Virus record (IMG/VR): IMGVR_UViG_3300032676_000720
From: an uncultured virus (IMG/VR IMGVR_UViG_3300032676_000720)
Taxonomy: Duplodnaviria; Heunggongvirae; Uroviricota; Caudoviricetes
Direction: 5' to 3' (one strand)
Length of the DNA stretch: 64,000 nucleotides
In this document: in pieces, positions 1 to 64,000 of the stretch
How positions within the stretch are numbered: position 1 is the stretch's first letter
How the letters are laid out: each line of letters opens with the position of its first letter
Translations under genes and position numbers: made by a program
The notes under the pieces: generated by a model
Databases searched by the model: none
Told to the model about the DNA's origin: nothing
The model's input: only the letters and a program-made list of their open reading frames with translations

Positions 1-179
1 TGTCCGCTCATTTCAATAGGCAATGGACCAAATCCACCTGTCATCATATCAATGTCCGAACGGCATACTCCAGTCATTACAGCCTTGACTTCGATTTCGT
101 TTTCGGTGTTATCTGGCTTGTCCCACGCTAGCTCACTGAACGAACCTTTGCCGTCAGTAGCTAATAATCTTACTTTCAT
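1..179 (-). CDS. Zn-dependent alcohol dehydrogenase family protein (5' part; runs off window)
   Basis: Manual translation MKVRLLATDGKGSF...VKAVMTGVCRSDIDMMTGGFGPLPIEMSG(H): GxCxSD and start of GHE Zn motifs; ATGA overlap with upstream gene. Confidence 0.8.
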   Translation of the reverse strand, partial: MKVRLLATDGKGSFSELAWDKPDNTENEIEVKAVMTGVCRSDIDMMTGGFGPLPIEMSG

Positions 180-1087
180 GCTAACTCGTAAATGTCAATG
201 TTTTCAATAGTCTTGTGAATCCATACATCTAATTCTAGTTGTAGGTCCCAAAACGCCGGTGTGTCTTTCATTTCTATAGCAGTACTAATCATACGCTTAT
301 ATGCATCTTCTGGACATAATCCAAGTTCGAAGTAGTAATGGCTACCATCTTCAAATGTCATTAAAATACTACGGTCATCACCAGTTAATGTGCGCCAGTT
401 AGATTCAATAATCCAATGGCAGCCATGTGTATCCACATAACTTAATTCCACTTGATCTTCTACATCATAGATACCGTTAACATCTACACGGCCATAATCT
501 GTTTGTGTAAGTTCAGGTAATGTCCAAAAGCGTTCAGCCGATTCTGTAAGCATATTTGCTTGGTCGTAACTAAATCCAGATAATGATTGGAATAAACTTA
601 ACAAATGCGGAAGTAAATCTCTACTGACTCCACCGTATGCTAAACTCTTAGTAGTAAACCATGTACCCGGATTAGGAACACGGTCATTGTTGTTCCAAGT
701 TAAGTTAATGATTTTTGCTTTGTGTGCTAGTTGTGTTAGTGTAGCAATATTTTCACGATACTGATTATTCTTAACCATCATGAAGCGTGTATCAGGATAA
801 TCGTCTACAAGATTATACCACGCTACTGCTGACTCTAGTCCTGGCTTCTCGATAAACACAATACGAGTATGATTTGCTATAGCACGAGCAATATCTTCGT
901 GTGTAAAATTAGGAGTACAAATATGAGCAGTATCAAAACAAGCATGATCCTTGAATACTTCTTCCAATTCATAATAATCGGCGTCTTTACTTAAATCAGG
1001 ATCGACTGTAACAATCTCATGACCAAGTTCAGTTAATACTTGTTTGTATAACTGCCCAATGCCCATTCCTACAATAAGACTTTTCAT
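176..1087 (-). CDS. Gfo/Idh/MocA family NAD(P) oxidoreductase
   Basis: N-terminal GMGIG Rossmann motif, ICTPNFTH and FIEKPG motifs. Confidence 0.85.
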   Translation of the reverse strand: MKSLIVGMGIGQLYKQVLTELGHEIVTVDPDLSKDADYYELEEVFKDHACFDTAHICTPNFTHEDIARAIANHTRIVFIEKPGLESAVAWYNLVDDYPDTRFMMVKNNQYRENIATLTQLAHKAKIINLTWNNNDRVPNPGTWFTTKSLAYGGVSRDLLPHLLSLFQSLSGFSYDQANMLTESAERFWTLPELTQTDYGRVDVNGIYDVEDQVELSYVDTHGCHWIIESNWRTLTGDDRSILMTFEDGSHYYFELGLCPEDAYKRMISTAIEMKDTPAFWDLQLELDVWIHKTIENIDIYELA

Positions 1088-2766
1088 GCTTCACTTTCAA
1101 GTGCGTCAAGTTTAGTTTCATCCAATCCAGAATCATCCATATGGTGTTCTTCTGGTTCCTCTGCTTCAAATAAATTACTAAACATAGTACTAGCATTAAC
1201 TGTTTTCTTACCAGTAGCGCCACGAGTACCGATAATGCTTTGCCAAAACTTATCATACAAATCAATAATAGCAATAGCTGTTTCACGATCCGGAGCAGCA
1301 AATATTGCTTCTACTACATCCTTAAAGTATACAGTATCAAAGCGTTCATCTACAAGCATATTGGGACATTTGCCCGCATCATACTCGCGATTAGCTCGTT
1401 GTACTGATTCTAAGTGTGTCCAAACATTATGTCCCATGAGTAATGCGTAAGAGAATGAATCCCAACTTGTTTTACCTTCTTTGCCTACTTTATTTTTGTC
1501 GCCTGGTTTATATATGCAAATATCTTTAATCTGTAAGTTATTACTAACAGGACTATCGTCGAAGTGATGAATTAGTTTATCTTGTAATACAGCATCGCTA
1601 AATTTGCGTGTATCTGTGGCATACTTTTTATCGTCAACGATAGCACTCATACGATAACACCACTTCTTACGATCTTCGATATCTATTTGATGGTAGACTT
1701 GTCCATTAGCGGTTGCTAAGAATGGACTAGCACAATCAAAACTAATAGTGAAAGCAGGATTAACATACTTACGAACAGCCCGTTGAATATCAGTCAACAA
1801 TAATGCCCATTCTAGTTTACTTGTACCCAAGAAGTGCATCCAATCTTGTTTACCTTCTTGTAGTAATCCATCGAACTTCAGTGCTACTAGTCTACGCAAT
1901 ACTAAGTCAACGTCACACATATTCTGGCCACCCATAGCCCAACCATTAAATGCCTTATTGCCGTAAATGTTTGGATCGCAGAAGTCTTTCATCTGAGCAT
2001 ACCAGTCATCGGCCTGTGCGTGATTTTCACCTTGTAGTACATTTAAGAACTTACAAGCACCTGTGCGGTGTTTGATAAAATATTCGTTATTGTACTTGGT
2101 TGCTTCGACGGCCTGCTGATAAGATTCAATACCGGTAGCGGCACGACCAGCTGGACTACGCTCTACCCACGCTGGAATATCAAGTACCATACCATAGTCC
2201 ATAATACCGTCCATCCAAGCTAATACTTGGCTACGCTTTTTCTGTGCCGCATCTAATTTAGCTTGATATTCTTTTACATGGTCAATCTTAGTATATTTGG
2301 TGTTGCCGTTCTTATCATGTTTAGGTGTACCATCTGGCTTTAACGCAGGAACTTGTTCTATGCCTTTAGCTATAGCCTCAGCCATTTTAGCGGCTACTTC
2401 CGGGCCGTTAGGATCACGCCATTCACCTTCCCACACACCTTTACCAATTTGGAATCCGCCCGAATCGCCTAGAATGAAAGTGTTAGCACGATCCCTGTTA
2501 CGAATCATGTCTTCATTCCAGTCTTGTTTGTTAAGATCCAAGTTGGCGTGTCCTGCTGAATACAAACTCCACTTATATGTAAACAAACCTTTTTGACTAT
2601 TAAGCCAATTAAGCATTTCCATATCTTGGATATTAGTAGGCATACGGGCTTGGTCAACATATTGACTGCCTCGTTGTTTTCCTATGTAAGTACCGTAGAA
2701 CCCCGACAATGCTGGCAAAAAGATAGCATAGTCGGATTGTTTGGCAGTTAAATTATCTTGCGCCAT
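1084..2766 (-). CDS. tRNA-guanine transglycosylase (TGT/DpdA)-like protein
   Basis: TGT motifs in order: DSGGFQ, MVLD, VLQG, WAMGG, HFLG, SFDCASP, GHN. Confidence 0.75.
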   Translation of the reverse strand: MAQDNLTAKQSDYAIFLPALSGFYGTYIGKQRGSQYVDQARMPTNIQDMEMLNWLNSQKGLFTYKWSLYSAGHANLDLNKQDWNEDMIRNRDRANTFILGDSGGFQIGKGVWEGEWRDPNGPEVAAKMAEAIAKGIEQVPALKPDGTPKHDKNGNTKYTKIDHVKEYQAKLDAAQKKRSQVLAWMDGIMDYGMVLDIPAWVERSPAGRAATGIESYQQAVEATKYNNEYFIKHRTGACKFLNVLQGENHAQADDWYAQMKDFCDPNIYGNKAFNGWAMGGQNMCDVDLVLRRLVALKFDGLLQEGKQDWMHFLGTSKLEWALLLTDIQRAVRKYVNPAFTISFDCASPFLATANGQVYHQIDIEDRKKWCYRMSAIVDDKKYATDTRKFSDAVLQDKLIHHFDDSPVSNNLQIKDICIYKPGDKNKVGKEGKTSWDSFSYALLMGHNVWTHLESVQRANREYDAGKCPNMLVDERFDTVYFKDVVEAIFAAPDRETAIAIIDLYDKFWQSIIGTRGATGKKTVNASTMFSNLFEAEEPEEHHMDDSGLDETKLDALESEA

Positions 2767-3347
2767 TATTTAAGACCCATTTGTTTTCTTATTTCAGTCG
2801 CTGAAATAGAGTGCGTATCCTCGTCGAATACTTCGTTTTCAATTTTATAACCAACATTACGACCATAGGTAATGTTTGTAATATTAGGAACGAATACAAT
2901 AATATACTGTCCTTCATACTTTTCCTTTAAATCCGCATGGATGAAGTTTTCTACTTCTTCTTTTTTAAATGGATTAGAATCATTCCAACCTTCGCAATCA
3001 CGGATCATAATACAAACTTGACCTGTTTTAGCAATAGCACGGTCAAACAATGCTCTATGTCCGGCGTGCCATGGCTGCCAACGCCCTAGCATTTGAACAG
3101 TAGGCTTACGCCAATCAAATCCATCTGGATGTGCGGTTGGCTTAGTATGTCTGCCCCATTTAATTTTATTCCAAACTCTTTCATGAAACCAAAATAAACA
3201 TATTTTAGTTAACACTTCGATAGAAGCGATACTACCAGCAACTACTAGTTCTCCTGTAACAAGAAAACTAACAATAAATGTGTCGATAGTACCAGTAAGG
3301 CGCCATGATAGCGCCTTAACTAAACTTCTAATATTAGTGTCAAACAT
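2766..3347 (-). CDS. DUF2061-like membrane domain fused to cytidylyltransferase-like (HxGH) domain
   Basis: RSLVKALSWR...HERVW N-terminus; GRWQPWHAGH motif. Confidence 0.75.
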   Translation of the reverse strand: MFDTNIRSLVKALSWRLTGTIDTFIVSFLVTGELVVAGSIASIEVLTKICLFWFHERVWNKIKWGRHTKPTAHPDGFDWRKPTVQMLGRWQPWHAGHRALFDRAIAKTGQVCIMIRDCEGWNDSNPFKKEEVENFIHADLKEKYEGQYIIVFVPNITNITYGRNVGYKIENEVFDEDTHSISATEIRKQMGLK

Positions 3348-4069
3348 TATTTAGATTGAGCTGGTAGAATATAAGAATAAACAGCAAGTCCGGAATCAAC
3401 AATAATCTGCATTGCGCCTTCATCACTAATACGCATTACTTTATCGCCATACAAGTCAAGAATGCCAATAACAGCTTTGACTGGCCAACTCCATGCTCGC
3501 TTGAGATCACCTTGTACATCTGGTTGGAATACAAAGTTACCAGCGTGTGTTGAATGATCTCCAAAGAAGAACTTCAAATCACCGCCGTCTACTTTAACTT
3601 GGAAATTGTTTTCTTCGCTATTAGCTGTAGCTTGCATTTTCAAACGCTGAATAGCCGCTGCGCTTGGTTCAACCTCTAAGTTCCATTTAACACCTTTGAA
3701 CTTAATAGTCTTAATCTTTTCATTAGCAACTTCGGCTGCCATAAAACGATATGAATTCTTAAAGTCGCCTGCTTTGTTCACAAAGTTTAACTGATCCGGC
3801 GCATTGTCGGCTCTGCGATTAATAGCAAGTGTAGCATCTTCTTTGTACTCTTGTAAGTTCAAAAGAATTTTAAGTTTGGCTAAATTTGGCATACCAAATG
3901 TACCAATAAATTCTGCTACTGGATTGATTGTTTTACCTTCTACAACAATCGAATTATCTTCAGCTTTGCCAAAGATATTTGTTTCAGTGTCAGTTCCAAC
4001 TACACGAACTTGTTCAATACTGCCCAAGTCAAAAGTATGTGAAACTAAGTCTAAAAGATGATCACGCAT
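3347..4069 (-). CDS. DNA polymerase sliding clamp (gp45/PCNA-like)
   Basis: 240 aa, beta-rich, C-terminal YSYILPA, next to polymerase; clamp loader present at 35.3 kb. Confidence 0.6.
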   Translation of the reverse strand: MRDHLLDLVSHTFDLGSIEQVRVVGTDTETNIFGKAEDNSIVVEGKTINPVAEFIGTFGMPNLAKLKILLNLQEYKEDATLAINRRADNAPDQLNFVNKAGDFKNSYRFMAAEVANEKIKTIKFKGVKWNLEVEPSAAAIQRLKMQATANSEENNFQVKVDGGDLKFFFGDHSTHAGNFVFQPDVQGDLKRAWSWPVKAVIGILDLYGDKVMRISDEGAMQIIVDSGLAVYSYILPAQSK

Positions 4070-4125
4070 TTAATATTTCCTTTAAGTAATGTTGATAGTA
4101 TAACAGGTTTATTTAGGTTTTACAA

Positions 4126-5034
4126 CTATTTTGAAACTATTTTCGCCAAAGGTTGTCCACCTTTAATCGAATCTAAAACGCCTGGCTTACGCAACTCTAG
4201 CCAAGTACTTGCTTCGTACGTATTATAAGAATACGCAATTTCATATCCTATATTAATGGCTAAATTTTTGATAAATGAACCAGGGGTATAGGATCTATGA
4301 TTTTTTTCAGCTAATCGAACAGCACTAACTCGGTCGCAATCATTAAATGTCATAATGAAAGTTCCTCCTGGTTTGAGCTTTTCGAAAACTTCTTTTAAAT
4401 ATTTTTGAATCATTTCAAAAGGACGATAATCCAAATAATCATAGGCCAAGCACAATCCAATTTGATTATTAGGTATTTTACTTAAAATTTCTCGATCAAA
4501 ATCTTCGACAATAGTATAAGAGCGTAGTCGATTTTGATATTGAGTACTAAAAGTGCTTAATGCTGGTAATAATAAATCATGTTTTAAATCCACAATGTAT
4601 AATGGATCATGCCCTACCATATCTTCAATAAAAGGTCCTGCGCTAGGTCTGATAATTAGTGCGGGCATACGCCAATCAGCATATAGCTTTACTCTACTAC
4701 GGTATAGGTCCATGCTTATACGATTATTTGTACGGATCTTTAAGACTGTTGCGCTATCCTCGTATAATTCCCATTCAAGTACATCGGTATAAGATTTATA
4801 ACTTTCTTGAAATAGTGGTGGTTCAGCATCACTAATATCTTTATCTAACTGAGTTTTTAAATTATTAAAATCGCGTTCAAACATATCAAACGCATCGTTG
4901 ATATCCTGTTGTCGTTTATTAAGACTAGCGGCTAGATATGTAATTTCATTTAATGACTGATTAGCAATATCTCTGGCAGGTACCGCAGATAATTTATCTA
5001 ACTGATTTTTTAAGAATACGAGATCACTCAACAT
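4126..5034 (-). CDS. class I SAM-dependent methyltransferase-like protein
   Basis: YLKEVFEKLKPGGTFIMTF post-motif; motif I degenerate. Confidence 0.55.
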   Translation of the reverse strand: MLSDLVFLKNQLDKLSAVPARDIANQSLNEITYLAASLNKRQQDINDAFDMFERDFNNLKTQLDKDISDAEPPLFQESYKSYTDVLEWELYEDSATVLKIRTNNRISMDLYRSRVKLYADWRMPALIIRPSAGPFIEDMVGHDPLYIVDLKHDLLLPALSTFSTQYQNRLRSYTIVEDFDREILSKIPNNQIGLCLAYDYLDYRPFEMIQKYLKEVFEKLKPGGTFIMTFNDCDRVSAVRLAEKNHRSYTPGSFIKNLAINIGYEIAYSYNTYEASTWLELRKPGVLDSIKGGQPLAKIVSK

Positions 5035-5036
5035 AA

Positions 5037-7697
5037 TTAGAACTCAAATAAATTTTGAAATGTATTTTCAGTATTAGTAGCACTAGCTAAGTCCCAATCT
5101 AATACACTTAATAAGTTATCAATCTTTTGGTCTACAATAGTAGCTTCCATTAAGGCATCATCAAATGGAAGTTCTTTAAACCAATCAGGCAAACGTTGCT
5201 CATCTGTAGGGTAACCAATACTAGTCCAACCCAATGGATTTGGCTTTAACTTACATACAATAGTTTTCATGCCGTCGACTACCGCAATAGAATAATTGTC
5301 GCTATTCATACGACGTAGATTGTTCCAGTTTAGTGCCGCACGAACGTGTCCTGGCATATTAGCTTTGCCTGCTTTTTCTTCAGCCGCACCATATTTGGTC
5401 AAGTTGTTTACACGTTTAGGTGTACCCTTTTCCCAAGCTGGACGCTCAGCAAACGCATACTTAAATTCTCTAATGCGCTCAACAATTTCTTCACGACCTG
5501 TACCAGTTAATACCTTTTCCAAAATCTCACTTAAAAACTCTTGAATTATTTTAGGAGTATCCGAACGCTTTAAGTCTAAGCCCATAGCTTTAATCTTGCC
5601 TGGCTTACCGTCTACGTCAAGGCGCTTGCCTTCTAAGTCATAAATTAATACAGCATAACGCTTCTTAGTAATAAACAAACTATTAGATGCTACTAGTTCG
5701 CGACCCGCTTTAATAAGTTCGCCAGCTTCACGAGGACAGTGGAAAGCCTGTTCCATAAATGCCGGAAATGAATCATTAACTTGATCCGCAATGCTATCAT
5801 AGAGTTGAATACAACTTTCTTTACTCCAAGACATCTTTCCAGCCGCCACATCATCTTTGATAGCTGGCCACGCTGTAAAATAGCATGAGTCAGTGTCACC
5901 ATAGATAATTGCTTGTCCTAAATGGTCTTTAACCCCAAAGATACATTCGTTAATATAACTAGCCATGTGTCGAGCAATACTACGACCCGATAGTGTAGTT
6001 GACTGTCCAATACGCTTGTCAAAGAAACGACAATGTGGATTTAAAATAGCACCGTATAACGAATTTAAGTTAATCTTCTTAACTAACTGTCGCTTATCCC
6101 AGAACGCAATCATCTTAGGATCAGTAGCTTCTTTTTTCTTAGCTTGAAGTTCTTTACGTTCAGCATACCAACGCTCTAACAATCCTGGCACAACACCTTT
6201 ACGCTCATATGTAACAATAGTGCCATTAGCGGTTAGCATCCAAGGTTTGTTAGAATTAAATACCATCTCCCAAATCTCAGCCGCACTATGTACAGTACTA
6301 TCGCCATCTTGCCAGTCGATTGTAATTTCAGTACCACGCTGTTGATCCATGACCGCTGTATATTCTAATGTAGCAAACATACCTTCCCACGCTGCCGCAA
6401 ATGATTTGCCTTTACCAACAATTTCATTAATGTAACGATCAGTCATAATAGGACGAAGTTGTCCTACTACAGTTTCCATTCCCATGTTCAACGCACGAAT
6501 AGCAGATGGATAAAGTGAGTTAATATCCACAGCGCCGATCCATTCATGAATACCCTTTTTAGGATACGCAACATAAGCACCTGCGGCCGCTGTATCTTCT
6601 TCGTCTGTTAATCTTTGTTTACGATTAGGTACAACAAGTCCACGCTCATGTGCTTCGTTAATAATAGCTTGTTCAGTAACAGCTACGGCACCCATTGTAG
6701 TTGCTAACAATACAGTATTGGCGTGTGCGAGTTCGTTAGCTAAGTCCAAGAAGCGTAACTTCTTATCTAACTTGTCTAACAACAATGTATCTTGCCTGTT
6801 ATACACAATAAACTGTTTAAAGTCTTGATTGTATAATTGATCCAATGTGCCTTCGTATTGTGTTTTACTTTCGCCTAGTTCATATTCAGAAATAGCATCC
6901 AATGAATAACTGTGTCGTTCTTCATAGGTGTACTTACGATATAATTGCATATAGTCCATGTGTACACGACCTACGATATCATAAGTTGTGCTAGTAGCAC
7001 CATATCGCTCAAATTCACGCTCTTTAGGGAATTGACCCCACAAGCAGAATCTGCGTGTATCATCTTTAGACAATACTCGCTTGATACGATTTACTGTGTA
7101 TGGTATATCATAGCCTTCTGAGTTCCAACCTGAAATAACATCTGCGTCATCGATTAAGTCCAGGAATGTTTTTAACATATCCTCTTCTTTTTCAAACACA
7201 ATACAGTTTTCAAAGTCTTTAGCAATATCATTAGCTGTTTCGATACTCATATGCTTGGGTGGCACAACCAATGTAACTAGTTGCTCCATCCATTGTAAGT
7301 AAACAGAAATAGCTGTAATGCCGTTGAATGGATCAGTGGTAGGAGAGAATCCTTTCTCCTTGTGAAAGTCTACTTCAATGTCGAAGAATGCCGCATGGAG
7401 TTCTGGAGCATCTTTATTTTTGTAATTTTCTTCTAAACAACGGAAGATAGGATTGATATCAGATTCATAAAGTTGTTTGCCTTTTTGAATGGCTACTTCC
7501 TTACGAAACTCTTTACTATTACGACTAGAAAAGCGGGCAACTGGTGTGCCATAGATAGAAGTAAATTTACCTCTAGGATCGTTGTAGTAAAAGATATAAT
7601 CAGCGGGGTATTCTTTATAAATTCTTTCCCCGTTGATTCGTTCTACAACATGAATTCGATCGTGTTCACGATCATATAGACAATCTACATAACTCAA
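5037..7697 (-). CDS. family B DNA polymerase
   Basis: Exo motifs FDIE and GWNSEGYD; pol motifs DINSLYPS, KINLNSLYG, YGDTDS, KKRYA; TTG start with GGAG RBS. Confidence 0.97.
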   Translation of the reverse strand: MSYVDCLYDREHDRIHVVERINGERIYKEYPADYIFYYNDPRGKFTSIYGTPVARFSSRNSKEFRKEVAIQKGKQLYESDINPIFRCLEENYKNKDAPELHAAFFDIEVDFHKEKGFSPTTDPFNGITAISVYLQWMEQLVTLVVPPKHMSIETANDIAKDFENCIVFEKEEDMLKTFLDLIDDADVISGWNSEGYDIPYTVNRIKRVLSKDDTRRFCLWGQFPKEREFERYGATSTTYDIVGRVHMDYMQLYRKYTYEERHSYSLDAISEYELGESKTQYEGTLDQLYNQDFKQFIVYNRQDTLLLDKLDKKLRFLDLANELAHANTVLLATTMGAVAVTEQAIINEAHERGLVVPNRKQRLTDEEDTAAAGAYVAYPKKGIHEWIGAVDINSLYPSAIRALNMGMETVVGQLRPIMTDRYINEIVGKGKSFAAAWEGMFATLEYTAVMDQQRGTEITIDWQDGDSTVHSAAEIWEMVFNSNKPWMLTANGTIVTYERKGVVPGLLERWYAERKELQAKKKEATDPKMIAFWDKRQLVKKINLNSLYGAILNPHCRFFDKRIGQSTTLSGRSIARHMASYINECIFGVKDHLGQAIIYGDTDSCYFTAWPAIKDDVAAGKMSWSKESCIQLYDSIADQVNDSFPAFMEQAFHCPREAGELIKAGRELVASNSLFITKKRYAVLIYDLEGKRLDVDGKPGKIKAMGLDLKRSDTPKIIQEFLSEILEKVLTGTGREEIVERIREFKYAFAERPAWEKGTPKRVNNLTKYGAAEEKAGKANMPGHVRAALNWNNLRRMNSDNYSIAVVDGMKTIVCKLKPNPLGWTSIGYPTDEQRLPDWFKELPFDDALMEATIVDQKIDNLLSVLDWDLASATNTENTFQNLFEF

Positions 7698-7773
7698 ATT
7701 AATCTCCGTTTATGGCCGGTAAGCCTTGTTTCATGTTCGTTAAGCGAACGACTCTTACTGCTAACTATAATAT

Positions 7774-8034
7774 TTATAGTGTTTTGCCCACTTGAGTTAA
7801 AATTTGTTCTAGCAAGCTATGGTCATCTTGTGTACGGCCAAATTCAGCTTTGTGAGCAATCTTAATAGCTTTTTTAAGGATAGCTGGTTTAATTTCTAAT
7901 TCTTCAGCAATAGCTTTAACTGTGTCATTCAATCCACCTTGTAGTGTTTCGATTTCCATAGTAACAGCCATACCTTCATTGATAATTTGCTCTAATTTTT
8001 TAGTTTGTTCTGCTGTGAATACGCGGTCTGACAT
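7774..8034 (-). CDS. small dsDNA-binding protein (T4 DsbA/GapR-like)
   Basis: 86 aa helical protein, VKAIAEELEIKPAILKKAIK pattern. Confidence 0.5.
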   Translation of the reverse strand: MSDRVFTAEQTKKLEQIINEGMAVTMEIETLQGGLNDTVKAIAEELEIKPAILKKAIKIAHKAEFGRTQDDHSLLEQILTQVGKTL

Positions 8035-8060
8035 TTAGTTCTCCTGTTAATAATGTTACA

Positions 8061-8089
8061 AGTATACAGGATATTTTGGATGAAGTCAA
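8061..8089 (-). promoter_or_regulatory. sigma70-type promoter
   Basis: TTGACT-17-TATACT. Confidence 0.7.
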
Positions 8090-8097
8090 ATGATAAA

Positions 8098-8187
8098 AGA
8101 CACTTTTGGCTAAACGGTAGCGAATCGCTTTACCAAGGCAGGCTCCGCCTACACCGGCCGTTTTACAACGGTCCTAAGGGTGTTCTT
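8098..8187 (-). ncRNA. candidate structured ncRNA
   Basis: GC-rich non-coding stretch just 3' of TAAATA; closing stem ACAC/GTGT, hairpins CCGTT-GTAA-AACGG, AGGC..GCCT, GGT..AGCG/CGCT..ACC. Confidence 0.45.
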
Positions 8188-8197
8188 TACATATAAG

Positions 8198-8287
8198 TAT
8201 TTACCGAAGTACAGTTTTCAAAATGCCAACGATTCATAGCATTAGAGTAGTTGGATATCCCCATATCGCGAACTACACTTTTATTTA
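8198..8287 (-). mobile_element. internally deleted HNH-endonuclease element (leader + C-terminal MNRWHFENC remnant), TAAATA direct repeats
   Basis: Leader closely matches 14179-14230; joined directly to RWHxxNC codons; TAAATA at 8282-8287 and 8198-8203 (minus). Confidence 0.75.
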
Positions 8288-8368
8288 TCTATAGATAACA
8301 GGTGCGTAAGGATTAAGTTTATAATCCTCATCACCGTGTTGTTCTGGATAAACTGGATATTCGTTCAT
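8285..8368 (-). CDS. small leaderless peptide MNEYPVYPEQHGDEDYKLNPYAPVIYR
   Basis: ATG 5 nt after TAAATA (8374-8379), same arrangement as other late genes. Confidence 0.5.
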   Translation of the reverse strand: MNEYPVYPEQHGDEDYKLNPYAPVIYR

Positions 8369-8376
8369 ATTAATAT

Positions 8377-9471
8377 TTATTTAAAATCGTTATCGGACAA
8401 ATAATAGTCTTCAATATTAAATTTATGGATAATATTGAAATCAGTATCGATACCTTCAAACATCATACGCTGTAAGAAAACAGTTCGTAAGCTAGGCTTT
8501 TTGAGTTTATTATCGAGATAGTCTTGATTTTTATCAAATTCAAATATTTCTAATTTTGCTTGTTTTTTATACTCAACCCATTTTGTGATATTCCTAGCAT
8601 CTTGCGAGTTAATACTCCAAAGTTGGAAATCAGTTGAATCATAAAAATGGTGTAAGTATGTATTCATAAATTCTTCAGAAAAGTTATGCCATAGTTTCGG
8701 AGAGCATAACACTAATAATCTAAATCTTACTGATTGCCACTTAAAGCAAAAGTTCCACCACCAAAACCAATCAGCATTTTTTTCTATTGTTATACCGTAT
8801 GTGTCAGCTGAACGACATACTGCGTCTATTAATAATGTAGAAACTTTAGGAACTTGTATTTTGCTGTTTAAGTACGAAAATATAATATCTTTAGAAAAGC
8901 TATTATTAAAAACATCAGCTCTTTCTAACATAAAGTTTTTTAACATATCGCTACCAAATAATTGGTCGTTATGCTCACCTGTTACTAATATAATACTTTT
9001 ATCAAATAACCAAGGAATAGTTTCACTATTGATTATTTGTAATTTGCCAGCAATATAATTTCTAAAGAATTCCTGATTTTCAATTACTGCGTCATAGCTT
9101 GTTAATACTCTAATTCTATCTTTAACTTCAGCTAACGGATAATTTTCTAAAAAACTAATCAACATTCTTGTACTGTCGATGCCGCCGCTCCACATAATGC
9201 CTAATGGCTTTTGTAGTCGAATGCTAAGTTCCCATAGTTCAGCAGCTCGTTTGTTACAACAATCTCTATAAGATAAAAAATTTGATGTTAATAGCGGTAA
9301 CTCGCTACCTGGATATACTTTAGTGTTGATTGGTTGTTTAAACTGGTTAGTTCTATCTACTAACCCAACAGCATTACTAATAGTTTTGTACATTGCTTTC
9401 CAGTCAGCAACTTCTGAATATAATGGTGTCGGTAATACAGCATTAGAATTAAAATAATAAACGGATTTCAT
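8377..9471 (-). CDS. adenine-nucleotide alpha-hydrolase / asparagine-synthase-like protein
   Basis: WSGGIDST PP-loop, VTGEHNDQLFG; start moved to ATGA overlap at 9471. Confidence 0.65.
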   Translation of the reverse strand: MKSVYYFNSNAVLPTPLYSEVADWKAMYKTISNAVGLVDRTNQFKQPINTKVYPGSELPLLTSNFLSYRDCCNKRAAELWELSIRLQKPLGIMWSGGIDSTRMLISFLENYPLAEVKDRIRVLTSYDAVIENQEFFRNYIAGKLQIINSETIPWLFDKSIILVTGEHNDQLFGSDMLKNFMLERADVFNNSFSKDIIFSYLNSKIQVPKVSTLLIDAVCRSADTYGITIEKNADWFWWWNFCFKWQSVRFRLLVLCSPKLWHNFSEEFMNTYLHHFYDSTDFQLWSINSQDARNITKWVEYKKQAKLEIFEFDKNQDYLDNKLKKPSLRTVFLQRMMFEGIDTDFNIIHKFNIEDYYLSDNDFK

Positions 9472-10100
9472 GTTTCGGCATTGCCCCAAAATTCTGTATA
9501 TATTTGCATTCTTACAATATCTAATTCTTCTTGCGTAATTGCTTGGTTAATCATATCTTTGAATTTTTCTGCTAGGGCAGTAATTCTAAATTTAGTTATA
9601 TTTTCAGTCTCAATTTTCAAACTTAACTCAGCAAATACTTGTTCAACCGGACGCTCAACAATGCGAGCATACTCTTCTATCATAAGAGTATAAAATCCTT
9701 TACTAGGATCGCATTTTGTTATTTCTATATCGGCGACGGCACTAAACGCTGTCCATTTTGTTGTATCGACTCTTAATAAAGCATTTCCAGTATGGGTTTC
9801 CCATATACCAAATAAAATATGTCTGCGCTTTATAATTTCACGATTAATTAACCAAGATTCACTAACTTGAGTTGGATCAATAGGAACTAACTGTCCTGAT
9901 CGCTTGTCATTTTTCCAAACATTATCATAAAATTCTGTTCGGTTTTTAAACTTTTCATAGTTATTTACAAATGGTGTAATACCACGCACAAAGCAATCAA
10001 TAGAACTTGACGCTAATGCGTTAGCTGTAACTAATCGATTGGTAGAAGTGTAAACACAAAAATTTTCGTGACTTACTACAAGGTAGTGCATATCGTACAT
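9468..10100 (-). CDS. hypothetical protein
   Basis: 210 aa ORF, TAAGTA motif upstream, coupled to next gene. Confidence 0.7.
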   Translation of the reverse strand: MYDMHYLVVSHENFCVYTSTNRLVTANALASSSIDCFVRGITPFVNNYEKFKNRTEFYDNVWKNDKRSGQLVPIDPTQVSESWLINREIIKRRHILFGIWETHTGNALLRVDTTKWTAFSAVADIEITKCDPSKGFYTLMIEEYARIVERPVEQVFAELSLKIETENITKFRITALAEKFKDMINQAITQEELDIVRMQIYTEFWGNAET

Positions 10101-10136
10101 ATGATATACTTATACTGCTAGATTTTGTTTAAATTA

Positions 10137-12623
10137 TTATTGACCTTGGATAGACCAGTCGTAGTCTACATTAACGACAACTTTGCCTTGCTTACCATAA
10201 TATGCGTATGGATCAAACTCGTCACTAGTAACTTTGATACGCTTACTACTGCCATCATCAAAATATACTGTCCAAACAAAGTATTCGCCTGGGCGCAAAC
10301 TTTCATTAACTTCGTCTTTAATCAAACGCAATGCTTCTTTGCGTACTTGAATATGACCGCCGTTATCTAAGTCTACTGTATAATATCCAGGAGCGCCTTT
10401 AAATGCGCCTGGACGGATTTCTCCAATAGTGCCCATTTGTCCAGCTTCAGGACCTTTAACAATCTTAACACGATTGCCTAAGTTCTTAGCTTCACTGATA
10501 GCTTCAGCTAACATAACATCTAGGTTTTCGATACTTTCACAATGCCATTTTCTAAGTGATAATGCTTTACGAGTTGGCTCTCCGTTGGGCTTTTTCATAG
10601 GACCCTTCATGCCACTCATACGAGCGCAAAATGATTTGCGGCGCTTATCATCTTTACTGCCTTTTTTAATTTTACTAGGCTTTTTAGTAACAGCGGTTTG
10701 TAGTTTAGATCCAGGATGTTCTTTGCGATAAGAGTCAACACCTTTCTTGTTTAAGCCGCCGTTTTTATTCTTGCCTGATTTCTTTTGCCAAGCGGCTGTT
10801 TCGTCTACAGCTTTCTTTTTAGCAATAGCAATAGCAGCTTGTTGTGCTGGGTTAGCGGCTTCTTCAACAGATTCATTAGGCACACAGTTACGCACTCGGC
10901 CACCATTTTTGCCCTTCTTAGTTCCTTCTTCGTGTTTGCCAGGCCAACATTTGGAAAAACCATTTGAATCTTTTTGACCTTTTTTGATTTCTGTAAATGT
11001 TTTACGAGCTGATTCATAGATAGCAGGTTTAGTAATATTGTATCCATTACGAACAGCCCACGATAAGAAATTATCTGATTCTTCAAGTTGACCAGTTAAT
11101 CCTTTGTAAGCACCTTTAACCATGTCAATTTGTTTTTGTCCAACTTGTTGCATAAATGATTTTTTAGGTTCAGCTTTCTTAGGTGCCTTAGGAGCTGTCA
11201 TTTGCTTAATAGCATATTCTTCAGCATCCTTGCGTAACTTAGCACCTTCTTCATCAGTCATTTCACCTAATCTAGCGGCAGCCGCTTTTTTCAATTGATT
11301 AGCGTGTTTGCCGGCACCACTTTGCATTACTGACTTAGGAGCATGGGTACTTTTTCTAAGAGGTTGCGATAAAGGATTAGAGCGAACGGTCATGTTGCCA
11401 TCAATGCCCTCATCTACTTCTTGATCATCGCCGTTAATTTCGTGTTCGTCACCTTTGTGTAAATCTGGATCAGGTTGACTCTTCATACCTTTAGCTTTAG
11501 CAATTAAATATGCTAATTCTTTATCACCCATTGGATTGTCTAACTCTTCCAAGCCGCCAAAACCTTGCCCTGGCTTAGGAGGATTTGGATCTGTACCTTT
11601 CCAGTATCCGCCAAACTTAGGACCATCTGGATGATGTGCGGCTGCAGCCATTGATCCTTCCTTCATGATAGGATTTAATGTAATCTTATCTGCTTTTTCT
11701 TTTTCGCCTTGGTTGTATAATTTCTTCTTCCAGTTATCGTGAAAGCGGCGAGCATCTTCATAGTAATCAAACTGTTTAACGGACTTGCCGGCTAAACAAA
11801 CTTCATATGGCTCTACTTTGTTAAAGTCTTGCCAACCTTCTACTTTAATTAATTCATCCTGGTCAGGCTCGCCTGGGGCAGAATCTTTCCATTCTTCGAC
11901 TGTAGCAGGAGCTTTAGTAATACCATGTTCTTTGTTAGCTTTTTTACGCCAAGCGATATAACTACCATTATTGTTTACACCACCACCATGCTCATCTAAG
12001 TCTGCTTTGCGAGCTCGCATAGCATTATGGCCTTTGGACCACAATAAATGTTCTGGCGATCCTTTTGGATGCGGATTGCTATCATATGATTTACCTTTAA
12101 TAGCGGCATGCATGCCAGCATCGTGCGGGCTTACTTTTAAACTTTCGTCTACATCGCGATTTTTGTTATTGTAGAATTTTTTAATACTACGAGCACTTGT
12201 GCGTGGCTTTGGAGCAATACGATAATCTCTGCCTGGGGCTTGTTCTTTTTTGCGACGAACTACAGCTTTAGCTTCTTCCTTGCTACCGTAAGTTCCTTCT
12301 TTAGTGCCGTCAATAAAAACTGTATATGTATAATTTGTATCTGCGTAGTCTTCTTCTAAATCAAACGCATCTAAATTACTTTGTGCTGTTCTTTCATTAT
12401 GGGCCAATGTTTCTGCGCCCGGAGCTTCATCTACTTTTAGTTTGTAATAACTGTCGCGCTCTGCTTTAGCTTTAGCGTATGCGTGACGCATAGCTTCTTT
12501 ATATTTAGGATCGTTTGATTCTTTAGCACGAGCTAAAAAGTCATCCATTTTAGCATTTAAGTCTTCAATACGACGTGCTTCAAGGTCGTCGATAGCCCCT
12601 TCAAATATATCAAATAAATTCAT
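10137..12623 (-). CDS. mosaic head-associated (poly)protein with RMF-like, KOW and other small modules
   Basis: MNLFDIFE leader; about 17 (V/L/M/I/F)-x-E motifs separating unrelated short modules. Confidence 0.65.
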   Translation of the reverse strand: MNLFDIFEGAIDDLEARRIEDLNAKMDDFLARAKESNDPKYKEAMRHAYAKAKAERDSYYKLKVDEAPGAETLAHNERTAQSNLDAFDLEEDYADTNYTYTVFIDGTKEGTYGSKEEAKAVVRRKKEQAPGRDYRIAPKPRTSARSIKKFYNNKNRDVDESLKVSPHDAGMHAAIKGKSYDSNPHPKGSPEHLLWSKGHNAMRARKADLDEHGGGVNNNGSYIAWRKKANKEHGITKAPATVEEWKDSAPGEPDQDELIKVEGWQDFNKVEPYEVCLAGKSVKQFDYYEDARRFHDNWKKKLYNQGEKEKADKITLNPIMKEGSMAAAAHHPDGPKFGGYWKGTDPNPPKPGQGFGGLEELDNPMGDKELAYLIAKAKGMKSQPDPDLHKGDEHEINGDDQEVDEGIDGNMTVRSNPLSQPLRKSTHAPKSVMQSGAGKHANQLKKAAAARLGEMTDEEGAKLRKDAEEYAIKQMTAPKAPKKAEPKKSFMQQVGQKQIDMVKGAYKGLTGQLEESDNFLSWAVRNGYNITKPAIYESARKTFTEIKKGQKDSNGFSKCWPGKHEEGTKKGKNGGRVRNCVPNESVEEAANPAQQAAIAIAKKKAVDETAAWQKKSGKNKNGGLNKKGVDSYRKEHPGSKLQTAVTKKPSKIKKGSKDDKRRKSFCARMSGMKGPMKKPNGEPTRKALSLRKWHCESIENLDVMLAEAISEAKNLGNRVKIVKGPEAGQMGTIGEIRPGAFKGAPGYYTVDLDNGGHIQVRKEALRLIKDEVNESLRPGEYFVWTVYFDDGSSKRIKVTSDEFDPYAYYGKQGKVVVNVDYDWSIQGQ

Positions 12624-12624
12624 T

Positions 12625-13701
12625 CTATTTTTCTTCTATGTAATCAGCCGATTGCTCAGCGTCATGTTTGGCTTTACGACGAGCCATATACATTTCTAAT
12701 GCTATTTCACATTCTTCTAAACTGCTAAAACGACTTGGTAATTCTTTGCCAGCACGTTTGATACAAAAGCCATTGCGCTCATCGCCGTGGATCTCAACTA
12801 ATACAGAGCCGCCGCCACCTGAGCCAATGCCAACATCCTCGACTGGAACATTAACTGTTTTAACTGGAGCTGTTGCGCTTTCTGCGTATGTAGGATCAGT
12901 TAACCCAGCAGGCGCTTCGCCTTGTGCCGGAGTTTGATTTGGATCTTCGTCCAACTCATTTTCGTGTTCGCCGTATTCGTCGGCATCTTCATCATCGGCG
13001 TATTGATTGTATTCAACATTAGCAGCATTAAAACTGTGTGTTCCGTGATTGTATAAATTTACAATTATAAAATTACTGCGTTGTCCAAAATCAACAATTT
13101 CGCCAGTAGCGCCGCTAAACTGTACATCGCCAATAATTTCAACTGGGTCACCAATTCGTAATTCTTGACCTTCTTCTAAACTATCAGGGATAGCTTCTTC
13201 TACATCTTGTTCTTTTTTCTTTGCTAACTCAGCACGAGTTTGTTGTGCTAACTTGTTGCCTACGCCTGTGCCTTGTTTGTTGAAGCCCGGAGGATTGCGA
13301 AACGGTTTAGCCGGAGCCGGTGTGTATGGTGCGTCGGGATCTTGATCAGCTTCGTCGACTGATTCTTTAGACTGTAGTTCTAAATCTTTTAATTCTTTTT
13401 TCTTTAAGTCTAAGTCTTGTTTTTTCTTAGTAATTAAATCTTTGTCTTGTTTGAGTGAATCTTCTGCTGATTTTAAATAATCAACTAAACTTGCTTTAAC
13501 TTTTGATAGTACATCGTCTGACTTCTCTTCGGCAAACTCAACACCACCGACACCAGGAGTAAAATCCTCTTCGGCTTTTTTTAAATTATTAAAGAGTGCT
13601 GGTTTCTTCTGTTTAGATTCAGCAATATGCTCATGCTTAGGAGCTATGCGCCCCTCAAGTATGGCTAATTTTTCTACAATACTATAAAAGTTATGGTCCA
13701 T
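12625..13701 (-). CDS. mosaic head-associated protein with KOW/SH3-like module
   Basis: ILEG, IAES, VDEA, VEEA, LEEG, LDED motifs; LRIGDPVEI..GATGEIV module. Confidence 0.6.
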   Translation of the reverse strand: MDHNFYSIVEKLAILEGRIAPKHEHIAESKQKKPALFNNLKKAEEDFTPGVGGVEFAEEKSDDVLSKVKASLVDYLKSAEDSLKQDKDLITKKKQDLDLKKKELKDLELQSKESVDEADQDPDAPYTPAPAKPFRNPPGFNKQGTGVGNKLAQQTRAELAKKKEQDVEEAIPDSLEEGQELRIGDPVEIIGDVQFSGATGEIVDFGQRSNFIIVNLYNHGTHSFNAANVEYNQYADDEDADEYGEHENELDEDPNQTPAQGEAPAGLTDPTYAESATAPVKTVNVPVEDVGIGSGGGGSVLVEIHGDERNGFCIKRAGKELPSRFSSLEECEIALEMYMARRKAKHDAEQSADYIEEK

Positions 13702-14141
13702 TATGCTCTAGCTTCTTTCAAAAAACTTTGTAGCATCCAGATAAACTTGTTTGTGGCAGTTAATCTTTCAGCGATAAAATTTGCGATATCTTGCTTGTTC
13801 TCTGCTGTAGCAGCCGCAAAACATTCATTAAGAAGGTTGATCATAACATGGGAATCAGCTAGTAATTCCTCAAGCATGAGTTGTGCTCTAGGCACTTTAG
13901 TTTGGTCTTGAATACGGGATAACTCGTTATAACGAGTAAGGCTAGCAGGAGTGTATTCTCCCAGGGTGCGGATAAACTCCCCGAGCGGGTCAACGGCAGA
14001 ATATGCGTCCTCATACACTTTTTGTAGGAATTTATGATATTGATAGAAGTCTTTGCCTTCTACATTAAAATGAAAGAAATGGGCTTTTAAGTAATAAGCG
14101 AAGTCACTCGCGAGTAAAATTTTCATCAATTCAGCCAGCAT
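13701..14141 (-). CDS. dps: Dps / ferritin-like DNA starvation protein
   Basis: KAHFFHFNVEGKDFYQYH, D..GE.IR.LG, WML motifs. Confidence 0.9.
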   Translation of the reverse strand: MLAELMKILLASDFAYYLKAHFFHFNVEGKDFYQYHKFLQKVYEDAYSAVDPLGEFIRTLGEYTPASLTRYNELSRIQDQTKVPRAQLMLEELLADSHVMINLLNECFAAATAENKQDIANFIAERLTATNKFIWMLQSFLKEARA

Positions 14142-14177
14142 TTTAAATCCTTTAAATTATATATTATTTAGTTAAAA

Positions 14178-14814
14178 CTAAATAGAAGTGTAGTTCGCGG
14201 ATCTCGACAATCCCAACTACTCTAACGCTTATAAGGAGCAATCAGCATGAGTATTTACAGAAAAGATAGCTACCATCGTAAAATATACGAGGATCACTAT
14301 GGGCCAATTCCAAAAGATTCAGAAGGTCGTAGCTACGAAATACATCATATAGACGGAAATCACGAAAATAACAACATTGATAATCTTCTCTGTGTAAGCA
14401 TACAGGAACATTATAATATACACTATTCTCAAGGAGATTTCAAGGCTTGCCTTATAATGTCTAAAAGAATGGACATTTCTCCGGAAGAAAAATCGAGGCT
14501 AGCAAAAATAACTAACGCAGGCAAAAACAATCCAAGTTATGGGATTTATTGGTGGACTAATGGAGTTGAAGAAAAGAAATCAAAAACTCAACCGGGACCA
14601 GAATGGACTCGCGGAAGATCTGCTATATTAAAAACTCGTGTATCGTCTACTATAGTTAAAAAGGATATTCGAGCAGGGGCAAAAAATACAAGTTATGGAA
14701 AATATTGGTGGACTAACGGAATAGATAGCATTAAATCAGATAAGTGCCCAGAGGGATATTACAGAGGGGTAGGAGAAATACAGAGAATGAAGTCAAGAAA
14801 TAAGTTGGCTAAAT
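14178..14814 (+). mobile_element. HNH endonuclease element bounded by CTAAAT direct repeats
   Basis: CTAAAT at 14178-14183 and 14809-14814; structured leader; ORF antisense to neighbours and reads out past the repeat. Confidence 0.7.
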
Positions 14815-14828
14815 CTTGGATTTTTTAG
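14247..14828 (+). CDS. HNH homing endonuclease
   Basis: EIHHIDGNHENNNIDNL..H..IH; two YWWTNG DNA-binding repeats. Confidence 0.9.
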   Translation: MSIYRKDSYHRKIYEDHYGPIPKDSEGRSYEIHHIDGNHENNNIDNLLCVSIQEHYNIHYSQGDFKACLIMSKRMDISPEEKSRLAKITNAGKNNPSYGIYWWTNGVEEKKSKTQPGPEWTRGRSAILKTRVSSTIVKKDIRAGAKNTSYGKYWWTNGIDSIKSDKCPEGYYRGVGEIQRMKSRNKLAKSWIF

Positions 14829-15021
14829 TTGATTTGTATGCTTTATATTCTTTAGGAGTATTAGGAGTAAGATCGTTAGTTTCGACACCTGTAAAGAATG
14901 AGCCCTGGGGTATTCTTCGCTGTACGGCTCCTAGAGGAGTAGCCACGGGCGCAATACTTCCTGCGCTAGTACTAGCTACACTGGCGTCTTCTTTTAACCC
15001 TATAATTTCAAATAGTTTCAT
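14809..15021 (-). CDS. small putative virion protein
   Basis: MKLFEII..KE leader shared with neighbours. Confidence 0.6.
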   Translation of the reverse strand: MKLFEIIGLKEDASVASTSAGSIAPVATPLGAVQRRIPQGSFFTGVETNDLTPNTPKEYKAYKSTKKSKI

Positions 15022-15305
15022 TCTAAAATCCTAAATTTTAAGTTATCTATAACTGCTCCGGGCCCGTATTCTACTTTTAAACTTTTAACATTTAGTTGGG
15101 CTAAATGCGGGGCAACTAACTCATAGCGTAACGTGTATTCACCCGGTTCGGCACTAATTTGTAAATCTTCTTCCAAAGCACTATCAGTCCAAATCCATGT
15201 ACGTTCTGCAAATAATTCGTCATTAACATACAAACGATAGATAGGACTTAATCCTTCCCAATCGCAGTCAATATTACTCAGTATACGCACAAATTTTTTG
15301 CTCAT
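15018..15305 (-). CDS. hypothetical protein
   Basis: ATG 4 nt after TAAATA (15310-15315). Confidence 0.7.
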   Translation of the reverse strand: MSKKFVRILSNIDCDWEGLSPIYRLYVNDELFAERTWIWTDSALEEDLQISAEPGEYTLRYELVAPHLAQLNVKSLKVEYGPGAVIDNLKFRILE

Positions 15306-15323
15306 ACTGTATTTAGCGGAATT

Positions 15324-17129
15324 TTATTTAGGTGCGGCAACTAATCGAACATTCTGTGCGATATCGCCTCTGTAGCCGTGTGTTGATTCAGGGTCATCTG
15401 CCCCGGTATTGATAGGTTTGTTAGTTTTCATATTAAATGCGTAAACATTTAATGAACGCCCATAACGTTGTTCTAAATCTTGCCATACTCTTTGGCCGCC
15501 TGGGGATTGATATTTGTCACTAACTAGCGTAAGCCCTTGGTTTTTAACCAACCAAGCATACAAATCTGCGGCACGAATAGGAGCTTTAGGACCTCCATAT
15601 ATACCAAATATTTCAAATGAATGTGGTTTGTTTGTTCCGCTAATGGTCATTTGACTAACGCGAGTTTTAGGATCAAAAACGGAGTAAGCAGAATCGTTAC
15701 CCTTGTCCCACTTATATACTTCTAACTGTCCTAAGTTCCCTACTAAGTTACCAAGTAAACGTTTTTCTTTACCTGGAGGCACTGGTTCGCCTTTGTTTAC
15801 TAAACCTGACTTGTCTTGATTTTTAGTTTTGATATTGTTATGATAAATCACTTCACTTAACTCTCGTTCTTTATTTACGCGAGCCATATGCTGATCATAT
15901 GTTTCTTCATCATCGTCTGACTCTAAGGGAACATAAGCTGGCATAGAAGTCATACCCATATCTCTAGCAGCCACAGCTCTGTGGTTGCCGTCAATAATCC
16001 AGCCTTCATTATCTACTACAATAGGTTTATTTTTAATGTCTTGTGCTGTAATATCTTTAACATAATTGTAGTCAACTAAGTTGATTTGATCGTACGGACT
16101 AACTTCATCTGAATCTATATGTAAACTAGTTAGAGGTACCGTAGTGAGTTCCCATTTAGCATGATTCATTACAGCATGGTCTATAGTAAATTCATCTTTA
16201 GGATGTATTTTTTTAACATAAGACAATATTTCTTTGTTACTTTCTTCGCTGACTGGTTCCCATGACATTGGTTTAGCACCTTTAGCGACGGGTTTAAAAC
16301 CATGACGCTTATATAACTTAGTTAATGAGGCTTGACTTACATTACCCTTAGCCCAAGGATACAATGTTAACTTAATACCCGCTTCTTGTGCTTGACGCTG
16401 TAGCTCTTTAATAGCACGACTACCAACACCTTTGCGTTGTTCGGGCCCGGCCATGATCCAATCTATTTCTACTGTATCAGGTTTCATACTAGGTTTGAGT
16501 TTGAACGCGGCAAATTGCTGATCTTCGCCTTCTCCCCATACCATAACTTTATCTGCTTGACCATACGGCCAATCAGGATACTGACTATATACCCTGTCAA
16601 TAAATTCTTGTGCTTTATTTGATTCTACAGCTTCATTTAAATTTTTTTTTAAAAAAGTATCGGCTAACTTTTTACACAGTAATTTAATCTTGCTATTTTC
16701 TGTAATAATGATTGTAAACTTTTCTTGGGTATTATCTTGTGATGGATCACTATACCCGCAATAAGCTAATTTGATATGTTTTTCATTTAATAAATCTGTA
16801 CAGCTAACGCCATAGCGATTATCGCCAGTATCTTCACAGCATGGGCTCAGTGTAGTAATTACAATACTGCCCTTTGGCAATTCTCCGTACTCTTCTTCAT
16901 ACTTGTCTATGGCTGCTCGTTCCGCATGGATTCTTGAATTTCCATATAGATAATTTACACCAGTGACTAATCTACCCCGAGTATCTAATACCGCGGCGGC
17001 TACCATACCATAAAAGTCTGGATTATCTTGTTGTCCTTCGATGACCATATCGCAAAGCTCAACAAGAACTGCGTCTAGTTTTTCACGACTAAACTTTAGT
17101 TTAGGTTGGATAAAATCGTTTAAAATCAT
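15324..17129 (-). CDS. multidomain protein: CDA/RibD-like deaminase + GNAT + ParB/Srx-like + GNAT-like domain
   Basis: HAE..TLSPC..C; PEQRKGVGS..LYKRHGF; IIDGNHR; SDKYQSPGGQRVW; linkers LNEA, SEES, LSEV. Confidence 0.75.
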   Translation of the reverse strand: MILNDFIQPKLKFSREKLDAVLVELCDMVIEGQQDNPDFYGMVAAAVLDTRGRLVTGVNYLYGNSRIHAERAAIDKYEEEYGELPKGSIVITTLSPCCEDTGDNRYGVSCTDLLNEKHIKLAYCGYSDPSQDNTQEKFTIIITENSKIKLLCKKLADTFLKKNLNEAVESNKAQEFIDRVYSQYPDWPYGQADKVMVWGEGEDQQFAAFKLKPSMKPDTVEIDWIMAGPEQRKGVGSRAIKELQRQAQEAGIKLTLYPWAKGNVSQASLTKLYKRHGFKPVAKGAKPMSWEPVSEESNKEILSYVKKIHPKDEFTIDHAVMNHAKWELTTVPLTSLHIDSDEVSPYDQINLVDYNYVKDITAQDIKNKPIVVDNEGWIIDGNHRAVAARDMGMTSMPAYVPLESDDDEETYDQHMARVNKERELSEVIYHNNIKTKNQDKSGLVNKGEPVPPGKEKRLLGNLVGNLGQLEVYKWDKGNDSAYSVFDPKTRVSQMTISGTNKPHSFEIFGIYGGPKAPIRAADLYAWLVKNQGLTLVSDKYQSPGGQRVWQDLEQRYGRSLNVYAFNMKTNKPINTGADDPESTHGYRGDIAQNVRLVAAPK

Positions 17130-17130
17130 T

Positions 17131-18471
17131 TTAGTGGAACATTAGGAAACTGTTGATTACATCCAATCTGTTGGCAGCACGGTCTCCGTGTCCTGCTGGA
17201 AATATAACCACATTCCACTTAGGTTTAGGGCCTTCAGGGATGGTTAACATCTGATCGTATGTGATAATTGATGCTGGATCAATTTTATATCTAGTGGCCA
17301 ACATTTTTTTAAATTCTTCCCATGCTTCGGGACTTTTAACCTGTGTACGACCTTTGGCATCTTTAACATATTTCCCTTTAGCATCCGTAACAAACAATGT
17401 GCGGAACAAGTCTTTGGGTAATGTTACAGCATCTTTAACTGCATTTCCTTGAGCTTTGTGTAGTTCAATTTGCTTTTCTTCACCGCGCTTACTTCCCGAA
17501 CTAAAGTTAACAATAAAATTATCTGGTTTGTTGGCAGTTGCAGCCGCGGCTATTTTTGTATAAGCATAAAATTTTACATCTGGATTAGTACGAGCAACGT
17601 TAAATGCTAGATCTAAATATTCTTTACTAAAGAAATCTCCAGCATCATGCCAGCGTACAACTAATCTAATACCATGCTTGTCTGCTTTGCCTTTAAGACC
17701 TTGTATTTCTTTGTTAACCATGGCCATATATCCAGCAGGGTCATTGACTAAAAAGTTTAATGCTTGTGCGGCTGACATGCTACTAGCAGGGAACATTACA
17801 TATCCACCTTTACGAGCGTAGCAAAATAATTGACATCCGCCAGCACCAGGGCAAGTAGTAATTTCTACAAAATCGCCTGTTTCCTCGTCCACAACAACAC
17901 CGCTTAATGCTGGCAATGTTAAGTCATAAACAATTTCGCCTTCTGTAGCACTCTTACTCATTTTAGCATTAGTGCCTAATAATGAACGAGGACGGGTAGT
18001 GATTTGACGGGCCAAATCATCTAAATCCCATTCGGTACCTTCGTCATCTTTAGTAATTGCTTTGATATTGCTACCGTGTATGATTGGAGCAAATCTATCT
18101 TTCTTTGTCTTAGTACCAGTTTTAATACGATCGGCATAGCCTTGTAACTCATCGCGACTCATTCGGCGATGTGGAGCATTTAACCCAATAGCTTCATTTG
18201 TAATTTCTTCTACATTTAAAATTTTAGCCCCGGGGTGGTGAATCTCAACTTTATGTTGTGCGATTCGTGCGCTCTGAGCTTTGACCTTAAAATGTTTTGT
18301 GACACCGTATATATTTGCTGTAATTCTAAATTGTTTATTAAATTGGCCGGCTGCTAATAACCCACTAATGTCAGATTCTTCAACACCTTGATCTTCAATA
18401 TGTAACGGAGTGACTTTAAATCCACCTAGTGTTGTTTGTGCAGATTCAAAGATAAATTCATGGGCTTTCAT
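17131..18471 (-). CDS. GP88-family (radical-SAM-related) domain protein with N-terminal extra modules
   Basis: CPGAGGCQLFCYARKG, RWHDAGDF, YAYTK; MKAHEFIFES leader. Confidence 0.7.
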   Translation of the reverse strand: MKAHEFIFESAQTTLGGFKVTPLHIEDQGVEESDISGLLAAGQFNKQFRITANIYGVTKHFKVKAQSARIAQHKVEIHHPGAKILNVEEITNEAIGLNAPHRRMSRDELQGYADRIKTGTKTKKDRFAPIIHGSNIKAITKDDEGTEWDLDDLARQITTRPRSLLGTNAKMSKSATEGEIVYDLTLPALSGVVVDEETGDFVEITTCPGAGGCQLFCYARKGGYVMFPASSMSAAQALNFLVNDPAGYMAMVNKEIQGLKGKADKHGIRLVVRWHDAGDFFSKEYLDLAFNVARTNPDVKFYAYTKIAAAATANKPDNFIVNFSSGSKRGEEKQIELHKAQGNAVKDAVTLPKDLFRTLFVTDAKGKYVKDAKGRTQVKSPEAWEEFKKMLATRYKIDPASIITYDQMLTIPEGPKPKWNVVIFPAGHGDRAANRLDVINSFLMFH

Positions 18472-19946
18472 TAATACGTCCTTTTAAATAATTCTAATTC
18501 TTCCATCATCCGATGGACGATGCCATCTGGACGAAGTTCTTGTGGTTTACCTTGTGCGTCGGTGTCTAATAAAAATGCATTAGCACAACGACCAATTTCT
18601 CCTGGACGCACATCAACAGTTAGCGCCATTAAGAAGCGTGGATCTTTTGCTTCTGCGGCTGTTGGAATATAGCCCGTAGCTTCATTTAATTCGATAGCCA
18701 TAAACAATTCAGGATGTAGTTGAGCATACTTACGCATCAATACACCAGCTTTGGCATTAGCTTCATTTTCATATGGACTGCCATCTTCTCCAGCGTCTGC
18801 TGGAACTGGTCCTATTTCATTTTGTTTTTGATGTACAAGTTCGTGTGCTACAGTTCTTAATACATCCATAATATGACGGCCGCCTACACCAACTTCAAGT
18901 TCATTGGTTCCATCATTGTAGCGTCCAAAAGTTTTGTTTCTTACGGACCATTGTGGGTCACGACGAATTCTTAAGTTAATTTCTTTTTTTAATTTTAAAT
19001 GGGAAACACAAAAATTAATAAAATCTTCAATAATGTCTTTGTCATTATGTTTGTCTTCGTTAGCAAACATACAAGTACTAGGATTGGTTCCGTCTGGAGT
19101 AACACCAACTTCATCTAATTGTGCTTCGTTGGTAAACTCGGAAGTAGTAGGATTAGTACCGTCTGGTGTAATGCCAACTTCTTCGATATAGTCAGGACCA
19201 AAACCATATTTTACAGGAGCTTGTGGCTTACGCTCTTTTAAACTTAACTCTTGGCTTCTTGCTTCTTTACGAGCATTATGTAACTTTTTCAATTCACCAC
19301 TATTGCGTAGTAATTTGAAGGCTAAATTTTCTGGGCCAAACTCGCCGTGATTAGCTAGTCCTGTACCACGCATATTTTTAATTTTATCTAATAGAGCATT
19401 CATTTGGTCTATAGATTTAGATTTAATTGCTTGTTTAATACGCTTACTTAAATCCTTGTATTTGCTCTTAACGCTCATATCATCGATATCAGCGTGTTTG
19501 CGTCTAGGAATTTGTATCCATTCGTTATCTACAATACTGTAAATTCCTTGACTATGATGTTCTTCGCTTATGTCCTGTACATACAATTCAACAGGAATAC
19601 CTTTAATAGTAATTTTATGTTCGTTGTTATAGATAAACTTTTTAGCATCAAAAAGTTCACGATATATTTCTTTGTTTTCGTCATTGCCTAAATCTACAAT
19701 TAAATGTAAATCTATATCAGAATGTGGAGTATAAGAAAATGCGGCATTACTACCCGAACTTGTTATATCTTTTAAATTTAAGTTGTCGACGCCAAGTGAT
19801 TCAGCAAAGTCTGAAGCAATAGCTAATAACTGCTCACGGATTTCAGGATGTAAATGTTCGCTTTTATCCCATAATAAAGGATTAAGTTTATCGTGAAATT
19901 TAACTGCGTCTGCTAAATTGAAGGATTCTAATTGTTCAATGTTCAT
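18471..19946 (-). CDS. pol-beta-type nucleotidyltransferase + HExxH metallopeptidase domain protein
   Basis: GSNA...SDIDLH, ELYVQD; TVAHELVH..ENEANA; start set at ATG 5 nt after TAAATA (19952-19957). Confidence 0.75.
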   Translation of the reverse strand: MNIEQLESFNLADAVKFHDKLNPLLWDKSEHLHPEIREQLLAIASDFAESLGVDNLNLKDITSSGSNAAFSYTPHSDIDLHLIVDLGNDENKEIYRELFDAKKFIYNNEHKITIKGIPVELYVQDISEEHHSQGIYSIVDNEWIQIPRRKHADIDDMSVKSKYKDLSKRIKQAIKSKSIDQMNALLDKIKNMRGTGLANHGEFGPENLAFKLLRNSGELKKLHNARKEARSQELSLKERKPQAPVKYGFGPDYIEEVGITPDGTNPTTSEFTNEAQLDEVGVTPDGTNPSTCMFANEDKHNDKDIIEDFINFCVSHLKLKKEINLRIRRDPQWSVRNKTFGRYNDGTNELEVGVGGRHIMDVLRTVAHELVHQKQNEIGPVPADAGEDGSPYENEANAKAGVLMRKYAQLHPELFMAIELNEATGYIPTAAEAKDPRFLMALTVDVRPGEIGRCANAFLLDTDAQGKPQELRPDGIVHRMMEELELFKRTY

Positions 19947-19972
19947 TAATATATTTAGCGTAAAAAACAAAA

Positions 19973-19999
19973 GCCGTTACAGACTTAACTGTAACGGCC
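19973..19999. terminator. stem-loop / probable terminator
   Basis: GCCGTTACAG-ACTTAA-CTGTAACGGC, followed by T-rich run on minus strand. Confidence 0.65.
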
Positions 20000-20024
20000 T
20001 TTGCCCGTTTATAAACTACCCAGT

Positions 20025-20960
20025 TTATTTTTTCTTTTTGCCTTTGCTTGAAGCAACTACAGTAGCTTTAGGAGCTTCTGGTGCTGCTACAGGAGCGTCA
20101 GATACAGCGGCTGCCTGTGCTTGGGCTGGTAATGACTGTGCTGGTTGCTGATTACTAATAGCCAAAGAATGTAAGTCTTTGTATAGTTGATCTTGTGTAG
20201 CATAGTCAAATACATAGGTGCCTGTGTGCTTGAGCAATACACGCTTGTCTACCCAAACTTTACCACCTAAATCACGCCAGTTTTCGCAGAATGTCCAGTC
20301 TTCACTGTAATAACGATTCTCGCGAACTGCTGTGTCAAAATATGTTTTCATATAAACATTTAACTCTGGTGGCAAACCAATATCAGAGTTGAAAGGCTTA
20401 ACTGCTGGGTGGGCATTTAACTTCTCAAATACGCCACGCTTCATTAAGAGGAATCCTGTGCCAGTTTTAGTAACTTCTTGTAAGCCATCTGGGCCTTCTT
20501 CGGCACCGTCAAATCCATTAACACACCACTTAACTGGTAAGGATTTCATTGGATACAAACCGCCAATAACATCTACGTCACGATTTAACATAACGAGCAA
20601 GTGCCATGGCTCCCAACCGATGTCAGCATCGATAAACATTAAGTGTGTTGAATCTGGGTTAGAAAGGAACTTAGCAGTAAGAGTATTACGAGCACGACTA
20701 ATCAATGACTCATTGGTCATAGTTTCCATAGTCCAATCAATGCCTAATTGACGGGCTGTATTTGCCCATTTAATGTAGCTCATAAATGTAGATTCAGTAA
20801 GCATACCACCATAACAAGGCATACAAATATGTACACGGGTAGTTTTTAAGTAATCAATGTTGATTTGCACTTGGCCTGCTTGTGGAGCTGACGGTGCTTG
20901 TGCTGTTGGGGTAGCTGCTTCTGTGGTTGCATCTAGGTTAGTTTGTTGGGTTGATACCAT
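20025..20960 (-). CDS. GT-A fold glycosyltransferase-like protein
   Basis: SLISRARN, FIDADIGW (DxD), GTGFLL, SEDWTFC. Confidence 0.8.
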   Translation of the reverse strand: MVSTQQTNLDATTEAATPTAQAPSAPQAGQVQINIDYLKTTRVHICMPCYGGMLTESTFMSYIKWANTARQLGIDWTMETMTNESLISRARNTLTAKFLSNPDSTHLMFIDADIGWEPWHLLVMLNRDVDVIGGLYPMKSLPVKWCVNGFDGAEEGPDGLQEVTKTGTGFLLMKRGVFEKLNAHPAVKPFNSDIGLPPELNVYMKTYFDTAVRENRYYSEDWTFCENWRDLGGKVWVDKRVLLKHTGTYVFDYATQDQLYKDLHSLAISNQQPAQSLPAQAQAAAVSDAPVAAPEAPKATVVASSKGKKKK

Positions 20961-21006
20961 GGGTTCCTCTTATAAATGTGTAACATATTTACACGAGTAA
21001 GGAGAC

Positions 21007-21945
21007 CTAGTAAAATTTTCTGTCGTCTAATTGAATATAAACTTCGTTAATAGGAATAGCTATTTGATTGTTTTTTATTATAGATTTAAATCGCTTATTT
21101 GTTACATCAGGATCTAGTCCAAAATACCTAGCCATATCTTGTTGGGTAGCTATTCTAAGATCCATAATCTTTTCAAATCCATGATATTTAATTCGCGGAG
21201 TTGTGTGTGGAAAATGTGATCTCATCATAATTGTTTTAGCAGGCACATCGATTGACCCTGATTTTAATATGTAAGGATTGTTTATTAACATCTGATTAAC
21301 AGGATCTTGAAGATATGCGCTATGTATTTCTGATGTTGTTTGATAGAAAAATACGCTGTGATTTAAACTATTTTTCCTACACCATTCTAACGGAGCAAGT
21401 GAGCCGATATCGTAGGTATCGCATACAGGATCATTATTTGGATCAACTTCATTATATATTTTTTGTTCTAACCCTAGCCCAGCACTTTTGCCACCAAAAA
21501 TACCAAATCCATTCATATCTTCTATGTGCTGTAATAGTTCAATTGTATAGTATCTAAAAACATTATTCGACACAAGATTTTGATTAAGATATTTCTTGTA
21601 GCCTTCTTTTAAAAAAGACAGCATATCAAATTCAAAAAATTTGTACTCAACCTTATTTGCTTCGCACCAACTAATAGCGTAACTTATATCGTGTGTGTTT
21701 AAATCGTCTGGAAATTTGGCAATCAATGCCTTGAAAGGAATATTTGCGTTTTTAAATGTGCTAGCAACAACTTCACTATCAATCCCGCCAGACATACATA
21801 CCCAAATATCTTTAGTGGTCGATTCTGCTATAGTGGTAGCAGCAATTTTAATTTCTTCAATCCAAGATAATGGTTTTCTAACACAAGGTGAGTACCAAAT
21901 TTTGAAGGCAATAGGATCGTAATTTATACCAAAACTTTTATACAT
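21007..21945 (-). CDS. PP-loop (SGGIDS) protein
   Basis: VCMSGGIDSE motif, KYHGFE C-terminal motif. Confidence 0.6.
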   Translation of the reverse strand: MYKSFGINYDPIAFKIWYSPCVRKPLSWIEEIKIAATTIAESTTKDIWVCMSGGIDSEVVASTFKNANIPFKALIAKFPDDLNTHDISYAISWCEANKVEYKFFEFDMLSFLKEGYKKYLNQNLVSNNVFRYYTIELLQHIEDMNGFGIFGGKSAGLGLEQKIYNEVDPNNDPVCDTYDIGSLAPLEWCRKNSLNHSVFFYQTTSEIHSAYLQDPVNQMLINNPYILKSGSIDVPAKTIMMRSHFPHTTPRIKYHGFEKIMDLRIATQQDMARYFGLDPDVTNKRFKSIIKNNQIAIPINEVYIQLDDRKFY

Positions 21946-21954
21946 TATTTGTTT

Positions 21955-22773
21955 TTAATAAAATTTTCGACCAGTTTTTTCGTCGATGAAATTAGGAATT
22001 AAATCTTCTTCAAAACTTCTATAGCAATGTGCGGCGGTGCGTTCTGCTAGAATTGTTGACTCTAATAATTTTGCTAACTTGGCTCTATGTTGTTTACTTT
22101 CATTGCGTACTACTGGCATAGGTTGATCAATTACATCGCCGTCAAGGTCAGGCTGTTGAATTACTATGTCGCGAGCTTTTTGTGCTACGCCTAATTTCTT
22201 ATCAAATAATTGTTGTAGGGCAGTATCATCAGTACCATATAAGTCATGTAAGATTTGTTTACGATCCGCTTCGCTACCATTAGAATACATATTGCGTATT
22301 GCTGAAGCAGAGTCAGCATCTTTGCCTCTAACTTTAAATGTAACAGTTGGAGTAACCATTACATAAGCGTGTTTGGTCAACGGTTGAAGTTTGCCATCTT
22401 TAGGATAAGGTTGCATATAACTTGGCTCACCGTTCTTTTTAACACCAAACTTGAAGCGTGGATTTTCGCCCATGTCTTTTTCTGATACAGCAAACACTAA
22501 CGCAGTATTTTCTGGATCTGGAATATCTTTTGTAATTTCTTGTGCTTGATAAGGATTGCGTACTTGTACAATGTGACTAGCAGGTATTCCTATTTTTGTA
22601 AGCATCTCTACTTTGTCAGCAAAACTAAAGGGATTTGTCACAGGAGCAGTTACATCAGAAGTAGCTACATACACATTTTCAGCACCAAATTTCTTAGCTA
22701 GATAATCGTAGCTAGACTTATGACCTTTGTGGCCAGGCTGAAATCTTCCGGGATATATTACAACTGTACGCAT
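21955..22773 (-). CDS. cytidylyltransferase-like (HxGH) protein
   Basis: YPGRFQPGHKGH, SASAIR; TAAATA upstream. Confidence 0.8.
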   Translation of the reverse strand: MRTVVIYPGRFQPGHKGHKSSYDYLAKKFGAENVYVATSDVTAPVTNPFSFADKVEMLTKIGIPASHIVQVRNPYQAQEITKDIPDPENTALVFAVSEKDMGENPRFKFGVKKNGEPSYMQPYPKDGKLQPLTKHAYVMVTPTVTFKVRGKDADSASAIRNMYSNGSEADRKQILHDLYGTDDTALQQLFDKKLGVAQKARDIVIQQPDLDGDVIDQPMPVVRNESKQHRAKLAKLLESTILAERTAAHCYRSFEEDLIPNFIDEKTGRKFY

Positions 22774-22790
22774 TCTAATATTTAGCTATA

Positions 22791-23159
22791 TTAGAATATT
22801 ACGTTTGCTGAATTAATAGTTCCGCCAGTAAAGGATGATACATTGGCTCGCAACCATACGAAATTGCCAATCATATTAATAGCTTGGGTATCTGTAGTAG
22901 CTACATTGGCATTACCGTAAGTTTCAATTCTGAACCATTCAGCTTGCTGAGTCCAATCGTTCAAACTACCTTCTATAGTAAGAACACCAACAAAATCTGT
23001 TGTTTGAATCATAGCTGTTTGAGCAGATCCTTGTCCGCCATAGTAATTTGCGGCTGGAATAGCATTACCATAAAATTGTGTATTAGCCCCATTATAATTA
23101 CCAGATGGGATTCTGTATGTAGTTGGAGGCAATAAACCTTCATTAGTAAAAGTCGTCAT
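22791..23159 (-). CDS. hypothetical, probable virion protein
   Basis: beta-rich, IEGSL..W..GNFVWLRA; TAAATA upstream. Confidence 0.6.
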   Translation of the reverse strand: MTTFTNEGLLPPTTYRIPSGNYNGANTQFYGNAIPAANYYGGQGSAQTAMIQTTDFVGVLTIEGSLNDWTQQAEWFRIETYGNANVATTDTQAINMIGNFVWLRANVSSFTGGTINSANVIF

Positions 23160-23169
23160 AGTATATTAT

Positions 23170-23898
23170 TTATGCTGGGATGATTTCCAGCGTTTTTCTA
23201 ATTATACCAGGGGATATAAGCTCTAGCATAACTAGCCAGCCTTCCCCATCGTGATCTATAAAGAAATAATCTTGGGTCCGCAAATAAGGGGACTTTGATA
23301 GCCATTTAGCAAAAGCCGGAGCAACTCTTATAGTATCTTGTTGATTATTAAAAAAGTTAATTAAACTGTCTTTATTAGCTTGTGTTAGTTTTACGCTTTT
23401 AAAATAACTTCTGTGGGTAAACTTAGGAACTTTTAATTTAACAGTATTTTTAGGTCTCGATATTATAGCTTCTGTATATTCCTTATTGTCAAGGAAACTC
23501 ATAGCATTAAGTCTTTTAAGTAAAGACATATTGTTACTGTATATCCAACCCAAGTTAACCGATGTAACTAATTTAAAATCAGCGGTTGTTGTAAGTAGTA
23601 ACTCAGCTAATTCGTGAAGATCCTCAGAAGTTTTATCAGTAATATCTTTCCAACGCCTTGTTAATATAGTTTGAGCTAGTTGAGGTTGGCCGCCGGGACG
23701 AACTAAAGTCCAACGCTGTTGTGCGACTTCTCGCCACAACTTTCTACGATCAATAATAGCATCGATATAGTTGTGGTCGAGAGTCTTCATAGCACTTACT
23801 TCATCTAAAGCAAATGCTACGCAGTATCGATATTTGTCGTAAAAGTATCTATCTTTATCGACAGGCTTAAACGTTAGGAGATTCGCCATCAAGAACAA
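23170..23898 (-). CDS. hypothetical protein
   Basis: 242 aa ORF in operon context. Confidence 0.7.
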   Translation of the reverse strand: MFLMANLLTFKPVDKDRYFYDKYRYCVAFALDEVSAMKTLDHNYIDAIIDRRKLWREVAQQRWTLVRPGGQPQLAQTILTRRWKDITDKTSEDLHELAELLLTTTADFKLVTSVNLGWIYSNNMSLLKRLNAMSFLDNKEYTEAIISRPKNTVKLKVPKFTHRSYFKSVKLTQANKDSLINFFNNQQDTIRVAPAFAKWLSKSPYLRTQDYFFIDHDGEGWLVMLELISPGIIRKTLEIIPA

Positions 23899-26146
23899 TA
23901 ATACCAGAATTGTCTACAATCGCCAATGGAGCAGTTTGGATAATTGTAAAATCAATCTTATCATCGATTATGATAGCATTGACGGTGCAGTCAGATAAGC
24001 GTTCAAACAAAATCTTCTTAGACAAAGGTACACGAATCAATTCGTCAATCTTACGATTAAGTGGACGAGCACCCATCTTAGGATCATAACCTTTATCAGC
24101 TAGCATATCAATAACTGCTTCGGATAAATTAAGTCTAATATTTTTATTGTTCAAACTAACTTGTAACTGTTCAACAAATTTAAGTACAACTTTCTTAATA
24201 GCAAGGGTATCAAGTTTCTTAAACTTACAAATTTGATCGATACGATTACGCAACTCAGGTTTGAAGAAGTCCTTCATTGCTTTATCTTCTGATCCTGTTT
24301 TTTGTAGTGCTTGACCAAATCCAATGTTATTGTTTTCGTTATCGCGAGCACCTAAGTTACTTGTCATAATGATAATAGTATTCTTAAGGTTAACAGTTTT
24401 GCCGTTAGCACTAGTAATACGAGCTTCGTCTAACATCTGTAACATAATGTTAATAACATCAGGGTGAGCTTTTTCAATTTCATCAAACAGGATGATTGAA
24501 TACGGATTCTTACTAATATCACTGATTAACTTGCCGCCACCTACATTGCCATCTTCAAATCCTACATATCCTGGAGGCGCACCAATCAACGAACTTACAG
24601 TATGCTTTTCTTGATATTCTGACATATCATACTTTAATAATTGCATATCTAAGTTTGTAGCTAGTAACTTAGCAAGTTCTGTTTTACCAGTACCAGTTGG
24701 TCCTAAGAATAAGAAACTAGCAATAGGACGATTGTCGTTGCCAATACCAGAAAAGTTAATATAAACTCGCTCAAGTACGCTGTCTACTGCTTCGTCCTGA
24801 CCATATAATTTTTCTTTAATATTCGATTCAAGTTCTACAATATTAGCTGAACGCTCGTTTTGTAATCGATCCATAGGAACTTCAGTAACACGACTTAATT
24901 GTTCCATAATCATTTCTTTAGTAATAGTTACATTACCTTGATCCTTAACTCGTTCCTTAGCGCAAGCGCCGTCTAACAAGTCAATACTCTTATCTGGATT
25001 CTTACGGTCGTGTATATAACGACCTGATAAATCTACAGCGGCCGTGATAGCATCTGTATCAATTAATACATTGTGGAATGATTCTAAGCGTGGGCTAAGT
25101 CCAATAAGGATTTGTTCTGTAACTTCGTTAGTTGGTTCATCGATACTTACACGATGGAAACGACGCATTAACGCACGATCCTTTTCAAAGGACTCGTAGT
25201 ATTCTTCCCATGTTGTACTTGCGATTACCTTAAGTTTACCTTTAGTAATAGCAGGTTTTAACATATTAGCAAAGTCAAGTGTAGATTGTGAGCTAGCGCC
25301 AGCACCTTTCATAGTGTGTGCTTCGTCTACAAACAAAATACAATTACCTTTAGTTTCTAATGCGCCAATAACTTGTTTGAACTTTTCTTCAAATTCGCCG
25401 CGATATTTAGAACCAGCTAACAATGATCCAATCTCTAATGCCCATACTTCATGAGCAATTAAGAACTTAGGAACACGATTATTAATAATCTCTTGAGCTA
25501 GGCCTTCTGCGATAGCAGTTTTACCTACCCCGGGATCTCCAACCATCAATACATTAGCTTTAAATTTACGAGCTAATACTGTAATCATTTCATCAAGTTC
25601 AGCACCGCGGCCAATCATTGGCTCAAGGCGATCTTCTACCGCCATCTTAGTTAAGTTAACACAGTATTCAGTTAAAATTTCATCTGCTTGCGTAGTTGTA
25701 AGAACTACATCATCATGTTTGTAGTGTGCTTGCCAGTATTCCATGAACTCTTGTTTCTTAACACCATACTTTAATAAAAAGTAATGTGCGTGTGAATTAT
25801 TTTCAGCCATCATAGCAAGATACAAGTCGCCAGTATTCATTGAACGGCGCCCTGTGAACAATACTTGTGTCATTGCTCTGTTGAAGCAACGCTCGAGAGC
25901 ATTTGTTTTCTTAGGCTGATTGTCTTTTTTAGTAGTAACCAAACTAGTTAAACTTTGTAAGTAAGCATCTAACTCCATATCTAATAAATCTACACTAGTC
26001 CCAAAAGATTCTAGTACTTTATAAAATGGAGCATGGCGTATTAATACCAATAAGACGTGCTCAGTTAAAACATATTCGTGTTGACGCTCTTTAGCCAATT
26101 TAACAGCTTGGGCGACGATTTGTTCGATTTCTTTATTGTTTTGCAT
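23867..26146 (-). CDS. clpA: ClpA/ClpB-family AAA+ chaperone
   Basis: Clp N domain, GDPGVGKT and GPTGTGKT Walker A motifs, LIGAPPGYVG, GARPL; no ClpB M-domain. Confidence 0.9.
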   Translation of the reverse strand: MQNNKEIEQIVAQAVKLAKERQHEYVLTEHVLLVLIRHAPFYKVLESFGTSVDLLDMELDAYLQSLTSLVTTKKDNQPKKTNALERCFNRAMTQVLFTGRRSMNTGDLYLAMMAENNSHAHYFLLKYGVKKQEFMEYWQAHYKHDDVVLTTTQADEILTEYCVNLTKMAVEDRLEPMIGRGAELDEMITVLARKFKANVLMVGDPGVGKTAIAEGLAQEIINNRVPKFLIAHEVWALEIGSLLAGSKYRGEFEEKFKQVIGALETKGNCILFVDEAHTMKGAGASSQSTLDFANMLKPAITKGKLKVIASTTWEEYYESFEKDRALMRRFHRVSIDEPTNEVTEQILIGLSPRLESFHNVLIDTDAITAAVDLSGRYIHDRKNPDKSIDLLDGACAKERVKDQGNVTITKEMIMEQLSRVTEVPMDRLQNERSANIVELESNIKEKLYGQDEAVDSVLERVYINFSGIGNDNRPIASFLFLGPTGTGKTELAKLLATNLDMQLLKYDMSEYQEKHTVSSLIGAPPGYVGFEDGNVGGGKLISDISKNPYSIILFDEIEKAHPDVINIMLQMLDEARITSANGKTVNLKNTIIIMTSNLGARDNENNNIGFGQALQKTGSEDKAMKDFFKPELRNRIDQICKFKKLDTLAIKKVVLKFVEQLQVSLNNKNIRLNLSEAVIDMLADKGYDPKMGARPLNRKIDELIRVPLSKKILFERLSDCTVNAIIIDDKIDFTIIQTAPLAIVDNSGIIVLDGESPNV

Positions 26147-26209
26147 GTTTTCCTTTGCTTGGTACTAGTTAAGTATATAGCATTACTAAACAAAATACAA
26201 TGATTATGG

Positions 26210-27004
26210 TTACTTCTTTTGTGCTTCTTTGATAAGATTGGTTAGTTCGTCACTTAGGCTAGATGGCATTTTGGCATGAATTCTAACTAATAAATCGCCA
26301 ACAGGTCCTTGGCGTGAAGCTAGTCCTCTACCTTTCAGACGCAATAGTCCGCCTGGCTGTGTTAACGGTGGAATGGTTAAAGTTAATTGGTTACCCAAAA
26401 TATCTTTTACTTCTGTTTCTCCGCCAACTAAACAATCCCAAATAGATACTTGCTGGTCCATTGTTAAGTTTAATCCTTGGCGATGCCATTTTGGATGTTG
26501 ATGTATTCTAAAATTAACAATTAAATCTGTGTTACCAGGACCTATGCCAGGATATTGAATATTATCGCCATCGTTAAGTCCCAATGGGATTTCTATTTCA
26601 ATTGTCATTGAGCCTTGCTGTGTACCTACAGTAACAGGCCGCTTGCCGCCTTGTGCTACATCTTGTAATGTTACCCATAAGCTCATTCTGGTATGGGTTT
26701 GTCGTTGCTGTCCTGGATGTTGATGCCCTGGATGAAACTGTGCGCCAAACATACTAAAGATATTGTTAAAATCGAACCCGCCACCATTAAATTCAAAATG
26801 TATATTTTGATTAGGATTATCGTATTGGGCTCGTTTACTAGGATCGCTTAATGTTTCATAAGCCGACTGAACCGATTGAAATTTAGCTTTATCGCCACCT
26901 TCGCGGTCTGGATGATACTTTGCCGCCATACGGCGATATGCTTTTTTAATATCGTCAGCAGACGCATTACGGTCTACTCCTAAGGTTTGATAGTGATCTG
27001 TCAT
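26210..27004 (-). CDS. DnaJ-class chaperone (CbpA-like, no Zn finger)
   Basis: [19 protein letters not shown] domain, G/F region, C-terminal domain. Confidence 0.92.
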
Positions 27005-27600
27005 ATTGTAATAAATGTGCAATTTTTTCGTATTAGATAGGGAGATAAATTTGTAGCCGCCATTGCTTCTCTAATAGAAGCATATTCAATACCATTAAGT
27101 AATAACGGTTTTGAGGCGGCGTTCTCTTTACCTGTCCTGTTGCCTTTTTGTTTTTGACTGCTCTTACGTTTTCTATCATTGGAACAAGGTATTCCATATA
27201 ATGGATGATTACTACCTTTCATTCGTTCGCTTTGTGCTGGATTCTTCTTACCGCCCCAGACACTTAGCTCACCGACGTATACACCTTTTAATGCTTTACT
27301 TCGTTTGGCTCGAACTTCTGGAGATATATTACTTCCGCCTTCGCCGCCATCTGTTTGATTTGCTAATATGCCAGTACCGATGTCTTTGCGCCCAAACTTT
27401 TTAATAAGTTTTTTTTCGAGGTCAAACGCTTCCTCCTCAAATAAAGATTTGGCAATTATTATAATTCGATTTTTATCTGATGGTGGTTTATAAGTGCGTT
27501 TTTTTGACCATGCTCGATCACCGGACCCCTTACCTATGTAGTAAGGGGATTGCCCGTCTTTACGAAGATAAGCATAAACATAGAATTTTGGGTCAGTCAT
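27001..27600 (-). CDS. GIY-YIG homing endonuclease
   Basis: [31 protein letters not shown]; own TTTACA-17-TATAAT promoter at 27608-27636. Confidence 0.88.
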
Positions 27601-27636
27601 AATATTAATTATACTACAAACAACCTGCGGTGTAAA

Positions 27637-27819
27637 TTATTTCTTCTTTTTGGATTTAGGAGTAGGTTCTGGAACTACTGTGCCTTCTACTTTTTTGTGT
27701 ACTTTGACATTTTTACATACTTGTTTGCCTTTTTGTTCATGACAAACTTTTTCCATAACGCCACCTGCGTGTGCTACTGTAAATCCTAATGTTAATGCGA
27801 TTACTAATATAGATTTCAT
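27637..27819 (-). CDS. small secreted protein
   Basis: signal peptide MKSILVIALTLGFTVAHA, two Cys. Confidence 0.6.
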   Translation of the reverse strand: MKSILVIALTLGFTVAHAGGVMEKVCHEQKGKQVCKNVKVHKKVEGTVVPEPTPKSKKKK

Positions 27820-27835
27820 TTTATTATCCTTATCC

Positions 27836-28519
27836 TTATAGTGCTGGGAATGACTGTGTTGGGCCACTTGGCTTACCGCTAGCTGTTATTGGCGGTGTTG
27901 AATTAAAGGTTGGAGGAGTGGCTGTTGAGCCAAATCCGCCTGACGCAGGAGCGCCGAATCCGCCCGCTGTACTACCCCCGAAACCTCCTGCTGCCGGAGC
28001 GCCAAATGTTGAAGCCCCGCTTGATGATGAACCGAATCCGCCACTTTGTTGTCCTCCAAAACCGCCCCCTGCTGGAGCGCCAAAACCGCCACTTTGTTGA
28101 CCACCAAAGCCTCCGCCCATTCCGGAGTTCATACCGTTATTCATACCGTTATTCATCATGCCAGGTTGCATACCTGGTGGAATATATGTGGTTCCAGCTC
28201 CAGGACCAAAGCCTTCGGCTAACCCGCCTTGCTCTGCGCCGGCCATCTTTTCTTTAGTGCGACCATAAGCGGCAATGCCTAATACCGCACCCATAGCAAT
28301 ATGAAATAGCCCAGCACCTTGTAGTGTAAGTGGCTGCCATTGACTTAAAGGTCCAACTCTTTGCATAGTTTGAACCAACGCCCACAATACAGGAAATAAC
28401 ATAAAGTCACAACAACATACAGCCATATACATCCAGCCCATCATTGGACGCCATTTGGCATTCATCCAATCTTCTTTTTTCTTCTCACTTGCGCTTAGTT
28501 GATTCTCGCAGTTAGACAT
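27836..28519 (-). CDS. holin (3TM/GTA-type) with Gly-rich tail
   Basis: WRPMMGW, WQPLTLQGAGLFHIAMGAVLGI..YGRTKEK; in lysis cassette. Confidence 0.7.
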   Translation of the reverse strand: MSNCENQLSASEKKKEDWMNAKWRPMMGWMYMAVCCCDFMLFPVLWALVQTMQRVGPLSQWQPLTLQGAGLFHIAMGAVLGIAAYGRTKEKMAGAEQGGLAEGFGPGAGTTYIPPGMQPGMMNNGMNNGMNSGMGGGFGGQQSGGFGAPAGGGFGGQQSGGFGSSSSGASTFGAPAAGGFGGSTAGGFGAPASGGFGSTATPPTFNSTPPITASGKPSGPTQSFPAL

Positions 28520-28556
28520 ATTAGCTCCTTGTTATTGTTATTATTTTGTATTTATA

Positions 28557-28994
28557 TTATTGCGGTGCTACTAAAGGTGGAGCTTCTGGATCTGTTACTT
28601 GTTCTAACTGTGCCGGTGTAAGAGCTGTAGGATCTATAGCAACAGGAGCTGTAACTACTACAGGTGCTACAGGAGCAGCACGATTCATAATTTCTTCGGC
28701 TTTTCGAGCGGCAGCTTCTGCTTCGGTTGCTAATGCTTCTGCGGCAGCTTGTGCCTTAGCTACATCAGCTCGGGCACGTGCGGCGGCAGCTTGTGCGGCT
28801 TGACTAGCAGTTTGCGCGGCTTTAGCAGCTTTAACTTTAGCGGCTTGTAATGCTTGTTCAGCATGAGCAATATCTGCTTCTGCGTGTTCTGCTATTTGTT
28901 TAGCATCAATAAATGCGGCTTTTAATTTTTCTGCGGCCGCTTTTTCAATTTTTGTAAACCATCCCATGTTATTCTCCTTAATATACTGCGCCAA
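28557..28994 (-). CDS. Ala-rich coiled-coil protein
   Basis: ORF composition; start may be MGWF at 28967. Confidence 0.6.
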   Translation of the reverse strand: MAQYIKENNMGWFTKIEKAAAEKLKAAFIDAKQIAEHAEADIAHAEQALQAAKVKAAKAAQTASQAAQAAAARARADVAKAQAAAEALATEAEAAARKAEEIMNRAAPVAPVVVTAPVAIDPTALTPAQLEQVTDPEAPPLVAPQ

Positions 28995-29238
28995 TAATAG
29001 TTAATAATCCACTAATAACTGTGTTTAGTGTTTCTTTAAACTGTAACTGACTCATTTCTTGTACAACGGCTAATTGTCGTTGTGTATCTTTTAATAGCTC
29101 TGCTAAATCTTGTGTACTAAACTGTCCAGCTTGTGCGGCTTGGGTAGCTTGTTGAATATTCTGTGCCGCTTGAGCAAACGCAGGATCTCCACAGTTAGCT
29201 AAGTCCGATAATGCTTGATTGATTTGATCCATATTCAT
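28978..29238 (-). CDS. hypothetical protein
   Basis: coupled ORF in lysis cluster. Confidence 0.65.
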   Translation of the reverse strand: MNMDQINQALSDLANCGDPAFAQAAQNIQQATQAAQAGQFSTQDLAELLKDTQRQLAVVQEMSQLQFKETLNTVISGLLTIIGAVY

Positions 29239-29636
29239 CGAGGTCTACTCCCTATAACGTGTTGAATTATTTCTGCTGTATTCTCAACATTAGACATTTT
29301 GAGTTTACAGAATAACGGCGACACTGGTGTGCTTTCTGTGTATCTAGTTGCTAACCCTTGTGCTATTTCGTTTAATGACTTTGCGGCTTTATAGCCGTTG
29401 TCATTGTGTGGTAATTCTTGACTATACTTTTCATACAATTCTGTTTTATATGCTAATGCTGTAGCATTGGATTGCGCTAGTAAAGGATTACTACATTGAT
29501 TTTTATACATACTAGCATCTACACGAATTTCTGTAATTTGATGATATTCAATGTTATCAAACTTAGTCATTAACACAGCATCTACTACTGTACAACTAAC
29601 TAATACAGGTAATAATAGTGCTATAAGGCGTTTCAT
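29235..29636 (-). CDS. lipoprotein
   Basis: LVSC lipobox-like signal. Confidence 0.65.
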   Translation of the reverse strand: MKRLIALLLPVLVSCTVVDAVLMTKFDNIEYHQITEIRVDASMYKNQCSNPLLAQSNATALAYKTELYEKYSQELPHNDNGYKAAKSLNEIAQGLATRYTESTPVSPLFCKLKMSNVENTAEIIQHVIGSRPR

Positions 29637-29905
29637 TTAGATTCACCGTAAATGTTTTTGTTTGTGTTATACCATTGTATCCAAGTTTCAACTCGTTCCT
29701 TTAACAAATAGTATTGAGCAAAATTATCATTTGCGTTTTCAATCATATCTGTTAGTGTGCGCTTGTCTTCTGGCAATGGAGTTAAATCTGGTGGCGGTGC
29801 TAACATTTCATCACTAGCAGTAGGCCACTTTAATGTAACTGGAACAGTATTATTAGCACAACCGGCAATAGTAACCACAAATAATAGTATTAATAATTTT
29901 TTCAT
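29633..29905 (-). CDS. o-spanin (Rz1-like lipoprotein)
   Basis: IAGC lipobox, Pro-rich, follows i-spanin. Confidence 0.7.
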   Translation of the reverse strand: MKKLLILLFVVTIAGCANNTVPVTLKWPTASDEMLAPPPDLTPLPEDKRTLTDMIENANDNFAQYYLLKERVETWIQWYNTNKNIYGESK

Positions 29906-30381
29906 TTTGTTGGCCCTACGGTAACAAATCCATTAGTAGCTTGATTTTTAACAGCGCGATTATAAGTATCAAAAGCTATATCATTTATAGTACATTCTTT
30001 GTTTATTACTACACGATTTTGTTCAGCTTGTTGTTTAACTCCATAAGTATGACCTTTAATTAAATTTTCATTAGCTTTAAGAGCTTGAGTAAGTTGTGCG
30101 TTGGCAGCATCACTTTTTTGTTCTAGTAATTGCATTTGCTGTTGTGCGTCTTTTAAATCTTGTTGATATATAGCTACTACACCAGAGCCACCATACATAA
30201 AAATACTAACCAACATTACTATACCACTAACTGGTTTAAGGAATATAGCATAAGGTTTACATTCAGGAATATGTGTTAATATTCCAGATAAAAAATAAAT
30301 TGCGGCGGCACCACCTGCGGCAGCTGGCCATACCCAGACTGGTATGTTACCTAACAAGTAGTGGACAGCAAAAGCATACAT
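29902..30381 (-). CDS. i-spanin (Rz-like)
   Basis: TM helices then coiled coil, C-terminal Cys, after endolysin. Confidence 0.65.
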   Translation of the reverse strand: MYAFAVHYLLGNIPVWVWPAAAGGAAAIYFLSGILTHIPECKPYAIFLKPVSGIVMLVSIFMYGGSGVVAIYQQDLKDAQQQMQLLEQKSDAANAQLTQALKANENLIKGHTYGVKQQAEQNRVVINKECTINDIAFDTYNRAVKNQATNGFVTVGPTK

Positions 30382-30992
30382 TATGAACTCAATATCTGAT
30401 AAGCACGACTACAATGTTGTTCGCGTTCAGGAAGACCTAATTCGCCGCCATTGATTTTAATACTTAACTCACGAATATTGCCAGCATCGGCATATTGATT
30501 AAGATTATTATTTTCCCAGAACCAGCAAGCTGATTGAATAGCGCCTTCGAATGTAGTAAGGAACGCAGGAACATCGTCGATATTCATTTGTAGACTGTCA
30601 GCAAATGCTTGATAGTTACTACGACCAGTAACTTGAATCAAACCGCGGCCACAAAACTTCCAACCATCGCCTGATGCTTCGTCGCCATTGCCCATACGAC
30701 CAGCATAAGCACGATTAGCAATCTTTTCTGGATTGTGTGCGTATTGGTCAGCAATGTCTGGTGTAAAGTGACTAGGCCAAACACGACATAAGCTAGCCGC
30801 CTGATAATTTAAATTTTCATGTAATGCTGTATAGCCAGCAGACTCAACATAAGTTTCACCTAAAAAGGCAGCTACCCGATTGATTGTTGTGATATCGTAA
30901 TCAGGAAGAATTTTGTTTAATGCGTTACACCAGTGTTCAACATATTCGTTGCCTGGTAATATTTGTGCTAATTGATCTTGTCTTATTTCCAT
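30381..30992 (-). CDS. GH19 family endolysin
   Basis: AAFLG...ES, ENLNY, GDGWKFCGRGLIQVTGRSNY, INGG. Confidence 0.92.
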   Translation of the reverse strand: MEIRQDQLAQILPGNEYVEHWCNALNKILPDYDITTINRVAAFLGETYVESAGYTALHENLNYQAASLCRVWPSHFTPDIADQYAHNPEKIANRAYAGRMGNGDEASGDGWKFCGRGLIQVTGRSNYQAFADSLQMNIDDVPAFLTTFEGAIQSACWFWENNNLNQYADAGNIRELSIKINGGELGLPEREQHCSRAYQILSS

Positions 30993-31030
30993 AGTAGATG
31001 TGCTCCGTGTCTACTAATATTTAGTTAGAT

Positions 31031-31438
31031 TTAAGGTAAAATGTTGCTGGCTATTATACTAGCCCAACGCTCAGCATCTTGTTCTGTTACACGATAATCG
31101 TATGTTTTAGGGCTTTTAAATAAGGCATTAGTATCAGCAAATCTGCCCTCTTTAATAGTATCTACCCATATTGTAATCTCCGGGGCAAATATTTCACGCA
31201 TTTCTAGTAATGGGCATACGAAATCAGCAATAGCATATTCTGATTCACTTGCGTCACATAGTTCACGCATACGACGACTTTGACGAATTCTTCCTTCTTC
31301 GCTAAAGTCCCAATCGTTAAATTGTGCTCTAATTTCGTCAGCATTAAAATGCTGTGCGTTAATTTTTTCTACTAAGGATTTTGCTAAGGTAGTTTTTCCT
31401 GAGCCAGGAAGGCCCAGGATTAAAATACGATGTGCCAT
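31031..31438 (-). CDS. adenylylsulfate-kinase-like P-loop kinase
   Basis: GLPGSGKTT, NADEIR..DFSEEGR, DFVCP. Confidence 0.8.
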   Translation of the reverse strand: MAHRILILGLPGSGKTTLAKSLVEKINAQHFNADEIRAQFNDWDFSEEGRIRQSRRMRELCDASESEYAIADFVCPLLEMREIFAPEITIWVDTIKEGRFADTNALFKSPKTYDYRVTEQDAERWASIIASNILP

Positions 31439-31443
31439 TATTA

Positions 31444-31737
31444 TTATAATCTTTCAATAGTTACATAACTACCGTACGGCGTTGTGTTTGTGGTAAGCAT
31501 CCAGGTGCTCATTTAGCTTGTCCTGTTTTTATTCTTCTTTGACCCAACGGCAAGTTGTTTCGTCAAATGTGTAGCCATCGCCCGGTGTAGGTGCTATGAA
31601 TGCGTCACGACCTGAGTCATATGTAAATCCAACGCCGGCTCTATCACTGCTACAGGCTCTTGTACAACTTTCTCGGCTCCTGTACCATGTTGTTCTATTG
31701 TGTCAGCTAATGCTCTTAATATTTCTTCAAATCTCAT
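31444..31737 (-). pseudogene. chimeric gene remnants (three fragments)
   Basis: MRFEEILRALAD ORF overlaps out-of-frame AGVGFTYDSGRDAFIAP..DETTCRW fragment lacking a start; then 22-aa MSTW..YVTIERL. Confidence 0.5.
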
Positions 31738-31738
31738 T

Positions 31739-32296
31739 TTATAATATCCCCGCGGCGGCTTGTAGAGCTTTGATAGATTCATCTTGCTCGTAATATGCTT
31801 TTGTAGGCAACCCAGCTGCCACTCGCATTTCGTTTAATCCTTCATCGTGTGTTTCACGATATGCTTTTGGCGATAGTGGAACTATGCGCTCAAATTCTTC
31901 TTGAGTGTAAGGATATTCCTTACCTTCATAAACCATTGTCCAATCTTTTGGCTCAAATTCTGTTAAGGTAGACAAATCATCTAATAACTGTTGTACATGG
32001 GAACCTGCTGTACTGCGTCTACGAATTTCAACATATACTAAGTAACGATTTGGTTTAATTTCGCCTGGACTACGGTCAGCATCAATAATAAAATCATAAC
32101 CTTTTTCGAACCAATTCATTAAATCTTTCGAAGCATTAGGGTCGCGAACAAAGAAAGAGATAACAATAATGTCATCATCCTCGCCCATCTTGCTAGTAAA
32201 CTCGTCAATATGAATAACTGGCTTTAATAAGCCTTCCATGTCTTTATATTCTAAAGTTTCAAATATAAAATTAGAGTTGAGGTTCTTGTTGTCCAT
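31739..32296 (-). CDS. hypothetical protein
   Basis: 185 aa ORF. Confidence 0.75.
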   Translation of the reverse strand: MDNKNLNSNFIFETLEYKDMEGLLKPVIHIDEFTSKMGEDDDIIVISFFVRDPNASKDLMNWFEKGYDFIIDADRSPGEIKPNRYLVYVEIRRRSTAGSHVQQLLDDLSTLTEFEPKDWTMVYEGKEYPYTQEEFERIVPLSPKAYRETHDEGLNEMRVAAGLPTKAYYEQDESIKALQAAAGIL

Positions 32297-32843
32297 TGTC
32301 TGTATAGTTAGGTTGTGTTTGTTCTTTGTCTAAATCTTTACTGTACGCATTGTCTAAGTCTTCCAAGTCCATTTCTTCCTCTTCCAACGCAATACTTCCA
32401 GTACGGATATCACTCATTAAATTCTTAGGCATAGTAATTTCTACTAGCCAAATCTTTTTCTCGATAATTCTAGCAATTTTAGTGCCAGGACGATAATCGG
32501 ATGGATCCTCAATTTTAAGAGGAATCTTCATGTTAGTTTTTTTAAATTTTACTTCACAATCAAAAGGAAGTAATCTGCGAGCCCCGCGTGGGTCTGGCAT
32601 TAAATTCTCAGGCCACATAAAAATACAAGAAACTTTGTATTTGGAAATAGTAGGGCCTTGTACTAATTCACCAATTCCCCAGTTCTTAAATGCGTATAAA
32701 TCCAAAGAATCCAACACACGCTCGTAGTCAAGTAAAGTTAATAAACTACCTTCACTAAGGTAGATATCTTTAATGTTGGCGGCGACCTGCCAATAGTCGG
32801 CATGATCTTTAAAGATTTCAGAGTCAAAAGGTTTATTTGCCAT
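32271..32843 (-). CDS. hypothetical protein
   Basis: 190 aa ORF, TAAATA at 32851-32856. Confidence 0.75.
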   Translation of the reverse strand: MANKPFDSEIFKDHADYWQVAANIKDIYLSEGSLLTLLDYERVLDSLDLYAFKNWGIGELVQGPTISKYKVSCIFMWPENLMPDPRGARRLLPFDCEVKFKKTNMKIPLKIEDPSDYRPGTKIARIIEKKIWLVEITMPKNLMSDIRTGSIALEEEEMDLEDLDNAYSKDLDKEQTQPNYTDNGQQEPQL

Positions 32844-32993
32844 AGTAATGTATTTAGTTAAATGGAAAGGTTAAGGTTATTTTGAAATTTAAGCGCAGAA
32901 CAGCACTTTGGACTATTACTTATGCTTGAAATATAAGATATTAACACCCATAGAATATAAAAATCATGGGTCGTAAATACTCTTGACAGCAAG

Positions 32994-33767
32994 GTGCTGT
33001 CGGAAGTAACTCAACTACAAACGGAGTCTAAATTGAGTAGACAAAGAGCAGCAAAATCTCAAAAACGTCAAATGACACATCAAGAAAATACGATAAGGTT
33101 CGATCAGGCAAAACCAGTAAAACAGCGCCCAATTGATATAGTTCCTAGAACTAGAAATCAAGAGCGTTTAGTGCTGGCTTTACAAAGTGACGAGCAACAT
33201 ATCGTTGTAACAGCAGGCCCTGCGGGCACAGGCAAGACATATCTTGCCGTCCTGGCGGCAATAAAAGCCTTTAGAGAAGGAGAAGTAGATCGCATAGTAC
33301 TAACTAGACCAGCAGTTTCTGTTGAAAACGAAAATCACGGATTTTTACCGGGTGACTTAAATCAAAAAATGGACCCGTGGATTAAACCAATTACAGACAT
33401 ACTGAGAGAGTATTATCGTCCGCAAGACATTGCAGCGATGATCGAAGATCAGAAAATTGAAATTGCTCCGTTGTCGTTTATGCGTGGACGCACATTCAAA
33501 GACAGTTTTATTATTGCCGATGAAATGCAAAATGCCACGCCTAATCAAGTAAAAATGCTAATGACCCGTATTGGCGAAGGCAGTAAAATTGTAATCACGG
33601 GCGACGTAGAACAAGCCGATCGTAATCGCGGCAACAATGGTTTGATGGACCTTTGTTTAAGATTATCGAAAGGGGGTGTAAAGGGTATTGCTGTTTGCGA
33701 TTTAGATTGTCGCGATATACAGCGGCACAAGATCATTGATAGTGTGCTAAACCTTTACGCTGATTGA
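32994..33767 (+). CDS. phoH: PhoH family ATPase
   Basis: GPAGTGKT, LTRPAV, GFLPG, MRGRTF, DEMQN, TRIG, GDVEQ; start may be TTG at about 33033. Confidence 0.95.
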   Translation: MLSEVTQLQTESKLSRQRAAKSQKRQMTHQENTIRFDQAKPVKQRPIDIVPRTRNQERLVLALQSDEQHIVVTAGPAGTGKTYLAVLAAIKAFREGEVDRIVLTRPAVSVENENHGFLPGDLNQKMDPWIKPITDILREYYRPQDIAAMIEDQKIEIAPLSFMRGRTFKDSFIIADEMQNATPNQVKMLMTRIGEGSKIVITGDVEQADRNRGNNGLMDLCLRLSKGGVKGIAVCDLDCRDIQRHKIIDSVLNLYAD

Positions 33768-34366
33768 CCAGTAATTAGCTCGTAAATGTGCTTCCAGTTC
33801 TTTACGAGCGTTACTCCAGGATGGTAGTGATGCATGTTGTGGCCGTGCTCTATTAGTAGGGAATTTAATCCATACTTGTATCCGGCCTCAGCATTCTCGA
33901 TTTTGTCTTCAATCCAAACTAGGCCAGTGCCTTCATATTCTTCTAAGGCCTCATCTTTGTGTGCGCCAGTATCCAGACACACGATGCGTTCAAAAGTATG
34001 CTCACCAAACAATTTACTTAGATTCATCTCACGAAGTCTCTGAGCATTAGGATCTAGACTTAGTGAAGTAATACAGTGGAATTTATAACCGTGTTCCTCG
34101 ACTAAGCGTTTTACATAGTACATGGCATCGCGCTGGGCGGGAAGGAATCCAATGGCCGCACTTTCATTAAAAATGCGTATCAGCTTGACTACTTGTTCAC
34201 GAGGTATGCCATAACGGATAGACATATCGTAATTGAGCTTGCTACCTGGAACTTCTTCGAATCCGTGTTCTTGCATCCAGACATTAAAGGCCCATTCCCA
34301 ATCTAACAAACAACCGTCAGCATCGGTTAGGATAAGTTTTTTTCTGTTTCTATATTTCGATTTCAT
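33755..34366 (-). CDS. HAD-family 5'-nucleotidase-like protein (T4 30.2-like)
   Basis: LTDADGCLLDW, WIEDK. Confidence 0.8.
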   Translation of the reverse strand: MKSKYRNRKKLILTDADGCLLDWEWAFNVWMQEHGFEEVPGSKLNYDMSIRYGIPREQVVKLIRIFNESAAIGFLPAQRDAMYYVKRLVEEHGYKFHCITSLSLDPNAQRLREMNLSKLFGEHTFERIVCLDTGAHKDEALEEYEGTGLVWIEDKIENAEAGYKYGLNSLLIEHGHNMHHYHPGVTLVKNWKHIYELITGQSA

Positions 34367-34372
34367 ATTACT

Positions 34373-34401
34373 ATTATAGTATAATATGAATTGTTTGTCA
34401 A
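34373..34401 (-). promoter_or_regulatory. consensus sigma70 promoter (leaderless transcript)
   Basis: TTGACA-17-TATAAT, 6 nt before ATG. Confidence 0.8.
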
Positions 34402-34417
34402 GTTAGTGCGTACTAAC

Positions 34418-35026
34418 TTAGACTTTGTGAGTCCCATTATACATAGGGTGATCAAACTCGGCTGACGAAATAGTGCTAAAAATATGAATTGGAAGTACTA
34501 TAAGTTCAGAATCATTAGTTTTGAAATGATGGGGAGTCATTTTTCCAAGCAAAATAACATCACCACAATTTAATTGGTACTCTTGTTGAGAATCAGCTGT
34601 ACCAACAATAGATATACCTTGTCCCTGTACAACATAAACTACTCTTGGCGTAGCATGAATGTGATGAGCTTGTTCAGATGTATAAGGGGGAATACATAAC
34701 ATTTGGAATGTTGGGTCGCCTGGCCGAACTGGATTAATTAATTGTTTTGTGCTACATCCGTTGATGTAAGGTAAATCAGTTCCGCGATTAAATGTACTAG
34801 TTCTTGTTTCTGGTGTATAGCCAAAAATTTCCACACACATTTTTGTAGATAATAATGTTGTACCGTCACCTGTTTTTGATACAGCGGTATCATTGTCCAA
34901 ATACCAGTAACTCGATAGTTGATTAGTTAAAATAGTTTGCTCACCGATATACACTTTATATTGATATAAATCGCTACTCACTGATTCGTATGTAGATGGT
35001 GTGTTTGAATTAAGTATTTGGAACAT
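34418..35026 (-). CDS. cupin domain protein
   Basis: HHIHATPRVVYVVQGQG..GD..PHHF; start estimated. Confidence 0.75.
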   Translation of the reverse strand: MFQILNSNTPSTYESVSSDLYQYKVYIGEQTILTNQLSSYWYLDNDTAVSKTGDGTTLLSTKMCVEIFGYTPETRTSTFNRGTDLPYINGCSTKQLINPVRPGDPTFQMLCIPPYTSEQAHHIHATPRVVYVVQGQGISIVGTADSQQEYQLNCGDVILLGKMTPHHFKTNDSELIVLPIHIFSTISSAEFDHPMYNGTHKV

Positions 35027-35297
35027 TTTTGCTTTCAGTAGGTAATGCGTGGCCATTTTCTTGTAACAATCTTTCCATAATAGCAGGATAAAATGGATAA
35101 TAGTAGCCAACTATACGCTCCCAATCTTTTGGAATAGTGCTATCACGCAACGATGCTTTAAGTACTTTGCATTCTTTAAAGTCCAAAATAACACTAGCAG
35201 TTTGCCAATCTTTAGTACGAACCCTAGTAGTTACAGTCATACCTTCGTCAATTTTACCGTTGGCTTGGTAAAAATAAGTTAACATTAAATATCTCAT
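35010..35297 (-). CDS. hypothetical protein
   Basis: ATGA-coupled ORF. Confidence 0.65.
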   Translation of the reverse strand: MRYLMLTYFYQANGKIDEGMTVTTRVRTKDWQTASVILDFKECKVLKASLRDSTIPKDWERIVGYYYPFYPAIMERLLQENGHALPTESKNVPNT

Positions 35298-36214
35298 AGT
35301 TGGCACAATTCAGTTAATGTAGCGGACAAGTTAATTTCTTGGTCAGCTACCATAGGAACATTTACAAGCCCATTGCGAATAATAATAATTGCTTGATCCT
35401 GTTTGTGTGTATCAGTACTCCATAAGTCTAAGTTATCATACATCCAGCGGAACATACTGTCCATATCTTCAGTACTTGCTTGACTACAAATAATCTTACG
35501 GGCTTCGTTAGTCTTGCCAGCTTTAAATAATGCTACAGCGTCTAGCTTCCAATCTTTAACTGACTGATCATTGTCGCCTGGTTTAACTAAAGTGCCGGTC
35601 ATGCTATTGGGTTGTACTAAATTTAAACATTTGCGCAAGTCTGGGTAAGTGGCACGCACATAAGAATCTAGTGTGTCTAAATCAAATTCAACTTCCTCAG
35701 TCACTAATACAGTTGCTACACGAGCAGTAAACTCTGTAATATCTGTTTTTTCAATATGAAAGCCTTGGCAACGACTATGAATCGCTGGCATAATTTTATT
35801 AGGATAGTTACAAGTTAAAATAAAACGCACAGATTCTGCGTAGTCTTCCATTAAGTTACGAAGTGCTGGTTGAACAGAGTTAATGTTCATATAATCAGCT
35901 TCGTCAATCAATACTACTTTAAATTTGCCAAATGGCATAGTACTACAAAAGCCAATTAGCTTATCAATCCACTCAACTTTTCTGGCATCTTTAGAACCGT
36001 TAGCTGACATTACATCATATTCATCTACACCTAGCTCGTTAATTAATAACTTAGCTAATGTAGTCTTGCCTGTGCCAGGGCTACCGCTTAATAATAAATG
36101 CGGAATACTGCCTTGTTTAATCCAAGTTGTAACTTGTTGTTTTTGACTTTCGTCGGTAAACACATACCCTTCAGTAGTGTTGGGCCTAAATTTTTCTGTC
36201 CAAAGAGCCTGCAT
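35294..36214 (-). CDS. clamp loader ATPase subunit (RFC/gp44-like)
   Basis: WTEKFRP, GSPGTGKTT, IDEAD, SRC. Confidence 0.93.
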   Translation of the reverse strand: MQALWTEKFRPNTTEGYVFTDESQKQQVTTWIKQGSIPHLLLSGSPGTGKTTLAKLLINELGVDEYDVMSANGSKDARKVEWIDKLIGFCSTMPFGKFKVVLIDEADYMNINSVQPALRNLMEDYAESVRFILTCNYPNKIMPAIHSRCQGFHIEKTDITEFTARVATVLVTEEVEFDLDTLDSYVRATYPDLRKCLNLVQPNSMTGTLVKPGDNDQSVKDWKLDAVALFKAGKTNEARKIICSQASTEDMDSMFRWMYDNLDLWSTDTHKQDQAIIIIRNGLVNVPMVADQEINLSATLTELCQL

Positions 36215-37063
36215 CTATTTCTTCCTTATCCAATATTAATTTTACATCATATCCTGCTAATTTTACAGCCGCCAAAGTTGTTTCATCTGTGCCTTTAATG
36301 TTTTCTTTATCGTACTTAGATACTAGTCTTTCTTCATTATACACATTTAAAGGGTCGTCGTCAACTGGTTTGGCTGGTTGTGTTTTGCCAAAGATTGAAT
36401 CCCAATTATTTTGAACTGTTTCGTTTGATACTAGATTCGGCCTGCGGCCATAGCCTTTGCCACCGTCTCCGGATAATGCCATTATACCAACTCTTCAGCA
36501 ATACCTAATAATTCAGCAAACACCAATAGGTATCCAGCTGACTGAATGTAAGGATTCATTTCTAACCAACCACCACCAGCAAGTGCTAGTCCAGCTATAA
36601 TTCGTAATGCGCTTTTAGCTAAACTAATTCTTAAATGTTTGGCGGCATTTGGATGTTTTTCTATTTGTGTTGCGTTAGGTCTAGTTAATCCCATATTATT
36701 TTCCTTTAAAAAAATGAAGTATATTATAAAATCTAGTTTTATAATGGGTGAACAGGGGTTTTAATATTGCTGGATGGTACGGACAGCGTCCTTGCCGATA
36801 ATCACACTCAGGAGTGTATTCGTGTCCGCAAGTTGAACAATCTATCTTTTTAGTAGTTGAATTAATCTTTCTTGATCCCATATTTCTTCTCCAGCAAATT
36901 TTGGTAATGAAACAAACGCATCATCTAAATATCGTTTGAGCATATATAAATCTCTTTTACAATTCATTTGAGTAAATCCATCATTCATTGGAGAACTGAT
37001 TTCACTAATCGATTCTCTTATTGCTTGATAAGCTGGATTTAAGTTGGGCTGTTTAAAACCCAT
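36186..37063 (-). CDS. four small hypothetical genes (36186-36482, 36482-36694, 36696-36881, 36842-37063)
   Basis: tightly coupled ORFs; one membrane protein, one Cys-rich (CxxC). Confidence 0.6.
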
Positions 37064-37458
37064 TAGCTTGGCATTTCTTGTTTTTCAATATGTACAGCAG
37101 TTGAAATACCTTCCAATGTTGGGCACTCAACATCGTCGGATACAAGTAGTATATCCTTAGGATCAATCTTACGAACAGTTTGTTCGCCGTTTTCATCTTC
37201 TATTTCTAAACCGCGAGTCCAACGACCGTGTGCTACAAGAATCCACTGTCCTACTTTGACTGTAGTTTGTTTTGGTCCTACCGCATATACCTTACCCCAG
37301 CGTGGACGAATGCCATGGCCCTTACCATTGTCGTTTGGAATCCAAATACCACCTTGAGTAATACGCACATCAAAAGCCATGTCATGTACAATCACATGAT
37401 CTTTCACAGCTTTAAACTGTTCTCTTTTTATTTTATGCGGTTCAAACTGATGTTTCAT
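37063..37458 (-). CDS. GroES-like co-chaperonin
   Basis: TQGGIW, GKVYAVGP, VKVGQ, DILLV. Confidence 0.85.
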   Translation of the reverse strand: MKHQFEPHKIKREQFKAVKDHVIVHDMAFDVRITQGGIWIPNDNGKGHGIRPRWGKVYAVGPKQTTVKVGQWILVAHGRWTRGLEIEDENGEQTVRKIDPKDILLVSDDVECPTLEGISTAVHIEKQEMPS

Positions 37459-37932
37459 TTAAATCTTTCTTACAGGTTTATCTTGTTGTTGTTGACGAGC
37501 TGTTTTTTCTAACTCTTGCTTAACTGTTTTAGCACGAGCGATAGCTCCTGCCAACCCACCTTGATCGTCTGTTGTGGTTTCTGTAATACTTGCTGGTGTC
37601 GAATCTGCTACCGGCAATGGATCAGCTTGTGGGGCTATAGGAGCTGATGCTACAACTGGCTGGCCTGTTGCCATAGCTGGCGCTTGTACTGGAGCTTCTG
37701 TTGAATGTTGATGGTTAGTTTGTACTGGGCCATCTGATACATTAGTTTGGCGCTGAATGCGTCTTTGTAATTGTTGATTTCTAGAATCGATAATATTACC
37801 TTGAGCATCGATTCTGTCGCCGCGAGCATTTACGCCCATATTGCCAACAGCTCTAACATTTTCATTTTGTAAACGCATAGATCCAATGTCTACTTGTTTG
37901 CCTCTCGCTGTTTTATATACTTTAGTTGTCAT
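37459..37932 (-). CDS. hypothetical protein
   Basis: AVGNMGVNARGD motif; TAAATA and GGAG upstream. Confidence 0.7.
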   Translation of the reverse strand: MTTKVYKTARGKQVDIGSMRLQNENVRAVGNMGVNARGDRIDAQGNIIDSRNQQLQRRIQRQTNVSDGPVQTNHQHSTEAPVQAPAMATGQPVVASAPIAPQADPLPVADSTPASITETTTDDQGGLAGAIARAKTVKQELEKTARQQQQDKPVRKI

Positions 37933-37958
37933 AATATTCTCCTGAATTCTTACTGTAT

Positions 37959-38477
37959 TTAACGCAAAAATTCGCCGATGTTTAATTTATAGTGCATAGA
38001 ATCTATTTTATGTACTCCCATTTTATATAATATAAAACTGGATACTGAACTTCCACGCCCTACACCCCAAATTACACGATTTTCTTTCATAATATCCACG
38101 AGGTACTTTAAAAATTTGAGCAAATCAAATAAATTACGCTCTTGATATAATAATAGTTCTTCCCCGCATCGTTGTAATTCGGCTTCATTGTTACATAAAT
38201 CTAGGATATACTGAGCTATATCCATATCTTTATATGCTTGTGGCACGTGCCAATTTTGTTGTTTTTCGTAATCCCATGCTGGGACAGTTTTATTGCCTTC
38301 GATAGTCCAAGGTAAAAAAGTATTTGGAAATCTTTCAACGAATTTAATTATCTTTTCAATATCAACTGTATTATCTACAATCATACCTTTGAATGAATCT
38401 AGTTTACGGCCTTGCATTAACAGATCAACTACATCTGTTTCATTAAAAATCATTTCGCCGTAATTATTCTGTTTCAT
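37959..38477 (-). CDS. stand-alone DNA polymerase III alpha (DnaE) palm-region fragment
   Basis: WGVGRGSSVSSFILY.MGV..ID...L..EFL matches DnaE GRGS region. Confidence 0.75.
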   Translation of the reverse strand: MKQNNYGEMIFNETDVVDLLMQGRKLDSFKGMIVDNTVDIEKIIKFVERFPNTFLPWTIEGNKTVPAWDYEKQQNWHVPQAYKDMDIAQYILDLCNNEAELQRCGEELLLYQERNLFDLLKFLKYLVDIMKENRVIWGVGRGSSVSSFILYKMGVHKIDSMHYKLNIGEFLR

Positions 38478-39093
38478 CTAATCTTTTAAAATCAGCATAA
38501 ACTACTGTGTTACCATATTCATCGTCTTCTTCTGGCTTTTCAGTTATATCTTCTATATCTGGCCATTGTAAGTCTAAATCACGCCAAACACTTCCTTGAT
38601 GTATTGTAACAACTTTATCAACATCAATCAAGTCTCCTTCGCAATGTACTAAATCAGCAGAGTCCCACCAAGTAGGAGATTCCAAACTGTCGATGTTTTC
38701 ATTATCGCCATGTATATAAATTACACCATCGCCAATTACACTACTAATTTCAACTTCGCCTAGTACAATACGGTCTTCCATAATAGCTGATAACTTTTGG
38801 AATAACATTATTCCCACTAATTGATCTACTGGATCGCCCGGAAATGTAACAACACGCAAGCCAGCATCCGCATACTTTTTACATTGTTCTTCGTGCTCGG
38901 CACTAATAAACATTGAGCTATCTAGTATATTATACACGAAATACTTAATACGGTCAAATGCTACATTATTAGCAGCACCGTCTGGTGTATTAGTCATCAT
39001 GTATAACTTGGCCACATAGTTGTTCATTTGCATTTGACCATTATAATAAATGCCGGCGGTAAAATTAAGGGGGTATTGTATTCTTACGTTCAT
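38464..39093 (-). CDS. hypothetical protein
   Basis: 209 aa ORF. Confidence 0.7.
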   Translation of the reverse strand: MNVRIQYPLNFTAGIYYNGQMQMNNYVAKLYMMTNTPDGAANNVAFDRIKYFVYNILDSSMFISAEHEEQCKKYADAGLRVVTFPGDPVDQLVGIMLFQKLSAIMEDRIVLGEVEISSVIGDGVIYIHGDNENIDSLESPTWWDSADLVHCEGDLIDVDKVVTIHQGSVWRDLDLQWPDIEDITEKPEEDDEYGNTVVYADFKRLDETE

Positions 39094-39314
39094 GAGATGT
39101 CAATCATTCCATCAAAGTCTGTGCCTGATTGTGCGGCCTTCATTTTACTTTGATATTTGTTTTGATAAGTTTCTAGTGCCATACGAATTTGGTTACACAA
39201 ATCGTGATTCCCTAAACGATAAGCAATACTAAGTTTTTTGTTTAATTCGGCAATCTTACCAGAGAGTTCGTCAGTAGTAAGATTATCAATACTAGGTAAT
39301 AGTGGATGTTCCAT
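39090..39314 (-). CDS. hypothetical protein
   Basis: TTGACA-17-TACAAT (39321-39349) 6 nt upstream. Confidence 0.7.
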   Translation of the reverse strand: MEHPLLPSIDNLTTDELSGKIAELNKKLSIAYRLGNHDLCNQIRMALETYQNKYQSKMKAAQSGTDFDGMIDIS

Positions 39315-39356
39315 ATACTAATTGTATAGGAAAAATATGGTTATGTCAATAGCTTT

Positions 39357-40256
39357 TTAGCTAAATGAAACGCCGTTGTTACCAATACAATACCAACTGC
39401 CATTGCCAAATTGTAATGTACAAGCTGAGCCTGTAGAACTTAATGTAACATTACCAGTATTGCCTAAATTCCATCCAGCACTAGTAACAGCTACAACCAT
39501 AGAGCCTGCCGCTACATTGGCTGCCACTAAAGTTTTAATTTGTCCAGAAACTCCATTTGGAAGTGTAGCTGTTTCAGCTGAACCTGTAGTAATATAACTT
39601 GTAGTTACTGCTAAATTAGATACCGCACTAGCTGCTAATGATTCACTGGAATTATTAAATGGCTGTAATTCTTGATTAGTTTGATTAATCGAAATAGTAG
39701 CACCGTTAGATGATGTACTAAATGTAAATGAGTATACACCAGATGCCGCAAAAGTTATTACATTGGTACTAGGATTTAATCCTTGAATACCAGTAGTGTT
39801 AACACTAACTGCTGTAGGTAATGTTACAGTATGTGCCGCACTAGCTACAGTAATTTGAACTGTAACAACACCTTGTTGTCCTGCTATAGGCCAATTACTA
39901 AATCCTAAACTTACTGATCCACTAGTAGTAAAAGATTGGAAATGTCCTGCGGAGTAATCAATAGTAACTACATTTGATACTGGGACTAACCCAGAAACTG
40001 CTACAAATGCAAAGTCAGATACAAGAGCATTAGTTAATGGGGAATTCAACATATTGTTTTGAACAGAAAGATTTGCTCCGCCTGTTAACTGAGAATTTAC
40101 AATGGATTTATTTTGTAAATCGGTAATTTCTTGTGCCGCATAGTTAAAATTCGTAGAAGTATTCGTGAAGTTATCACGAAAACCTTGCGAGTTGTTATCT
40201 TGACCGGCTACTGGGTAAGCGCCGTTAATGTTATTTGGGTTAATCTGACTTGTCAT
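39357..40256 (-). CDS. virion tail/baseplate-associated protein
   Basis: YPVAGQDNNSQGFRDNF N-terminus, S/T/G-rich beta body. Confidence 0.65.
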   Translation of the reverse strand: MTSQINPNNINGAYPVAGQDNNSQGFRDNFTNTSTNFNYAAQEITDLQNKSIVNSQLTGGANLSVQNNMLNSPLTNALVSDFAFVAVSGLVPVSNVVTIDYSAGHFQSFTTSGSVSLGFSNWPIAGQQGVVTVQITVASAAHTVTLPTAVSVNTTGIQGLNPSTNVITFAASGVYSFTFSTSSNGATISINQTNQELQPFNNSSESLAASAVSNLAVTTSYITTGSAETATLPNGVSGQIKTLVAANVAAGSMVVAVTSAGWNLGNTGNVTLSSTGSACTLQFGNGSWYCIGNNGVSFS

Positions 40257-40309
40257 TCTTAGTATCCTTGAATATGCTATTATTTAGCTAATTTGATAAC
40301 TGTTTAAAA

Positions 40310-41974
40310 TTAGTAATTAAAACTTGCTCTAGGGTAAGTTTGTCCCGTTACGGGCCTTGGACCTACTACATACCCTGGAAAAACAGGGCCTTGAGTTGAT
40401 TGGCTAAACAACGCGGCAATAGCTGTTCCAATTGGGCTACCTAATCCAGTACATGCATCCCAGCCAGGAGTTGCGCTATATCCAGTAGATAAATTAGATG
40501 CGTTATCGCCTACAGTTATATCGTTAAATGCTTGGTGATTATTATAAAATAATGTATTCAATAATCCACCTTGTCTTCCGTAAAGTTGTATTAATCTAGC
40601 AATCATGCCAGCATATAATGGACAACAAGCACTGGTTCCACCATACTGACTAAATGTATTGCCAGTGCCCCAATAAAATTGATATCCTGTATTTGGATCA
40701 GAATTGCCGGCAACATCAGGTACTCCGCGTACTGTTAAAGGAGATACTGTTCCAGCCGGATATAATTTTGTTGTTAACCCCACTTGAAACGCTGGCTTGG
40801 CGTTATAAACACTTTTGCCACCGCCCGAAGGAGTCCAAGTTACTTCGCTAGTAATTGTAGTTCCGCTTATTTGAAGTGTTGTTCCGCCGCAACCTAATAC
40901 ATAAGGACTGGACGCTGGAAATAGTACTTCGGGAGACGAACTTGCCCAAGTTGAACCTTCGTCACCTGATGCTACACATACTGGGATACCAATAACTACT
41001 GCTTGAGCTAGTACTGCATTCATAGAAGCTATAGAGCCCGAAGACCAATAAGTTGTTTCGCCTGCGCCCCAACTTATAGTAAGAACACAAGGGTTATTAA
41101 CAGTATCGTGTATTGCTGTATTAATTGGGTCGTACCAATCAGGTCCTGGTACAGGACTACTATCACCGCCACCATATCCAAAATACATGGCTATTGTAGC
41201 ATTTGGAGCTACTCCTGCGGCTACATATATATCTAACATAACTTCAGGAGAACCATTTGTGTCAGCTGGATCATTGGTGCCGCCATCAACTAATATATCT
41301 ATCATAGTTGGGTTTGGTAATCCTATTCGAGAAAATGTTGAAGTTAAATTTTGTGGTGTATAGCCTCCGCCGTATTCTATAATTCCAATACACACTCCAG
41401 TACCAGTGGCCGCTGGAAATTTATAAGCGTTTGCTACTTGTATAGGTGTTAATGCTGAAATTGCAGCTGGTATTGCTTGATCTGGGGTTACAGGAACTGC
41501 CAAAGGACGCATTAATGTAAAATTGTTTAATCCTATTATATATTCTATAACATTTTCTAACTGAGTTGGGATAGTTATAGACCCATTATATCCCATATAA
41601 GTTCTATCAGGTAATGTTATTAACAATAGTGTTATTCCAAATGCGGCATTAACTTGTTCAGCGGTTCCTGTTAATTTTACAGTAGCCCCCGGAGCATGAC
41701 TATCAGTTATTGTTAACCCTGTTGCATTAGCAAAATCAGTAATAAGAGCTAAATCAGAATCTGATGCGCTAAATTGATTTGAAAAATCATCGTAAGATAA
41801 TATTTTACTACGTCCAGCTAATATACTATCGGCATAATCCGTAACAGATTGTGGTCTTCTGACCATTATACTAAATTTAATTTGTTGAGTGGTGTCTACT
41901 GGGGTTGTAGAAACTACAGACGCAGGTGTAGTTACGGTACTTCCTGCTAAAGTAACTACAGGAGTTAACTCCAT
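40310..41974 (-). CDS. S53 (sedolisin/kumamolisin) serine protease with pro-domain
   Basis: EVMLD, ISWG, ASGDEG, RGVPDVA, GGTSA, GWDACTGLGSP. Confidence 0.92.
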   Translation of the reverse strand: MELTPVVTLAGSTVTTPASVVSTTPVDTTQQIKFSIMVRRPQSVTDYADSILAGRSKILSYDDFSNQFSASDSDLALITDFANATGLTITDSHAPGATVKLTGTAEQVNAAFGITLLLITLPDRTYMGYNGSITIPTQLENVIEYIIGLNNFTLMRPLAVPVTPDQAIPAAISALTPIQVANAYKFPAATGTGVCIGIIEYGGGYTPQNLTSTFSRIGLPNPTMIDILVDGGTNDPADTNGSPEVMLDIYVAAGVAPNATIAMYFGYGGGDSSPVPGPDWYDPINTAIHDTVNNPCVLTISWGAGETTYWSSGSIASMNAVLAQAVVIGIPVCVASGDEGSTWASSSPEVLFPASSPYVLGCGGTTLQISGTTITSEVTWTPSGGGKSVYNAKPAFQVGLTTKLYPAGTVSPLTVRGVPDVAGNSDPNTGYQFYWGTGNTFSQYGGTSACCPLYAGMIARLIQLYGRQGGLLNTLFYNNHQAFNDITVGDNASNLSTGYSATPGWDACTGLGSPIGTAIAALFSQSTQGPVFPGYVVGPRPVTGQTYPRASFNY

Positions 41975-41975
41975 A

Positions 41976-43682
41976 TTATCCTTCCATTTTTAACAAGGTT
42001 AATGTTACAGACAATGCTGTAGTTGTATTACCATTGTTAACTACTTTCATAGGAATTGCTACTGTTGGAACTGTTTCATTGTTAAAACCTATTACTGCTG
42101 GCGTAAAGTTTACTGTGCCAGCGGCATTACCAATTGCTTCGGCTACTACGCCTGATCCCGGTGTTGGATCTGTATTAATTGTTCGTGTATAATCAGACAC
42201 AGCAGCTGCATTTGATGTGTATAATGTAACCCAACTTGCATTGTTAGATGTTATACTATAAAGAGCGTACCCTTTATATCCAGTTGCTACAATATTGGCT
42301 GCCGCATTAGATGCTAAACTACCTGTAGTAATTGTTACATTAACACGAGAGTTGGTGGTAGCAACACCTGTTAATTGACTGCCGTTACCATAAAAATAAG
42401 TAGCGTTAACATTGCCAGCTGTAACATTACCTGGCAACGACATACCTGATGTAAAGAATGTTGCTGATGTTGTACCATTAACTGTTACGGAAATATTATT
42501 ACTTGGTGTAGGAATATTGATACTACTAGCCCCGGATACAATGTTTGACGATGATGTAGTGATGCCAGTTAACTGACTACCGTTACCAATAAAATAGTTA
42601 CCTATGATATTGCCAGAAGCAGCTACAGTATTCAAGTCCAACATACTGCCCGAATAAGTTGGCAAGAACGCGGCTACTTGGGCATTACCATAGCCACTGC
42701 CAGTATTACTATAAGTTAATTCGCCACTAGTAGTATTATAATAAACTGTACTAGTAATATTGGAATCATCATTACGCACTGGCTTAACATAAAATCCAGC
42801 TAAAGGAGCATCTAATGGTGCCCGGGCGCCATTGAGAGCAATTGAGTTATCAGCTGAATTTGGATATCCAGCATACGCACCAATTGCTATTGCGTTGGAT
42901 CCTTGATTAATGTTTCCTGCTAATGCTCCTATAGCAATAGCTTGATTACCTTGTACATTAGCACCTGCGCCTAAACCAATAGCAATAGCTTGATTGCCTT
43001 GATTGTATTGTCCTGATCCTTGCCCAATAGCTACTGCTTGGATACCTTGATTAAGATTACCTGCCGCACGACCATAAGCAATCGCATTAGCACCTTGGTT
43101 AGTATATCCTGCTATTTTACCTACAGCAATCGCACCATCACCTTGGCCGTTAGAGCCAGCGCCAGATCCTATAGCGATTGAGTTATAACCTTGACTGCTG
43201 TTGCCGGCAAAATAACCAATAGCTACAGCGTTACCACTTTGAGTAAATTGTCCAGCGGCGTGTCCAATTGCTACTGAATCACTAGCTTGGCCAGTAAATC
43301 CTGCTACACGACCAATACCAACAGCGTATGTTCCTTGTGTATTAGATCCAGCAAAGGATCCTATAGCTATGCCATTGGCACTTTGATTTATGCCACCTGC
43401 TGTATTACCTATAGCAATAGTATCTATATTTGCTGATTGTCCAGAGTTGCCAGCATTATTGCCTAAACTAATACTAGTACTAGTTTGATACAAATAGTTG
43501 GTAGTTAATGTAGATGCTACATTTAAATTAGTTAAAGTACCAACAGTTGTAATGTTTGGCTGTACGGCTTGAGTTACAGTACCAGCCGTATTGGCATAAT
43601 TAGGAACAGCCGCAAAATTAGCGTCAAGTTCTGCTAAAGGTATTGTGCCAGTTTGATTGGCAAAGGTATATGGTACAGTCAT
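41976..43682 (-). CDS. tail fibre protein with YadA-like beta-roll repeats
   Basis: about 13 tandem 16-aa AIAIG..AG..Q repeats; GNGSQLTG motifs. Confidence 0.75.
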   Translation of the reverse strand: MTVPYTFANQTGTIPLAELDANFAAVPNYANTAGTVTQAVQPNITTVGTLTNLNVASTLTTNYLYQTSTSISLGNNAGNSGQSANIDTIAIGNTAGGINQSANGIAIGSFAGSNTQGTYAVGIGRVAGFTGQASDSVAIGHAAGQFTQSGNAVAIGYFAGNSSQGYNSIAIGSGAGSNGQGDGAIAVGKIAGYTNQGANAIAYGRAAGNLNQGIQAVAIGQGSGQYNQGNQAIAIGLGAGANVQGNQAIAIGALAGNINQGSNAIAIGAYAGYPNSADNSIALNGARAPLDAPLAGFYVKPVRNDDSNITSTVYYNTTSGELTYSNTGSGYGNAQVAAFLPTYSGSMLDLNTVAASGNIIGNYFIGNGSQLTGITTSSSNIVSGASSINIPTPSNNISVTVNGTTSATFFTSGMSLPGNVTAGNVNATYFYGNGSQLTGVATTNSRVNVTITTGSLASNAAANIVATGYKGYALYSITSNNASWVTLYTSNAAAVSDYTRTINTDPTPGSGVVAEAIGNAAGTVNFTPAVIGFNNETVPTVAIPMKVVNNGNTTTALSVTLTLLKMEG

Positions 43683-43684
43683 TT

Positions 43685-46381
43685 TTATCCTAGAATATTT
43701 CGTTTGGGGAACAATAGATATTTATTGTATGCATCGGTATTAGTGTATATGTCAGCAGGTGCGTTAAATGTAAGGCTTCCGCCGTCAAATTGCGTATCAA
43801 AGGTTGTAGTTCCACCGTTGGACCAGTAAACAGTAGTGCCACTGTTATTTTTCCAGCCAACAGCTACATTGGTATTATTAACCCATGATGTAGTAGCCGG
43901 GACAGTAGCATCTAATCCAGGAACTACAAGTACATTCCAAAAAGCACCGGTTCCAGAGCCAGTAAGCGTAGTTCCAGAAATTGAAGTATAGTAATTATTA
44001 AACGCAAATAAATCTCCAGTACCATAATAGAATACATTTACGATTCCGCCATAACTGTTTACAGTATCGACAACAATTAATATATCATTCAATGGACTGG
44101 TGCCACCGACTTGTGTGCCAGATATTTTAATGTGGTCGCCGCCATAAATGATAGTTCCATGAGCATCTCGCTCAACACCACGATACCCAATGCCAGATGA
44201 CGCAACCGATATATCATAATGATAGTTAATATCAAATGTAGTTGATGTTGGCGGACTTGGTATCCAGCTTTGAGCATCGGCATCCCAGTTAACTGTTAAT
44301 GCGCTATCTAATTCATAACGGTCTGCTTCAAAGTCAACTTGATTTAATTGTGTGCCAAATTGAGTTTCGATGTTATATTGTATCTGCCCGCTTGCTCCTG
44401 GAATCGTATAAGCAATTACCCAAGCAGGTGTGAATCCTAATACTTGTCCGTTAGCTTGTTTTGACTGCATCCACAACGGTAAAATATTACTTTCTTGGCC
44501 TACTACATCAATAACTTGATTACGCATATCTTCCAATGCGTTAGGATATACCACATCAACAGTTGGATCAGTAAGTCCATATGGCCATACTACTTCTTTG
44601 CTTACACTTACACCTTCATTGTTAACTAAGTTATCTATAATTTCAGAATACACTACTTCATATATTACTTGTCCTGTAATAGGATCAACAGCTTGTGCTG
44701 TTTTAATTTCACCTAGTGTTAAATTTTTCCAATAGTGATTAAGTTGTAGTGCTTCAACATAAGTATCTAAACTAACCGCATCTAAACCATACGCATGATA
44801 ATATGTTACATTATGGCTTAATCCAAAATTAGGATCATCAGAACGATACAATAATGACGGAGTAAAGATATTATTATTCTCAAGTAAGTTAGAAATTAAT
44901 GCTCTATCATTAACTGGAGGCATACATTGGATGTATAAATTTTCATACGGTTTATTGTATGTGCGAAGTACATCAATTGTAAATGTTTTATAAACACTAA
45001 CATAACCATTTATACTATATGCGTTAACCGTAAATGTACAAGTAAGGTCAAAGGTTGTAGTATTATTATCAAAAGTTGTATTGCCATCGTCAAGAGCAAA
45101 AGTATTAAAACTTACACGCCCAACAATATGTCCTGAAGGCAGTAAAGATAATCCTTGTGGTAATCTTGAATCAGTCCCTGTCGCTAATCTATATTGTAAT
45201 GGTAATCCAGCTGTGGTAGTCGCCGCAACATAAAAAGTGCTAGTCGAACCGTTACTAATGCTTCCTAAGAAGGCAGGAGTTAACCAAGTAACATTAGTTG
45301 ATATAGGGCCACTAATAGTTAAACTATATTGATAGAATATACTTACAATATCAGGAGATGAAACATTATAAACAGCGACACTAAAATTATAAGTTTGTTC
45401 AGTTAATCCAAGATTTGGCAAGTATCCAGACAGCCACCCTGTTTCATTATCAAGATATAGTCCTGGTGGCAAGAAATTGCCTAAGTAACCAATTTGATCT
45501 CCTGTAACATTCTTGCCTATAAATTGATAAGCAAAGAAGGTACTGTTAGGTGCTGTACCAATACTGCCTTGTGGATTTAATAGTACAGGAGCATTAATAT
45601 TAGATATCGATGCTGTTAAATCAGTATTATCTGCTGTAATAAGTGTAGTGGATGCGTTAAAGTCTGAAGTACTCCATACAAACATACTAAAAGATCTTAC
45701 AGCCGAAGTACGGCCGTCTGTTACTTGTAAACTAAATTCATAATTAGTACTTTGCGACTCTACCCCAAAGTCGAACGGATAAGTTGAAAAGCCTACACCC
45801 TTAGCACTATATCCAGGCGCAGCAGAATAAGTTGGATTGAGTTCAAAAAATCCTGATAGTAATCCAGTTGGACTTAATGTAATGCCAGGAGGTAATGTTC
45901 CAGCATATAAAGTAACTGCTGGCGGAATTCCTGTAGTATTGTCGTCTGTATATTCAAGTTGAAATCCAGGTTCTAATAATTCTCCAACAAAGAATTGTCC
46001 AATCTCTCCAGCAGGAGTAATCCAACTTGGAAGATTTTGTCCAGCTACAGTAAGCGTAAATGTTCTATCAGCTAATCGGTTGATTACTGTAATACCGCCA
46101 ATTGTTTTTGTAGTATAAGCGCGAATAGCAAATTTGCTAGTAACATTAACTCCGGCTACTATTGCGTCATCTGCTATAGTTACAACATTAGTAGGTACAC
46201 CTTGAATGATGCCATCTTTTGTACATTCTATTCCAGAAGGTAAACTTCCTGCTATAGCTTGAAAAAAGACTGGATCGCCACCAGGTTCTTCTACCTGTAG
46301 TGGTACTTGGTAAAATGTGCCTTCTGGTACCGTGCCTAAGCTACCGAGCGGGGTAATCCAAATAGGTTGTACTGACGACAT
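43685..46381 (-). CDS. large virion structural (baseplate-like) protein with Ig-like repeats
   Basis: repeated WITP.G.LG / LP.G..L..G.L.G motifs. Confidence 0.7.
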   Translation of the reverse strand: MSSVQPIWITPLGSLGTVPEGTFYQVPLQVEEPGGDPVFFQAIAGSLPSGIECTKDGIIQGVPTNVVTIADDAIVAGVNVTSKFAIRAYTTKTIGGITVINRLADRTFTLTVAGQNLPSWITPAGEIGQFFVGELLEPGFQLEYTDDNTTGIPPAVTLYAGTLPPGITLSPTGLLSGFFELNPTYSAAPGYSAKGVGFSTYPFDFGVESQSTNYEFSLQVTDGRTSAVRSFSMFVWSTSDFNASTTLITADNTDLTASISNINAPVLLNPQGSIGTAPNSTFFAYQFIGKNVTGDQIGYLGNFLPPGLYLDNETGWLSGYLPNLGLTEQTYNFSVAVYNVSSPDIVSIFYQYSLTISGPISTNVTWLTPAFLGSISNGSTSTFYVAATTTAGLPLQYRLATGTDSRLPQGLSLLPSGHIVGRVSFNTFALDDGNTTFDNNTTTFDLTCTFTVNAYSINGYVSVYKTFTIDVLRTYNKPYENLYIQCMPPVNDRALISNLLENNNIFTPSLLYRSDDPNFGLSHNVTYYHAYGLDAVSLDTYVEALQLNHYWKNLTLGEIKTAQAVDPITGQVIYEVVYSEIIDNLVNNEGVSVSKEVVWPYGLTDPTVDVVYPNALEDMRNQVIDVVGQESNILPLWMQSKQANGQVLGFTPAWVIAYTIPGASGQIQYNIETQFGTQLNQVDFEADRYELDSALTVNWDADAQSWIPSPPTSTTFDINYHYDISVASSGIGYRGVERDAHGTIIYGGDHIKISGTQVGGTSPLNDILIVVDTVNSYGGIVNVFYYGTGDLFAFNNYYTSISGTTLTGSGTGAFWNVLVVPGLDATVPATTSWVNNTNVAVGWKNNSGTTVYWSNGGTTTFDTQFDGGSLTFNAPADIYTNTDAYNKYLLFPKRNILG

Positions 46382-46392
46382 AAGTTACTCCG

Positions 46393-47547
46393 TTATTGGT
46401 AAGCAGCTACAGTCCAGTTTACCCATCCTAATGAACCTGTTGCTGGATTTAATTGATAAGCCTGAACCTGTTGAGTTTGTGAATTGTAAACCATTTCGCC
46501 ACCAGTCATGCCACTTAAACTAGCAATTTGACTAGTTGTGTAACTAGGCAATTTAAAGAAGCCGCCCGGGGCAATAAAGCTACCACTAACTGTATTACCA
46601 CTTACACTTAAACTTGACAATGTACCAACACTAGTAATATTACCTTGTGCGTTTGTTGTTACTGTGCCAGATGTTAATGCAGTAGTAGCCAATGCCACTG
46701 GGCCAACTACGTTAGTACCAGTAAGAGCAGTAATTTGTGTTCCGTTACCAATCAAGTAACTACCAGTAATAGCACCGATAGCACTTACTTGTCCGCCGAC
46801 AAAAATATTTCCAATATTTAAATTACTACCATATACATTGCCAGTAGCACTTACTTGGCCGGTTGTTAATACATTACCAGCTGTGATATTCCCTGTGTTA
46901 TCAAATATAAAACCAGTAACACTTAAACTGCCAGCAAAAATTTCGCCAGCAGCACTAATTATTCCAGCACTTAAAACATTACCGCCGTAAATATTACCAG
47001 TTGCCGTTAATGATCCAGCACTATTAAGATTGCCGCCGCGGATATTACCAGTAGCACTTACTACACCAGCTGTATAAAAGTTAGCGCCAGTAATATTTCC
47101 GTTGTCAATTTCAAAACCAGTTACACTTAAATTGCCCGCATATACTGTACCTGCGGAACTAATTATTCCACTAGTTAATAAGTTACCAATAGTAGCATTA
47201 CCAGATACACTAAGACTTGGTAATGTGCCAATAGAAGTAGCTACAATACCTGTTAATGCGGAGCCATTACCGTTAAGGTAAGCAGCAGTAATATTGCCAG
47301 CGACAATAACATTACCTGAAGTAGATACGCCGCCATCAATAATTGTTTGCGGTGTAGATATAGTACCACTAGCACTTAATGATGTTACTGCTAAGTTACC
47401 TAAAGTAGAAATACTATTATTGACAAAGTTAGATATGTTAGCCGCAGAAACTTGGTAAGTTGTCCCGCCCGCAACAACTGGGAATTCAGCTGAGCTAGAT
47501 AGGTTACCTGGGTAAAGTGGTAATTGGCTAATTTTTATAGTTGACAT
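46393..47547 (-). CDS. tail fibre-like protein
   Basis: MSTIKISQLP N-terminus, SATGNI.GGN repeats. Confidence 0.7.
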   Translation of the reverse strand: MSTIKISQLPLYPGNLSSSAEFPVVAGGTTYQVSAANISNFVNNSISTLGNLAVTSLSASGTISTPQTIIDGGVSTSGNVIVAGNITAAYLNGNGSALTGIVATSIGTLPSLSVSGNATIGNLLTSGIISSAGTVYAGNLSVTGFEIDNGNITGANFYTAGVVSATGNIRGGNLNSAGSLTATGNIYGGNVLSAGIISAAGEIFAGSLSVTGFIFDNTGNITAGNVLTTGQVSATGNVYGSNLNIGNIFVGGQVSAIGAITGSYLIGNGTQITALTGTNVVGPVALATTALTSGTVTTNAQGNITSVGTLSSLSVSGNTVSGSFIAPGGFFKLPSYTTSQIASLSGMTGGEMVYNSQTQQVQAYQLNPATGSLGWVNWTVAAYQ

Positions 47548-47564
47548 TTTTAAATAATCCTTTT

Positions 47565-47711
47565 TTAATTTTCTGTTGTGAGTTCAGCACCGGCTTCGGT
47601 GGTTATGATTGTTCCATCTTCAGCAGTGATCTCACTAACTGATTGAACAATGACTATTCCTAAAGAGATACCTTCTCCTATTGTAATTCCTGGGCCGAAT
47701 GTTATAGTCAT
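47565..47711 (-). CDS. small structural-module protein (48 aa)
   Basis: manual translation MTITFGPGITIGEGISLG..ITAEDGTIITTEAG. Confidence 0.6.
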   Translation of the reverse strand: MTITFGPGITIGEGISLGIVIVQSVSEITAEDGTIITTEAGAELTTEN

Positions 47712-47717
47712 AATCTA

Positions 47718-49451
47718 TTAATATCCTGCGGTAAGAGCACTTCTTGCCCAAGTATTTGGAGCAACACATACATAGATGTAATTGGTATCCCATGCCAACT
47801 GACCTACTACCCCAGGTGAACTAGAAGTAGGACTCGATGACGCTGTTAATTGTAAATTACCAACAGTAACATTACCACTAGCCGATAATGATACTGTAGC
47901 AATTAAATTAGCACCAGCAATATCTCCGCCTGAGCCCGAAGTAGTAAGTGTGTTAGCTGTTACATTTCCACTTACTGTTAAAGTAGTTAGTGTACCAACG
48001 GATGTAATATTTGGTTGTGCGTTTGTCGTTACGGTATTGGCTGTAATTGCTGTGTTAGCAACAGGAACGGCGCCAGTAAGATTCCCTGCTGGAATGTTAG
48101 TTAAGTATAACGCATTACCTATAATGTTGCCGCCAATTATATTACCTTGTGCGCTAACTGTTCCTAATACAATAAATGTATTGGAATCTTTGTTGTATGT
48201 CATGCCGCCGGTAGCATCAGCGTTACCGTTAGTATTGAAAATAACTTGTGTATTGGCTCCTGGCACAACAAAGTTACCAGTAACATTACCTTGGAAAGTT
48301 CCAATGAATACACCATCGGTAACAATATTACCAGTAGCAGATACAACACCTTGAGCTAAAACATTGCCAGTAGTAGAAATTGCGCCTTGCGATAAAACAT
48401 TACCAGTAGTAATAATATCAGTAGTAACATTACCGCTTGACAGTAATGCTGTTACATTAGCATTAGTATATGACGTTGGCAATCCACTTAATTGTGATCC
48501 ATTGCCAATGATATAATTACCGTAGACATTGCCAGTAGCTGTTACAGTAATAGCACTAATAACATTAGCGCCTGAAATATTTCCTGCGCCTACATTGCCT
48601 GTTGTTTGAATACCCACAGCAACAACTTGATTCGCTTCTACATTAGCTGCTCCATTACCTAATATGCCTCCATAAGTTGGCAAGAATGTTGCTACATTAG
48701 CATTAGTATAAGAAGATGGAATGCCAGTTAACTGACTACCATCACCCAAGTAAGTAGTTGCTGTTACTGTGCCATTGACCACAACATTATTAACTGCGCC
48801 ACTACTTAAGAAAGATTGTACATTAGAATTACCATAGTTACCAGCGCCACCGCTAATACCTGTTAAGTAATATCCATTACCAACAAAGTATCCGCTAGTA
48901 CTTGTAATGTTGCCAGTAGCAATAATAGATGCTACATTTTGCATTGATCCAGAATAAGTTACAAGATACGAGCTTACATTAGAATTACCGTAGTTTCCAG
49001 CAAACGGTACGCCATTAGCATATTGGTAAGTGTTAGTTTTAACTATGCCAGCAGTTACATTTCCAGGAACAGTTACGCCAGTAGAAGTAAATGTTGCCAC
49101 ATTAGCAACACCAGACACTCCAACAGTAACATTTGCGTTAGCCGAAGCAATGGATACATTAGATGTACCATATCCAATAGCATTACCAGAGATATTATTA
49201 ACTTGTGGGACTTTGCCCCAAATTATAGTACTGCCGTCATAAGTGCCAAAACAATAGTAAAAGAATGATGAGCTATAGGCATACATTCCAGCAACATCGC
49301 CAACTTTACCTACTAATGTAGCTGGCGGTTGTGGGTTTGGGAGAGCAAATAATTGTTCAAAATTGCTGTTTGTAGTAATAAACGCGGTGCGTATAGGATC
49401 GCCCATGCCATCATTTGGCGCTGATCCTACATTAATAATTTCCTGAGACAT
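47718..49451 (-). CDS. tail fibre/baseplate protein
   Basis: INVGSAPNDGMGDPIRTAF (T4 gp9/gp10-like N-terminus), GNGSQL repeats, WDTNYIYVC..NTW C-terminus. Confidence 0.75.
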   Translation of the reverse strand: MSQEIINVGSAPNDGMGDPIRTAFITTNSNFEQLFALPNPQPPATLVGKVGDVAGMYAYSSSFFYYCFGTYDGSTIIWGKVPQVNNISGNAIGYGTSNVSIASANANVTVGVSGVANVATFTSTGVTVPGNVTAGIVKTNTYQYANGVPFAGNYGNSNVSSYLVTYSGSMQNVASIIATGNITSTSGYFVGNGYYLTGISGGAGNYGNSNVQSFLSSGAVNNVVVNGTVTATTYLGDGSQLTGIPSSYTNANVATFLPTYGGILGNGAANVEANQVVAVGIQTTGNVGAGNISGANVISAITVTATGNVYGNYIIGNGSQLSGLPTSYTNANVTALLSSGNVTTDIITTGNVLSQGAISTTGNVLAQGVVSATGNIVTDGVFIGTFQGNVTGNFVVPGANTQVIFNTNGNADATGGMTYNKDSNTFIVLGTVSAQGNIIGGNIIGNALYLTNIPAGNLTGAVPVANTAITANTVTTNAQPNITSVGTLTTLTVSGNVTANTLTTSGSGGDIAGANLIATVSLSASGNVTVGNLQLTASSSPTSSSPGVVGQLAWDTNYIYVCVAPNTWARSALTAGY

Positions 49452-49517
49452 ACCATTCCTCTTTAGCTTTTATTATTTAGCTAAAATGGTATCTATGTTA
49501 TTTTGGGCGTTTTTAGT

Positions 49518-49844
49518 TTAATATGGGGAGAAACTACTACCGCAACCGCAGGTTGTTGATGCCTGCATTCCAGTAATTGTAAAGGCAGAACCGTGTATAT
49601 CTTCTTTATAATCTACAACGGCACCTTGTAAATAGGATCCAGACATAGAATCTACAAGTAAATGTACGCCATTAGATTCAAAATCCCAATCATCGTCGGC
49701 TTGGTCTTCGTCTAAAGTGAACCCTGTTTGAAACCCAGAACATCCGCCACCTTGTACGAATACTCGTAATTTCAAATTAGGGTTATTTTCTTCTGCTAAA
49801 ATATCTTTAATTTTAGCTGTAGCAGATTCGGTAATGGTAATCAT
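49518..49844 (-). CDS. erpA: A-type Fe-S carrier (ErpA/IscA/HesB)
   Basis: GGGCSGF and CGCGSSF. Confidence 0.9.
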
Positions 49845-50392
49845 ATGCGTTCGGAACAAACTTCCCAATTGATAATCTTCCAGAAGCTGTCGATATACTT
49901 TTCTTTGTCCCATTGGTATTGAAGGCTCCATGCATGTTCCCAAAAATCGACGAGAAGACAGATATCAGTCCGCACTTGGTGATTAGGAATAGTCTTAATT
50001 GTACCCGATGTACTAAGATATACCCACCCTGAACCTTGAAGGGCCATGGCCACTTTTTTAAATTCTTCCTTAAAGTCTTCATATGTTTTAAAGTTAGTTT
50101 CAATAAGCTCCAATACAGCTCCCTTAGGACGATTAGCGCCTTTAGGTGCTTTTAACTGTGGGAAAAACTTATTATGTAAGAACGACCCAGCGCGGTTAAA
50201 TTTAGGATCGCCTTCGCCAGCATTGTATTTTTTAGCATAGGCTTTGGCCAAGTGCTCATAATGATAATCTATAGTTGCGGCACTCATAACAGGCTCTAAA
50301 TCTTTAGGCTTGTATGGTAATGGTGTTGTTTCTAGTTTAGCTGGAACTGTGGTAGCTTCGACTAAATCGATTGTTTTGCGAATATCGTTCAT
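49841..50392 (-). CDS. Fe/Mn superoxide dismutase (compact)
   Basis: LPY...[26 protein letters not shown]. Confidence 0.88.
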
Positions 50393-50400
50393 GCTAATAT

Positions 50401-50619
50401 TTAGCGTCTGCGTGTAATGCGCCCACGATTGAGATCGTAAGGGGAAAATTCTAATTCTACCGTATCGCCTTCTAGAACTTTAATATTGTTCTGACGCATT
50501 CTACCGCTCAAACTGGCAAGTACTGGGTTTTCAAAGTTTTCTAATTTTACACGGTATTGGGTATTTCTTAACACTTCTGTAATAATACCCTCCATTTTTA
50601 TAACATCATCTTTTGCCAA
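50401..50619 (-). CDS. infA: translation initiation factor IF-1
   Basis: MAKDDVIKMEG..SGRMR..I.VL.GD.V..E.SPYDL.RGRI. Confidence 0.95.
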   Translation of the reverse strand: MAKDDVIKMEGIITEVLRNTQYRVKLENFENPVLASLSGRMRQNNIKVLEGDTVELEFSPYDLNRGRITRRR

Positions 50620-50654
50620 TTTTTTAGTTTCTCTCCCTCGTATATTACTTATGA

Positions 50655-51050
50655 TTATCTACGCATAGAACTAATATCTTTAGCTTCTTCGTCGCTAAAA
50701 ATTGGCACTCCGTTGGACTTGTGCATAGTGCCAATACCTTTAACTTTAGTACCAGTATAAGTGTTATCTTTGACTTTAACACAAGGAACCCAACCTGTAT
50801 CTTTGGATTCAATCTTTGGAGTTTCGCGGCCTGGCGGAGTTTTGGGCATGAAATCCGACATAGTTTTACGGGGAGAATTGTAAGGGCCTGTGCTAAACTT
50901 AGGAGCCATTTTATCAAACTCAACTAGCTTACGATCCCAATCAGCTTGTCGTGCTTGTGCTAGTTTCTTAGCTTCAGAACTTGCCCATTTGCGTTTAGTT
51001 TTTTGCTTGCCAGTTGTGGATAACCACGGTCCTTCTAAATGAAAGCTCAT
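50655..51050 (-). CDS. hypothetical protein
   Basis: YTGT..GIGTMHKSN.VPIF motif. Confidence 0.7.
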   Translation of the reverse strand: MSFHLEGPWLSTTGKQKTKRKWASSEAKKLAQARQADWDRKLVEFDKMAPKFSTGPYNSPRKTMSDFMPKTPPGRETPKIESKDTGWVPCVKVKDNTYTGTKVKGIGTMHKSNGVPIFSDEEAKDISSMRR

Positions 51051-51178
51051 ACTTTATCTATACCGTTTAAACTGTTAAAGGGAATTTTGTAAACAGAATA
51101 CTTGAGTGCTTCGCCGAGAGTAGCAAAGTACTTGCTGTATGTAACATTAAGATGGGAGTAACTAATTTTATAACTCAT
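51047..51178 (-). CDS. small hypothetical protein (43 aa)
   Basis: leaderless after TTGACA-17-TATAAT (51185-51213); ATGA overlap with next gene. Confidence 0.55.
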   Translation of the reverse strand: MSYKISYSHLNVTYSKYFATLGEALKYSVYKIPFNSLNGIDKV

Positions 51179-51214
51179 ACTACTATTATAGCGTAGTATG
51201 AGTTATTTGTCAAC

Positions 51215-51886
51215 TTATTCGTAAAAGATATGATGCCCAGTTTTAGTAATATATCTCTTGGTGCTAGCCCATACTGGTCGTATTCCAGTAGAATGGAAGT
51301 ACATAGCAGTACCATATTTGGTACGATATTCACTATATTCCCCGCGGGCAATACCTTCGGCGATTTGTTTACTTTCTACCCAACGCTCATCATCGGATTT
51401 AGGTTTCGAAACGTACCCAGCGCATACCCAGCTAAACTGACATACCGGAACTTGCTGTACGACTTCTGTAGTTTTGGTAACAGTTTCTGGGCGACCAAAA
51501 TAGCCAACATGGACTACTTCTGTCTTTTTAACTTCTCGAGTTTTGGTTACGACTGTACGAGCTTTTACTACTTCGCATACACTCTTACCAAATCGTGGAT
51601 CTTGGGCACGATTAATTGTAACGATACCTACAGCAATTTTGCCTTCGGTTGGTTCGCTACCCGACTCGTAAAATATGTTACGAGCTAAACACTCTACATC
51701 CTTGTCTGAAAGGAATGGTGTCGCAATTAAATTTACAGTACGCTCTACAAAATATGTAGCTTGGCCAACCATCTGTCCTGTAAATGTTGTATTGTCTGCT
51801 AAGACAACTACTTCTTGTTTTACTTCTGCTGCTTGTACTACAATACTGCTTACTACTAGTAATAACGATAATAAGATATTCTTCAT
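51215..51886 (-). CDS. SleB-like cell wall hydrolase (Hydrolase_2)
   Basis: CLARNIFYES..E..GK.AV..V.INR, CQFSW, GHHIFY; signal peptide. Confidence 0.9.
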   Translation of the reverse strand: MKNILLSLLLVVSSIVVQAAEVKQEVVVLADNTTFTGQMVGQATYFVERTVNLIATPFLSDKDVECLARNIFYESGSEPTEGKIAVGIVTINRAQDPRFGKSVCEVVKARTVVTKTREVKKTEVVHVGYFGRPETVTKTTEVVQQVPVCQFSWVCAGYVSKPKSDDERWVESKQIAEGIARGEYSEYRTKYGTAMYFHSTGIRPVWASTKRYITKTGHHIFYE

Positions 51887-52213
51887 TTCGTTCTCCTCAC
51901 GGCACAACTGGGCCAGTTCAGCGGATGCTCAGGATGAGCGCATTGACAATGATGGAGAGTGTAGGTACGAGACCTCGGCCTTCTTTGGCATTTACTCTTT
52001 CGTATATTAAACAACTAATATACAATACCATATTGTCAACGAAAAGGATTTCCGAAGTCCTCTTTCGAATCGGATTCAAACTGACATCCGGTGCGTGACT
52101 TACATTTATATTCCGGACAAGCCCGTTCGGTGTTCGCTACTATATATACTTACTAAGTTTACTACAGAACAATAAAAAAAGCAATCATTTCGGTACCTTT
52201 TTGCCGTTAACTA

Positions 52214-52831
52214 CTAATATAATGGCTCCGGTGGAGGCATAGCTTTAAGTTTAGCCCACATCTCACCTTGTTCCTTTAATTTGGCTTCTAATGCGCGATA
52301 CTTGTCGCCTAATTCTTTAAGTTCATCCCATTCCTTTTCCAATTCTGGATTTGGAACTAAGACATTTAATCTTTCTTCAAGTTTTTGTATGACATCAGTT
52401 AAACTACGACCATTAATTTTTATGTCAGCGTTATCGCCTTCGAGATTTAATTGACCAGTAGCATTGGTGTATAAAGAAGTATTAGTGGCGTTAGTTGCGC
52501 CAAAATTATATCCAGTTCCTGCTCCGGCAGAGATAGTATATGGGCCAGTGTTAGCTCCAGTTAAACTAGGAGAGATTGTGTATCCGCCGCCAATAACAGT
52601 ATTACTATACAACGATCCAGATGCTGCTCCTGGATTAAGTGTAATGGTATCAGTTGTCGCACCGTTATTATAAGTTAAATCAAACGGATTATATGAACTT
52701 GAATATTCATAACCTGCTATTGTAACAGTATCTTCTGTTTCTGTTACCGGAGTCGGGTCATTAATTTTTTTAAGTGCGTTACGAATTTCATCCAATTGTT
52801 CTTGAGCCAATTGCTCTTGCGTAAGGTCCAT
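52214..52831 (-). CDS. hypothetical protein
   Basis: 205 aa ORF. Confidence 0.7.
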   Translation of the reverse strand: MDLTQEQLAQEQLDEIRNALKKINDPTPVTETEDTVTIAGYEYSSSYNPFDLTYNNGATTDTITLNPGAASGSLYSNTVIGGGYTISPSLTGANTGPYTISAGAGTGYNFGATNATNTSLYTNATGQLNLEGDNADIKINGRSLTDVIQKLEERLNVLVPNPELEKEWDELKELGDKYRALEAKLKEQGEMWAKLKAMPPPEPLY

Positions 52832-52962
52832 GTGCCATCCTTATTATCAATCCACTCTAGCGTGTCGCCGACCTTCCAGCCGGCTTCACGACAGAGCTCA
52901 TCACCGAGATCCAGGATTAAGTCGCCTGTATCTGGATCTTCGATGATATTTCTTGTTGCCAT
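52744..52962 (-). CDS. AbrB/MazE-like DNA-binding protein
   Basis: GDLIL.L.DELC..AGWKVGDTLEW. Confidence 0.6.
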   Translation of the reverse strand: MATRNIIEDPDTGDLILDLGDELCREAGWKVGDTLEWIDNKDGTWTLRKSNWLKNNWMKFVTHLKKLMTRLR

Positions 52963-52963
52963 A

Positions 52964-53152
52964 TTACTTAACAGACAATGCTTCTTTTTCTGCTGTAATT
53001 TCTTTACGACGCTCTTTGATGCCCTTAGACATTTCTTGTAATGCTTTACGTGCCCTGGCGGCAGATGCTTTAACGCCTTTAGTTGTAAACTTAGTGTTTT
53101 CTTCGATATATGTATTATAAGCCGCTACAATAGCGTCATGTTGTTGTGACAT
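52964..53152 (-). CDS. histone H1-like (Hc1-family) small protein
   Basis: KGVKASAARARKALQE...RKEI. Confidence 0.7.
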   Translation of the reverse strand: MSQQHDAIVAAYNTYIEENTKFTTKGVKASAARARKALQEMSKGIKERRKEITAEKEALSVK

Positions 53153-53231
53153 TTAATTTCCTTTATATTAATATTATGCTTTCGCATTACACTATAATAC
53201 GCATTAATGCGCTAATAGTCAACCTTATTGA

Positions 53232-53909
53232 TTAAGTTGTTTTTTTCTTACAGCGATCCATGTGCCATCTTTTCATGATACTAAGACCGCCAGTTTTATT
53301 ACAATGAGGACAAGTTATTACTTCTTTAATTCCTGCCCTTATTCCTACTAACTCGCCCGATGCTAACCGAGGATCGTCTACTGATACCTGCATAACATTG
53401 CCATTTTTATCTTTTACTGTAGTAGTTCCGGCTGTAGCATTAACTAACTCGCCAGTTTTAATTCTAATATCATCTACTGCTACTCTAAATTTATTGCCAG
53501 CTTTATCAACTACGGTTACCTTACCTTTAGTATGTGCTACTAACTCTCCGGATATAAACCGAGGATCGTCAACGGCTACTCTAAATTTATTACCGGCTTT
53601 ATCTATCACTGGAGTAGTGCCTTTATTGCGTCCTTTAGGACCAAACCCTCCGCCAGACTCAGGAATCCTATTAGCCCATTCTGCGCTCTCAACTATATTC
53701 CATTTCTCACTAAGTCGTCGCCCTTCATTATCAATTACCGATTTATCATCAGATTGACATATTATTTCAGTAATATGATTCTTTCCGTGCTCTGCTAAAT
53801 GTAGTTTCCAGTCAACCCCGGATCCTCGATATTTAAACGGATCCCGTTCTGTCTGTCCCAGATACTTTAATCCAGTAACCGAGTGAGTCTTAAGATAAAG
53901 ATAGTGCAT
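53232..53909 (-). CDS. GIY-YIG (Seg-like) homing endonuclease
   Basis: YLYLKTH..TGLKYLG..Y.GSG..W; three internal repeats; C-terminal CPHC..RWH..C. Confidence 0.85.
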   Translation of the reverse strand: MHYLYLKTHSVTGLKYLGQTERDPFKYRGSGVDWKLHLAEHGKNHITEIICQSDDKSVIDNEGRRLSEKWNIVESAEWANRIPESGGGFGPKGRNKGTTPVIDKAGNKFRVAVDDPRFISGELVAHTKGKVTVVDKAGNKFRVAVDDIRIKTGELVNATAGTTTVKDKNGNVMQVSVDDPRLASGELVGIRAGIKEVITCPHCNKTGGLSIMKRWHMDRCKKKTT

Positions 53910-53952
53910 ACTAGTTAATTATACACGATTTACAATAATAGTCAAATTTTTA

Positions 53953-54195
53953 TTAGAAATAAACGTGTCGTTTGGCATAACAGTCCCAAACTAATATATT
54001 GTCCCAACTATGTGTCCAAGTTACTATAAACAGACTAAGGGTATTGTGGTCAAAGATATGTAATTTATTGTCATCTACTCTTGCTTGAATTGAACGGCTA
54101 GTAGTTGTCCATTTTTGTAAACGGTTTCGTGCTTCTGGATCTCTCATTATTACGGTATACAGAGAGTCACCGTTTTTAAAAACTGGTAAGGTCAT
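53953..54195 (-). CDS. hypothetical protein
   Basis: coupled ORF. Confidence 0.6.
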   Translation of the reverse strand: MTLPVFKNGDSLYTVIMRDPEARNRLQKWTTTSRSIQARVDDNKLHIFDHNTLSLFIVTWTHSWDNILVWDCYAKRHVYF

Positions 54196-54941
54196 TTACG
54201 TTCTATATCTTCTTCTTGACAGTCTTCACCATATTGTATTTCAACTATGCGACACGGATTGTCTGACATATTAATTAATTGGTGCCAAGTATTTACTGGA
54301 ATGTCAATTGTTTCGTGTGTGCTGAGTTTTACAATATTGTCATCACCTGCTACACGACCTTCGCCTTCTTCTACTACCCAATACTCGCTACGCTTAAAAT
54401 GTCGTTGCATACTTAAACTCTTACCTGGATTGACTGTAAGCTCTTTAACCTTCATGCCCGGAGCTTCGTGTAGTACACGATAATGACCCCATTGGCGTTC
54501 TGTTTTAGGCGCTTTCCATTCTTGTAGTATCCAAGATGATGAATTCATTTTGTTTTCGCCACCAACTCCAAATACAAATTCTAGATTGCTATCGACTAAA
54601 TCCATTTCAGGAATGTTGGTACTAGTTCTATCGCCACCGTTAGCAAATATAATCTTATCATTTGGATAACTTTGTCGGGCCATTGTGATAGCGTGTTTAG
54701 CTGAGTTATCTGAATCATTGAAGTCAATAACATAATCAACTCCTACAATGTTTTGTACGATAGCCGAGCGTTCCGAATAAGGCATAAATGCTCGTCCTTT
54801 TTTACGCATCAGCCAAGCATCTGAATTAACACCAACTACTAATATATCTCCCAGCTTTTTTGCGGCTTGAAGGTAAGCAATATGTCCAGAGTGTAGCGGA
54901 TCAAAGCCGCCAGTTACTACAACAATTTTTAAAGGTTTCAT
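54192..54941 (-). CDS. cytidylyltransferase fused to mannose-6-phosphate-isomerase-type cupin
   Basis: TGGFDPLHSGH; R.WG.Y, LSMQRH..RSEYW, EIQYG..EEDIER. Confidence 0.88.
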   Translation of the reverse strand: MKPLKIVVVTGGFDPLHSGHIAYLQAAKKLGDILVVGVNSDAWLMRKKGRAFMPYSERSAIVQNIVGVDYVIDFNDSDNSAKHAITMARQSYPNDKIIFANGGDRTSTNIPEMDLVDSNLEFVFGVGGENKMNSSSWILQEWKAPKTERQWGHYRVLHEAPGMKVKELTVNPGKSLSMQRHFKRSEYWVVEEGEGRVAGDDNIVKLSTHETIDIPVNTWHQLINMSDNPCRIVEIQYGEDCQEEDIERK

Positions 54942-55184
54942 TTAATGTAAAGTTTGGTTACCGCTATCGGCTGATGTTAAATCAACCATTTGAGAAATGT
55001 ATTTACTAAAATCATCTGTGAGCTCTATACGATCTTCATCACACTCTTGCGCTTCTTCATCGCTAACACCAATTAAGCGCATCAAGGCACCCATATGAAC
55101 TTCTTTGATGCCATGTTTATGTAGCACCATCATTAGTTCCATTATGATTAGCCTAACTTCTTGATCAATTTCAGCATCAGTCAT
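54942..55184 (-). CDS. hypothetical protein
   Basis: 80 aa ORF. Confidence 0.6.
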   Translation of the reverse strand: MTDAEIDQEVRLIIMELMMVLHKHGIKEVHMGALMRLIGVSDEEAQECDEDRIELTDDFSKYISQMVDLTSADSGNQTLH

Positions 55185-55218
55185 ACTTTTAATTATCCAA
55201 ACTGAAATTATAGTTGTG

Positions 55219-55240
55219 AAAAAGCGGCCGAAGCCGCTTA
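55219..55240 (-). terminator. intrinsic terminator
   Basis: AAGCGGC-TTCG-GCCGCTTTT on minus strand. Confidence 0.75.
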
Positions 55241-55255
55241 TAATACTAACTGTTA

Positions 55256-56011
55256 TTAATTTTTTAAGTTTTTATCAAAGAATTCTTTAGTTTTAATAGC
55301 TGATTGAGTAGCCGCAAACTCATCCCAAGCTAACGCATGGCCGCCCCATTTAATTCTATATGCTACAGGTAAATCAAAGGAATGGTAAGCATCAGGGTAA
55401 GAATTAATGTCGTGCTTTGGATTATTATATTCTTTTAATGCTACGCATGGGCCCGGTAATGTCCAATCATCTTTGGCGCCCACATGCATTTGTAATGGGA
55501 CCAAAGGATTCTTTTCAAGTTCAGTTACACAATTACCATAATATGATATCATAGCATCTACGGATCGTTTTGCTCGTTTAGTTGGGGCAAATGAATTGAT
55601 AGCAGAGCCACCATGACTCCAACCAATTACACCAATTTTACCTTTGTGCCAAGGTTGTTGCTTAATCCATTGTGATACATATTCAATATCATATGTGCGT
55701 GACCATGCTGAATTTCTTACACCATTTACGCATTCGTGTGTGTAACCACGCTCTGTAAAACTGTCTGGCAATACAACATTGTATCCGTAAGTTTGATAAA
55801 GCTGAGCCCAACCTATTTCATGTGGGTCAAGTCCAAAGCAGGTGTGTAAAGCAATAATAGTTGGTGCTGGGTGGTCTTGTTTTAATACCATTACACCAAT
55901 ATTGAAATCTTGTTTTAAGTAATCATCATGTACCAATACATGATCATCGAAAAAATATGCTTGTGCTGTTAAACAATAACCTAACATCAGTGTCATTAAT
56001 AGTTTACGCAT
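55256..56011 (-). CDS. secreted dienelactone-hydrolase-family alpha/beta hydrolase
   Basis: signal peptide, GWSHGG nucleophile, D.W, YPDAYHSFD. Confidence 0.85.
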   Translation of the reverse strand: MRKLLMTLMLGYCLTAQAYFFDDHVLVHDDYLKQDFNIGVMVLKQDHPAPTIIALHTCFGLDPHEIGWAQLYQTYGYNVVLPDSFTERGYTHECVNGVRNSAWSRTYDIEYVSQWIKQQPWHKGKIGVIGWSHGGSAINSFAPTKRAKRSVDAMISYYGNCVTELEKNPLVPLQMHVGAKDDWTLPGPCVALKEYNNPKHDINSYPDAYHSFDLPVAYRIKWGGHALAWDEFAATQSAIKTKEFFDKNLKN

Positions 56012-56090
56012 TTTTGTTCCGTATATAAAAATAGTTGTCTGAAGTTAAATTAATGCTAAAGGACTTACGGCCAAAGCCTGCCTTTAGTTA

Positions 56091-56417
56091 TTAGGCTGTT
56101 ACTTTTGGTGTAGCCTTGGCAGTAGCTTTTACGCTAGTTGCCTTAACTTTAACTTCGCCTTTTTTGGCTAGTTTAGTTTTTTCAGCTACTTTGCTTGCTA
56201 CTGCGTAGCCAGCGTCACCTTGTGTGATGCCTTGCTCTTGAAGATACTGAAGTGCTTCAAGTTTTGTCATTGGCTTTGGGAGCTCAACGAGATTTACATC
56301 TGTGTGTCCAGCGCGATGTAACGCTTTAATACGGCTTACCAAATCATTGGCAAAACGAACTTTAACCTCGCCTTGACGATTAGATGTACCTGCTACTGTG
56401 AATAAAGATTGTGTCAT
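56091..56417 (-). CDS. hypothetical basic protein
   Basis: TTGACA-17-TATACT upstream (56481-56509). Confidence 0.7.
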   Translation of the reverse strand: MTQSLFTVAGTSNRQGEVKVRFANDLVSRIKALHRAGHTDVNLVELPKPMTKLEALQYLQEQGITQGDAGYAVASKVAEKTKLAKKGEVKVKATSVKATAKATPKVTA

Positions 56418-56537
56418 TTTGATGCCTTTCTAAGATGCCTGTTTAAGTTAATTTAAATTTACTACTTTACTACTGTTACTAGTATAGCTGATTTGATTAT
56501 ATTTGTCAACTATATTAGTTCTTTTGGTTTACCAAAA

Positions 56538-56784
56538 TTACTTTGCTTGTTCTTGGATAACCGTTTTGGTTTGATCAATACCTTTATCTACTACACGGGC
56601 AATACCACTTAGACCCACTGTAGAAATAGCGATACCAACAAATACTCCAACCAAAAACTTAGTCATTTTCCGCCTCCTCTTCCTGCTCTACAATATAGTT
56701 AATATCGAAACGCTTACACCAATCCGCATATTCGCGTTCGAACTGTTCTTGTTCTTTGGCTTCCAATTCAAATACCTGTTCCAT
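56538..56784 (-). CDS. two tiny ORFs (56538-56666 membrane peptide; 56659-56784 acidic peptide)
   Basis: manual translation; overlapping starts and stops. Confidence 0.5.
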
Positions 56785-57188
56785 TATTTCACCTCGTATG
56801 GTTGATCCCACGCACCAATATTAATATCAATATAATATGCTGTGTCAAAGTAATCTGTCATTGCGTCACTGCGGTCATAGTAGCCAGTACCTTTGTGATA
56901 ACCTTCACCGCGGATTGGAGCTGTTTTGATAATTTGCTGAACTTGCTTTAAAAATGGTGCGTGTTCTTTGTAAAAACTATCAATATGGTAACCATTAATT
57001 TGTGCGTACTGACGTTTTTGATTGTACGCATCTTGATTAAAGATTGAACTAAAGTCTGTTGGACCTGATTTGATAGTTACCGATACAGCCATACCATCAC
57101 GTTTACGAACACCAAACTTGAACTCAGGGAAAGTTTCTTTAAGTTCTTTACGAATCTGTGCTACATCTTTTGCGTTAATATAAGCCAT
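56784..57188 (-). CDS. early hypothetical protein (LPD29-like)
   Basis: IRKELKETFP.FKF.VR..D.MTDYFD; TTGACG-17-TATACT at 57219-57247. Confidence 0.55.
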   Translation of the reverse strand: MAYINAKDVAQIRKELKETFPEFKFGVRKRDGMAVSVTIKSGPTDFSSIFNQDAYNQKRQYAQINGYHIDSFYKEHAPFLKQVQQIIKTAPIRGEGYHKGTGYYDRSDAMTDYFDTAYYIDINIGAWDQPYEVK

Positions 57189-57252
57189 TTAAAACTCCTT
57201 TTTGTTTACTATAATGCAAGTATAGTGCCAAATGAATTAATCGTCAACCGAA

Positions 57253-57564
57253 TTACATACTCCAGTAAGTTTCGCTAGCAGGGGATAAAAACAATGGGGT
57301 ATTAGCCTTTTCCATGTACTTTTTACCAGTCATTATGTTGGTTCTTTCAACTAAATCGTTGTTTTCATACAACGAAACTTTGAGCTGTTTAAGGTTCATA
57401 TCAATAGCGCAAAGACGAGCTGTACGGTTACCATTGTATTTTACATCAATCCACGGAACTGTATTGCCTGCGGCATTTTCGCTAAGAACAATATTAGTAA
57501 TTTCGCCATTCAATTTACCAGCTGCGCTTACCCAACTAATTTGATTTCCGATTGCTAATTTCAT
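57253..57564 (-). CDS. early hypothetical protein
   Basis: TTGACG-17-TATACT at 57595-57623, GGAG RBS. Confidence 0.65.
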   Translation of the reverse strand: MKLAIGNQISWVSAAGKLNGEITNIVLSENAAGNTVPWIDVKYNGNRTARLCAIDMNLKQLKVSLYENNDLVERTNIMTGKKYMEKANTPLFLSPASETYWSM

Positions 57565-57640
57565 TTGCTTCTCCTATTTGTTTACTATGTTAATAGTATA
57601 ACAAATTGGCAATTTCTCGTCAACCTTTTGGAAATCCCAC

Positions 57641-57666
57641 AAAAAAGCCCCAATTAAGGGGCTTAA
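57641..57666. terminator. intrinsic terminator
   Basis: AAGCCCC-AATTAA-GGGGCTT with T-run on minus strand. Confidence 0.7.
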
Positions 57667-57689
57667 AAGTGTTGTATATACACAACGAA

Positions 57690-57821
57690 TTAGAGTGTAA
57701 TTAGCTCGTAATCTGACTTACTTACACCACACTCCGGGCAACATACATCGTCTGGAAGTGCTTCCCAATCTGCTACTGATAACTCGTGTCCGCATACTAC
57801 ACATCGCATGATTTGATTCAT
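57690..57821 (-). CDS. rubredoxin-like protein (43 aa; missed by ORF track)
   Basis: CVVCG..WEALPDDVCCPECGVSKSDY; TAATG coupling to rubrerythrin. Confidence 0.85.
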   Translation of the reverse strand: MNQIMRCVVCGHELSVADWEALPDDVCCPECGVSKSDYELITL

Positions 57822-58270
57822 TATAGTGTCTCCAATTTAGTTTGATATGCTTCGGCATGGCGTTTTTCAACTCCAGCCAATGCTTTAAAACGCTTTTCAG
57901 CTTTAGCCAATACTTCAGCAAATTGTTCAGCGTGTTCTTTTGATTCTTCGATTTGGTGCTGTGCTTCGATGGCAGCCTGTTGATTACCTTCCTCAACTGC
58001 TTCTTTAAGCATTGTTGGGTACATATAGGTAAACTCTTCGGTCTCGCCGTCGATAGCCTTTTGTAAACATTCTTTGGTAGTTGGCTTACCGATAAGCAAT
58101 TCTAAATGGCCCCATGCGTGTAGCAATTCTTGGTCTGCCGTGTGTTCGAAATGCTTTGCTACTTCCTCATAGCCTTCGGCACGAGCAATCTTAGCAAAAT
58201 AACGATACTTGATATGAGCTTGTGACTCGCCGGCCAATGCCGACTCAAGATTTTTAATAGTAATACTCAT
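57821..58270 (-). CDS. rubrerythrin (ferritin-like di-iron domain)
   Basis: NLESALAGESQA..Y, QE..HA, GE..E...MYP, E..H; AGGAG RBS. Confidence 0.92.
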   Translation of the reverse strand: MSITIKNLESALAGESQAHIKYRYFAKIARAEGYEEVAKHFEHTADQELLHAWGHLELLIGKPTTKECLQKAIDGETEEFTYMYPTMLKEAVEEGNQQAAIEAQHQIEESKEHAEQFAEVLAKAEKRFKALAGVEKRHAEAYQTKLETL

Positions 58271-58335
58271 TGACATCTCCTTATAGTAAAGTAATATTGT
58301 AATAGTATTTACTAATAAGATCAAGCGAAATTAGC

Positions 58336-58383
58336 GATTTTTTCAATAATAATTTTAATAACGCTTATTGATTTTTTCAATAA
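58336..58383. promoter_or_regulatory. putative LysR/OxyR-type operator
   Basis: ATTG-N7-CAAT-N7-ATTA on minus strand; GATTTTTTCAATAA present twice. Confidence 0.45.
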
Positions 58384-58388
58384 CAAAA

Positions 58389-59045
58389 TTATAATAATGC
58401 CAAAACTTGTTCAGCAGTTAAATCTGGAAACTCTATACAAAATGTAAATCGGTCAACCGTATCTTTAATCTCATGTGCCGAATGAAACTCTAGTTGATTA
58501 AACAGATACCAAACGTCTTTCTCCATTACTAATCTATATACTTCTTCTAAGTGGTCTGGATTAGCATATTTGAGGAAATCATATTCAGTAAAGTCTACAA
58601 TTTTTTTATAGAATCTAGTTTCCATATCAGGTTCAGATAATACAACAAAGAAGCTAGATTTTCTTAAATGGTCAGTATGTAATAATAGATAATCCCCATC
58701 TCCTGCGTGTTGTAAAGTTAACACTATGTTTTGATTCTTAATACTATTTGGCAATAAGTTAATAATTTCTTGTGTAGCTTCTTTACTGATGTCGTAGTGA
58801 TTAAACTTACATCGCTTGCCATATAGTTCTTCGGATCGTCGTAACCTTTCGGCAAATTCTAAGGCTTGATCCTTTGTCATTATAGATTCAGGAATAGTTT
58901 GGCCCGATGGGTCTTTTTTAAACCACTCCCTTGCTTCTAAGTGATACGGCTCTCGGACTGTATAGCTTTTACTGTTAATAATTTCATTAACGATAGCTGT
59001 AACTTTGGATAAGTCAATGGGCGATTCTTTTAAGTAGAAACTCAT
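58389..59045 (-). CDS. putative 2OG-Fe(II) oxygenase-like protein
   Basis: LHTD...FHSA...R (HxD..H..R pattern). Confidence 0.5.
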   Translation of the reverse strand: MSFYLKESPIDLSKVTAIVNEIINSKSYTVREPYHLEAREWFKKDPSGQTIPESIMTKDQALEFAERLRRSEELYGKRCKFNHYDISKEATQEIINLLPNSIKNQNIVLTLQHAGDGDYLLLHTDHLRKSSFFVVLSEPDMETRFYKKIVDFTEYDFLKYANPDHLEEVYRLVMEKDVWYLFNQLEFHSAHEIKDTVDRFTFCIEFPDLTAEQVLALL

Positions 59046-60669
59046 CAGTGTACTGATTCGTCCTCGTAGCCAATGAATACATTACACCCTCGCTGTCGAG
59101 CTTCATCCAATGCTTGTTCAGTAGCAGCATCGCATACCAATTCGAACATTTCATCAATCTCATTCTGAGTTAAATGTTCTTCTCCGATAAGTCCTGCGAA
59201 TACTGCTTCTGCTACCATTAATCTATCGTCTGTCATTATTTCTCCGTTGGAGTAAATCGTTCGTTAAATGCTTCTGTACGACAAGTAAATTCCTCGCCGA
59301 GATGATTAGTGTATTTGATCCAATCATCTTGATCTACTGTGTATCGTTCTTTAACATAAAAGATTCTTGAATCTTTATCCATATAAACTATTTGTACCAT
59401 TATTGATTCCTTGCTAATCTTGCTTCGCGATGTGCGTTCCAACTTGCGTCTAAGTTGGCATTTTGTCTAAACAATTTGTCGTATGCTCTGTCAGTGATAC
59501 CATACAAATTGCCTTCTTGTTGTGATTCAAAAAAATTATAATCTATTGTCCATCTAGGAATAATTGTAACCAATGCGTCTGCGTCATGTAATACCGGAAG
59601 TTGTTTCCACTGGAACATTAGTCGATCCACACAAGATTTCCAATATGTTTTAGACCATTCAGATTTTGCGCTGGCTAAACTTTTACGAGCCGCATCTAAC
59701 CGTCCACCGAGCACTTCTGCTTCTTCACCTAAAAAACGATATGATTTCATTATACACTTTCCTTAATATGAAGTTCTTCTACTAAGTCATGCGCTAGATT
59801 TAATGCCATCATTGCGCCAAGATATACTAACCTTCGTTCGTTGTCATCGCCAGAGCAATTTTCTGTCATAGACATAAGTTCTTCAAACGATTTTGGTGTA
59901 ACAAATAGCCCCGAATGGGGAATGGGATTTAACATTTAAACTCCTTTATCTAACTATAGAACTATTATAGCAAAATTGGATTTAATTGTCAACTCCACTT
60001 CATTAAGAAGGAAAGATAGTCTCTTTCGGAGTCAAAATAGAAGATATATTCACCATTTTTGGTATGAGTGCTTACTTCTATTAGTTGCCAGCGCCATTCG
60101 GCTACCAATTCATGTTTACACCAATCCAATATTTGTTCAATAATGCCAAAAGATTTAATTATTCTGTGAGCATGATTATATTGCTCTTTTGAATGAATAA
60201 ATTCACCTTGTATTATCATGCGGTTACCTCACCAAACTTCAATTTGAATAGCAAAGCGTCGTGTTCTTCTTTGAATATCCAATCCATACAGTTACCGCCA
60301 ATGTCAGTAATGTATCTACCACCAGGTAAACCAAATAATTCTACTGCTTTATAGCACACTTCGTCCCATCTTAATATATTATCAAGATCATTTTGTAGTG
60401 TTACCCTAACACTGAATGTATATTCAGGATCACGCAATATAAGTTTTCCTTATGTAATCGTCTGATTGTTCAGGAGTCATTGTATAATATAATAAGTTAT
60501 CTTTTATATTAAAACGATTACAAAAACTTTGTCCATAGCGCAATCCATGTAAGGCGTCCCAGATAAAATCTTTGACCCACAGTTCGTATTCATCTAAAGT
60601 AATTCTTAGACTAGTGTGTCGTTCGTCATGTAATTCGTGATGTGTAAAAACAGAATGTCCGCTAGTCAT
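59045..60669 (-). CDS. cluster of small hypothetical early genes (59045-59236, 59236-~59400, 59400-59750, 59750-59935, 59989-60219, 60216-60437, 60430-60669)
   Basis: coupled ORFs; TTGACA-17-TATAAT at 59964-59992. Confidence 0.6.
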
Positions 60670-60709
60670 TATTCTTTAACTTCTATGTTTGGTTTTTCTT
60701 TGTTAGTCA

Positions 60710-60898
60710 TTAGTTTTTCAGACTATCTATTATAAAATCACCAGCATCTCCAAACTCATAGCCTTGATGCGGATACACAGCAATATTCCGTTCTCTACGA
60801 TATATTGTAGTGAGCCAATGCCACTGTCCGTTGATCCGACGTGGTTTCCACGGACCTTGCGGTCCTTTAATAAATTTAATAAGTGTTAGACGAGATGA
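60710..60898 (-). pseudogene. 3' part of a gene interrupted by the HNH element (5' part at 61600-61620)
   Basis: no start codon of its own outside the element; joins in frame to GTG CCC ATT GGG ATT GAT TTA across the TAAAT repeat. Confidence 0.55.
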
Positions 60899-61604
60899 TA
60901 AATAAGAATGCCGATCACGATACTGGACATATCTACCGGCTCTAACAGTTAATAAGGAACTATCAGCATGATATTTATACCCAACAAATACACTAAATGG
61001 TATTTTGCCATTATCAATAATGCCAGGACTCGTACTAATACTGGTTATAACGAACAACATCATATTACTCCTGAGTGCTTTTTCAAAAACAGAACTCGCA
61101 AAGGTCCAGCTGGACAGCTAGTCGGTAATCCTGAAGATCCATCCAACAAAGTAAAACTTACAGCAAAAGAACACTTCATTTGTCATCACCTTCTAACTAA
61201 AATGCTTGCCGATACTCGCCCACGGGCACAAATGCTAAAAGCCCTAGAACGAATGACCGCAAGTAATAATAAACATCAACGCTACAAAATAACAGCCCGA
61301 CTATTTCAACAAATTCGTATCGAAGCCGCTACAGCACATTCAACTCTAATCAAAGGCAAACCGAGCCATTCAAAAGGTAAAAAATGCCCTAACATCTCAA
61401 TGGCTAAAACAGGTAAATCTATTAAACAACCACCTAGAACCGAACAGCATCGTATCAATCTTGGCAATAGCCTCAAAGGTAAACCTGCTTGGAACAAAGG
61501 TAAAACTTACACTAACAAACCATACAAACGATTAACCTGTCCTCATTGCGGATTAGAAGGTAGCATCGCTAATATTAAACGCTGGCATAACAATAACTGT
61601 AAAT
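60899..61604 (+). mobile_element. HNH endonuclease element bounded by TAAAT direct repeats
   Basis: TAAAT at 60899-60903 and 61600-61604; structured leader homologous to 14179. Confidence 0.7.
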
Positions 61605-61639
61605 CAATCCCAATGGGCACGGAAGTACTTTCCAAATAG
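60968..61639 (+). CDS. HNH/NUMOD3-type homing endonuclease
   Basis: EQHHITP..N.V.LTAKEHFICH.LL; PAWNKG; CPHC..RWHNNNC. Confidence 0.88.
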   Translation: MIFIPNKYTKWYFAIINNARTRTNTGYNEQHHITPECFFKNRTRKGPAGQLVGNPEDPSNKVKLTAKEHFICHHLLTKMLADTRPRAQMLKALERMTASNNKHQRYKITARLFQQIRIEAATAHSTLIKGKPSHSKGKKCPNISMAKTGKSIKQPPRTEQHRINLGNSLKGKPAWNKGKTYTNKPYKRLTCPHCGLEGSIANIKRWHNNNCKSIPMGTEVLSK

Positions 61640-62275
61640 TCTAAATCCGTTATCCATCCGGGCTTGATGTGCTTTAAGTCCTTCCCAATCACATTTAGGA
61701 CTTACGTAATTTTCGTCCCATGGCGCTGTGTCATTACAGCCACTATGATCCCAAAACTTATCTTCGGAGTGTTCATCAACTAATTGTTCGAATGCCCATA
61801 TTTCTTCGTTAAGCACCCAGTCCCAACGGTCATGTAGTGTTGTATCTTCATCGCCCATGTCTACAGCGTGTGCGTTAACCTCTACACCTTTTTTCTTACG
61901 ACGCTGACCTTTTTTGTAGCCTTCAGATTGTAAGTGTACCGGTACATCTTCGTCGTCGACATATGGACTACCATGCTTAGTATCACGTAACTGTTTGAGC
62001 ATAGGTAGTATGACATCAGCTAATGTATGATCCATTGACCAAGTGTCCCAAAAGTCAATCTTGATATAAGACCAGCGTGGGTGGACTGTGTCTAGGAACT
62101 TTTGCCATAGTTGGCAAATAGGATCTAATATCTTAACCCAAGTTCCATATACAGGTTTATACGCTACATCGTGGTCATAAAAGACTCCATCGTCCTTTTC
62201 CCAAAAGCAAACTCGCTTGAGAATATGATACGGGCTTACCCAGTGATTACGATACTTACTTGTCCAAATTTTCAT
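61604..62275 (-). CDS. hypothetical protein
   Basis: DTWSMDHTLA, WDWVL.E.IWAF, GFRLFGKY..WD phage-type motifs. Confidence 0.75.
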   Translation of the reverse strand: MKIWTSKYRNHWVSPYHILKRVCFWEKDDGVFYDHDVAYKPVYGTWVKILDPICQLWQKFLDTVHPRWSYIKIDFWDTWSMDHTLADVILPMLKQLRDTKHGSPYVDDEDVPVHLQSEGYKKGQRRKKKGVEVNAHAVDMGDEDTTLHDRWDWVLNEEIWAFEQLVDEHSEDKFWDHSGCNDTAPWDENYVSPKCDWEGLKAHQARMDNGFRLFGKYFRAHWD

Positions 62276-63051
62276 TTTTGTATTCCTTGATATAATCTTT
62301 TAAAATTTGTTCAACCAACTGATTTAGTGTAATATCTTGTTCATGAGCATATAACATAAGCTGATACAACTCTTCGCGATCTAATCGTAGTTCAACAATT
62401 TCGCTACCATCTAACGGGTCATCTATACTTGTTAAATCAATATCTGTCATTACCAACTCCCGTCATCTATCCATAGTCTTACTGTTAAAAACAACCAACT
62501 AACGTACCAAGTACGTTCATTAGGTCCTGCCCATTCATCTGTAAACGCTCTGCCACCTTGTGGCATATAACGCCAGTGTAATGGATTAACTGTTATTATA
62601 ACAGACATTCCCGAGTAAGTCAACCATTTCATTTGTATTCCTTATCTAATTTGGTACTAGTTAATTCAGCTAGTACTTGGAACTTATCCCATGCTTCTTT
62701 AACTGCTGGGCGCTTGGCCAACTCGGTATCAGGTAACACGGTTTCTAGCCAAATCTCAGATCTGCGTGTGCTGTGTGCGCCAAACTTACGAGGTTGGTGT
62801 AGCTTGCCGGAATCGTATAGTTCCATCGATATAGCTCTAAAAGCCAATTTGTGTTTATCGGTTGGGTAGTGTTGCCACTCCGGACTACTCCAACTTTGAC
62901 GAGCATGATATCCTTGCCAAATGTCTTCCCACTCCTCATCGATATGTGGATCAAAATTAGTACGAGCAATAACAACCAATACATCGTCAATGTCCACAAC
63001 CCCTTCGTAGAGATCAACTAAACATCGACTATAACTTAATCCTACTTTCAT
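62256..63051 (-). CDS. three hypothetical genes (62256-62456, 62450-62632, 62629-63051)
   Basis: coupled ORFs. Confidence 0.65.
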
Positions 63052-63971
63052 TACACCTCCAAATATTGTAATTTAAACCAATCAGCACTTGCTTCATGGC
63101 CAACATAGCCTCGTGGGTTACATACTACTCTAGTATCGCCAATCCAATAGTTAAAATTAAAATGCGTGTGTCCATGTAGCCAATACTTAATCTGTGGCCT
63201 AGCTTCAATAAAATCATCCAAGTTACTACGAAAAGCAGCGTTTAGTAAGTTACCTTTATATACATCTGCTACGCTTAACTCAGACGGACAATGATGACCA
63301 ACAACAATATAACTGCCGGGATCGCGTGTAACATGGTCAACATAGGCTAACATTTTCTTATGGTCAACCACGCTATCTTCAGGAGTCCATCGAGCCGGCT
63401 CTTCTTTGCTCTTGTAGCCAATATTGATCATGGCACCTGTGGCATCTTTGCTATACTGCCCACCGTTACGACCATCATCGGTCCACAAAGGATTCTTTTC
63501 GTAGATAGGAACATTCCGCACAACCATTCTATTGCTGTTTAACACTTCGCGGAAATCATTCATAGATCCTTGAGCATAATTCATAGCTAACGAATCCTCA
63601 TTGTTCATGTCGGTCCATAGTGTACCACCAATAAATGTATGATCCATATGAGTCCAACACTCTTTCTCAAGGATATGTAAATTACCATAGTCCAAATGAT
63701 ACTTAAGAATGTTTTCAGTATGGGCAACATCTCCCGAGTAGTGTTCGTGATTGCCCATGATGTAAACTATATGGGGAAACTCTCGACAAACATTGTCAAA
63801 AAACTGCCTGTACTCTTTAGCCAAATGCTTTAAGTAAGTGGGCCTACCATCTGTGAAGTGTTTAGCTACACAGATGTCGCCAGCAAGAACTAATACATCT
63901 GCCTGTTCTTCATTCTTGAGTTCAATAGGTCCGAACTCTAAATGGATATCACTTGCTAGAGCTAATTTCAA
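63051..63971 (-). CDS. calcineurin-like metallophosphoesterase
   Basis: SDIHLE, AGDI, GNHEHY, HH.P, HGHTH, NPRGY. Confidence 0.92.
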   Translation of the reverse strand: MKLALASDIHLEFGPIELKNEEQADVLVLAGDICVAKHFTDGRPTYLKHLAKEYRQFFDNVCREFPHIVYIMGNHEHYSGDVAHTENILKYHLDYGNLHILEKECWTHMDHTFIGGTLWTDMNNEDSLAMNYAQGSMNDFREVLNSNRMVVRNVPIYEKNPLWTDDGRNGGQYSKDATGAMINIGYKSKEEPARWTPEDSVVDHKKMLAYVDHVTRDPGSYIVVGHHCPSELSVADVYKGNLLNAAFRSNLDDFIEARPQIKYWLHGHTHFNFNYWIGDTRVVCNPRGYVGHEASADWFKLQYLEV

Positions 63972-64000
63972 TTGTGACTTCCTTTAATTGTGTTTGTAGT

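Follow-up and report, generated by a model that had tools for sequence, protein, structure and literature searches.

A covarying two-hairpin element ahead of homing endonuclease genes in uncultured T4-related phages and its possible reading as an antisense RNA gene

How is a free-standing homing endonuclease gene (HEG) kept harmless to the phage that carries it? To our knowledge, such control is known only for a few genes of T4 and Aeh1, and those genes use a hairpin at the ribosome-binding site (RBS) with a late promoter, together with autorepression. The question is raised again by a locus in the genome of an uncultured virus, in which a nuclease gene at 14247..14828 (+) runs against the direction of its neighbours behind a short structured element that recurs elsewhere in the same DNA. 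What this element is, and on which strand its structure lies, are the subjects of this study.

The window, by which we mean the whole 64-kb stretch of DNA that was analysed, belongs to a 158.5-kb IMG/VR virus record that CheckV rates as 45% complete. The genome has 38% G+C, and nearly all of its genes lie on the - strand. Its family-B DNA polymerase is closest to those of Sinorhizobium phage Phosso (50%) and Agrobacterium phage Atu_ph07 (47%), which places the genome among the T4-related jumbo phages. A scan for tRNAs found none. Four matches in genome collections, all on contigs that were binned into Bacteroidota MAGs, give a weak hint of the host.

Copies in the window and the wider family

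The preliminary description of this DNA had placed three copies of the element at 14179 (+), 60899 (+) and 8287 (-), and all three are found exactly there. The pattern TAAATA-N4-T-N{28,40}-CTCTAAY has three matches in the window, at 14179-14226 (+), 60899-60946 (+) and 8287-8241 (-), against a mean of 0.08 in shuffles, none of 100 shuffles reaching three, and the same three loci are its sole matches in the whole 158.5-kb record. The helices also read as they had been given. P1 is GTAGTT/AACTAC at 14190 and at 8276 (-) and GCCGAT/ACCGGC at 60910, where the sense strand has one A.C mismatch; P2 is GGAT/ATCC or GATA/TATC; and P3 is GCTT..GAGC or AGTT..AACT. The linkers between them had been called fixed. 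They do read so in these copies, but across the wider family TCTAA and ATCAGC are partly helix: CTCT pairs with CAGC and AAC with ATC, so that P3 is longer than first described, and in relatives the former linkers change as helix, from CTCT/CAGC to CTTT/CAAC and from AAC..ATC to ATG..CAC. Below, P1 and P2 with one extra pair between them are called hairpin B, and the extended P3 is called hairpin A.

Copy 1 stands before an HNH_3 homing endonuclease gene (14247..14828, +; PF13392, E 3e-14; phrog_12324, E 2e-30) and copy 2 before a homing endonuclease gene at 60968..61639 (+; phrog_655 'homing endonuclease', E 5e-40), which likewise runs opposite to its neighbours. These had been described as two quite different HNH nucleases. 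BLASTP detects no significant similarity between their products (best E 1.6), and the sole Pfam match of the second is a sub-threshold AHH. Copy 3 is a remnant (8187..8303, -) with an intact sense box (8288-8282) and hairpin B (8276-8247). It lacks P3, as had been claimed, and with hairpin A the Shine-Dalgarno sequence (SD) and the nuclease gene have been lost too, leaving a 16-codon stub; against our covariance model R1 it scores 50.3 bits, with a 33-nt insertion replacing P3. This copy is co-oriented with its neighbours, and the remnant locus recurs in another IMG/VR contig (L140). Beyond the window, the model finds two further copies in the same genome, one intact (G000 15569-15671) and one a relic (G000 11605-11702), which brings the genome to five copies: three intact, one remnant and one relic. 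All three intact copies oppose their neighbouring genes. Two other HEGs of the window, at 27001-27597 and 53232-53906, have sigma-70-like promoters and are without the element.

The family extends well beyond this genome, with more than 170 distinct copies in IMG/VR viral contigs and up to 13 in one genome. An IMG/VR scan anchored solely on CTCTAAY..ATCAGCATG returned at least 123 loci, of which 80 have the whole element; the other 43 are chance matches without upstream resemblance. A second scan, anchored on the box and P1, returned at least 125 loci, and R1 matched all 100 of the loci that were searched with it. In five large IMG/VR records, comprising two complete T4-size genomes of 161-195 kb and three genomes of 219-361 kb, R1 finds 13, 13, 1, 8 and 3 copies (38 in all). 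The preliminary description had not recognised the element as a named family, and Rfam agrees: Rfam 15 gives no match at gathering score on either strand of the 64-kb window, and at E<=10 the interval 14120-14300 yields only a chance-level tsr33 (17 bits, gathering score 109) and a Tetrahymena snoRNA (16 bits, gathering score 100). A megablast search of the locus against GenBank phages returned nothing. With a typical element as query, blastn against 50,697 GenBank phage records found none at E<=1e-3 and, beyond that threshold, only a chance 31-nt match in a Sulfolobales virus (E 2), and R1 has no match in the five cultured phages Phosso, Atu_ph07, UE-S1, XbC2 and T4.

An ORF begins at the expected ATG behind all 38 copies in the five records, although two are short (30 and 61 codons). 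Among 82 downstream proteins, phrog_314 is matched by 33, phrog_12324 by 21 and phrog_655 by 19, as family counts in which one protein may match several families; all three families are annotated as homing or intron-like endonucleases. The Pfam domains found among 49 downstream proteins are HNH_3, HNH, GIY-YIG, NUMOD3, I-TevI DNA-binding and TnsA-like, and the proteins have only M-x-I-Y, at their start, in common. Thus, tabulating the downstream genes shows almost exclusively homing endonuclease families behind the element, and the earlier proposal of a conserved, covarying structured element that travels with nucleases is borne out for nuclease families that are unrelated to each other. We think it somewhat probable that this element of about 100 bp serves as a portable cassette for controlling the expression of free-standing HEGs in T4-related phages.

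The helices belong to the strand antisense to the nuclease gene

Covariation had been proposed from three copies, and the relatives confirm it. RNAalifold detects compensatory changes in nine of ten pairs, and the covariation score of 0.50-0.52 in relatives compares with 0.18-0.19 in shuffles, with none of 500 shuffles scoring as high. The preliminary description had assigned this structure to the mRNA, as a leader acting as a repressor or switch in the 5'UTR. That assignment is not supported; the helices fit the antisense strand.

An A.C mismatch on one strand of a duplex is a G.U pair on the opposite strand. In A1, a structure-blind MAFFT alignment of 75 sense sequences, P1 has 433 Watson-Crick cells, 17 A.C and no G.U; the extra pair has 60, 15 and none; and P2 has 286, seven and three. 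Over these three parts, the non-Watson-Crick cells of the sense strand are 39 A.C against 3 G.U. The extended P3, followed in 104 sequences, behaves similarly: C3-G is CG in 99 and TA in five, and A5.C reads A.C on the sense strand in 103. At the innermost P3 position, 19 of the 104 have a sense U.G pair, which suggests that a sense hairpin may matter too. The excess of sense A.C cells, together with the gain in pairing upon complementing described below, indicates that selection keeps the opposite-strand fold.

Standard pairs make up 95.3% in the antisense alignment A3 (84 rows; covariation 0.496 versus 0.18 in shuffles), and 84.1% of pairs are formed in the sense alignment (75 rows). When identical cells are read on both strands, A3 gives 95.3% on the antisense strand (179 G.U, 6 A.C) and 84.3% on the sense strand. 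The 42 copies that the model found in six viral records give 97.5% (76 G.U, 8 A.C) and 88.9%, respectively, and 15 of their 19 pairs have changed on both sides. Overall, 95-97% of identical cells form standard pairs when read antisense and 84-89% when read sense; although the antisense strand served to build or to fit A3 and A4, the structure-blind A1 gives the same asymmetry. A3 also holds one stray one-base row (L236:1-1), which adds gap cells only and a near-empty row in model R2. By hairpin, the antisense strand is 98-99% paired in hairpin B, and 96.4% paired in hairpin A among the 42 model-found copies.

Folding energies point the same way. The antisense minimum free energy (MFE) lies below the sense MFE in 66 sequences out of 74 and in 90 out of 104; base composition accounts for part of this gap (shuffle control, -1.9 kcal/mol). 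For copy 2, the antisense strand folds at -19.2 kcal/mol (z -3.4) and the sense leader at -5.7 kcal/mol (z +0.7). On the sense strand P3 is weak, most folds having energies of -1.5 to -6 kcal/mol and leaving the 5' half of the SD in the loop, and it is missing from the MFE of copy 2. The asymmetry between the strands persists in 11 loci at which the upstream gene is co-oriented with the HEG. The conserved helices therefore belong to the strand antisense to the HEG. Beyond this family, the element is a worked example of how wobble asymmetry identifies the functional strand of a palindromic element.

Two convergent boxes and a predicted antisense RNA

The two helices are bracketed by two convergent NTAAATA-N4-TG boxes about 85 bp apart. 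In copy 1 the sense box is CTAAATA at 14178..14184 (+), a late-promoter type followed by N4-T-G, and the predicted sense +1 is G 14190; in copy 2 it is ATAAATA at 60898..60904 (+), with a predicted sense +1 at G 60910. Across 179 distinct copies, the sense box has a 5-nt spacer in 148 and TG at -1/+1 in 174. By T4-style spacing, transcription from this left box is predicted to start with the opening base of the first helix. The inner box, TATTTA(T/C), is the reverse complement of the left one and lies in codons 2-4 of the HEG, and here the same N4-T-G spacing leads to the complement of the C just before the AUG. It reads GTAAATA (+ strand TATTTAC) at 14252..14258 (-) in copy 1 and ATAAATA (+ strand TATTTAT) at 60972..60978 (-) in copy 2, where the gene begins ATG-ATA-TTT-AT and the frame differs from that of copy 1. 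Its presence in all 179 parsed copies follows from how the parse was constructed, and 17 of 227 instances remained unparsed; the sequences are ATAAATA in 123, GTAAATA in 29 and ATAAGTA in 12.

Several features of the inner box are those of a nucleotide signal. Its offset from the ATG covers all three frames (143/24/12 overall; 53/18/11 in the 82 copies of the second scan). Codon 3, counted in 141 copies, is ATT in 127, ACT in 11, ATA in three and never ATC, whereas isoleucine codons in the ORF bodies are ATT 344, ATC 147 and ATA 385. The 12 commonest codon-2 types, which account for 139 of the 141 copies, all end in T and encode at least 11 different residues. The three frames and the biased codons mark the inner box as a nucleotide signal and not a protein motif. 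In the genome at large, ATAAATA is depleted five-fold (18 sites versus 90 +/- 7.5 expected); 11 of the 18 are intergenic, in a genome of which called ORFs occupy 89%. According to passages in PMC2984593, NATAAATA is the published late promoter of T4-like cyanophages, and we infer from sequence that both boxes are late promoters of the gp55 type. A gp55-like late sigma factor (phrog_234) is encoded in all five of the large element-bearing records. The 158.5-kb record has no gp55 match, which says little given that the record is only 45% complete.

Read along the antisense strand, the order of parts is box, five bases, G, hairpin A, one base, hairpin B and a U-rich tract. Hairpin A has 8-9 bp and a 7-nt loop complementary to the SD: in copy 1 (14222..14245, -) the stem closes the loop CCUUAUA, complementary to the SD region, and in copy 2 (60942..60966, -) it has 9 bp on the antisense strand, none of it formed in the sense MFE, and the loop CCUUAUU. 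Hairpin B of copy 1 (14190..14220, -) has 6 bp, the extra pair and 4 bp, as found by folding and covariation, and ACUUCUAUUUA comes next on the antisense strand. In hairpin B of copy 2 (60910..60940, -), the sense A.C mismatch in GCCGAT/ACCGGC is a G.U pair. The U-rich tract behind hairpin B is the complement of the left box, as in copy 1, where the complement of CTAAATA forms part of the tail; it contains on average 7.0 U in 12 nt and never fewer than 5. As a terminator, hairpin B has a bulged stem, an A/U-rich base and a U tract interrupted by A, and a simple promoter and terminator scan flagged neither the element nor hairpin B in either intact copy.

This anatomy fits a small cis-antisense RNA gene, with a predicted RNA of about 68 nt that would cover the 5'UTR much as RNA-OUT of IS10 does, and we put the probability of this reading at roughly 55%. 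In copy 1 the predicted RNA (14179..14246, -) would begin with the complement of C 14246 and end in the U-rich tract, as set by the box spacing, and folds into two hairpins at an MFE of -15.7 kcal/mol; its counterpart in copy 2, delimited in the same way, would be about 69 nt long (60899..60967, -). Transcription of the HEG mRNA would begin from the left box, at the base that opens the first helix, and the right box would start the antisense RNA one base upstream of the AUG. The antisense RNA would fold hairpin A with its anti-SD loop, then hairpin B, and end in the U-rich tract, making about 68 nt complementary to the entire 5'UTR. It would pair with the HEG mRNA, probably loop to loop at first, at the SD, and this pairing would block ribosome binding or draw RNase III and so keep a potentially toxic nuclease low. 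Because what is A.C on the sense strand is G.U on the antisense strand, the SD hairpin of the mRNA may stay weak while the antisense RNA folds stably. The SD loop and much of the stems are common to the copies, and for this reason the antisense RNA could also act in trans, in proportion to copy number. One consideration against this arrangement is that two late promoters would fire together, giving no evident timing logic.

The main rival to the antisense RNA is a terminator or insulator on the same strand that has no promoter of its own. Hairpin B and the U tract, with hairpin A helping, would stop transcripts that run antisense through the HEG, and the next host gene would restart from its own promoter; the HEG would then carry a composite terminator/promoter cassette that limits polar damage at its insertion site, like the PeSLs, which passages in PMC4122927 describe as composite terminator/promoter motifs. 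An antisense fold followed by a U-rich tract is what such a terminator predicts, and the surroundings are consistent with it. The upstream neighbour lies on the opposite strand at 29 of 52 loci (same strand at 12, unclear at 11), and the intact copies of the present genome are all of the opposed kind. Of 172 copies, 18 have a leftward TTGACA no more than 35 nt behind the element (1.7 expected), and 32 have a leftward TAAATA no more than 60 nt behind it (17 expected). Copy 1 itself has an extra leftward CTAAATA box at 14165..14171 (-), 24 nt upstream of the start (14141) of its left neighbour, a ferritin/Dps-like gene (13701-14141; PF00210, E 6.5e-17), so that this neighbour has its own box just behind the element. 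However, a terminator leaves unexplained the inner NTAAATA box, with its fixed distance, its three frames and its disregard of codon usage. Nor does it account for hairpin A, which has an anti-SD loop and a conserved G.U pair. Loci with the upstream gene co-oriented with the HEG conserve the antisense fold just as well, and the site was not flagged in the simple terminator scan. On balance, we consider a terminator without a promoter unlikely.

Two further explanations appear weaker still. The element might be a structured 5'UTR of the HEG mRNA, whose 5'-terminal P1/P2 hairpin at +1 protects it from RNase E and whose P3 tunes translation. The box spacing does make the first base of P1 the sense +1, the P3 stem includes the 3' half of the SD, a P3 of 3 bp or more forms in 71 of 75 sequences versus about 45 of 75 in chimeras, the innermost P3 pair can be U.G on the sense strand (the 19 of 104 noted above), and control by an RBS hairpin is a known route for T4 HEGs according to passages in PMC2988022. 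Nevertheless, the sense strand has A.C in preference to G.U both in P1, the extra pair and P2 (39 versus 3) and over all helices (179 versus 6), A5.C is mismatched on it in 103 of 104 sequences, and its P3 is weak or missing from the MFE. A late box upstream of both hairpins also makes impossible the T4 trick of a late transcript that lacks one arm of the hairpin. A T4-like switch in which the boxes themselves pair (AUAAAUA with UAUUUAU) in read-through mRNA was rejected as the main mechanism: this pairing is marginal, its probability averaging 0.24 and exceeding 0.5 in only 24 of 112 sequences, and removing the upstream arm changes the SD-AUG accessibility from 0.50 to 0.53. Inspection by eye showed no covariation between the sequences that flank the two boxes. 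We thus judge a sense-strand leader to be quite unlikely. It is very improbable, in our estimation, that the element acts at the DNA level, either with its inverted boxes and hairpins as single-stranded DNA or a cruciform or as a block of homology for swapping nuclease genes by recombination. The facts that one cassette, reaching as far as the first four codons, stands ahead of several unrelated nuclease families, that gene-less remnants persist (copy 3; L140), that G.T is the least harmful mismatch in DNA as well, and that identity within a genome can exceed identity between genomes (0.77 in G002 and 0.81 in G005 versus 0.57) would suit such a role. Yet homology alone selects neither compensatory changes nor one strand, the SD complement in the loop, the U tract and the promoter-like spacing all favour RNA, and there is no excess of within-genome identity in G004 (0.52) or G000 (0.54).

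Known systems and the biology of the cassette

The closest parallel to the predicted antisense RNA is RNA-OUT of IS10/Tn10, a 69-nt cis-antisense RNA against the transposase whose promoter faces the transposase promoter, as passages in PMC5006887 describe it. Both cases would combine a small cis-antisense RNA (about 68 nt as predicted here), opposed promoters (putative here) and a target that is the mobile element's own DNA enzyme, and in both a stem-loop RNA would be complementary to the translation initiation region. Here, modelling predicts a stable antisense stem-loop whose exposed loop has this complementarity. The 'multi-copy inhibition' by RNA-OUT that the same source describes in those passages would also suit a cassette that reaches 13 copies in one genome. 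The differences are nonetheless considerable. The gene is a homing endonuclease in a lytic phage instead of a transposase, both predicted promoters belong to the T4 late class, the RNA would have two hairpins, and its pairing loop is the SD complement. The predicted RNA would stop short of the AUG while covering the whole 5'UTR, and the two systems have no sequence or Rfam relation.

Control of the T4 type differs in its strand and geometry. In I-TevI, segB and Aeh1 mobE, an RBS-sequestering hairpin has a late promoter embedded in it (passages in PMC2988022), and hairpins of the same T4 type were found upstream of HEGs in GOS 'fractured genes' (PMC2677866, Supplementary Fig. S4). In both, a free-standing HEG has a late-type TATAAATA/NATAAATA box alongside structured RNA at its RBS, and the purpose would be to keep the nuclease low or late. 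The persistence of a hairpin after loss of the HEG, reported for GOS locus gp41-7 (PMC2677866), is also seen here in copy 3. In contrast to the T4 arrangement, in which the late promoter lies inside the hairpin and late transcripts lack one arm, the box precedes both hairpins here; since 148 of 179 copies have it 5 nt before the first helix, a late transcript would hold both. The fold of the cassette lies on the opposite strand, a second, inverted box is present, and the sense strand forms no stable hairpin that buries the SD. We also considered whether the GOS HEG hairpins are the same motif and rejected this, as the motifs of Supplementary Fig. S4 are mobE-type and differ in sequence (PMC2677866).

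Among T4-like phages, an antisense RNA opposite a homing endonuclease gene has a precedent in CfrI of cyanophage S-PM2, an RNA of about 225 nt (Millard et al. 2010, as related in passages of PMC2984593 and PMC12197685). In these accounts CfrI is co-expressed with the HEG, and it was the sole example found in the literature searched for homing endonucleases with antisense RNA. As described there, CfrI comes from a single locus, is about three times longer than the RNA predicted here and links the HEG to psbA; so far as these passages go, it does not form a portable cassette present in many copies at the 5' ends of HEGs of many families, and it is by this description that we set it apart. PeSLs resemble the cassette in another respect, being small conserved modules of promoter and stem-loop, repeated many times within one T4-like genome, that are attached to accessory genes (passages in PMC4122927; see also PMC2839356) and are thought to mediate modular shuffling (PMC4122927). 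The PeSLs of those passages consist of an early sigma-70 promoter and a terminator on one strand and head ORFs of any kind (PMC4122927), whereas the cassette has two convergent late-type boxes, two hairpins and specificity for nuclease genes. An early sigma-70 promoter and a stem-loop on the same strand are not its general arrangement, leftward TTGACA being confined to 18 of its 172 copies.

What would the antisense RNA mean for these phages? If it is real, the cassette would be a second, RNA-antisense solution to the problem of HEG control, portable between nuclease families. It is abundant in uncultured T4-like and jumbo phages from freshwater and other environments and absent from the cultured ones that were searched. 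It would also be naturally compact in design, with a promoter, a terminator tail and a coding start overlapping across the two strands, and its covariance model marks the starts of HEGs in metagenomic phage contigs. More tentatively, and with the odds somewhat against us, we suggest that the cassette is an RNA antidote dedicated to HEGs, whose antisense RNA silences the nuclease in cis and in trans and so acts as a sensor of copy number. Were this the case, each of the convergent late promoters would double as the downstream signal of the other RNA, the cassette would have been captured by several unrelated nuclease families, and mixed infections could see an RNA-based immunity against the homing endonucleases of related phages.

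Promoter words in the genome and behind the element

The ATAAATA word, the T4 late-promoter type of box found in the cassette, is strongly avoided across the whole 158.5-kb record of the window's phage (G000, of which the window spans 32842-96841). The record holds only 18 sites on both strands together, where first-order Markov simulations predict 90 ± 7.5, and 11 of these 18 sites lie outside called ORFs. The avoidance is consistent with a promoter word that is counter-selected elsewhere.

Directly behind many copies, upstream of the element, stands either TGTCAA, the complement of the sigma-70-type word TTGACA, or a leftward TAAATA box (loci L263, L265, L269, L270, L283, L285, L293 and others). 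Among 172 copies, TGTCAA occurs behind the element in 18 (1.7 expected) and leftward TAAATA in 32 (17 expected). These words are putative promoters serving the divergent neighbour.

Other features of the window

Next to copies 3 and 2 of the element, the A+T-rich spacers are interrupted by G+C-rich islands able to form hairpins, at 8100-8185 (-) and 60820-60870 (+), respectively. At 60855-60868 the latter has, for example, a GGACC..GGTCC stem with a T-rich run behind it, and neither island matched Rfam or a tRNA. A 117-codon ORF at 60710-61063 (-) lies across copy 2 and the 5' end of the nuclease gene that follows this copy. The ORF had no Pfam match and was left out of the PHROG scan, which took non-overlapping ORFs only; most likely, it is spurious. 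Elsewhere in the window, two separate genes 28 kb apart, at 2766-3344 and 31031-31435 (both -), each match a different half of the PHROG profile phrog_10255 ('kinase'), at profile positions 113-229 and 2-102, respectively. The pair may have arisen by the splitting of one gene, or the two may be paralogues that have diverged.

A possible host clue

Among 185,579 prokaryote species genomes, the specific element pattern matched only four times (L301-L304). Each match is on a contig that had been binned with a MAG of the Bacteroidota: Mucilaginibacter, a 'Bacteroides' MAG, a Bacteroidetes bacterium and Haliscomenobacter. This binning offers a weak hint of host range, although the contigs may be phage contigs that were binned with these MAGs by chance. 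A further caveat is that the window's phage uses clear SD sequences.

Cassette variants, cassette-free genes and remnants

The copies in G004, one complete 195-kb genome of T4 size (L276-L282 and L300), have much larger hairpin A loops and carry CTCTAG..CCAGC in place of CTCTAA..TCAGC. Their scores against R1, the covariance model of the cassette, are lower (37-60 bits), and they look like a sub-family of the cassette.

Not every homing-endonuclease-like gene is headed by a cassette. At least six further such genes in G000 are absent from the R1 matches: two in the window, at 27001-27597 (-) and 53232-53906 (-), and others at G000 3294-3737, 6628-7008, 12609-13208 and 13830-14447. The two window genes have TTGACT-N17-TATAAT-like or extended -10 promoters in place of the cassette. 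The genes absent from the R1 matches include members of phrog_314, a family that bears the cassette at other loci.

Cassettes also occur apart from a nuclease gene. R1 detects a decayed relic outside the window at G000 11605-11702 (+; 35 bits), and the remnant at copy 3, which has no homing endonuclease gene, recurs in a second IMG/VR contig (L140), identical over the 117 bases compared. Cassettes therefore persist after the nuclease gene has been lost.

What the first reader, a model, noticed from the sequence alone, without database searches (positions are those of the whole stretch)
15324..17129. Four-enzyme fusion: deaminase + GNAT + ParB-like + GNAT-like
Seen: a Zn-deaminase domain (HAE, SPC..C) ends at LNEA, a GNAT domain (QRKGVG, LYKRHGF) ends at SEES, a ParB/Srx domain (IIDGNHR) ends at LSEV, then a fourth domain follows (SDKYQSPGGQRVW). 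The domains are functionally unrelated and each boundary carries an x-x-E motif, making this the clearest polyprotein example. Inference: host-takeover or anti-defence effectors acting on nucleotides or proteins.
Basis: partly seen in the sequence, partly recalled or inferred. Interest (0 to 1): 0.7.

Follow-up and report, generated by a model that had tools for sequence, protein, structure and literature searches.

The report
Four-enzyme phage head-cargo polyprotein
A giant T4-like phage encodes one protein that strings four small enzyme-like modules together at joints matching the cutting rule of its own head-maturation protease, so it is probably loaded into the capsid, cut into four pieces and delivered into the host with the DNA, although no cut or packaging has been measured.

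Summary
Window 15324-17129 (-) is one 601-aa ORF with four modules. They are a zinc deaminase (leader 1-9, module 10-166), a GNAT (167-295), a ParB/Srx-like module (296-426) and a GNAT-fold module (427-601).

In 239 relatives the modules occur alone, reordered and recombined, in 35 architectures. The rule is hydrophobic-x-Glu: P1 Glu is kept in 142 of 160, 69 of 85 and 88 of 100 aligned sequences, while P2 varies.

That is the published cutting rule of the T4 prohead protease gp21 (L/I-X-E). The same phage, at least 320 kb, encodes a gp21 homologue and a T4-type capsid protein. Relatives that start with module B, C or D carry T4-style capsid-targeting leaders ending in that Glu.

Best reading (0.6): a capsid-targeted cargo polyprotein, cut into four enzymes in the prohead and ejected with the DNA. 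Nothing shows cleavage, packaging or substrates.

The closest knowns are the T4 internal proteins and Alt, and the polyvalent proteins. I found no printed description of enzyme polyproteins of this kind. Unchecked AI notes of this scan report the same kind of thing on other genomes. Verdict: new variant of a known kind, interest 0.7.

The parts
15324..17129 (-). 601-aa ORF (P0001) with its stop codon: the polyprotein
   Evidence: The identical protein is recorded on 14 contigs.
17103..17129 (-). Residues 1-9, MILNDFIQP: N-terminal leader that is not part of the deaminase fold. Candidate capsid-targeting leader without the terminal Glu.
   Evidence: Where the deaminase module sits inside other proteins, these 9 residues are replaced by a joint ...KLTE|N directly before KLKFSR.KLD. 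159 of 167 deaminase-first relatives start with a leader-like M-x-x-x-[ED]-[FVLI].
16632..17102 (-). Module A, residues 10-166: zinc-dependent CDA/dCMP-type deaminase
   Evidence: Pfam PF00383, E 4.4e-8, above the cut-off. H68 178/178, E70 178/178, P96 177/177 and C110 179/179 are conserved. pLDDT is mostly 81-94. The nearest solved sequence is a RibD deaminase domain, 2hxv, E 2.9e-5.
16632..16640 (-). Joint 1: L164-N165-E166, predicted cut E166|A167
   Evidence: P3 is L76/I46/V22/F11 of 168, P2 is variable, P1 is Glu in 142 of 160. Coil with pLDDT below 50 at 162-169. The next module differs among relatives from this point on.
16245..16631 (-). Module B, residues 167-295: GNAT acetyltransferase
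   Evidence: Pfam Acetyltransf_1, 22.5 bits against a cut-off of 20.7. R232 59/65, G234 63/65, G236 60/65. Stand-alone forms of 135-144 aa carry a 9-aa leader ending in Glu.
16245..16253 (-). Joint 2: V293-S294-E295, predicted cut E295|E296
   Evidence: P3 is V25/L19/I17/T9 of 86, P1 is Glu in 69 of 85 with Asp in 8. pLDDT below 50 at 275-296.
15852..16244 (-). Module C, residues 296-426: ParB/Srx-like module (IIDGNHR)
   Evidence: PHROG ParB-like, E 2.9e-6. D380 50/51, G381 49/51, H383 49/51, R384 50/53. Weak PDB sequence hits to free serine kinase and 1vk1, E 0.05-0.24. No Pfam ParBc hit.
15852..15860 (-). Joint 3: L424-S425-E426, predicted cut E426|V427
   Evidence: P3 is L29/I26/V20/T14 of 100, P1 is Glu in 88 of 100, P1' is Val in 76 of 89. 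Stand-alone 180-aa forms start MRIDE|VIYH..., giving the same predicted mature N-terminus. pLDDT below 50 at 418-434.
15327..15851 (-). Module D, residues 427-601: GNAT-fold module of no named family
   Evidence: AF2 pLDDT 88.9. VIA Z up to 8.9 against GNAT-fold chains. No Pfam family in 55 relatives. 166 representative clusters at E <= 0.001; it is usually the last module of its protein.
17131..18471 (-). Upstream neighbour in the same gene run, 446 aa, starting MKAHEFIFE|S. A second candidate cargo protein with a GP88 domain.
   Evidence: The leader compares with T4 IPII/IPIII MKTYQEFIAE|A as read from the T4 record.
18471..19946 (-). First gene of the run (491 aa from MNIEQLES...). In other phages it is fused in one ORF to the deaminase module.
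   Evidence: P0111, P0112 and P0119 (715 aa) align to it over 1-489 at 73-74% and then carry the deaminase.
19952..19959 (-). GCTAAATA, a promoter-like octamer ahead of the three-gene run
   Evidence: All 9 gene-strand copies in the 320-kb genome lie 12-32 nt upstream of a start codon. A hairpin with a T run lies just upstream.

Best explanation
P0001 is a capsid-cargo polyprotein of a giant T4-like phage, made from four independent modules.

Inferred course: it is made late and recruited to the prohead core through its short N-terminal leader, as T4 internal proteins are through their capsid targeting sequence. The phage's gp21-type prohead protease then cuts it after E166, E295 and E426. This releases a deaminase (about 19 kDa, leader probably retained), a GNAT acetyltransferase, a ParB/Srx-like enzyme and a second GNAT-fold protein. 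The pieces stay in the head with the DNA and enter the host cell with it, where they act at once on host nucleotides, nucleic acids or proteins.

Shown here: the modules, their free shuffling among relatives, the hydrophobic-x-Glu joints, and the presence of the T4-type protease and capsid genes in the same phage.

Inferred: targeting, cleavage, packaging, ejection, and every substrate.
For: 1. Modularity. Among the 120 listed hits of each of two searches, 239 of 240 proteins could be classified, into 35 architectures. Examples are A alone, B alone, D alone, AD, ACD, ACxB and CxB; ABCD occurs in only 3.

2. Joints. Homology breaks sit on [LIVM]-x-E: 154 of 389 unique break contexts within +-2 residues, against 26.6 +- 5.2 expected. 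Per column, P3 is hydrophobic, P2 is free and P1 is Glu in 142/160, 69/85 and 88/100.

3. This is the published gp21 rule, L/I-X-E with the cut after Glu (PMC9026906, passages read). T4 Alt is cut at ITE-6 and LTE-619 (PMC5694885, passages).

4. Same phage. G000 1-74056 equals G001 161757-235812 at 100% identity. G001 has Peptidase_S77 (111 bits, E 5.6e-33) and Gp23 (E 6.7e-142). The protease is 36% identical to T4 gp21 and keeps GEL.HP and GVSSRG.GS.

5. Internal control. The gp22-like scaffold has 24 such sites in 441 aa, rank 3 of 326 proteins. P0001 has 8 in 601 aa, close to T4 Alt at 1.3 per 100 aa.

6. Leaders. Relatives starting with B, C, D or other modules begin M[RK]xxEF[ILV]xE| or MKTFKQFIAE|. 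These compare with T4 IPII/IPIII MKTYQEFIAE|A. 74 of 241 distinct N-termini fit, against 14.0 +- 3.7 in shuffles and 19 of 490 ORFs of the phage itself.

7. The predicted mature N-terminus of each module is the same whether it follows a leader or another module.

8. The full-length model has pTM 0.35 and disordered joints.

9. Catalytic motifs are conserved, so the modules are under selection as enzymes.
Against: No experimental datum exists for this protein or any relative. tblastn found no homologue in 50,697 GenBank phage records, so no virion proteome can be consulted.

P0001's own leader, MILNDFIQP, lacks the terminal Glu and is only loosely like the T4 CTS. Its targeting role is inferred from position and from relatives.

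The motif is three residues long. Only 40-57% of automatically called break points carry the strict form within 2-6 residues; many of the rest have T/A at P3 (TNE, ANE) or are offset.

The strict T4 late promoter TATAAATA is not upstream of the operon. The gene does not lie in the head-gene cluster; it is about 120 kb away in the merged sequence.

Some architectures may be inflated by proteins truncated at contig ends.
Confidence: 0.6

Rival explanations
1. An uncut multidomain 'polyvalent' effector. The four domains stay on one chain, packaged or not. The Glu-ending joints are merely favoured flexible linkers, or scars of the recombination that shuffles the modules.
For: Polyvalent phage proteins combining GNAT, ParB-like, NTase and lysozyme domains are described (PMC5512222, passages). 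The same extra modules (GH19, Pol-beta NTase, a second GNAT) occur in relatives. The joint motif is short, and not every break point carries it.
Against: A pure linker would not keep P3 hydrophobic and P1 Glu while P2 and P1' vary, across different neighbours. It would also not explain why solo modules carry a leader that ends in the same Glu directly before the same first residue. At the DNA level the 5 distinct A-end joints share only the GAA codon, so there is no recombination box (a small sample, 5 distinct among 14 loci). P0001 has no embedded peptidase of the polyvalent kind, and the neighbour gave no peptidase family either.
Confidence: 0.25
2. A cytoplasmic multifunctional enzyme of phage nucleotide or DNA metabolism that is never packaged, for example a pyrimidine deaminase with accessory acetyltransferases. 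The conserved N-terminus would be part of the enzyme or of its translation start.
For: T4 itself has a non-packaged dCMP deaminase (cd, seen in the T4 record). The window is rich in replication and nucleotide genes (PolB, clamp loader, PhoH). The gene is far from the head genes.
Against: The 9-residue leader is dispensable for the deaminase: it is replaced by a joint when the module is internal. The modules have no fixed partners, which argues against a pathway-coupled multifunctional enzyme. T4 internal-protein genes also lie away from the head cluster (T4 record).
Confidence: 0.12
3. An artefact: a chimeric assembly or a run-together of separate genes through sequencing errors.
For: Metagenomic origin. 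Many relatives come from short contigs.
Against: The identical 601-aa protein is recorded on 14 contigs. Two independent records agree at 100% over 74 kb. The frame is open with no stop. Collinear relatives at 60-62% identity cover 100% of the query (P0007, P0008).
Confidence: 0.02

Closest known systems
Phage T4 internal proteins IPI, IPII, IPIII and Alt (capsid targeting sequence plus gp21 processing, ejected with the DNA)
   Same: Both have a short N-terminal leader of the same pattern: T4 MKTYQEFIAE|A against MKAHEFIFE|S in the window neighbour and MKTFKQFIAE| and M[RK]xxEF[ILV]xE| in relatives. Both have cut sites that are hydrophobic-x-Glu. A gp21-family protease and a gp23-type capsid are in the same genome. 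The cargo is diverse and fast-changing behind a conserved leader (PMC3012670 and PMC9026906, passages). Alt is also cut at both ends at ITE and LTE (PMC5694885).
   Different: The T4 proteins are single units that lose only propeptides. Here several enzymes sit on one chain, with internal joints as the predicted cut sites, and the modules are shuffled between genes. Deaminase, GNAT and ParB/Srx-like cargo is not among the T4 internal proteins named in the passages I read. P0001's own leader lacks the Glu. Nothing is experimentally shown.
Polyvalent proteins of phages and conjugative elements (Iyer et al. 2017, PMC5512222)
   Same: Both are chains of unrelated effector domains, including GNAT, DdrB-like ParB, Pol-beta NTase and lysozyme. 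Both are predicted to travel with the DNA and to be processed into functional units, and both are built by repeated domain accretion (passages).
   Different: Those are proposed to be released by embedded zincin-like metallopeptidase domains. P0001 has none; its joints fit the prohead protease instead. [quoted passage not shown] In the passages I saw, 'deaminase' appears only as a fold comparison and in a reference title (3 occurrences).
Processed head and ejection proteins of phiKZ, 201phi2-1 and SPN3US (prohead protease gp175/gp245, MEROPS S80)
   Same: A gp21-related protease cuts after Glu in a three-residue motif. Several sites can occur per substrate, and the products stay in the head and are ejected (PMC9026906 and PMC5694885, passages).
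   Different: The motif there is S/A/G-X-E or A-X-E. The cuts mainly remove propeptides and are not reported in those passages to separate enzymes. Those phages are not T4-type in the rest of the head.
Polyproteins of eukaryotic RNA viruses
   Same: One translation product is cut by a viral protease into several enzymes. The analogy is drawn by Iyer et al..
   Different: There is no homology. Here the cutting would happen inside a prohead and would serve delivery, not replication.

Membership tests
T4-type capsid-targeted, gp21-processed internal proteins | N-terminal capsid targeting sequence (about 10 residues, ending in L/I-x-E) | tested here: inconclusive
   P0001 starts MILNDFIQP with no Glu. 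This is a separable leader that resembles MILQDLFE| and M[RK]xxEF..E| of relatives. The window neighbour 17131-18471 and many relatives carry a clear T4-like leader.
T4-type capsid-targeted, gp21-processed internal proteins | gp21-family prohead protease encoded by the same phage | tested here: met
   PF03420, 111 bits, in G001. G001 and G000 overlap at 100% over 74,056 nt. The protease is 36% identical to T4 gp21 with its conserved motifs kept.
T4-type capsid-targeted, gp21-processed internal proteins | Accessible L/I-x-E sites at the processing points | tested here: met
   LNE166, VSE295 and LSE426 lie in low-pLDDT coil and are conserved across relatives.
T4-type capsid-targeted, gp21-processed internal proteins | Physical presence in the virion, actual cleavage, ejection into the host | not testable with these tools
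   No cultured relative was found in the GenBank phage collection.
Polyvalent proteins (Iyer et al. 2017) | Two or more unrelated effector domains in one phage polypeptide | tested here: met
   Four modules.
Polyvalent proteins (Iyer et al. 2017) | [quoted passage not shown] | tested here: not met
   No such family appears in P0001 at E <= 1, none in 69 relatives at E <= 1e-4, and none in the neighbours at E <= 1. The neighbour does show a bare HELVH motif.
CDA/dCMP-type zinc deaminases (PF00383) | H-A-E and P-C...C zinc and catalytic motifs; profile score above the cut-off | tested here: met
   33.4 bits against a cut-off of 25. H68, E70, P96 and C110 are invariant in 177-179 aligned sequences. 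The spacing PC-x12-C is longer than the PCxxC that I recall as usual.
GNAT acetyltransferases (module B) | Profile score above the cut-off; Q/R-x-x-G-x-G/A acetyl-CoA loop | tested here: met
   22.5 bits against a cut-off of 20.7. QRKGVG is conserved. The loop consensus itself is recalled.
ParB/Srx superfamily (module C) | Profile match; D-G-x-H-R type motif | tested here: inconclusive
   No Pfam ParBc hit at E <= 1. PHROG ParB-like E 2.9e-6. DGNHR is conserved in 49-50 of 51. PDB sequence hits are weak, E 0.05-0.24. The fold of this module was not searched on its own.
GNAT fold (module D) | Fold match and acetyl-CoA loop | tested here: inconclusive
   Fold: Z 8.9-6.1 against GNAT-fold chains and Atlas TM 0.68-0.74. 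There is no Pfam or PDB sequence match. The loop reads QSPGGQ, which is not the usual pattern. The best match is the acetyl-CoA-binding GNAT-like end of ICL2.

The most novel reading that the evidence does not exclude
T4-like phages of uncultured, often giant, lineages use the head protease as a general 'unpacker'. Any small enzyme can be added to the injected arsenal simply by joining it to a cargo gene through a hydrophobic-x-Glu joint. One leader can then load a whole, freely reshuffled string of effectors. In this case the string is a deaminase, two GNAT-fold proteins and a ParB/Srx-like enzyme, all present in the cell from the first second of infection to blunt nucleotide- or protein-based defences.
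Probability: 0.4. Interest if true: 0.85.

Novelty: new variant of a known kind. Interest (0 to 1): 0.7.

Why it matters
Capsid targeting and gp21 processing are textbook for the small internal proteins of T4. A natural system in which the same two devices load and then separate strings of enzymes would be a new layer of phage weaponry, with a simple grammar of leader, module, joint.

It would explain many long 'fusion' ORFs in uncultured T4-like phages. It would give a sequence rule for predicting which phage proteins are injected, a question usually answerable only by virion proteomics. It would also point to injected deaminases and acetyltransferases as candidate first-strike counter-defence enzymes.

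The idea is directly testable with the existing T4 expression-packaging-processing tools.

Tried and rejected
1. DNA and protein searches of 50,697 GenBank phage records. Only the HNH gene at 14247-14828 matched at DNA level. P0001 and a D-like relative with a canonical leader (P0343) gave no tblastn match at E <= 1e-3. There is therefore no cultured relative to lean on.

2. A strict T4-like leader pattern found only 3 ORFs in the phage's own 490. A looser one found 11, and a third found 19. The leader census of the phage itself is therefore soft.

3. The T4 late promoter TATAAATA occurs 19 times on the gene strand against 28.5 expected. It stands before the scaffold gene and some others, but not before this operon. 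GCTAAATA was found instead.

4. Module D has no Pfam family in any of 55 relatives, no PDB sequence match (best E 0.35), and no Foldseek hit against the PDB at E <= 0.001. Only the exhaustive structural aligner and the Atlas gave the GNAT fold.

5. An embedded or neighbouring polyvalent-type metallopeptidase was not found.

6. A recombination box at the joints was not seen, but only 5 distinct DNA joints were available.

7. The earlier-findings look-up for this genome returned nothing.

8. I rejected a 2A-type skipping site and inteins on reading the joints, since no such motifs are visible. I did not test them formally.

9. The fold of module C alone, and a complex of the protease with a joint, were not run.
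Full report
THE OBJECT. Window 15324-17129 on the minus strand is a single open frame of 601 codons plus stop. The window belongs to a virus record of 158,513 nt (G000). Its first 74,056 nt are 100% identical to the last 74,056 nt of a second record, G001, of 235,812 nt. The two are therefore overlapping pieces of one phage genome of at least 320,269 nt. The surrounding genes are those of a large T4-like phage: B-family DNA polymerase, clamp loader, PhoH, ClpB, DnaJ, lysis genes and homing endonucleases.

THE FOUR MODULES.
- Module A, residues 10-166, matches Pfam dCMP_cyt_deam_1 above its cut-off (33.4 against 25 bits). H68, E70, P96 and C110 are invariant in 177-179 aligned relatives. The nearest solved sequence is a RibD deaminase domain (E 2.9e-5).
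- Module B, residues 167-295, matches Acetyltransf_1 just above its cut-off (22.5 against 20.7 bits), with a conserved QRKGVG loop.
- Module C, residues 296-426, has no Pfam hit. It does hit eight PHROG families named ParB-like (best E 2.9e-6). Its DGNHR motif is kept in 49-50 of 51 relatives. Its weak PDB sequence hits are free serine kinase and 1vk1 (E 0.05-0.24).
- Module D, residues 427-601, has no family. No Pfam hit appeared in 55 relatives and no PDB sequence hit. Folded alone with 55 relatives it gives pLDDT 88.9 and pTM 0.85. An exhaustive structural comparison gives Z 8.9 (rmsd 2.8, 112 aligned) to the GNAT-like acetyl-CoA-binding end of ICL2/Rv1916, followed by Z 7.6-6.1 to acetyltransferases. 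32 of the 50 rows shown are so titled. Foldseek alone was below its threshold, and the Atlas agrees with the GNAT fold (TM 0.68-0.74).

The ParB/Srx call is the softest of the four.

THE ARCHITECTURE IS NOT FIXED. A search of 5.8 billion proteins gave 208 hits of near length and 369 shorter ones; 120 of each were listed. I mapped these 240 proteins on P0001 and could classify 239. They fall into 35 module orders, counting any unrelated stretch of at least 45 residues as 'x'. Examples are Ax 90, A 18, Bx 17, ACx 14, AxD 11, D 5, ACD 3, CxBx 2 and ACxBx 1; ABCD occurs in only 3. Some of these proteins are cut at contig ends, which inflates the count somewhat.

Modules are 60-90% identical while their neighbours differ. 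Other modules found in these chains are a GH19 lysozyme-like domain, a second GNAT type, a Pol-beta nucleotidyltransferase, DUF6886, and small basic peptides beginning NFADG. The first gene of the local three-gene run (18471-19946) is fused to the deaminase in other phages (P0111, P0112, P0119). The full-length AlphaFold model has pTM 0.35. Its segments below pLDDT 50 include 162-169, 275-296 and 418-434, which are the three joints.

THE JOINTS. In every relative the sequence stops being alike right after a Glu that is preceded, two residues earlier, by L, I, V or M, and less often T, A or F. Examples are LNE|A, LRE|E, ITE|N, ELGE|NFADG, VNE|I and KTNE|V.

Counted blindly, 154 of 389 unique right-hand break contexts have [LIVM]-x-E within +-2 residues. 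Random positions give 26.6 +- 5.2, with a maximum of 46 in 1000 trials. The figures are 199 of 389 within +-4 and 220 of 389 within +-6. Of 242 well-supported contexts, 151 have the strict motif within +-4. Many of the 91 misses carry TNE or ANE, or are offset by the aligner.

Per column, P3 is L76/I46/V22/F11 of 168, V25/L19/I17/T9 of 86 and L29/I26/V20/T14 of 100. P1 is Glu in 142 of 160, 69 of 85 and 88 of 100. P2 is free. P0001 holds only 8 [LIVM]-x-E sites. The three joints are the only ones in low-confidence coil; the other five lie in or beside helices and strands of the folded domains. The five distinct DNA versions of the A-end joint share only the GAA codon, so the constraint is on the peptide and not on a recombination box (small sample).

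THE PROTEASE. The rule hydrophobic-x-Glu with the cut after Glu is the published specificity of the T4 prohead protease gp21, L/I-X-E (PMC9026906, passages read). T4 Alt is cut at ITE-6 and LTE-619 (PMC5694885, passages). G001, the same phage, encodes a Peptidase_S77 protein (E 5.6e-33, above the cut-off). It is 36% identical to T4 gp21 over 146 residues and keeps the GEL.HP and GVSSRG.GS stretches. It lies between a gp22-like scaffold gene and the portal gene, next to a gp23-type capsid gene (E 6.7e-142, 37% identical to T4 gp23).

There is an internal control. The scaffold, which in T4 is shredded by gp21, has 24 [LIVM]-x-E sites in 441 residues, rank 3 of 326 proteins of this phage; T4 gp22 has 21 in 269. 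P0001 has 1.3 per 100 residues, the same as T4 Alt.

THE LEADERS. T4 IPII and IPIII begin MKTYQEFIAE|A and IPI begins MKTFKEFTS (read from the T4 record). The first ten residues of IPIII suffice to load foreign proteins into the head (PMC9026906).

Relatives of P0001 that begin with module B start MRAREFITE|S, MRAQEFIFE|S, MKIREVIVE|S and the like. C-first ones start MILQDLFE|T or MRASEFIVE|T. Solo D proteins of 180 residues start MRIDE|VIYH. More distant D-family proteins start MKTFKQFIAE|, MKSYKEFVLE| or MRTFKEYLAE|.

74 of 241 distinct N-termini, with the deaminase type set aside, fit one loose pattern. Shuffles give 14.0 +- 3.7, and 19 of 490 ORFs of the phage itself fit. In each case the residue after the leader's Glu is the same residue that follows the joint Glu when the module is internal. 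The predicted mature N-terminus is thus constant.

P0001's own first nine residues, MILNDFIQP, are a separable leader: they are replaced by ...KLTE|N when the deaminase is internal. They lack the Glu, so they may target without being removed. In T4 an Asp at position 10 blocks processing but not targeting (PMC9026906). The gene just upstream, 17131-18471, starts MKAHEFIFE|S. The three-gene run is preceded by GCTAAATA, an octamer whose 9 gene-strand copies in the genome all lie 12-32 nt before a start codon. One of these is a gene with a weak PHROG match to a virion structural protein (E 4.2e-6), and two are genes that I took for tail-fibre genes from their N-termini alone, without a test. This is weak support for late expression.

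READING. The best explanation (0.6) is a capsid-cargo polyprotein. It would be loaded into the prohead core, cut at E166, E295 and E426 by the gp21-type protease, and delivered with the DNA as four separate enzymes. What the enzymes do is open. The conserved catalytic motifs say they are active, and the analogy with T4 IPI (anti-restriction) and Alt (host RNA polymerase modification) suggests first-strike host take-over or counter-defence (PMC3012670, PMC9026906).

The rivals are an uncut polyvalent-type effector (0.25), a non-packaged metabolic multi-enzyme (0.12) and an artefact (0.02).

The main weaknesses are as follows. There is no experiment. There is no cultured relative. The protein's own leader is poor. 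The motif is three residues long. The strict T4 late promoter is absent. The gene lies far from the head genes, although the internal-protein genes of T4 do too.

WHAT IS KNOWN. The T4 internal proteins and Alt share the leader, the protease and the site rule, but they are single units. The polyvalent proteins of Iyer et al. (PMC5512222) share the idea of many effector domains on one injected chain that is then processed. However, they rely on embedded metallopeptidases, which are absent here. The paper sets the Alt-family ARTs of T4-like phages apart from genuine polyvalent proteins. The phiKZ-type head proteins share Glu-specific processing by a related protease, with another motif.

I made six literature searches and read passages of six papers (PMC3012670, PMC9026906, PMC5694885, PMC5512222, PMC9503650, PMC7824862). 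I found no description of natural enzyme polyproteins jointed by prohead-protease sites in T4-like phages. Subscription journals are outside that library, and I opened no supplements.

This scan's own earlier notes report the same kind of thing on other genomes; these are unchecked AI notes. I reached the reading before seeing them (onward). They are not independent evidence.

VERDICT. This is a new variant of a known kind, interest 0.7.

Noticed in passing
window 19952-19959, 15310-15317, 22779-22786, 40281-40288, 49474-49481, 50398-50405 (minus strand), and three more outside the window: The octamer GCTAAATA occurs 9 times on the gene strand of the merged 320-kb genome, every time 12-32 nt upstream of a start codon. 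In five cases only 4-6 nt separate it from the ATG, so those mRNAs would be nearly leaderless. It looks like this phage's variant of a T4-type late promoter.
   Followed up: partly
window 14247-14828 (+): An HNH homing-endonuclease gene on the opposite strand sits inside the minus-strand block of candidate cargo genes. It is the only part of 14000-20000 with DNA similarity to GenBank phages: 71% to the I-TevIII region of T4-group phages, in 85 records.
   Followed up: no
G000:C1:1-74056 = G001:C1:161757-235812: The record G001 is rated 100% complete, yet G000 continues 84 kb beyond its end with a 74-kb overlap at 100% identity. The genome is therefore at least 320 kb, and the completeness estimates of both records are off.
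   Followed up: yes
window 23867-26146, 26210-27022, 37063-37458; L005:6738-7650; L006:7296-8106 and 10764-11954: The phage carries a full chaperone and protease kit: ClpB, DnaJ, two GroES-like genes, Hsp20, and ClpP-like, ClpX-like and ClpS-like genes.
   Followed up: no
window 14809-15021 (-), 12625-13701 (-), 10137-12623 (-); G000 beyond the window (window-scale 77061-78188): Further ORFs have leader-like starts followed by hydrophobic-x-Glu: a 70-aa basic protein MKLFEIIGLKE|D, a 358-aa acidic protein MDHNFYSIVEKLAILE|G, an 828-aa protein MNLFDIFE|G with DUF6321, and a 375-aa protein MRLFEFQDEQLNE|G that also follows a GCTAAATA. The cargo set may be larger than the three-gene run.
   Followed up: partly
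window 13701-14141 (-): A Dps/ferritin-like gene (Pfam Ferritin, E 6.5e-17) lies inside the same block. It has the second-highest density of [LIVM]-x-E sites in the genome, 6.2 per 100 aa.
   Followed up: no
L003:1136-1990, 7910-8413, 8752-9552 (G000 upstream of the window): QueE-like, QueD-like and GTP cyclohydrolase genes suggest 7-deazaguanine modification of the phage DNA.
   Followed up: no
relatives P0016-P0025, P0128, P0133 and others: A small basic module recurs as a spacer or C-terminal tail of these chains. It starts E|NFADGK, runs about 50-60 residues, and ends ...KKTNE| or ...GRKGQLARWQLNMRRGKKK. It may be a DNA-binding peptide like the basic internal peptides of T4.
   Followed up: no
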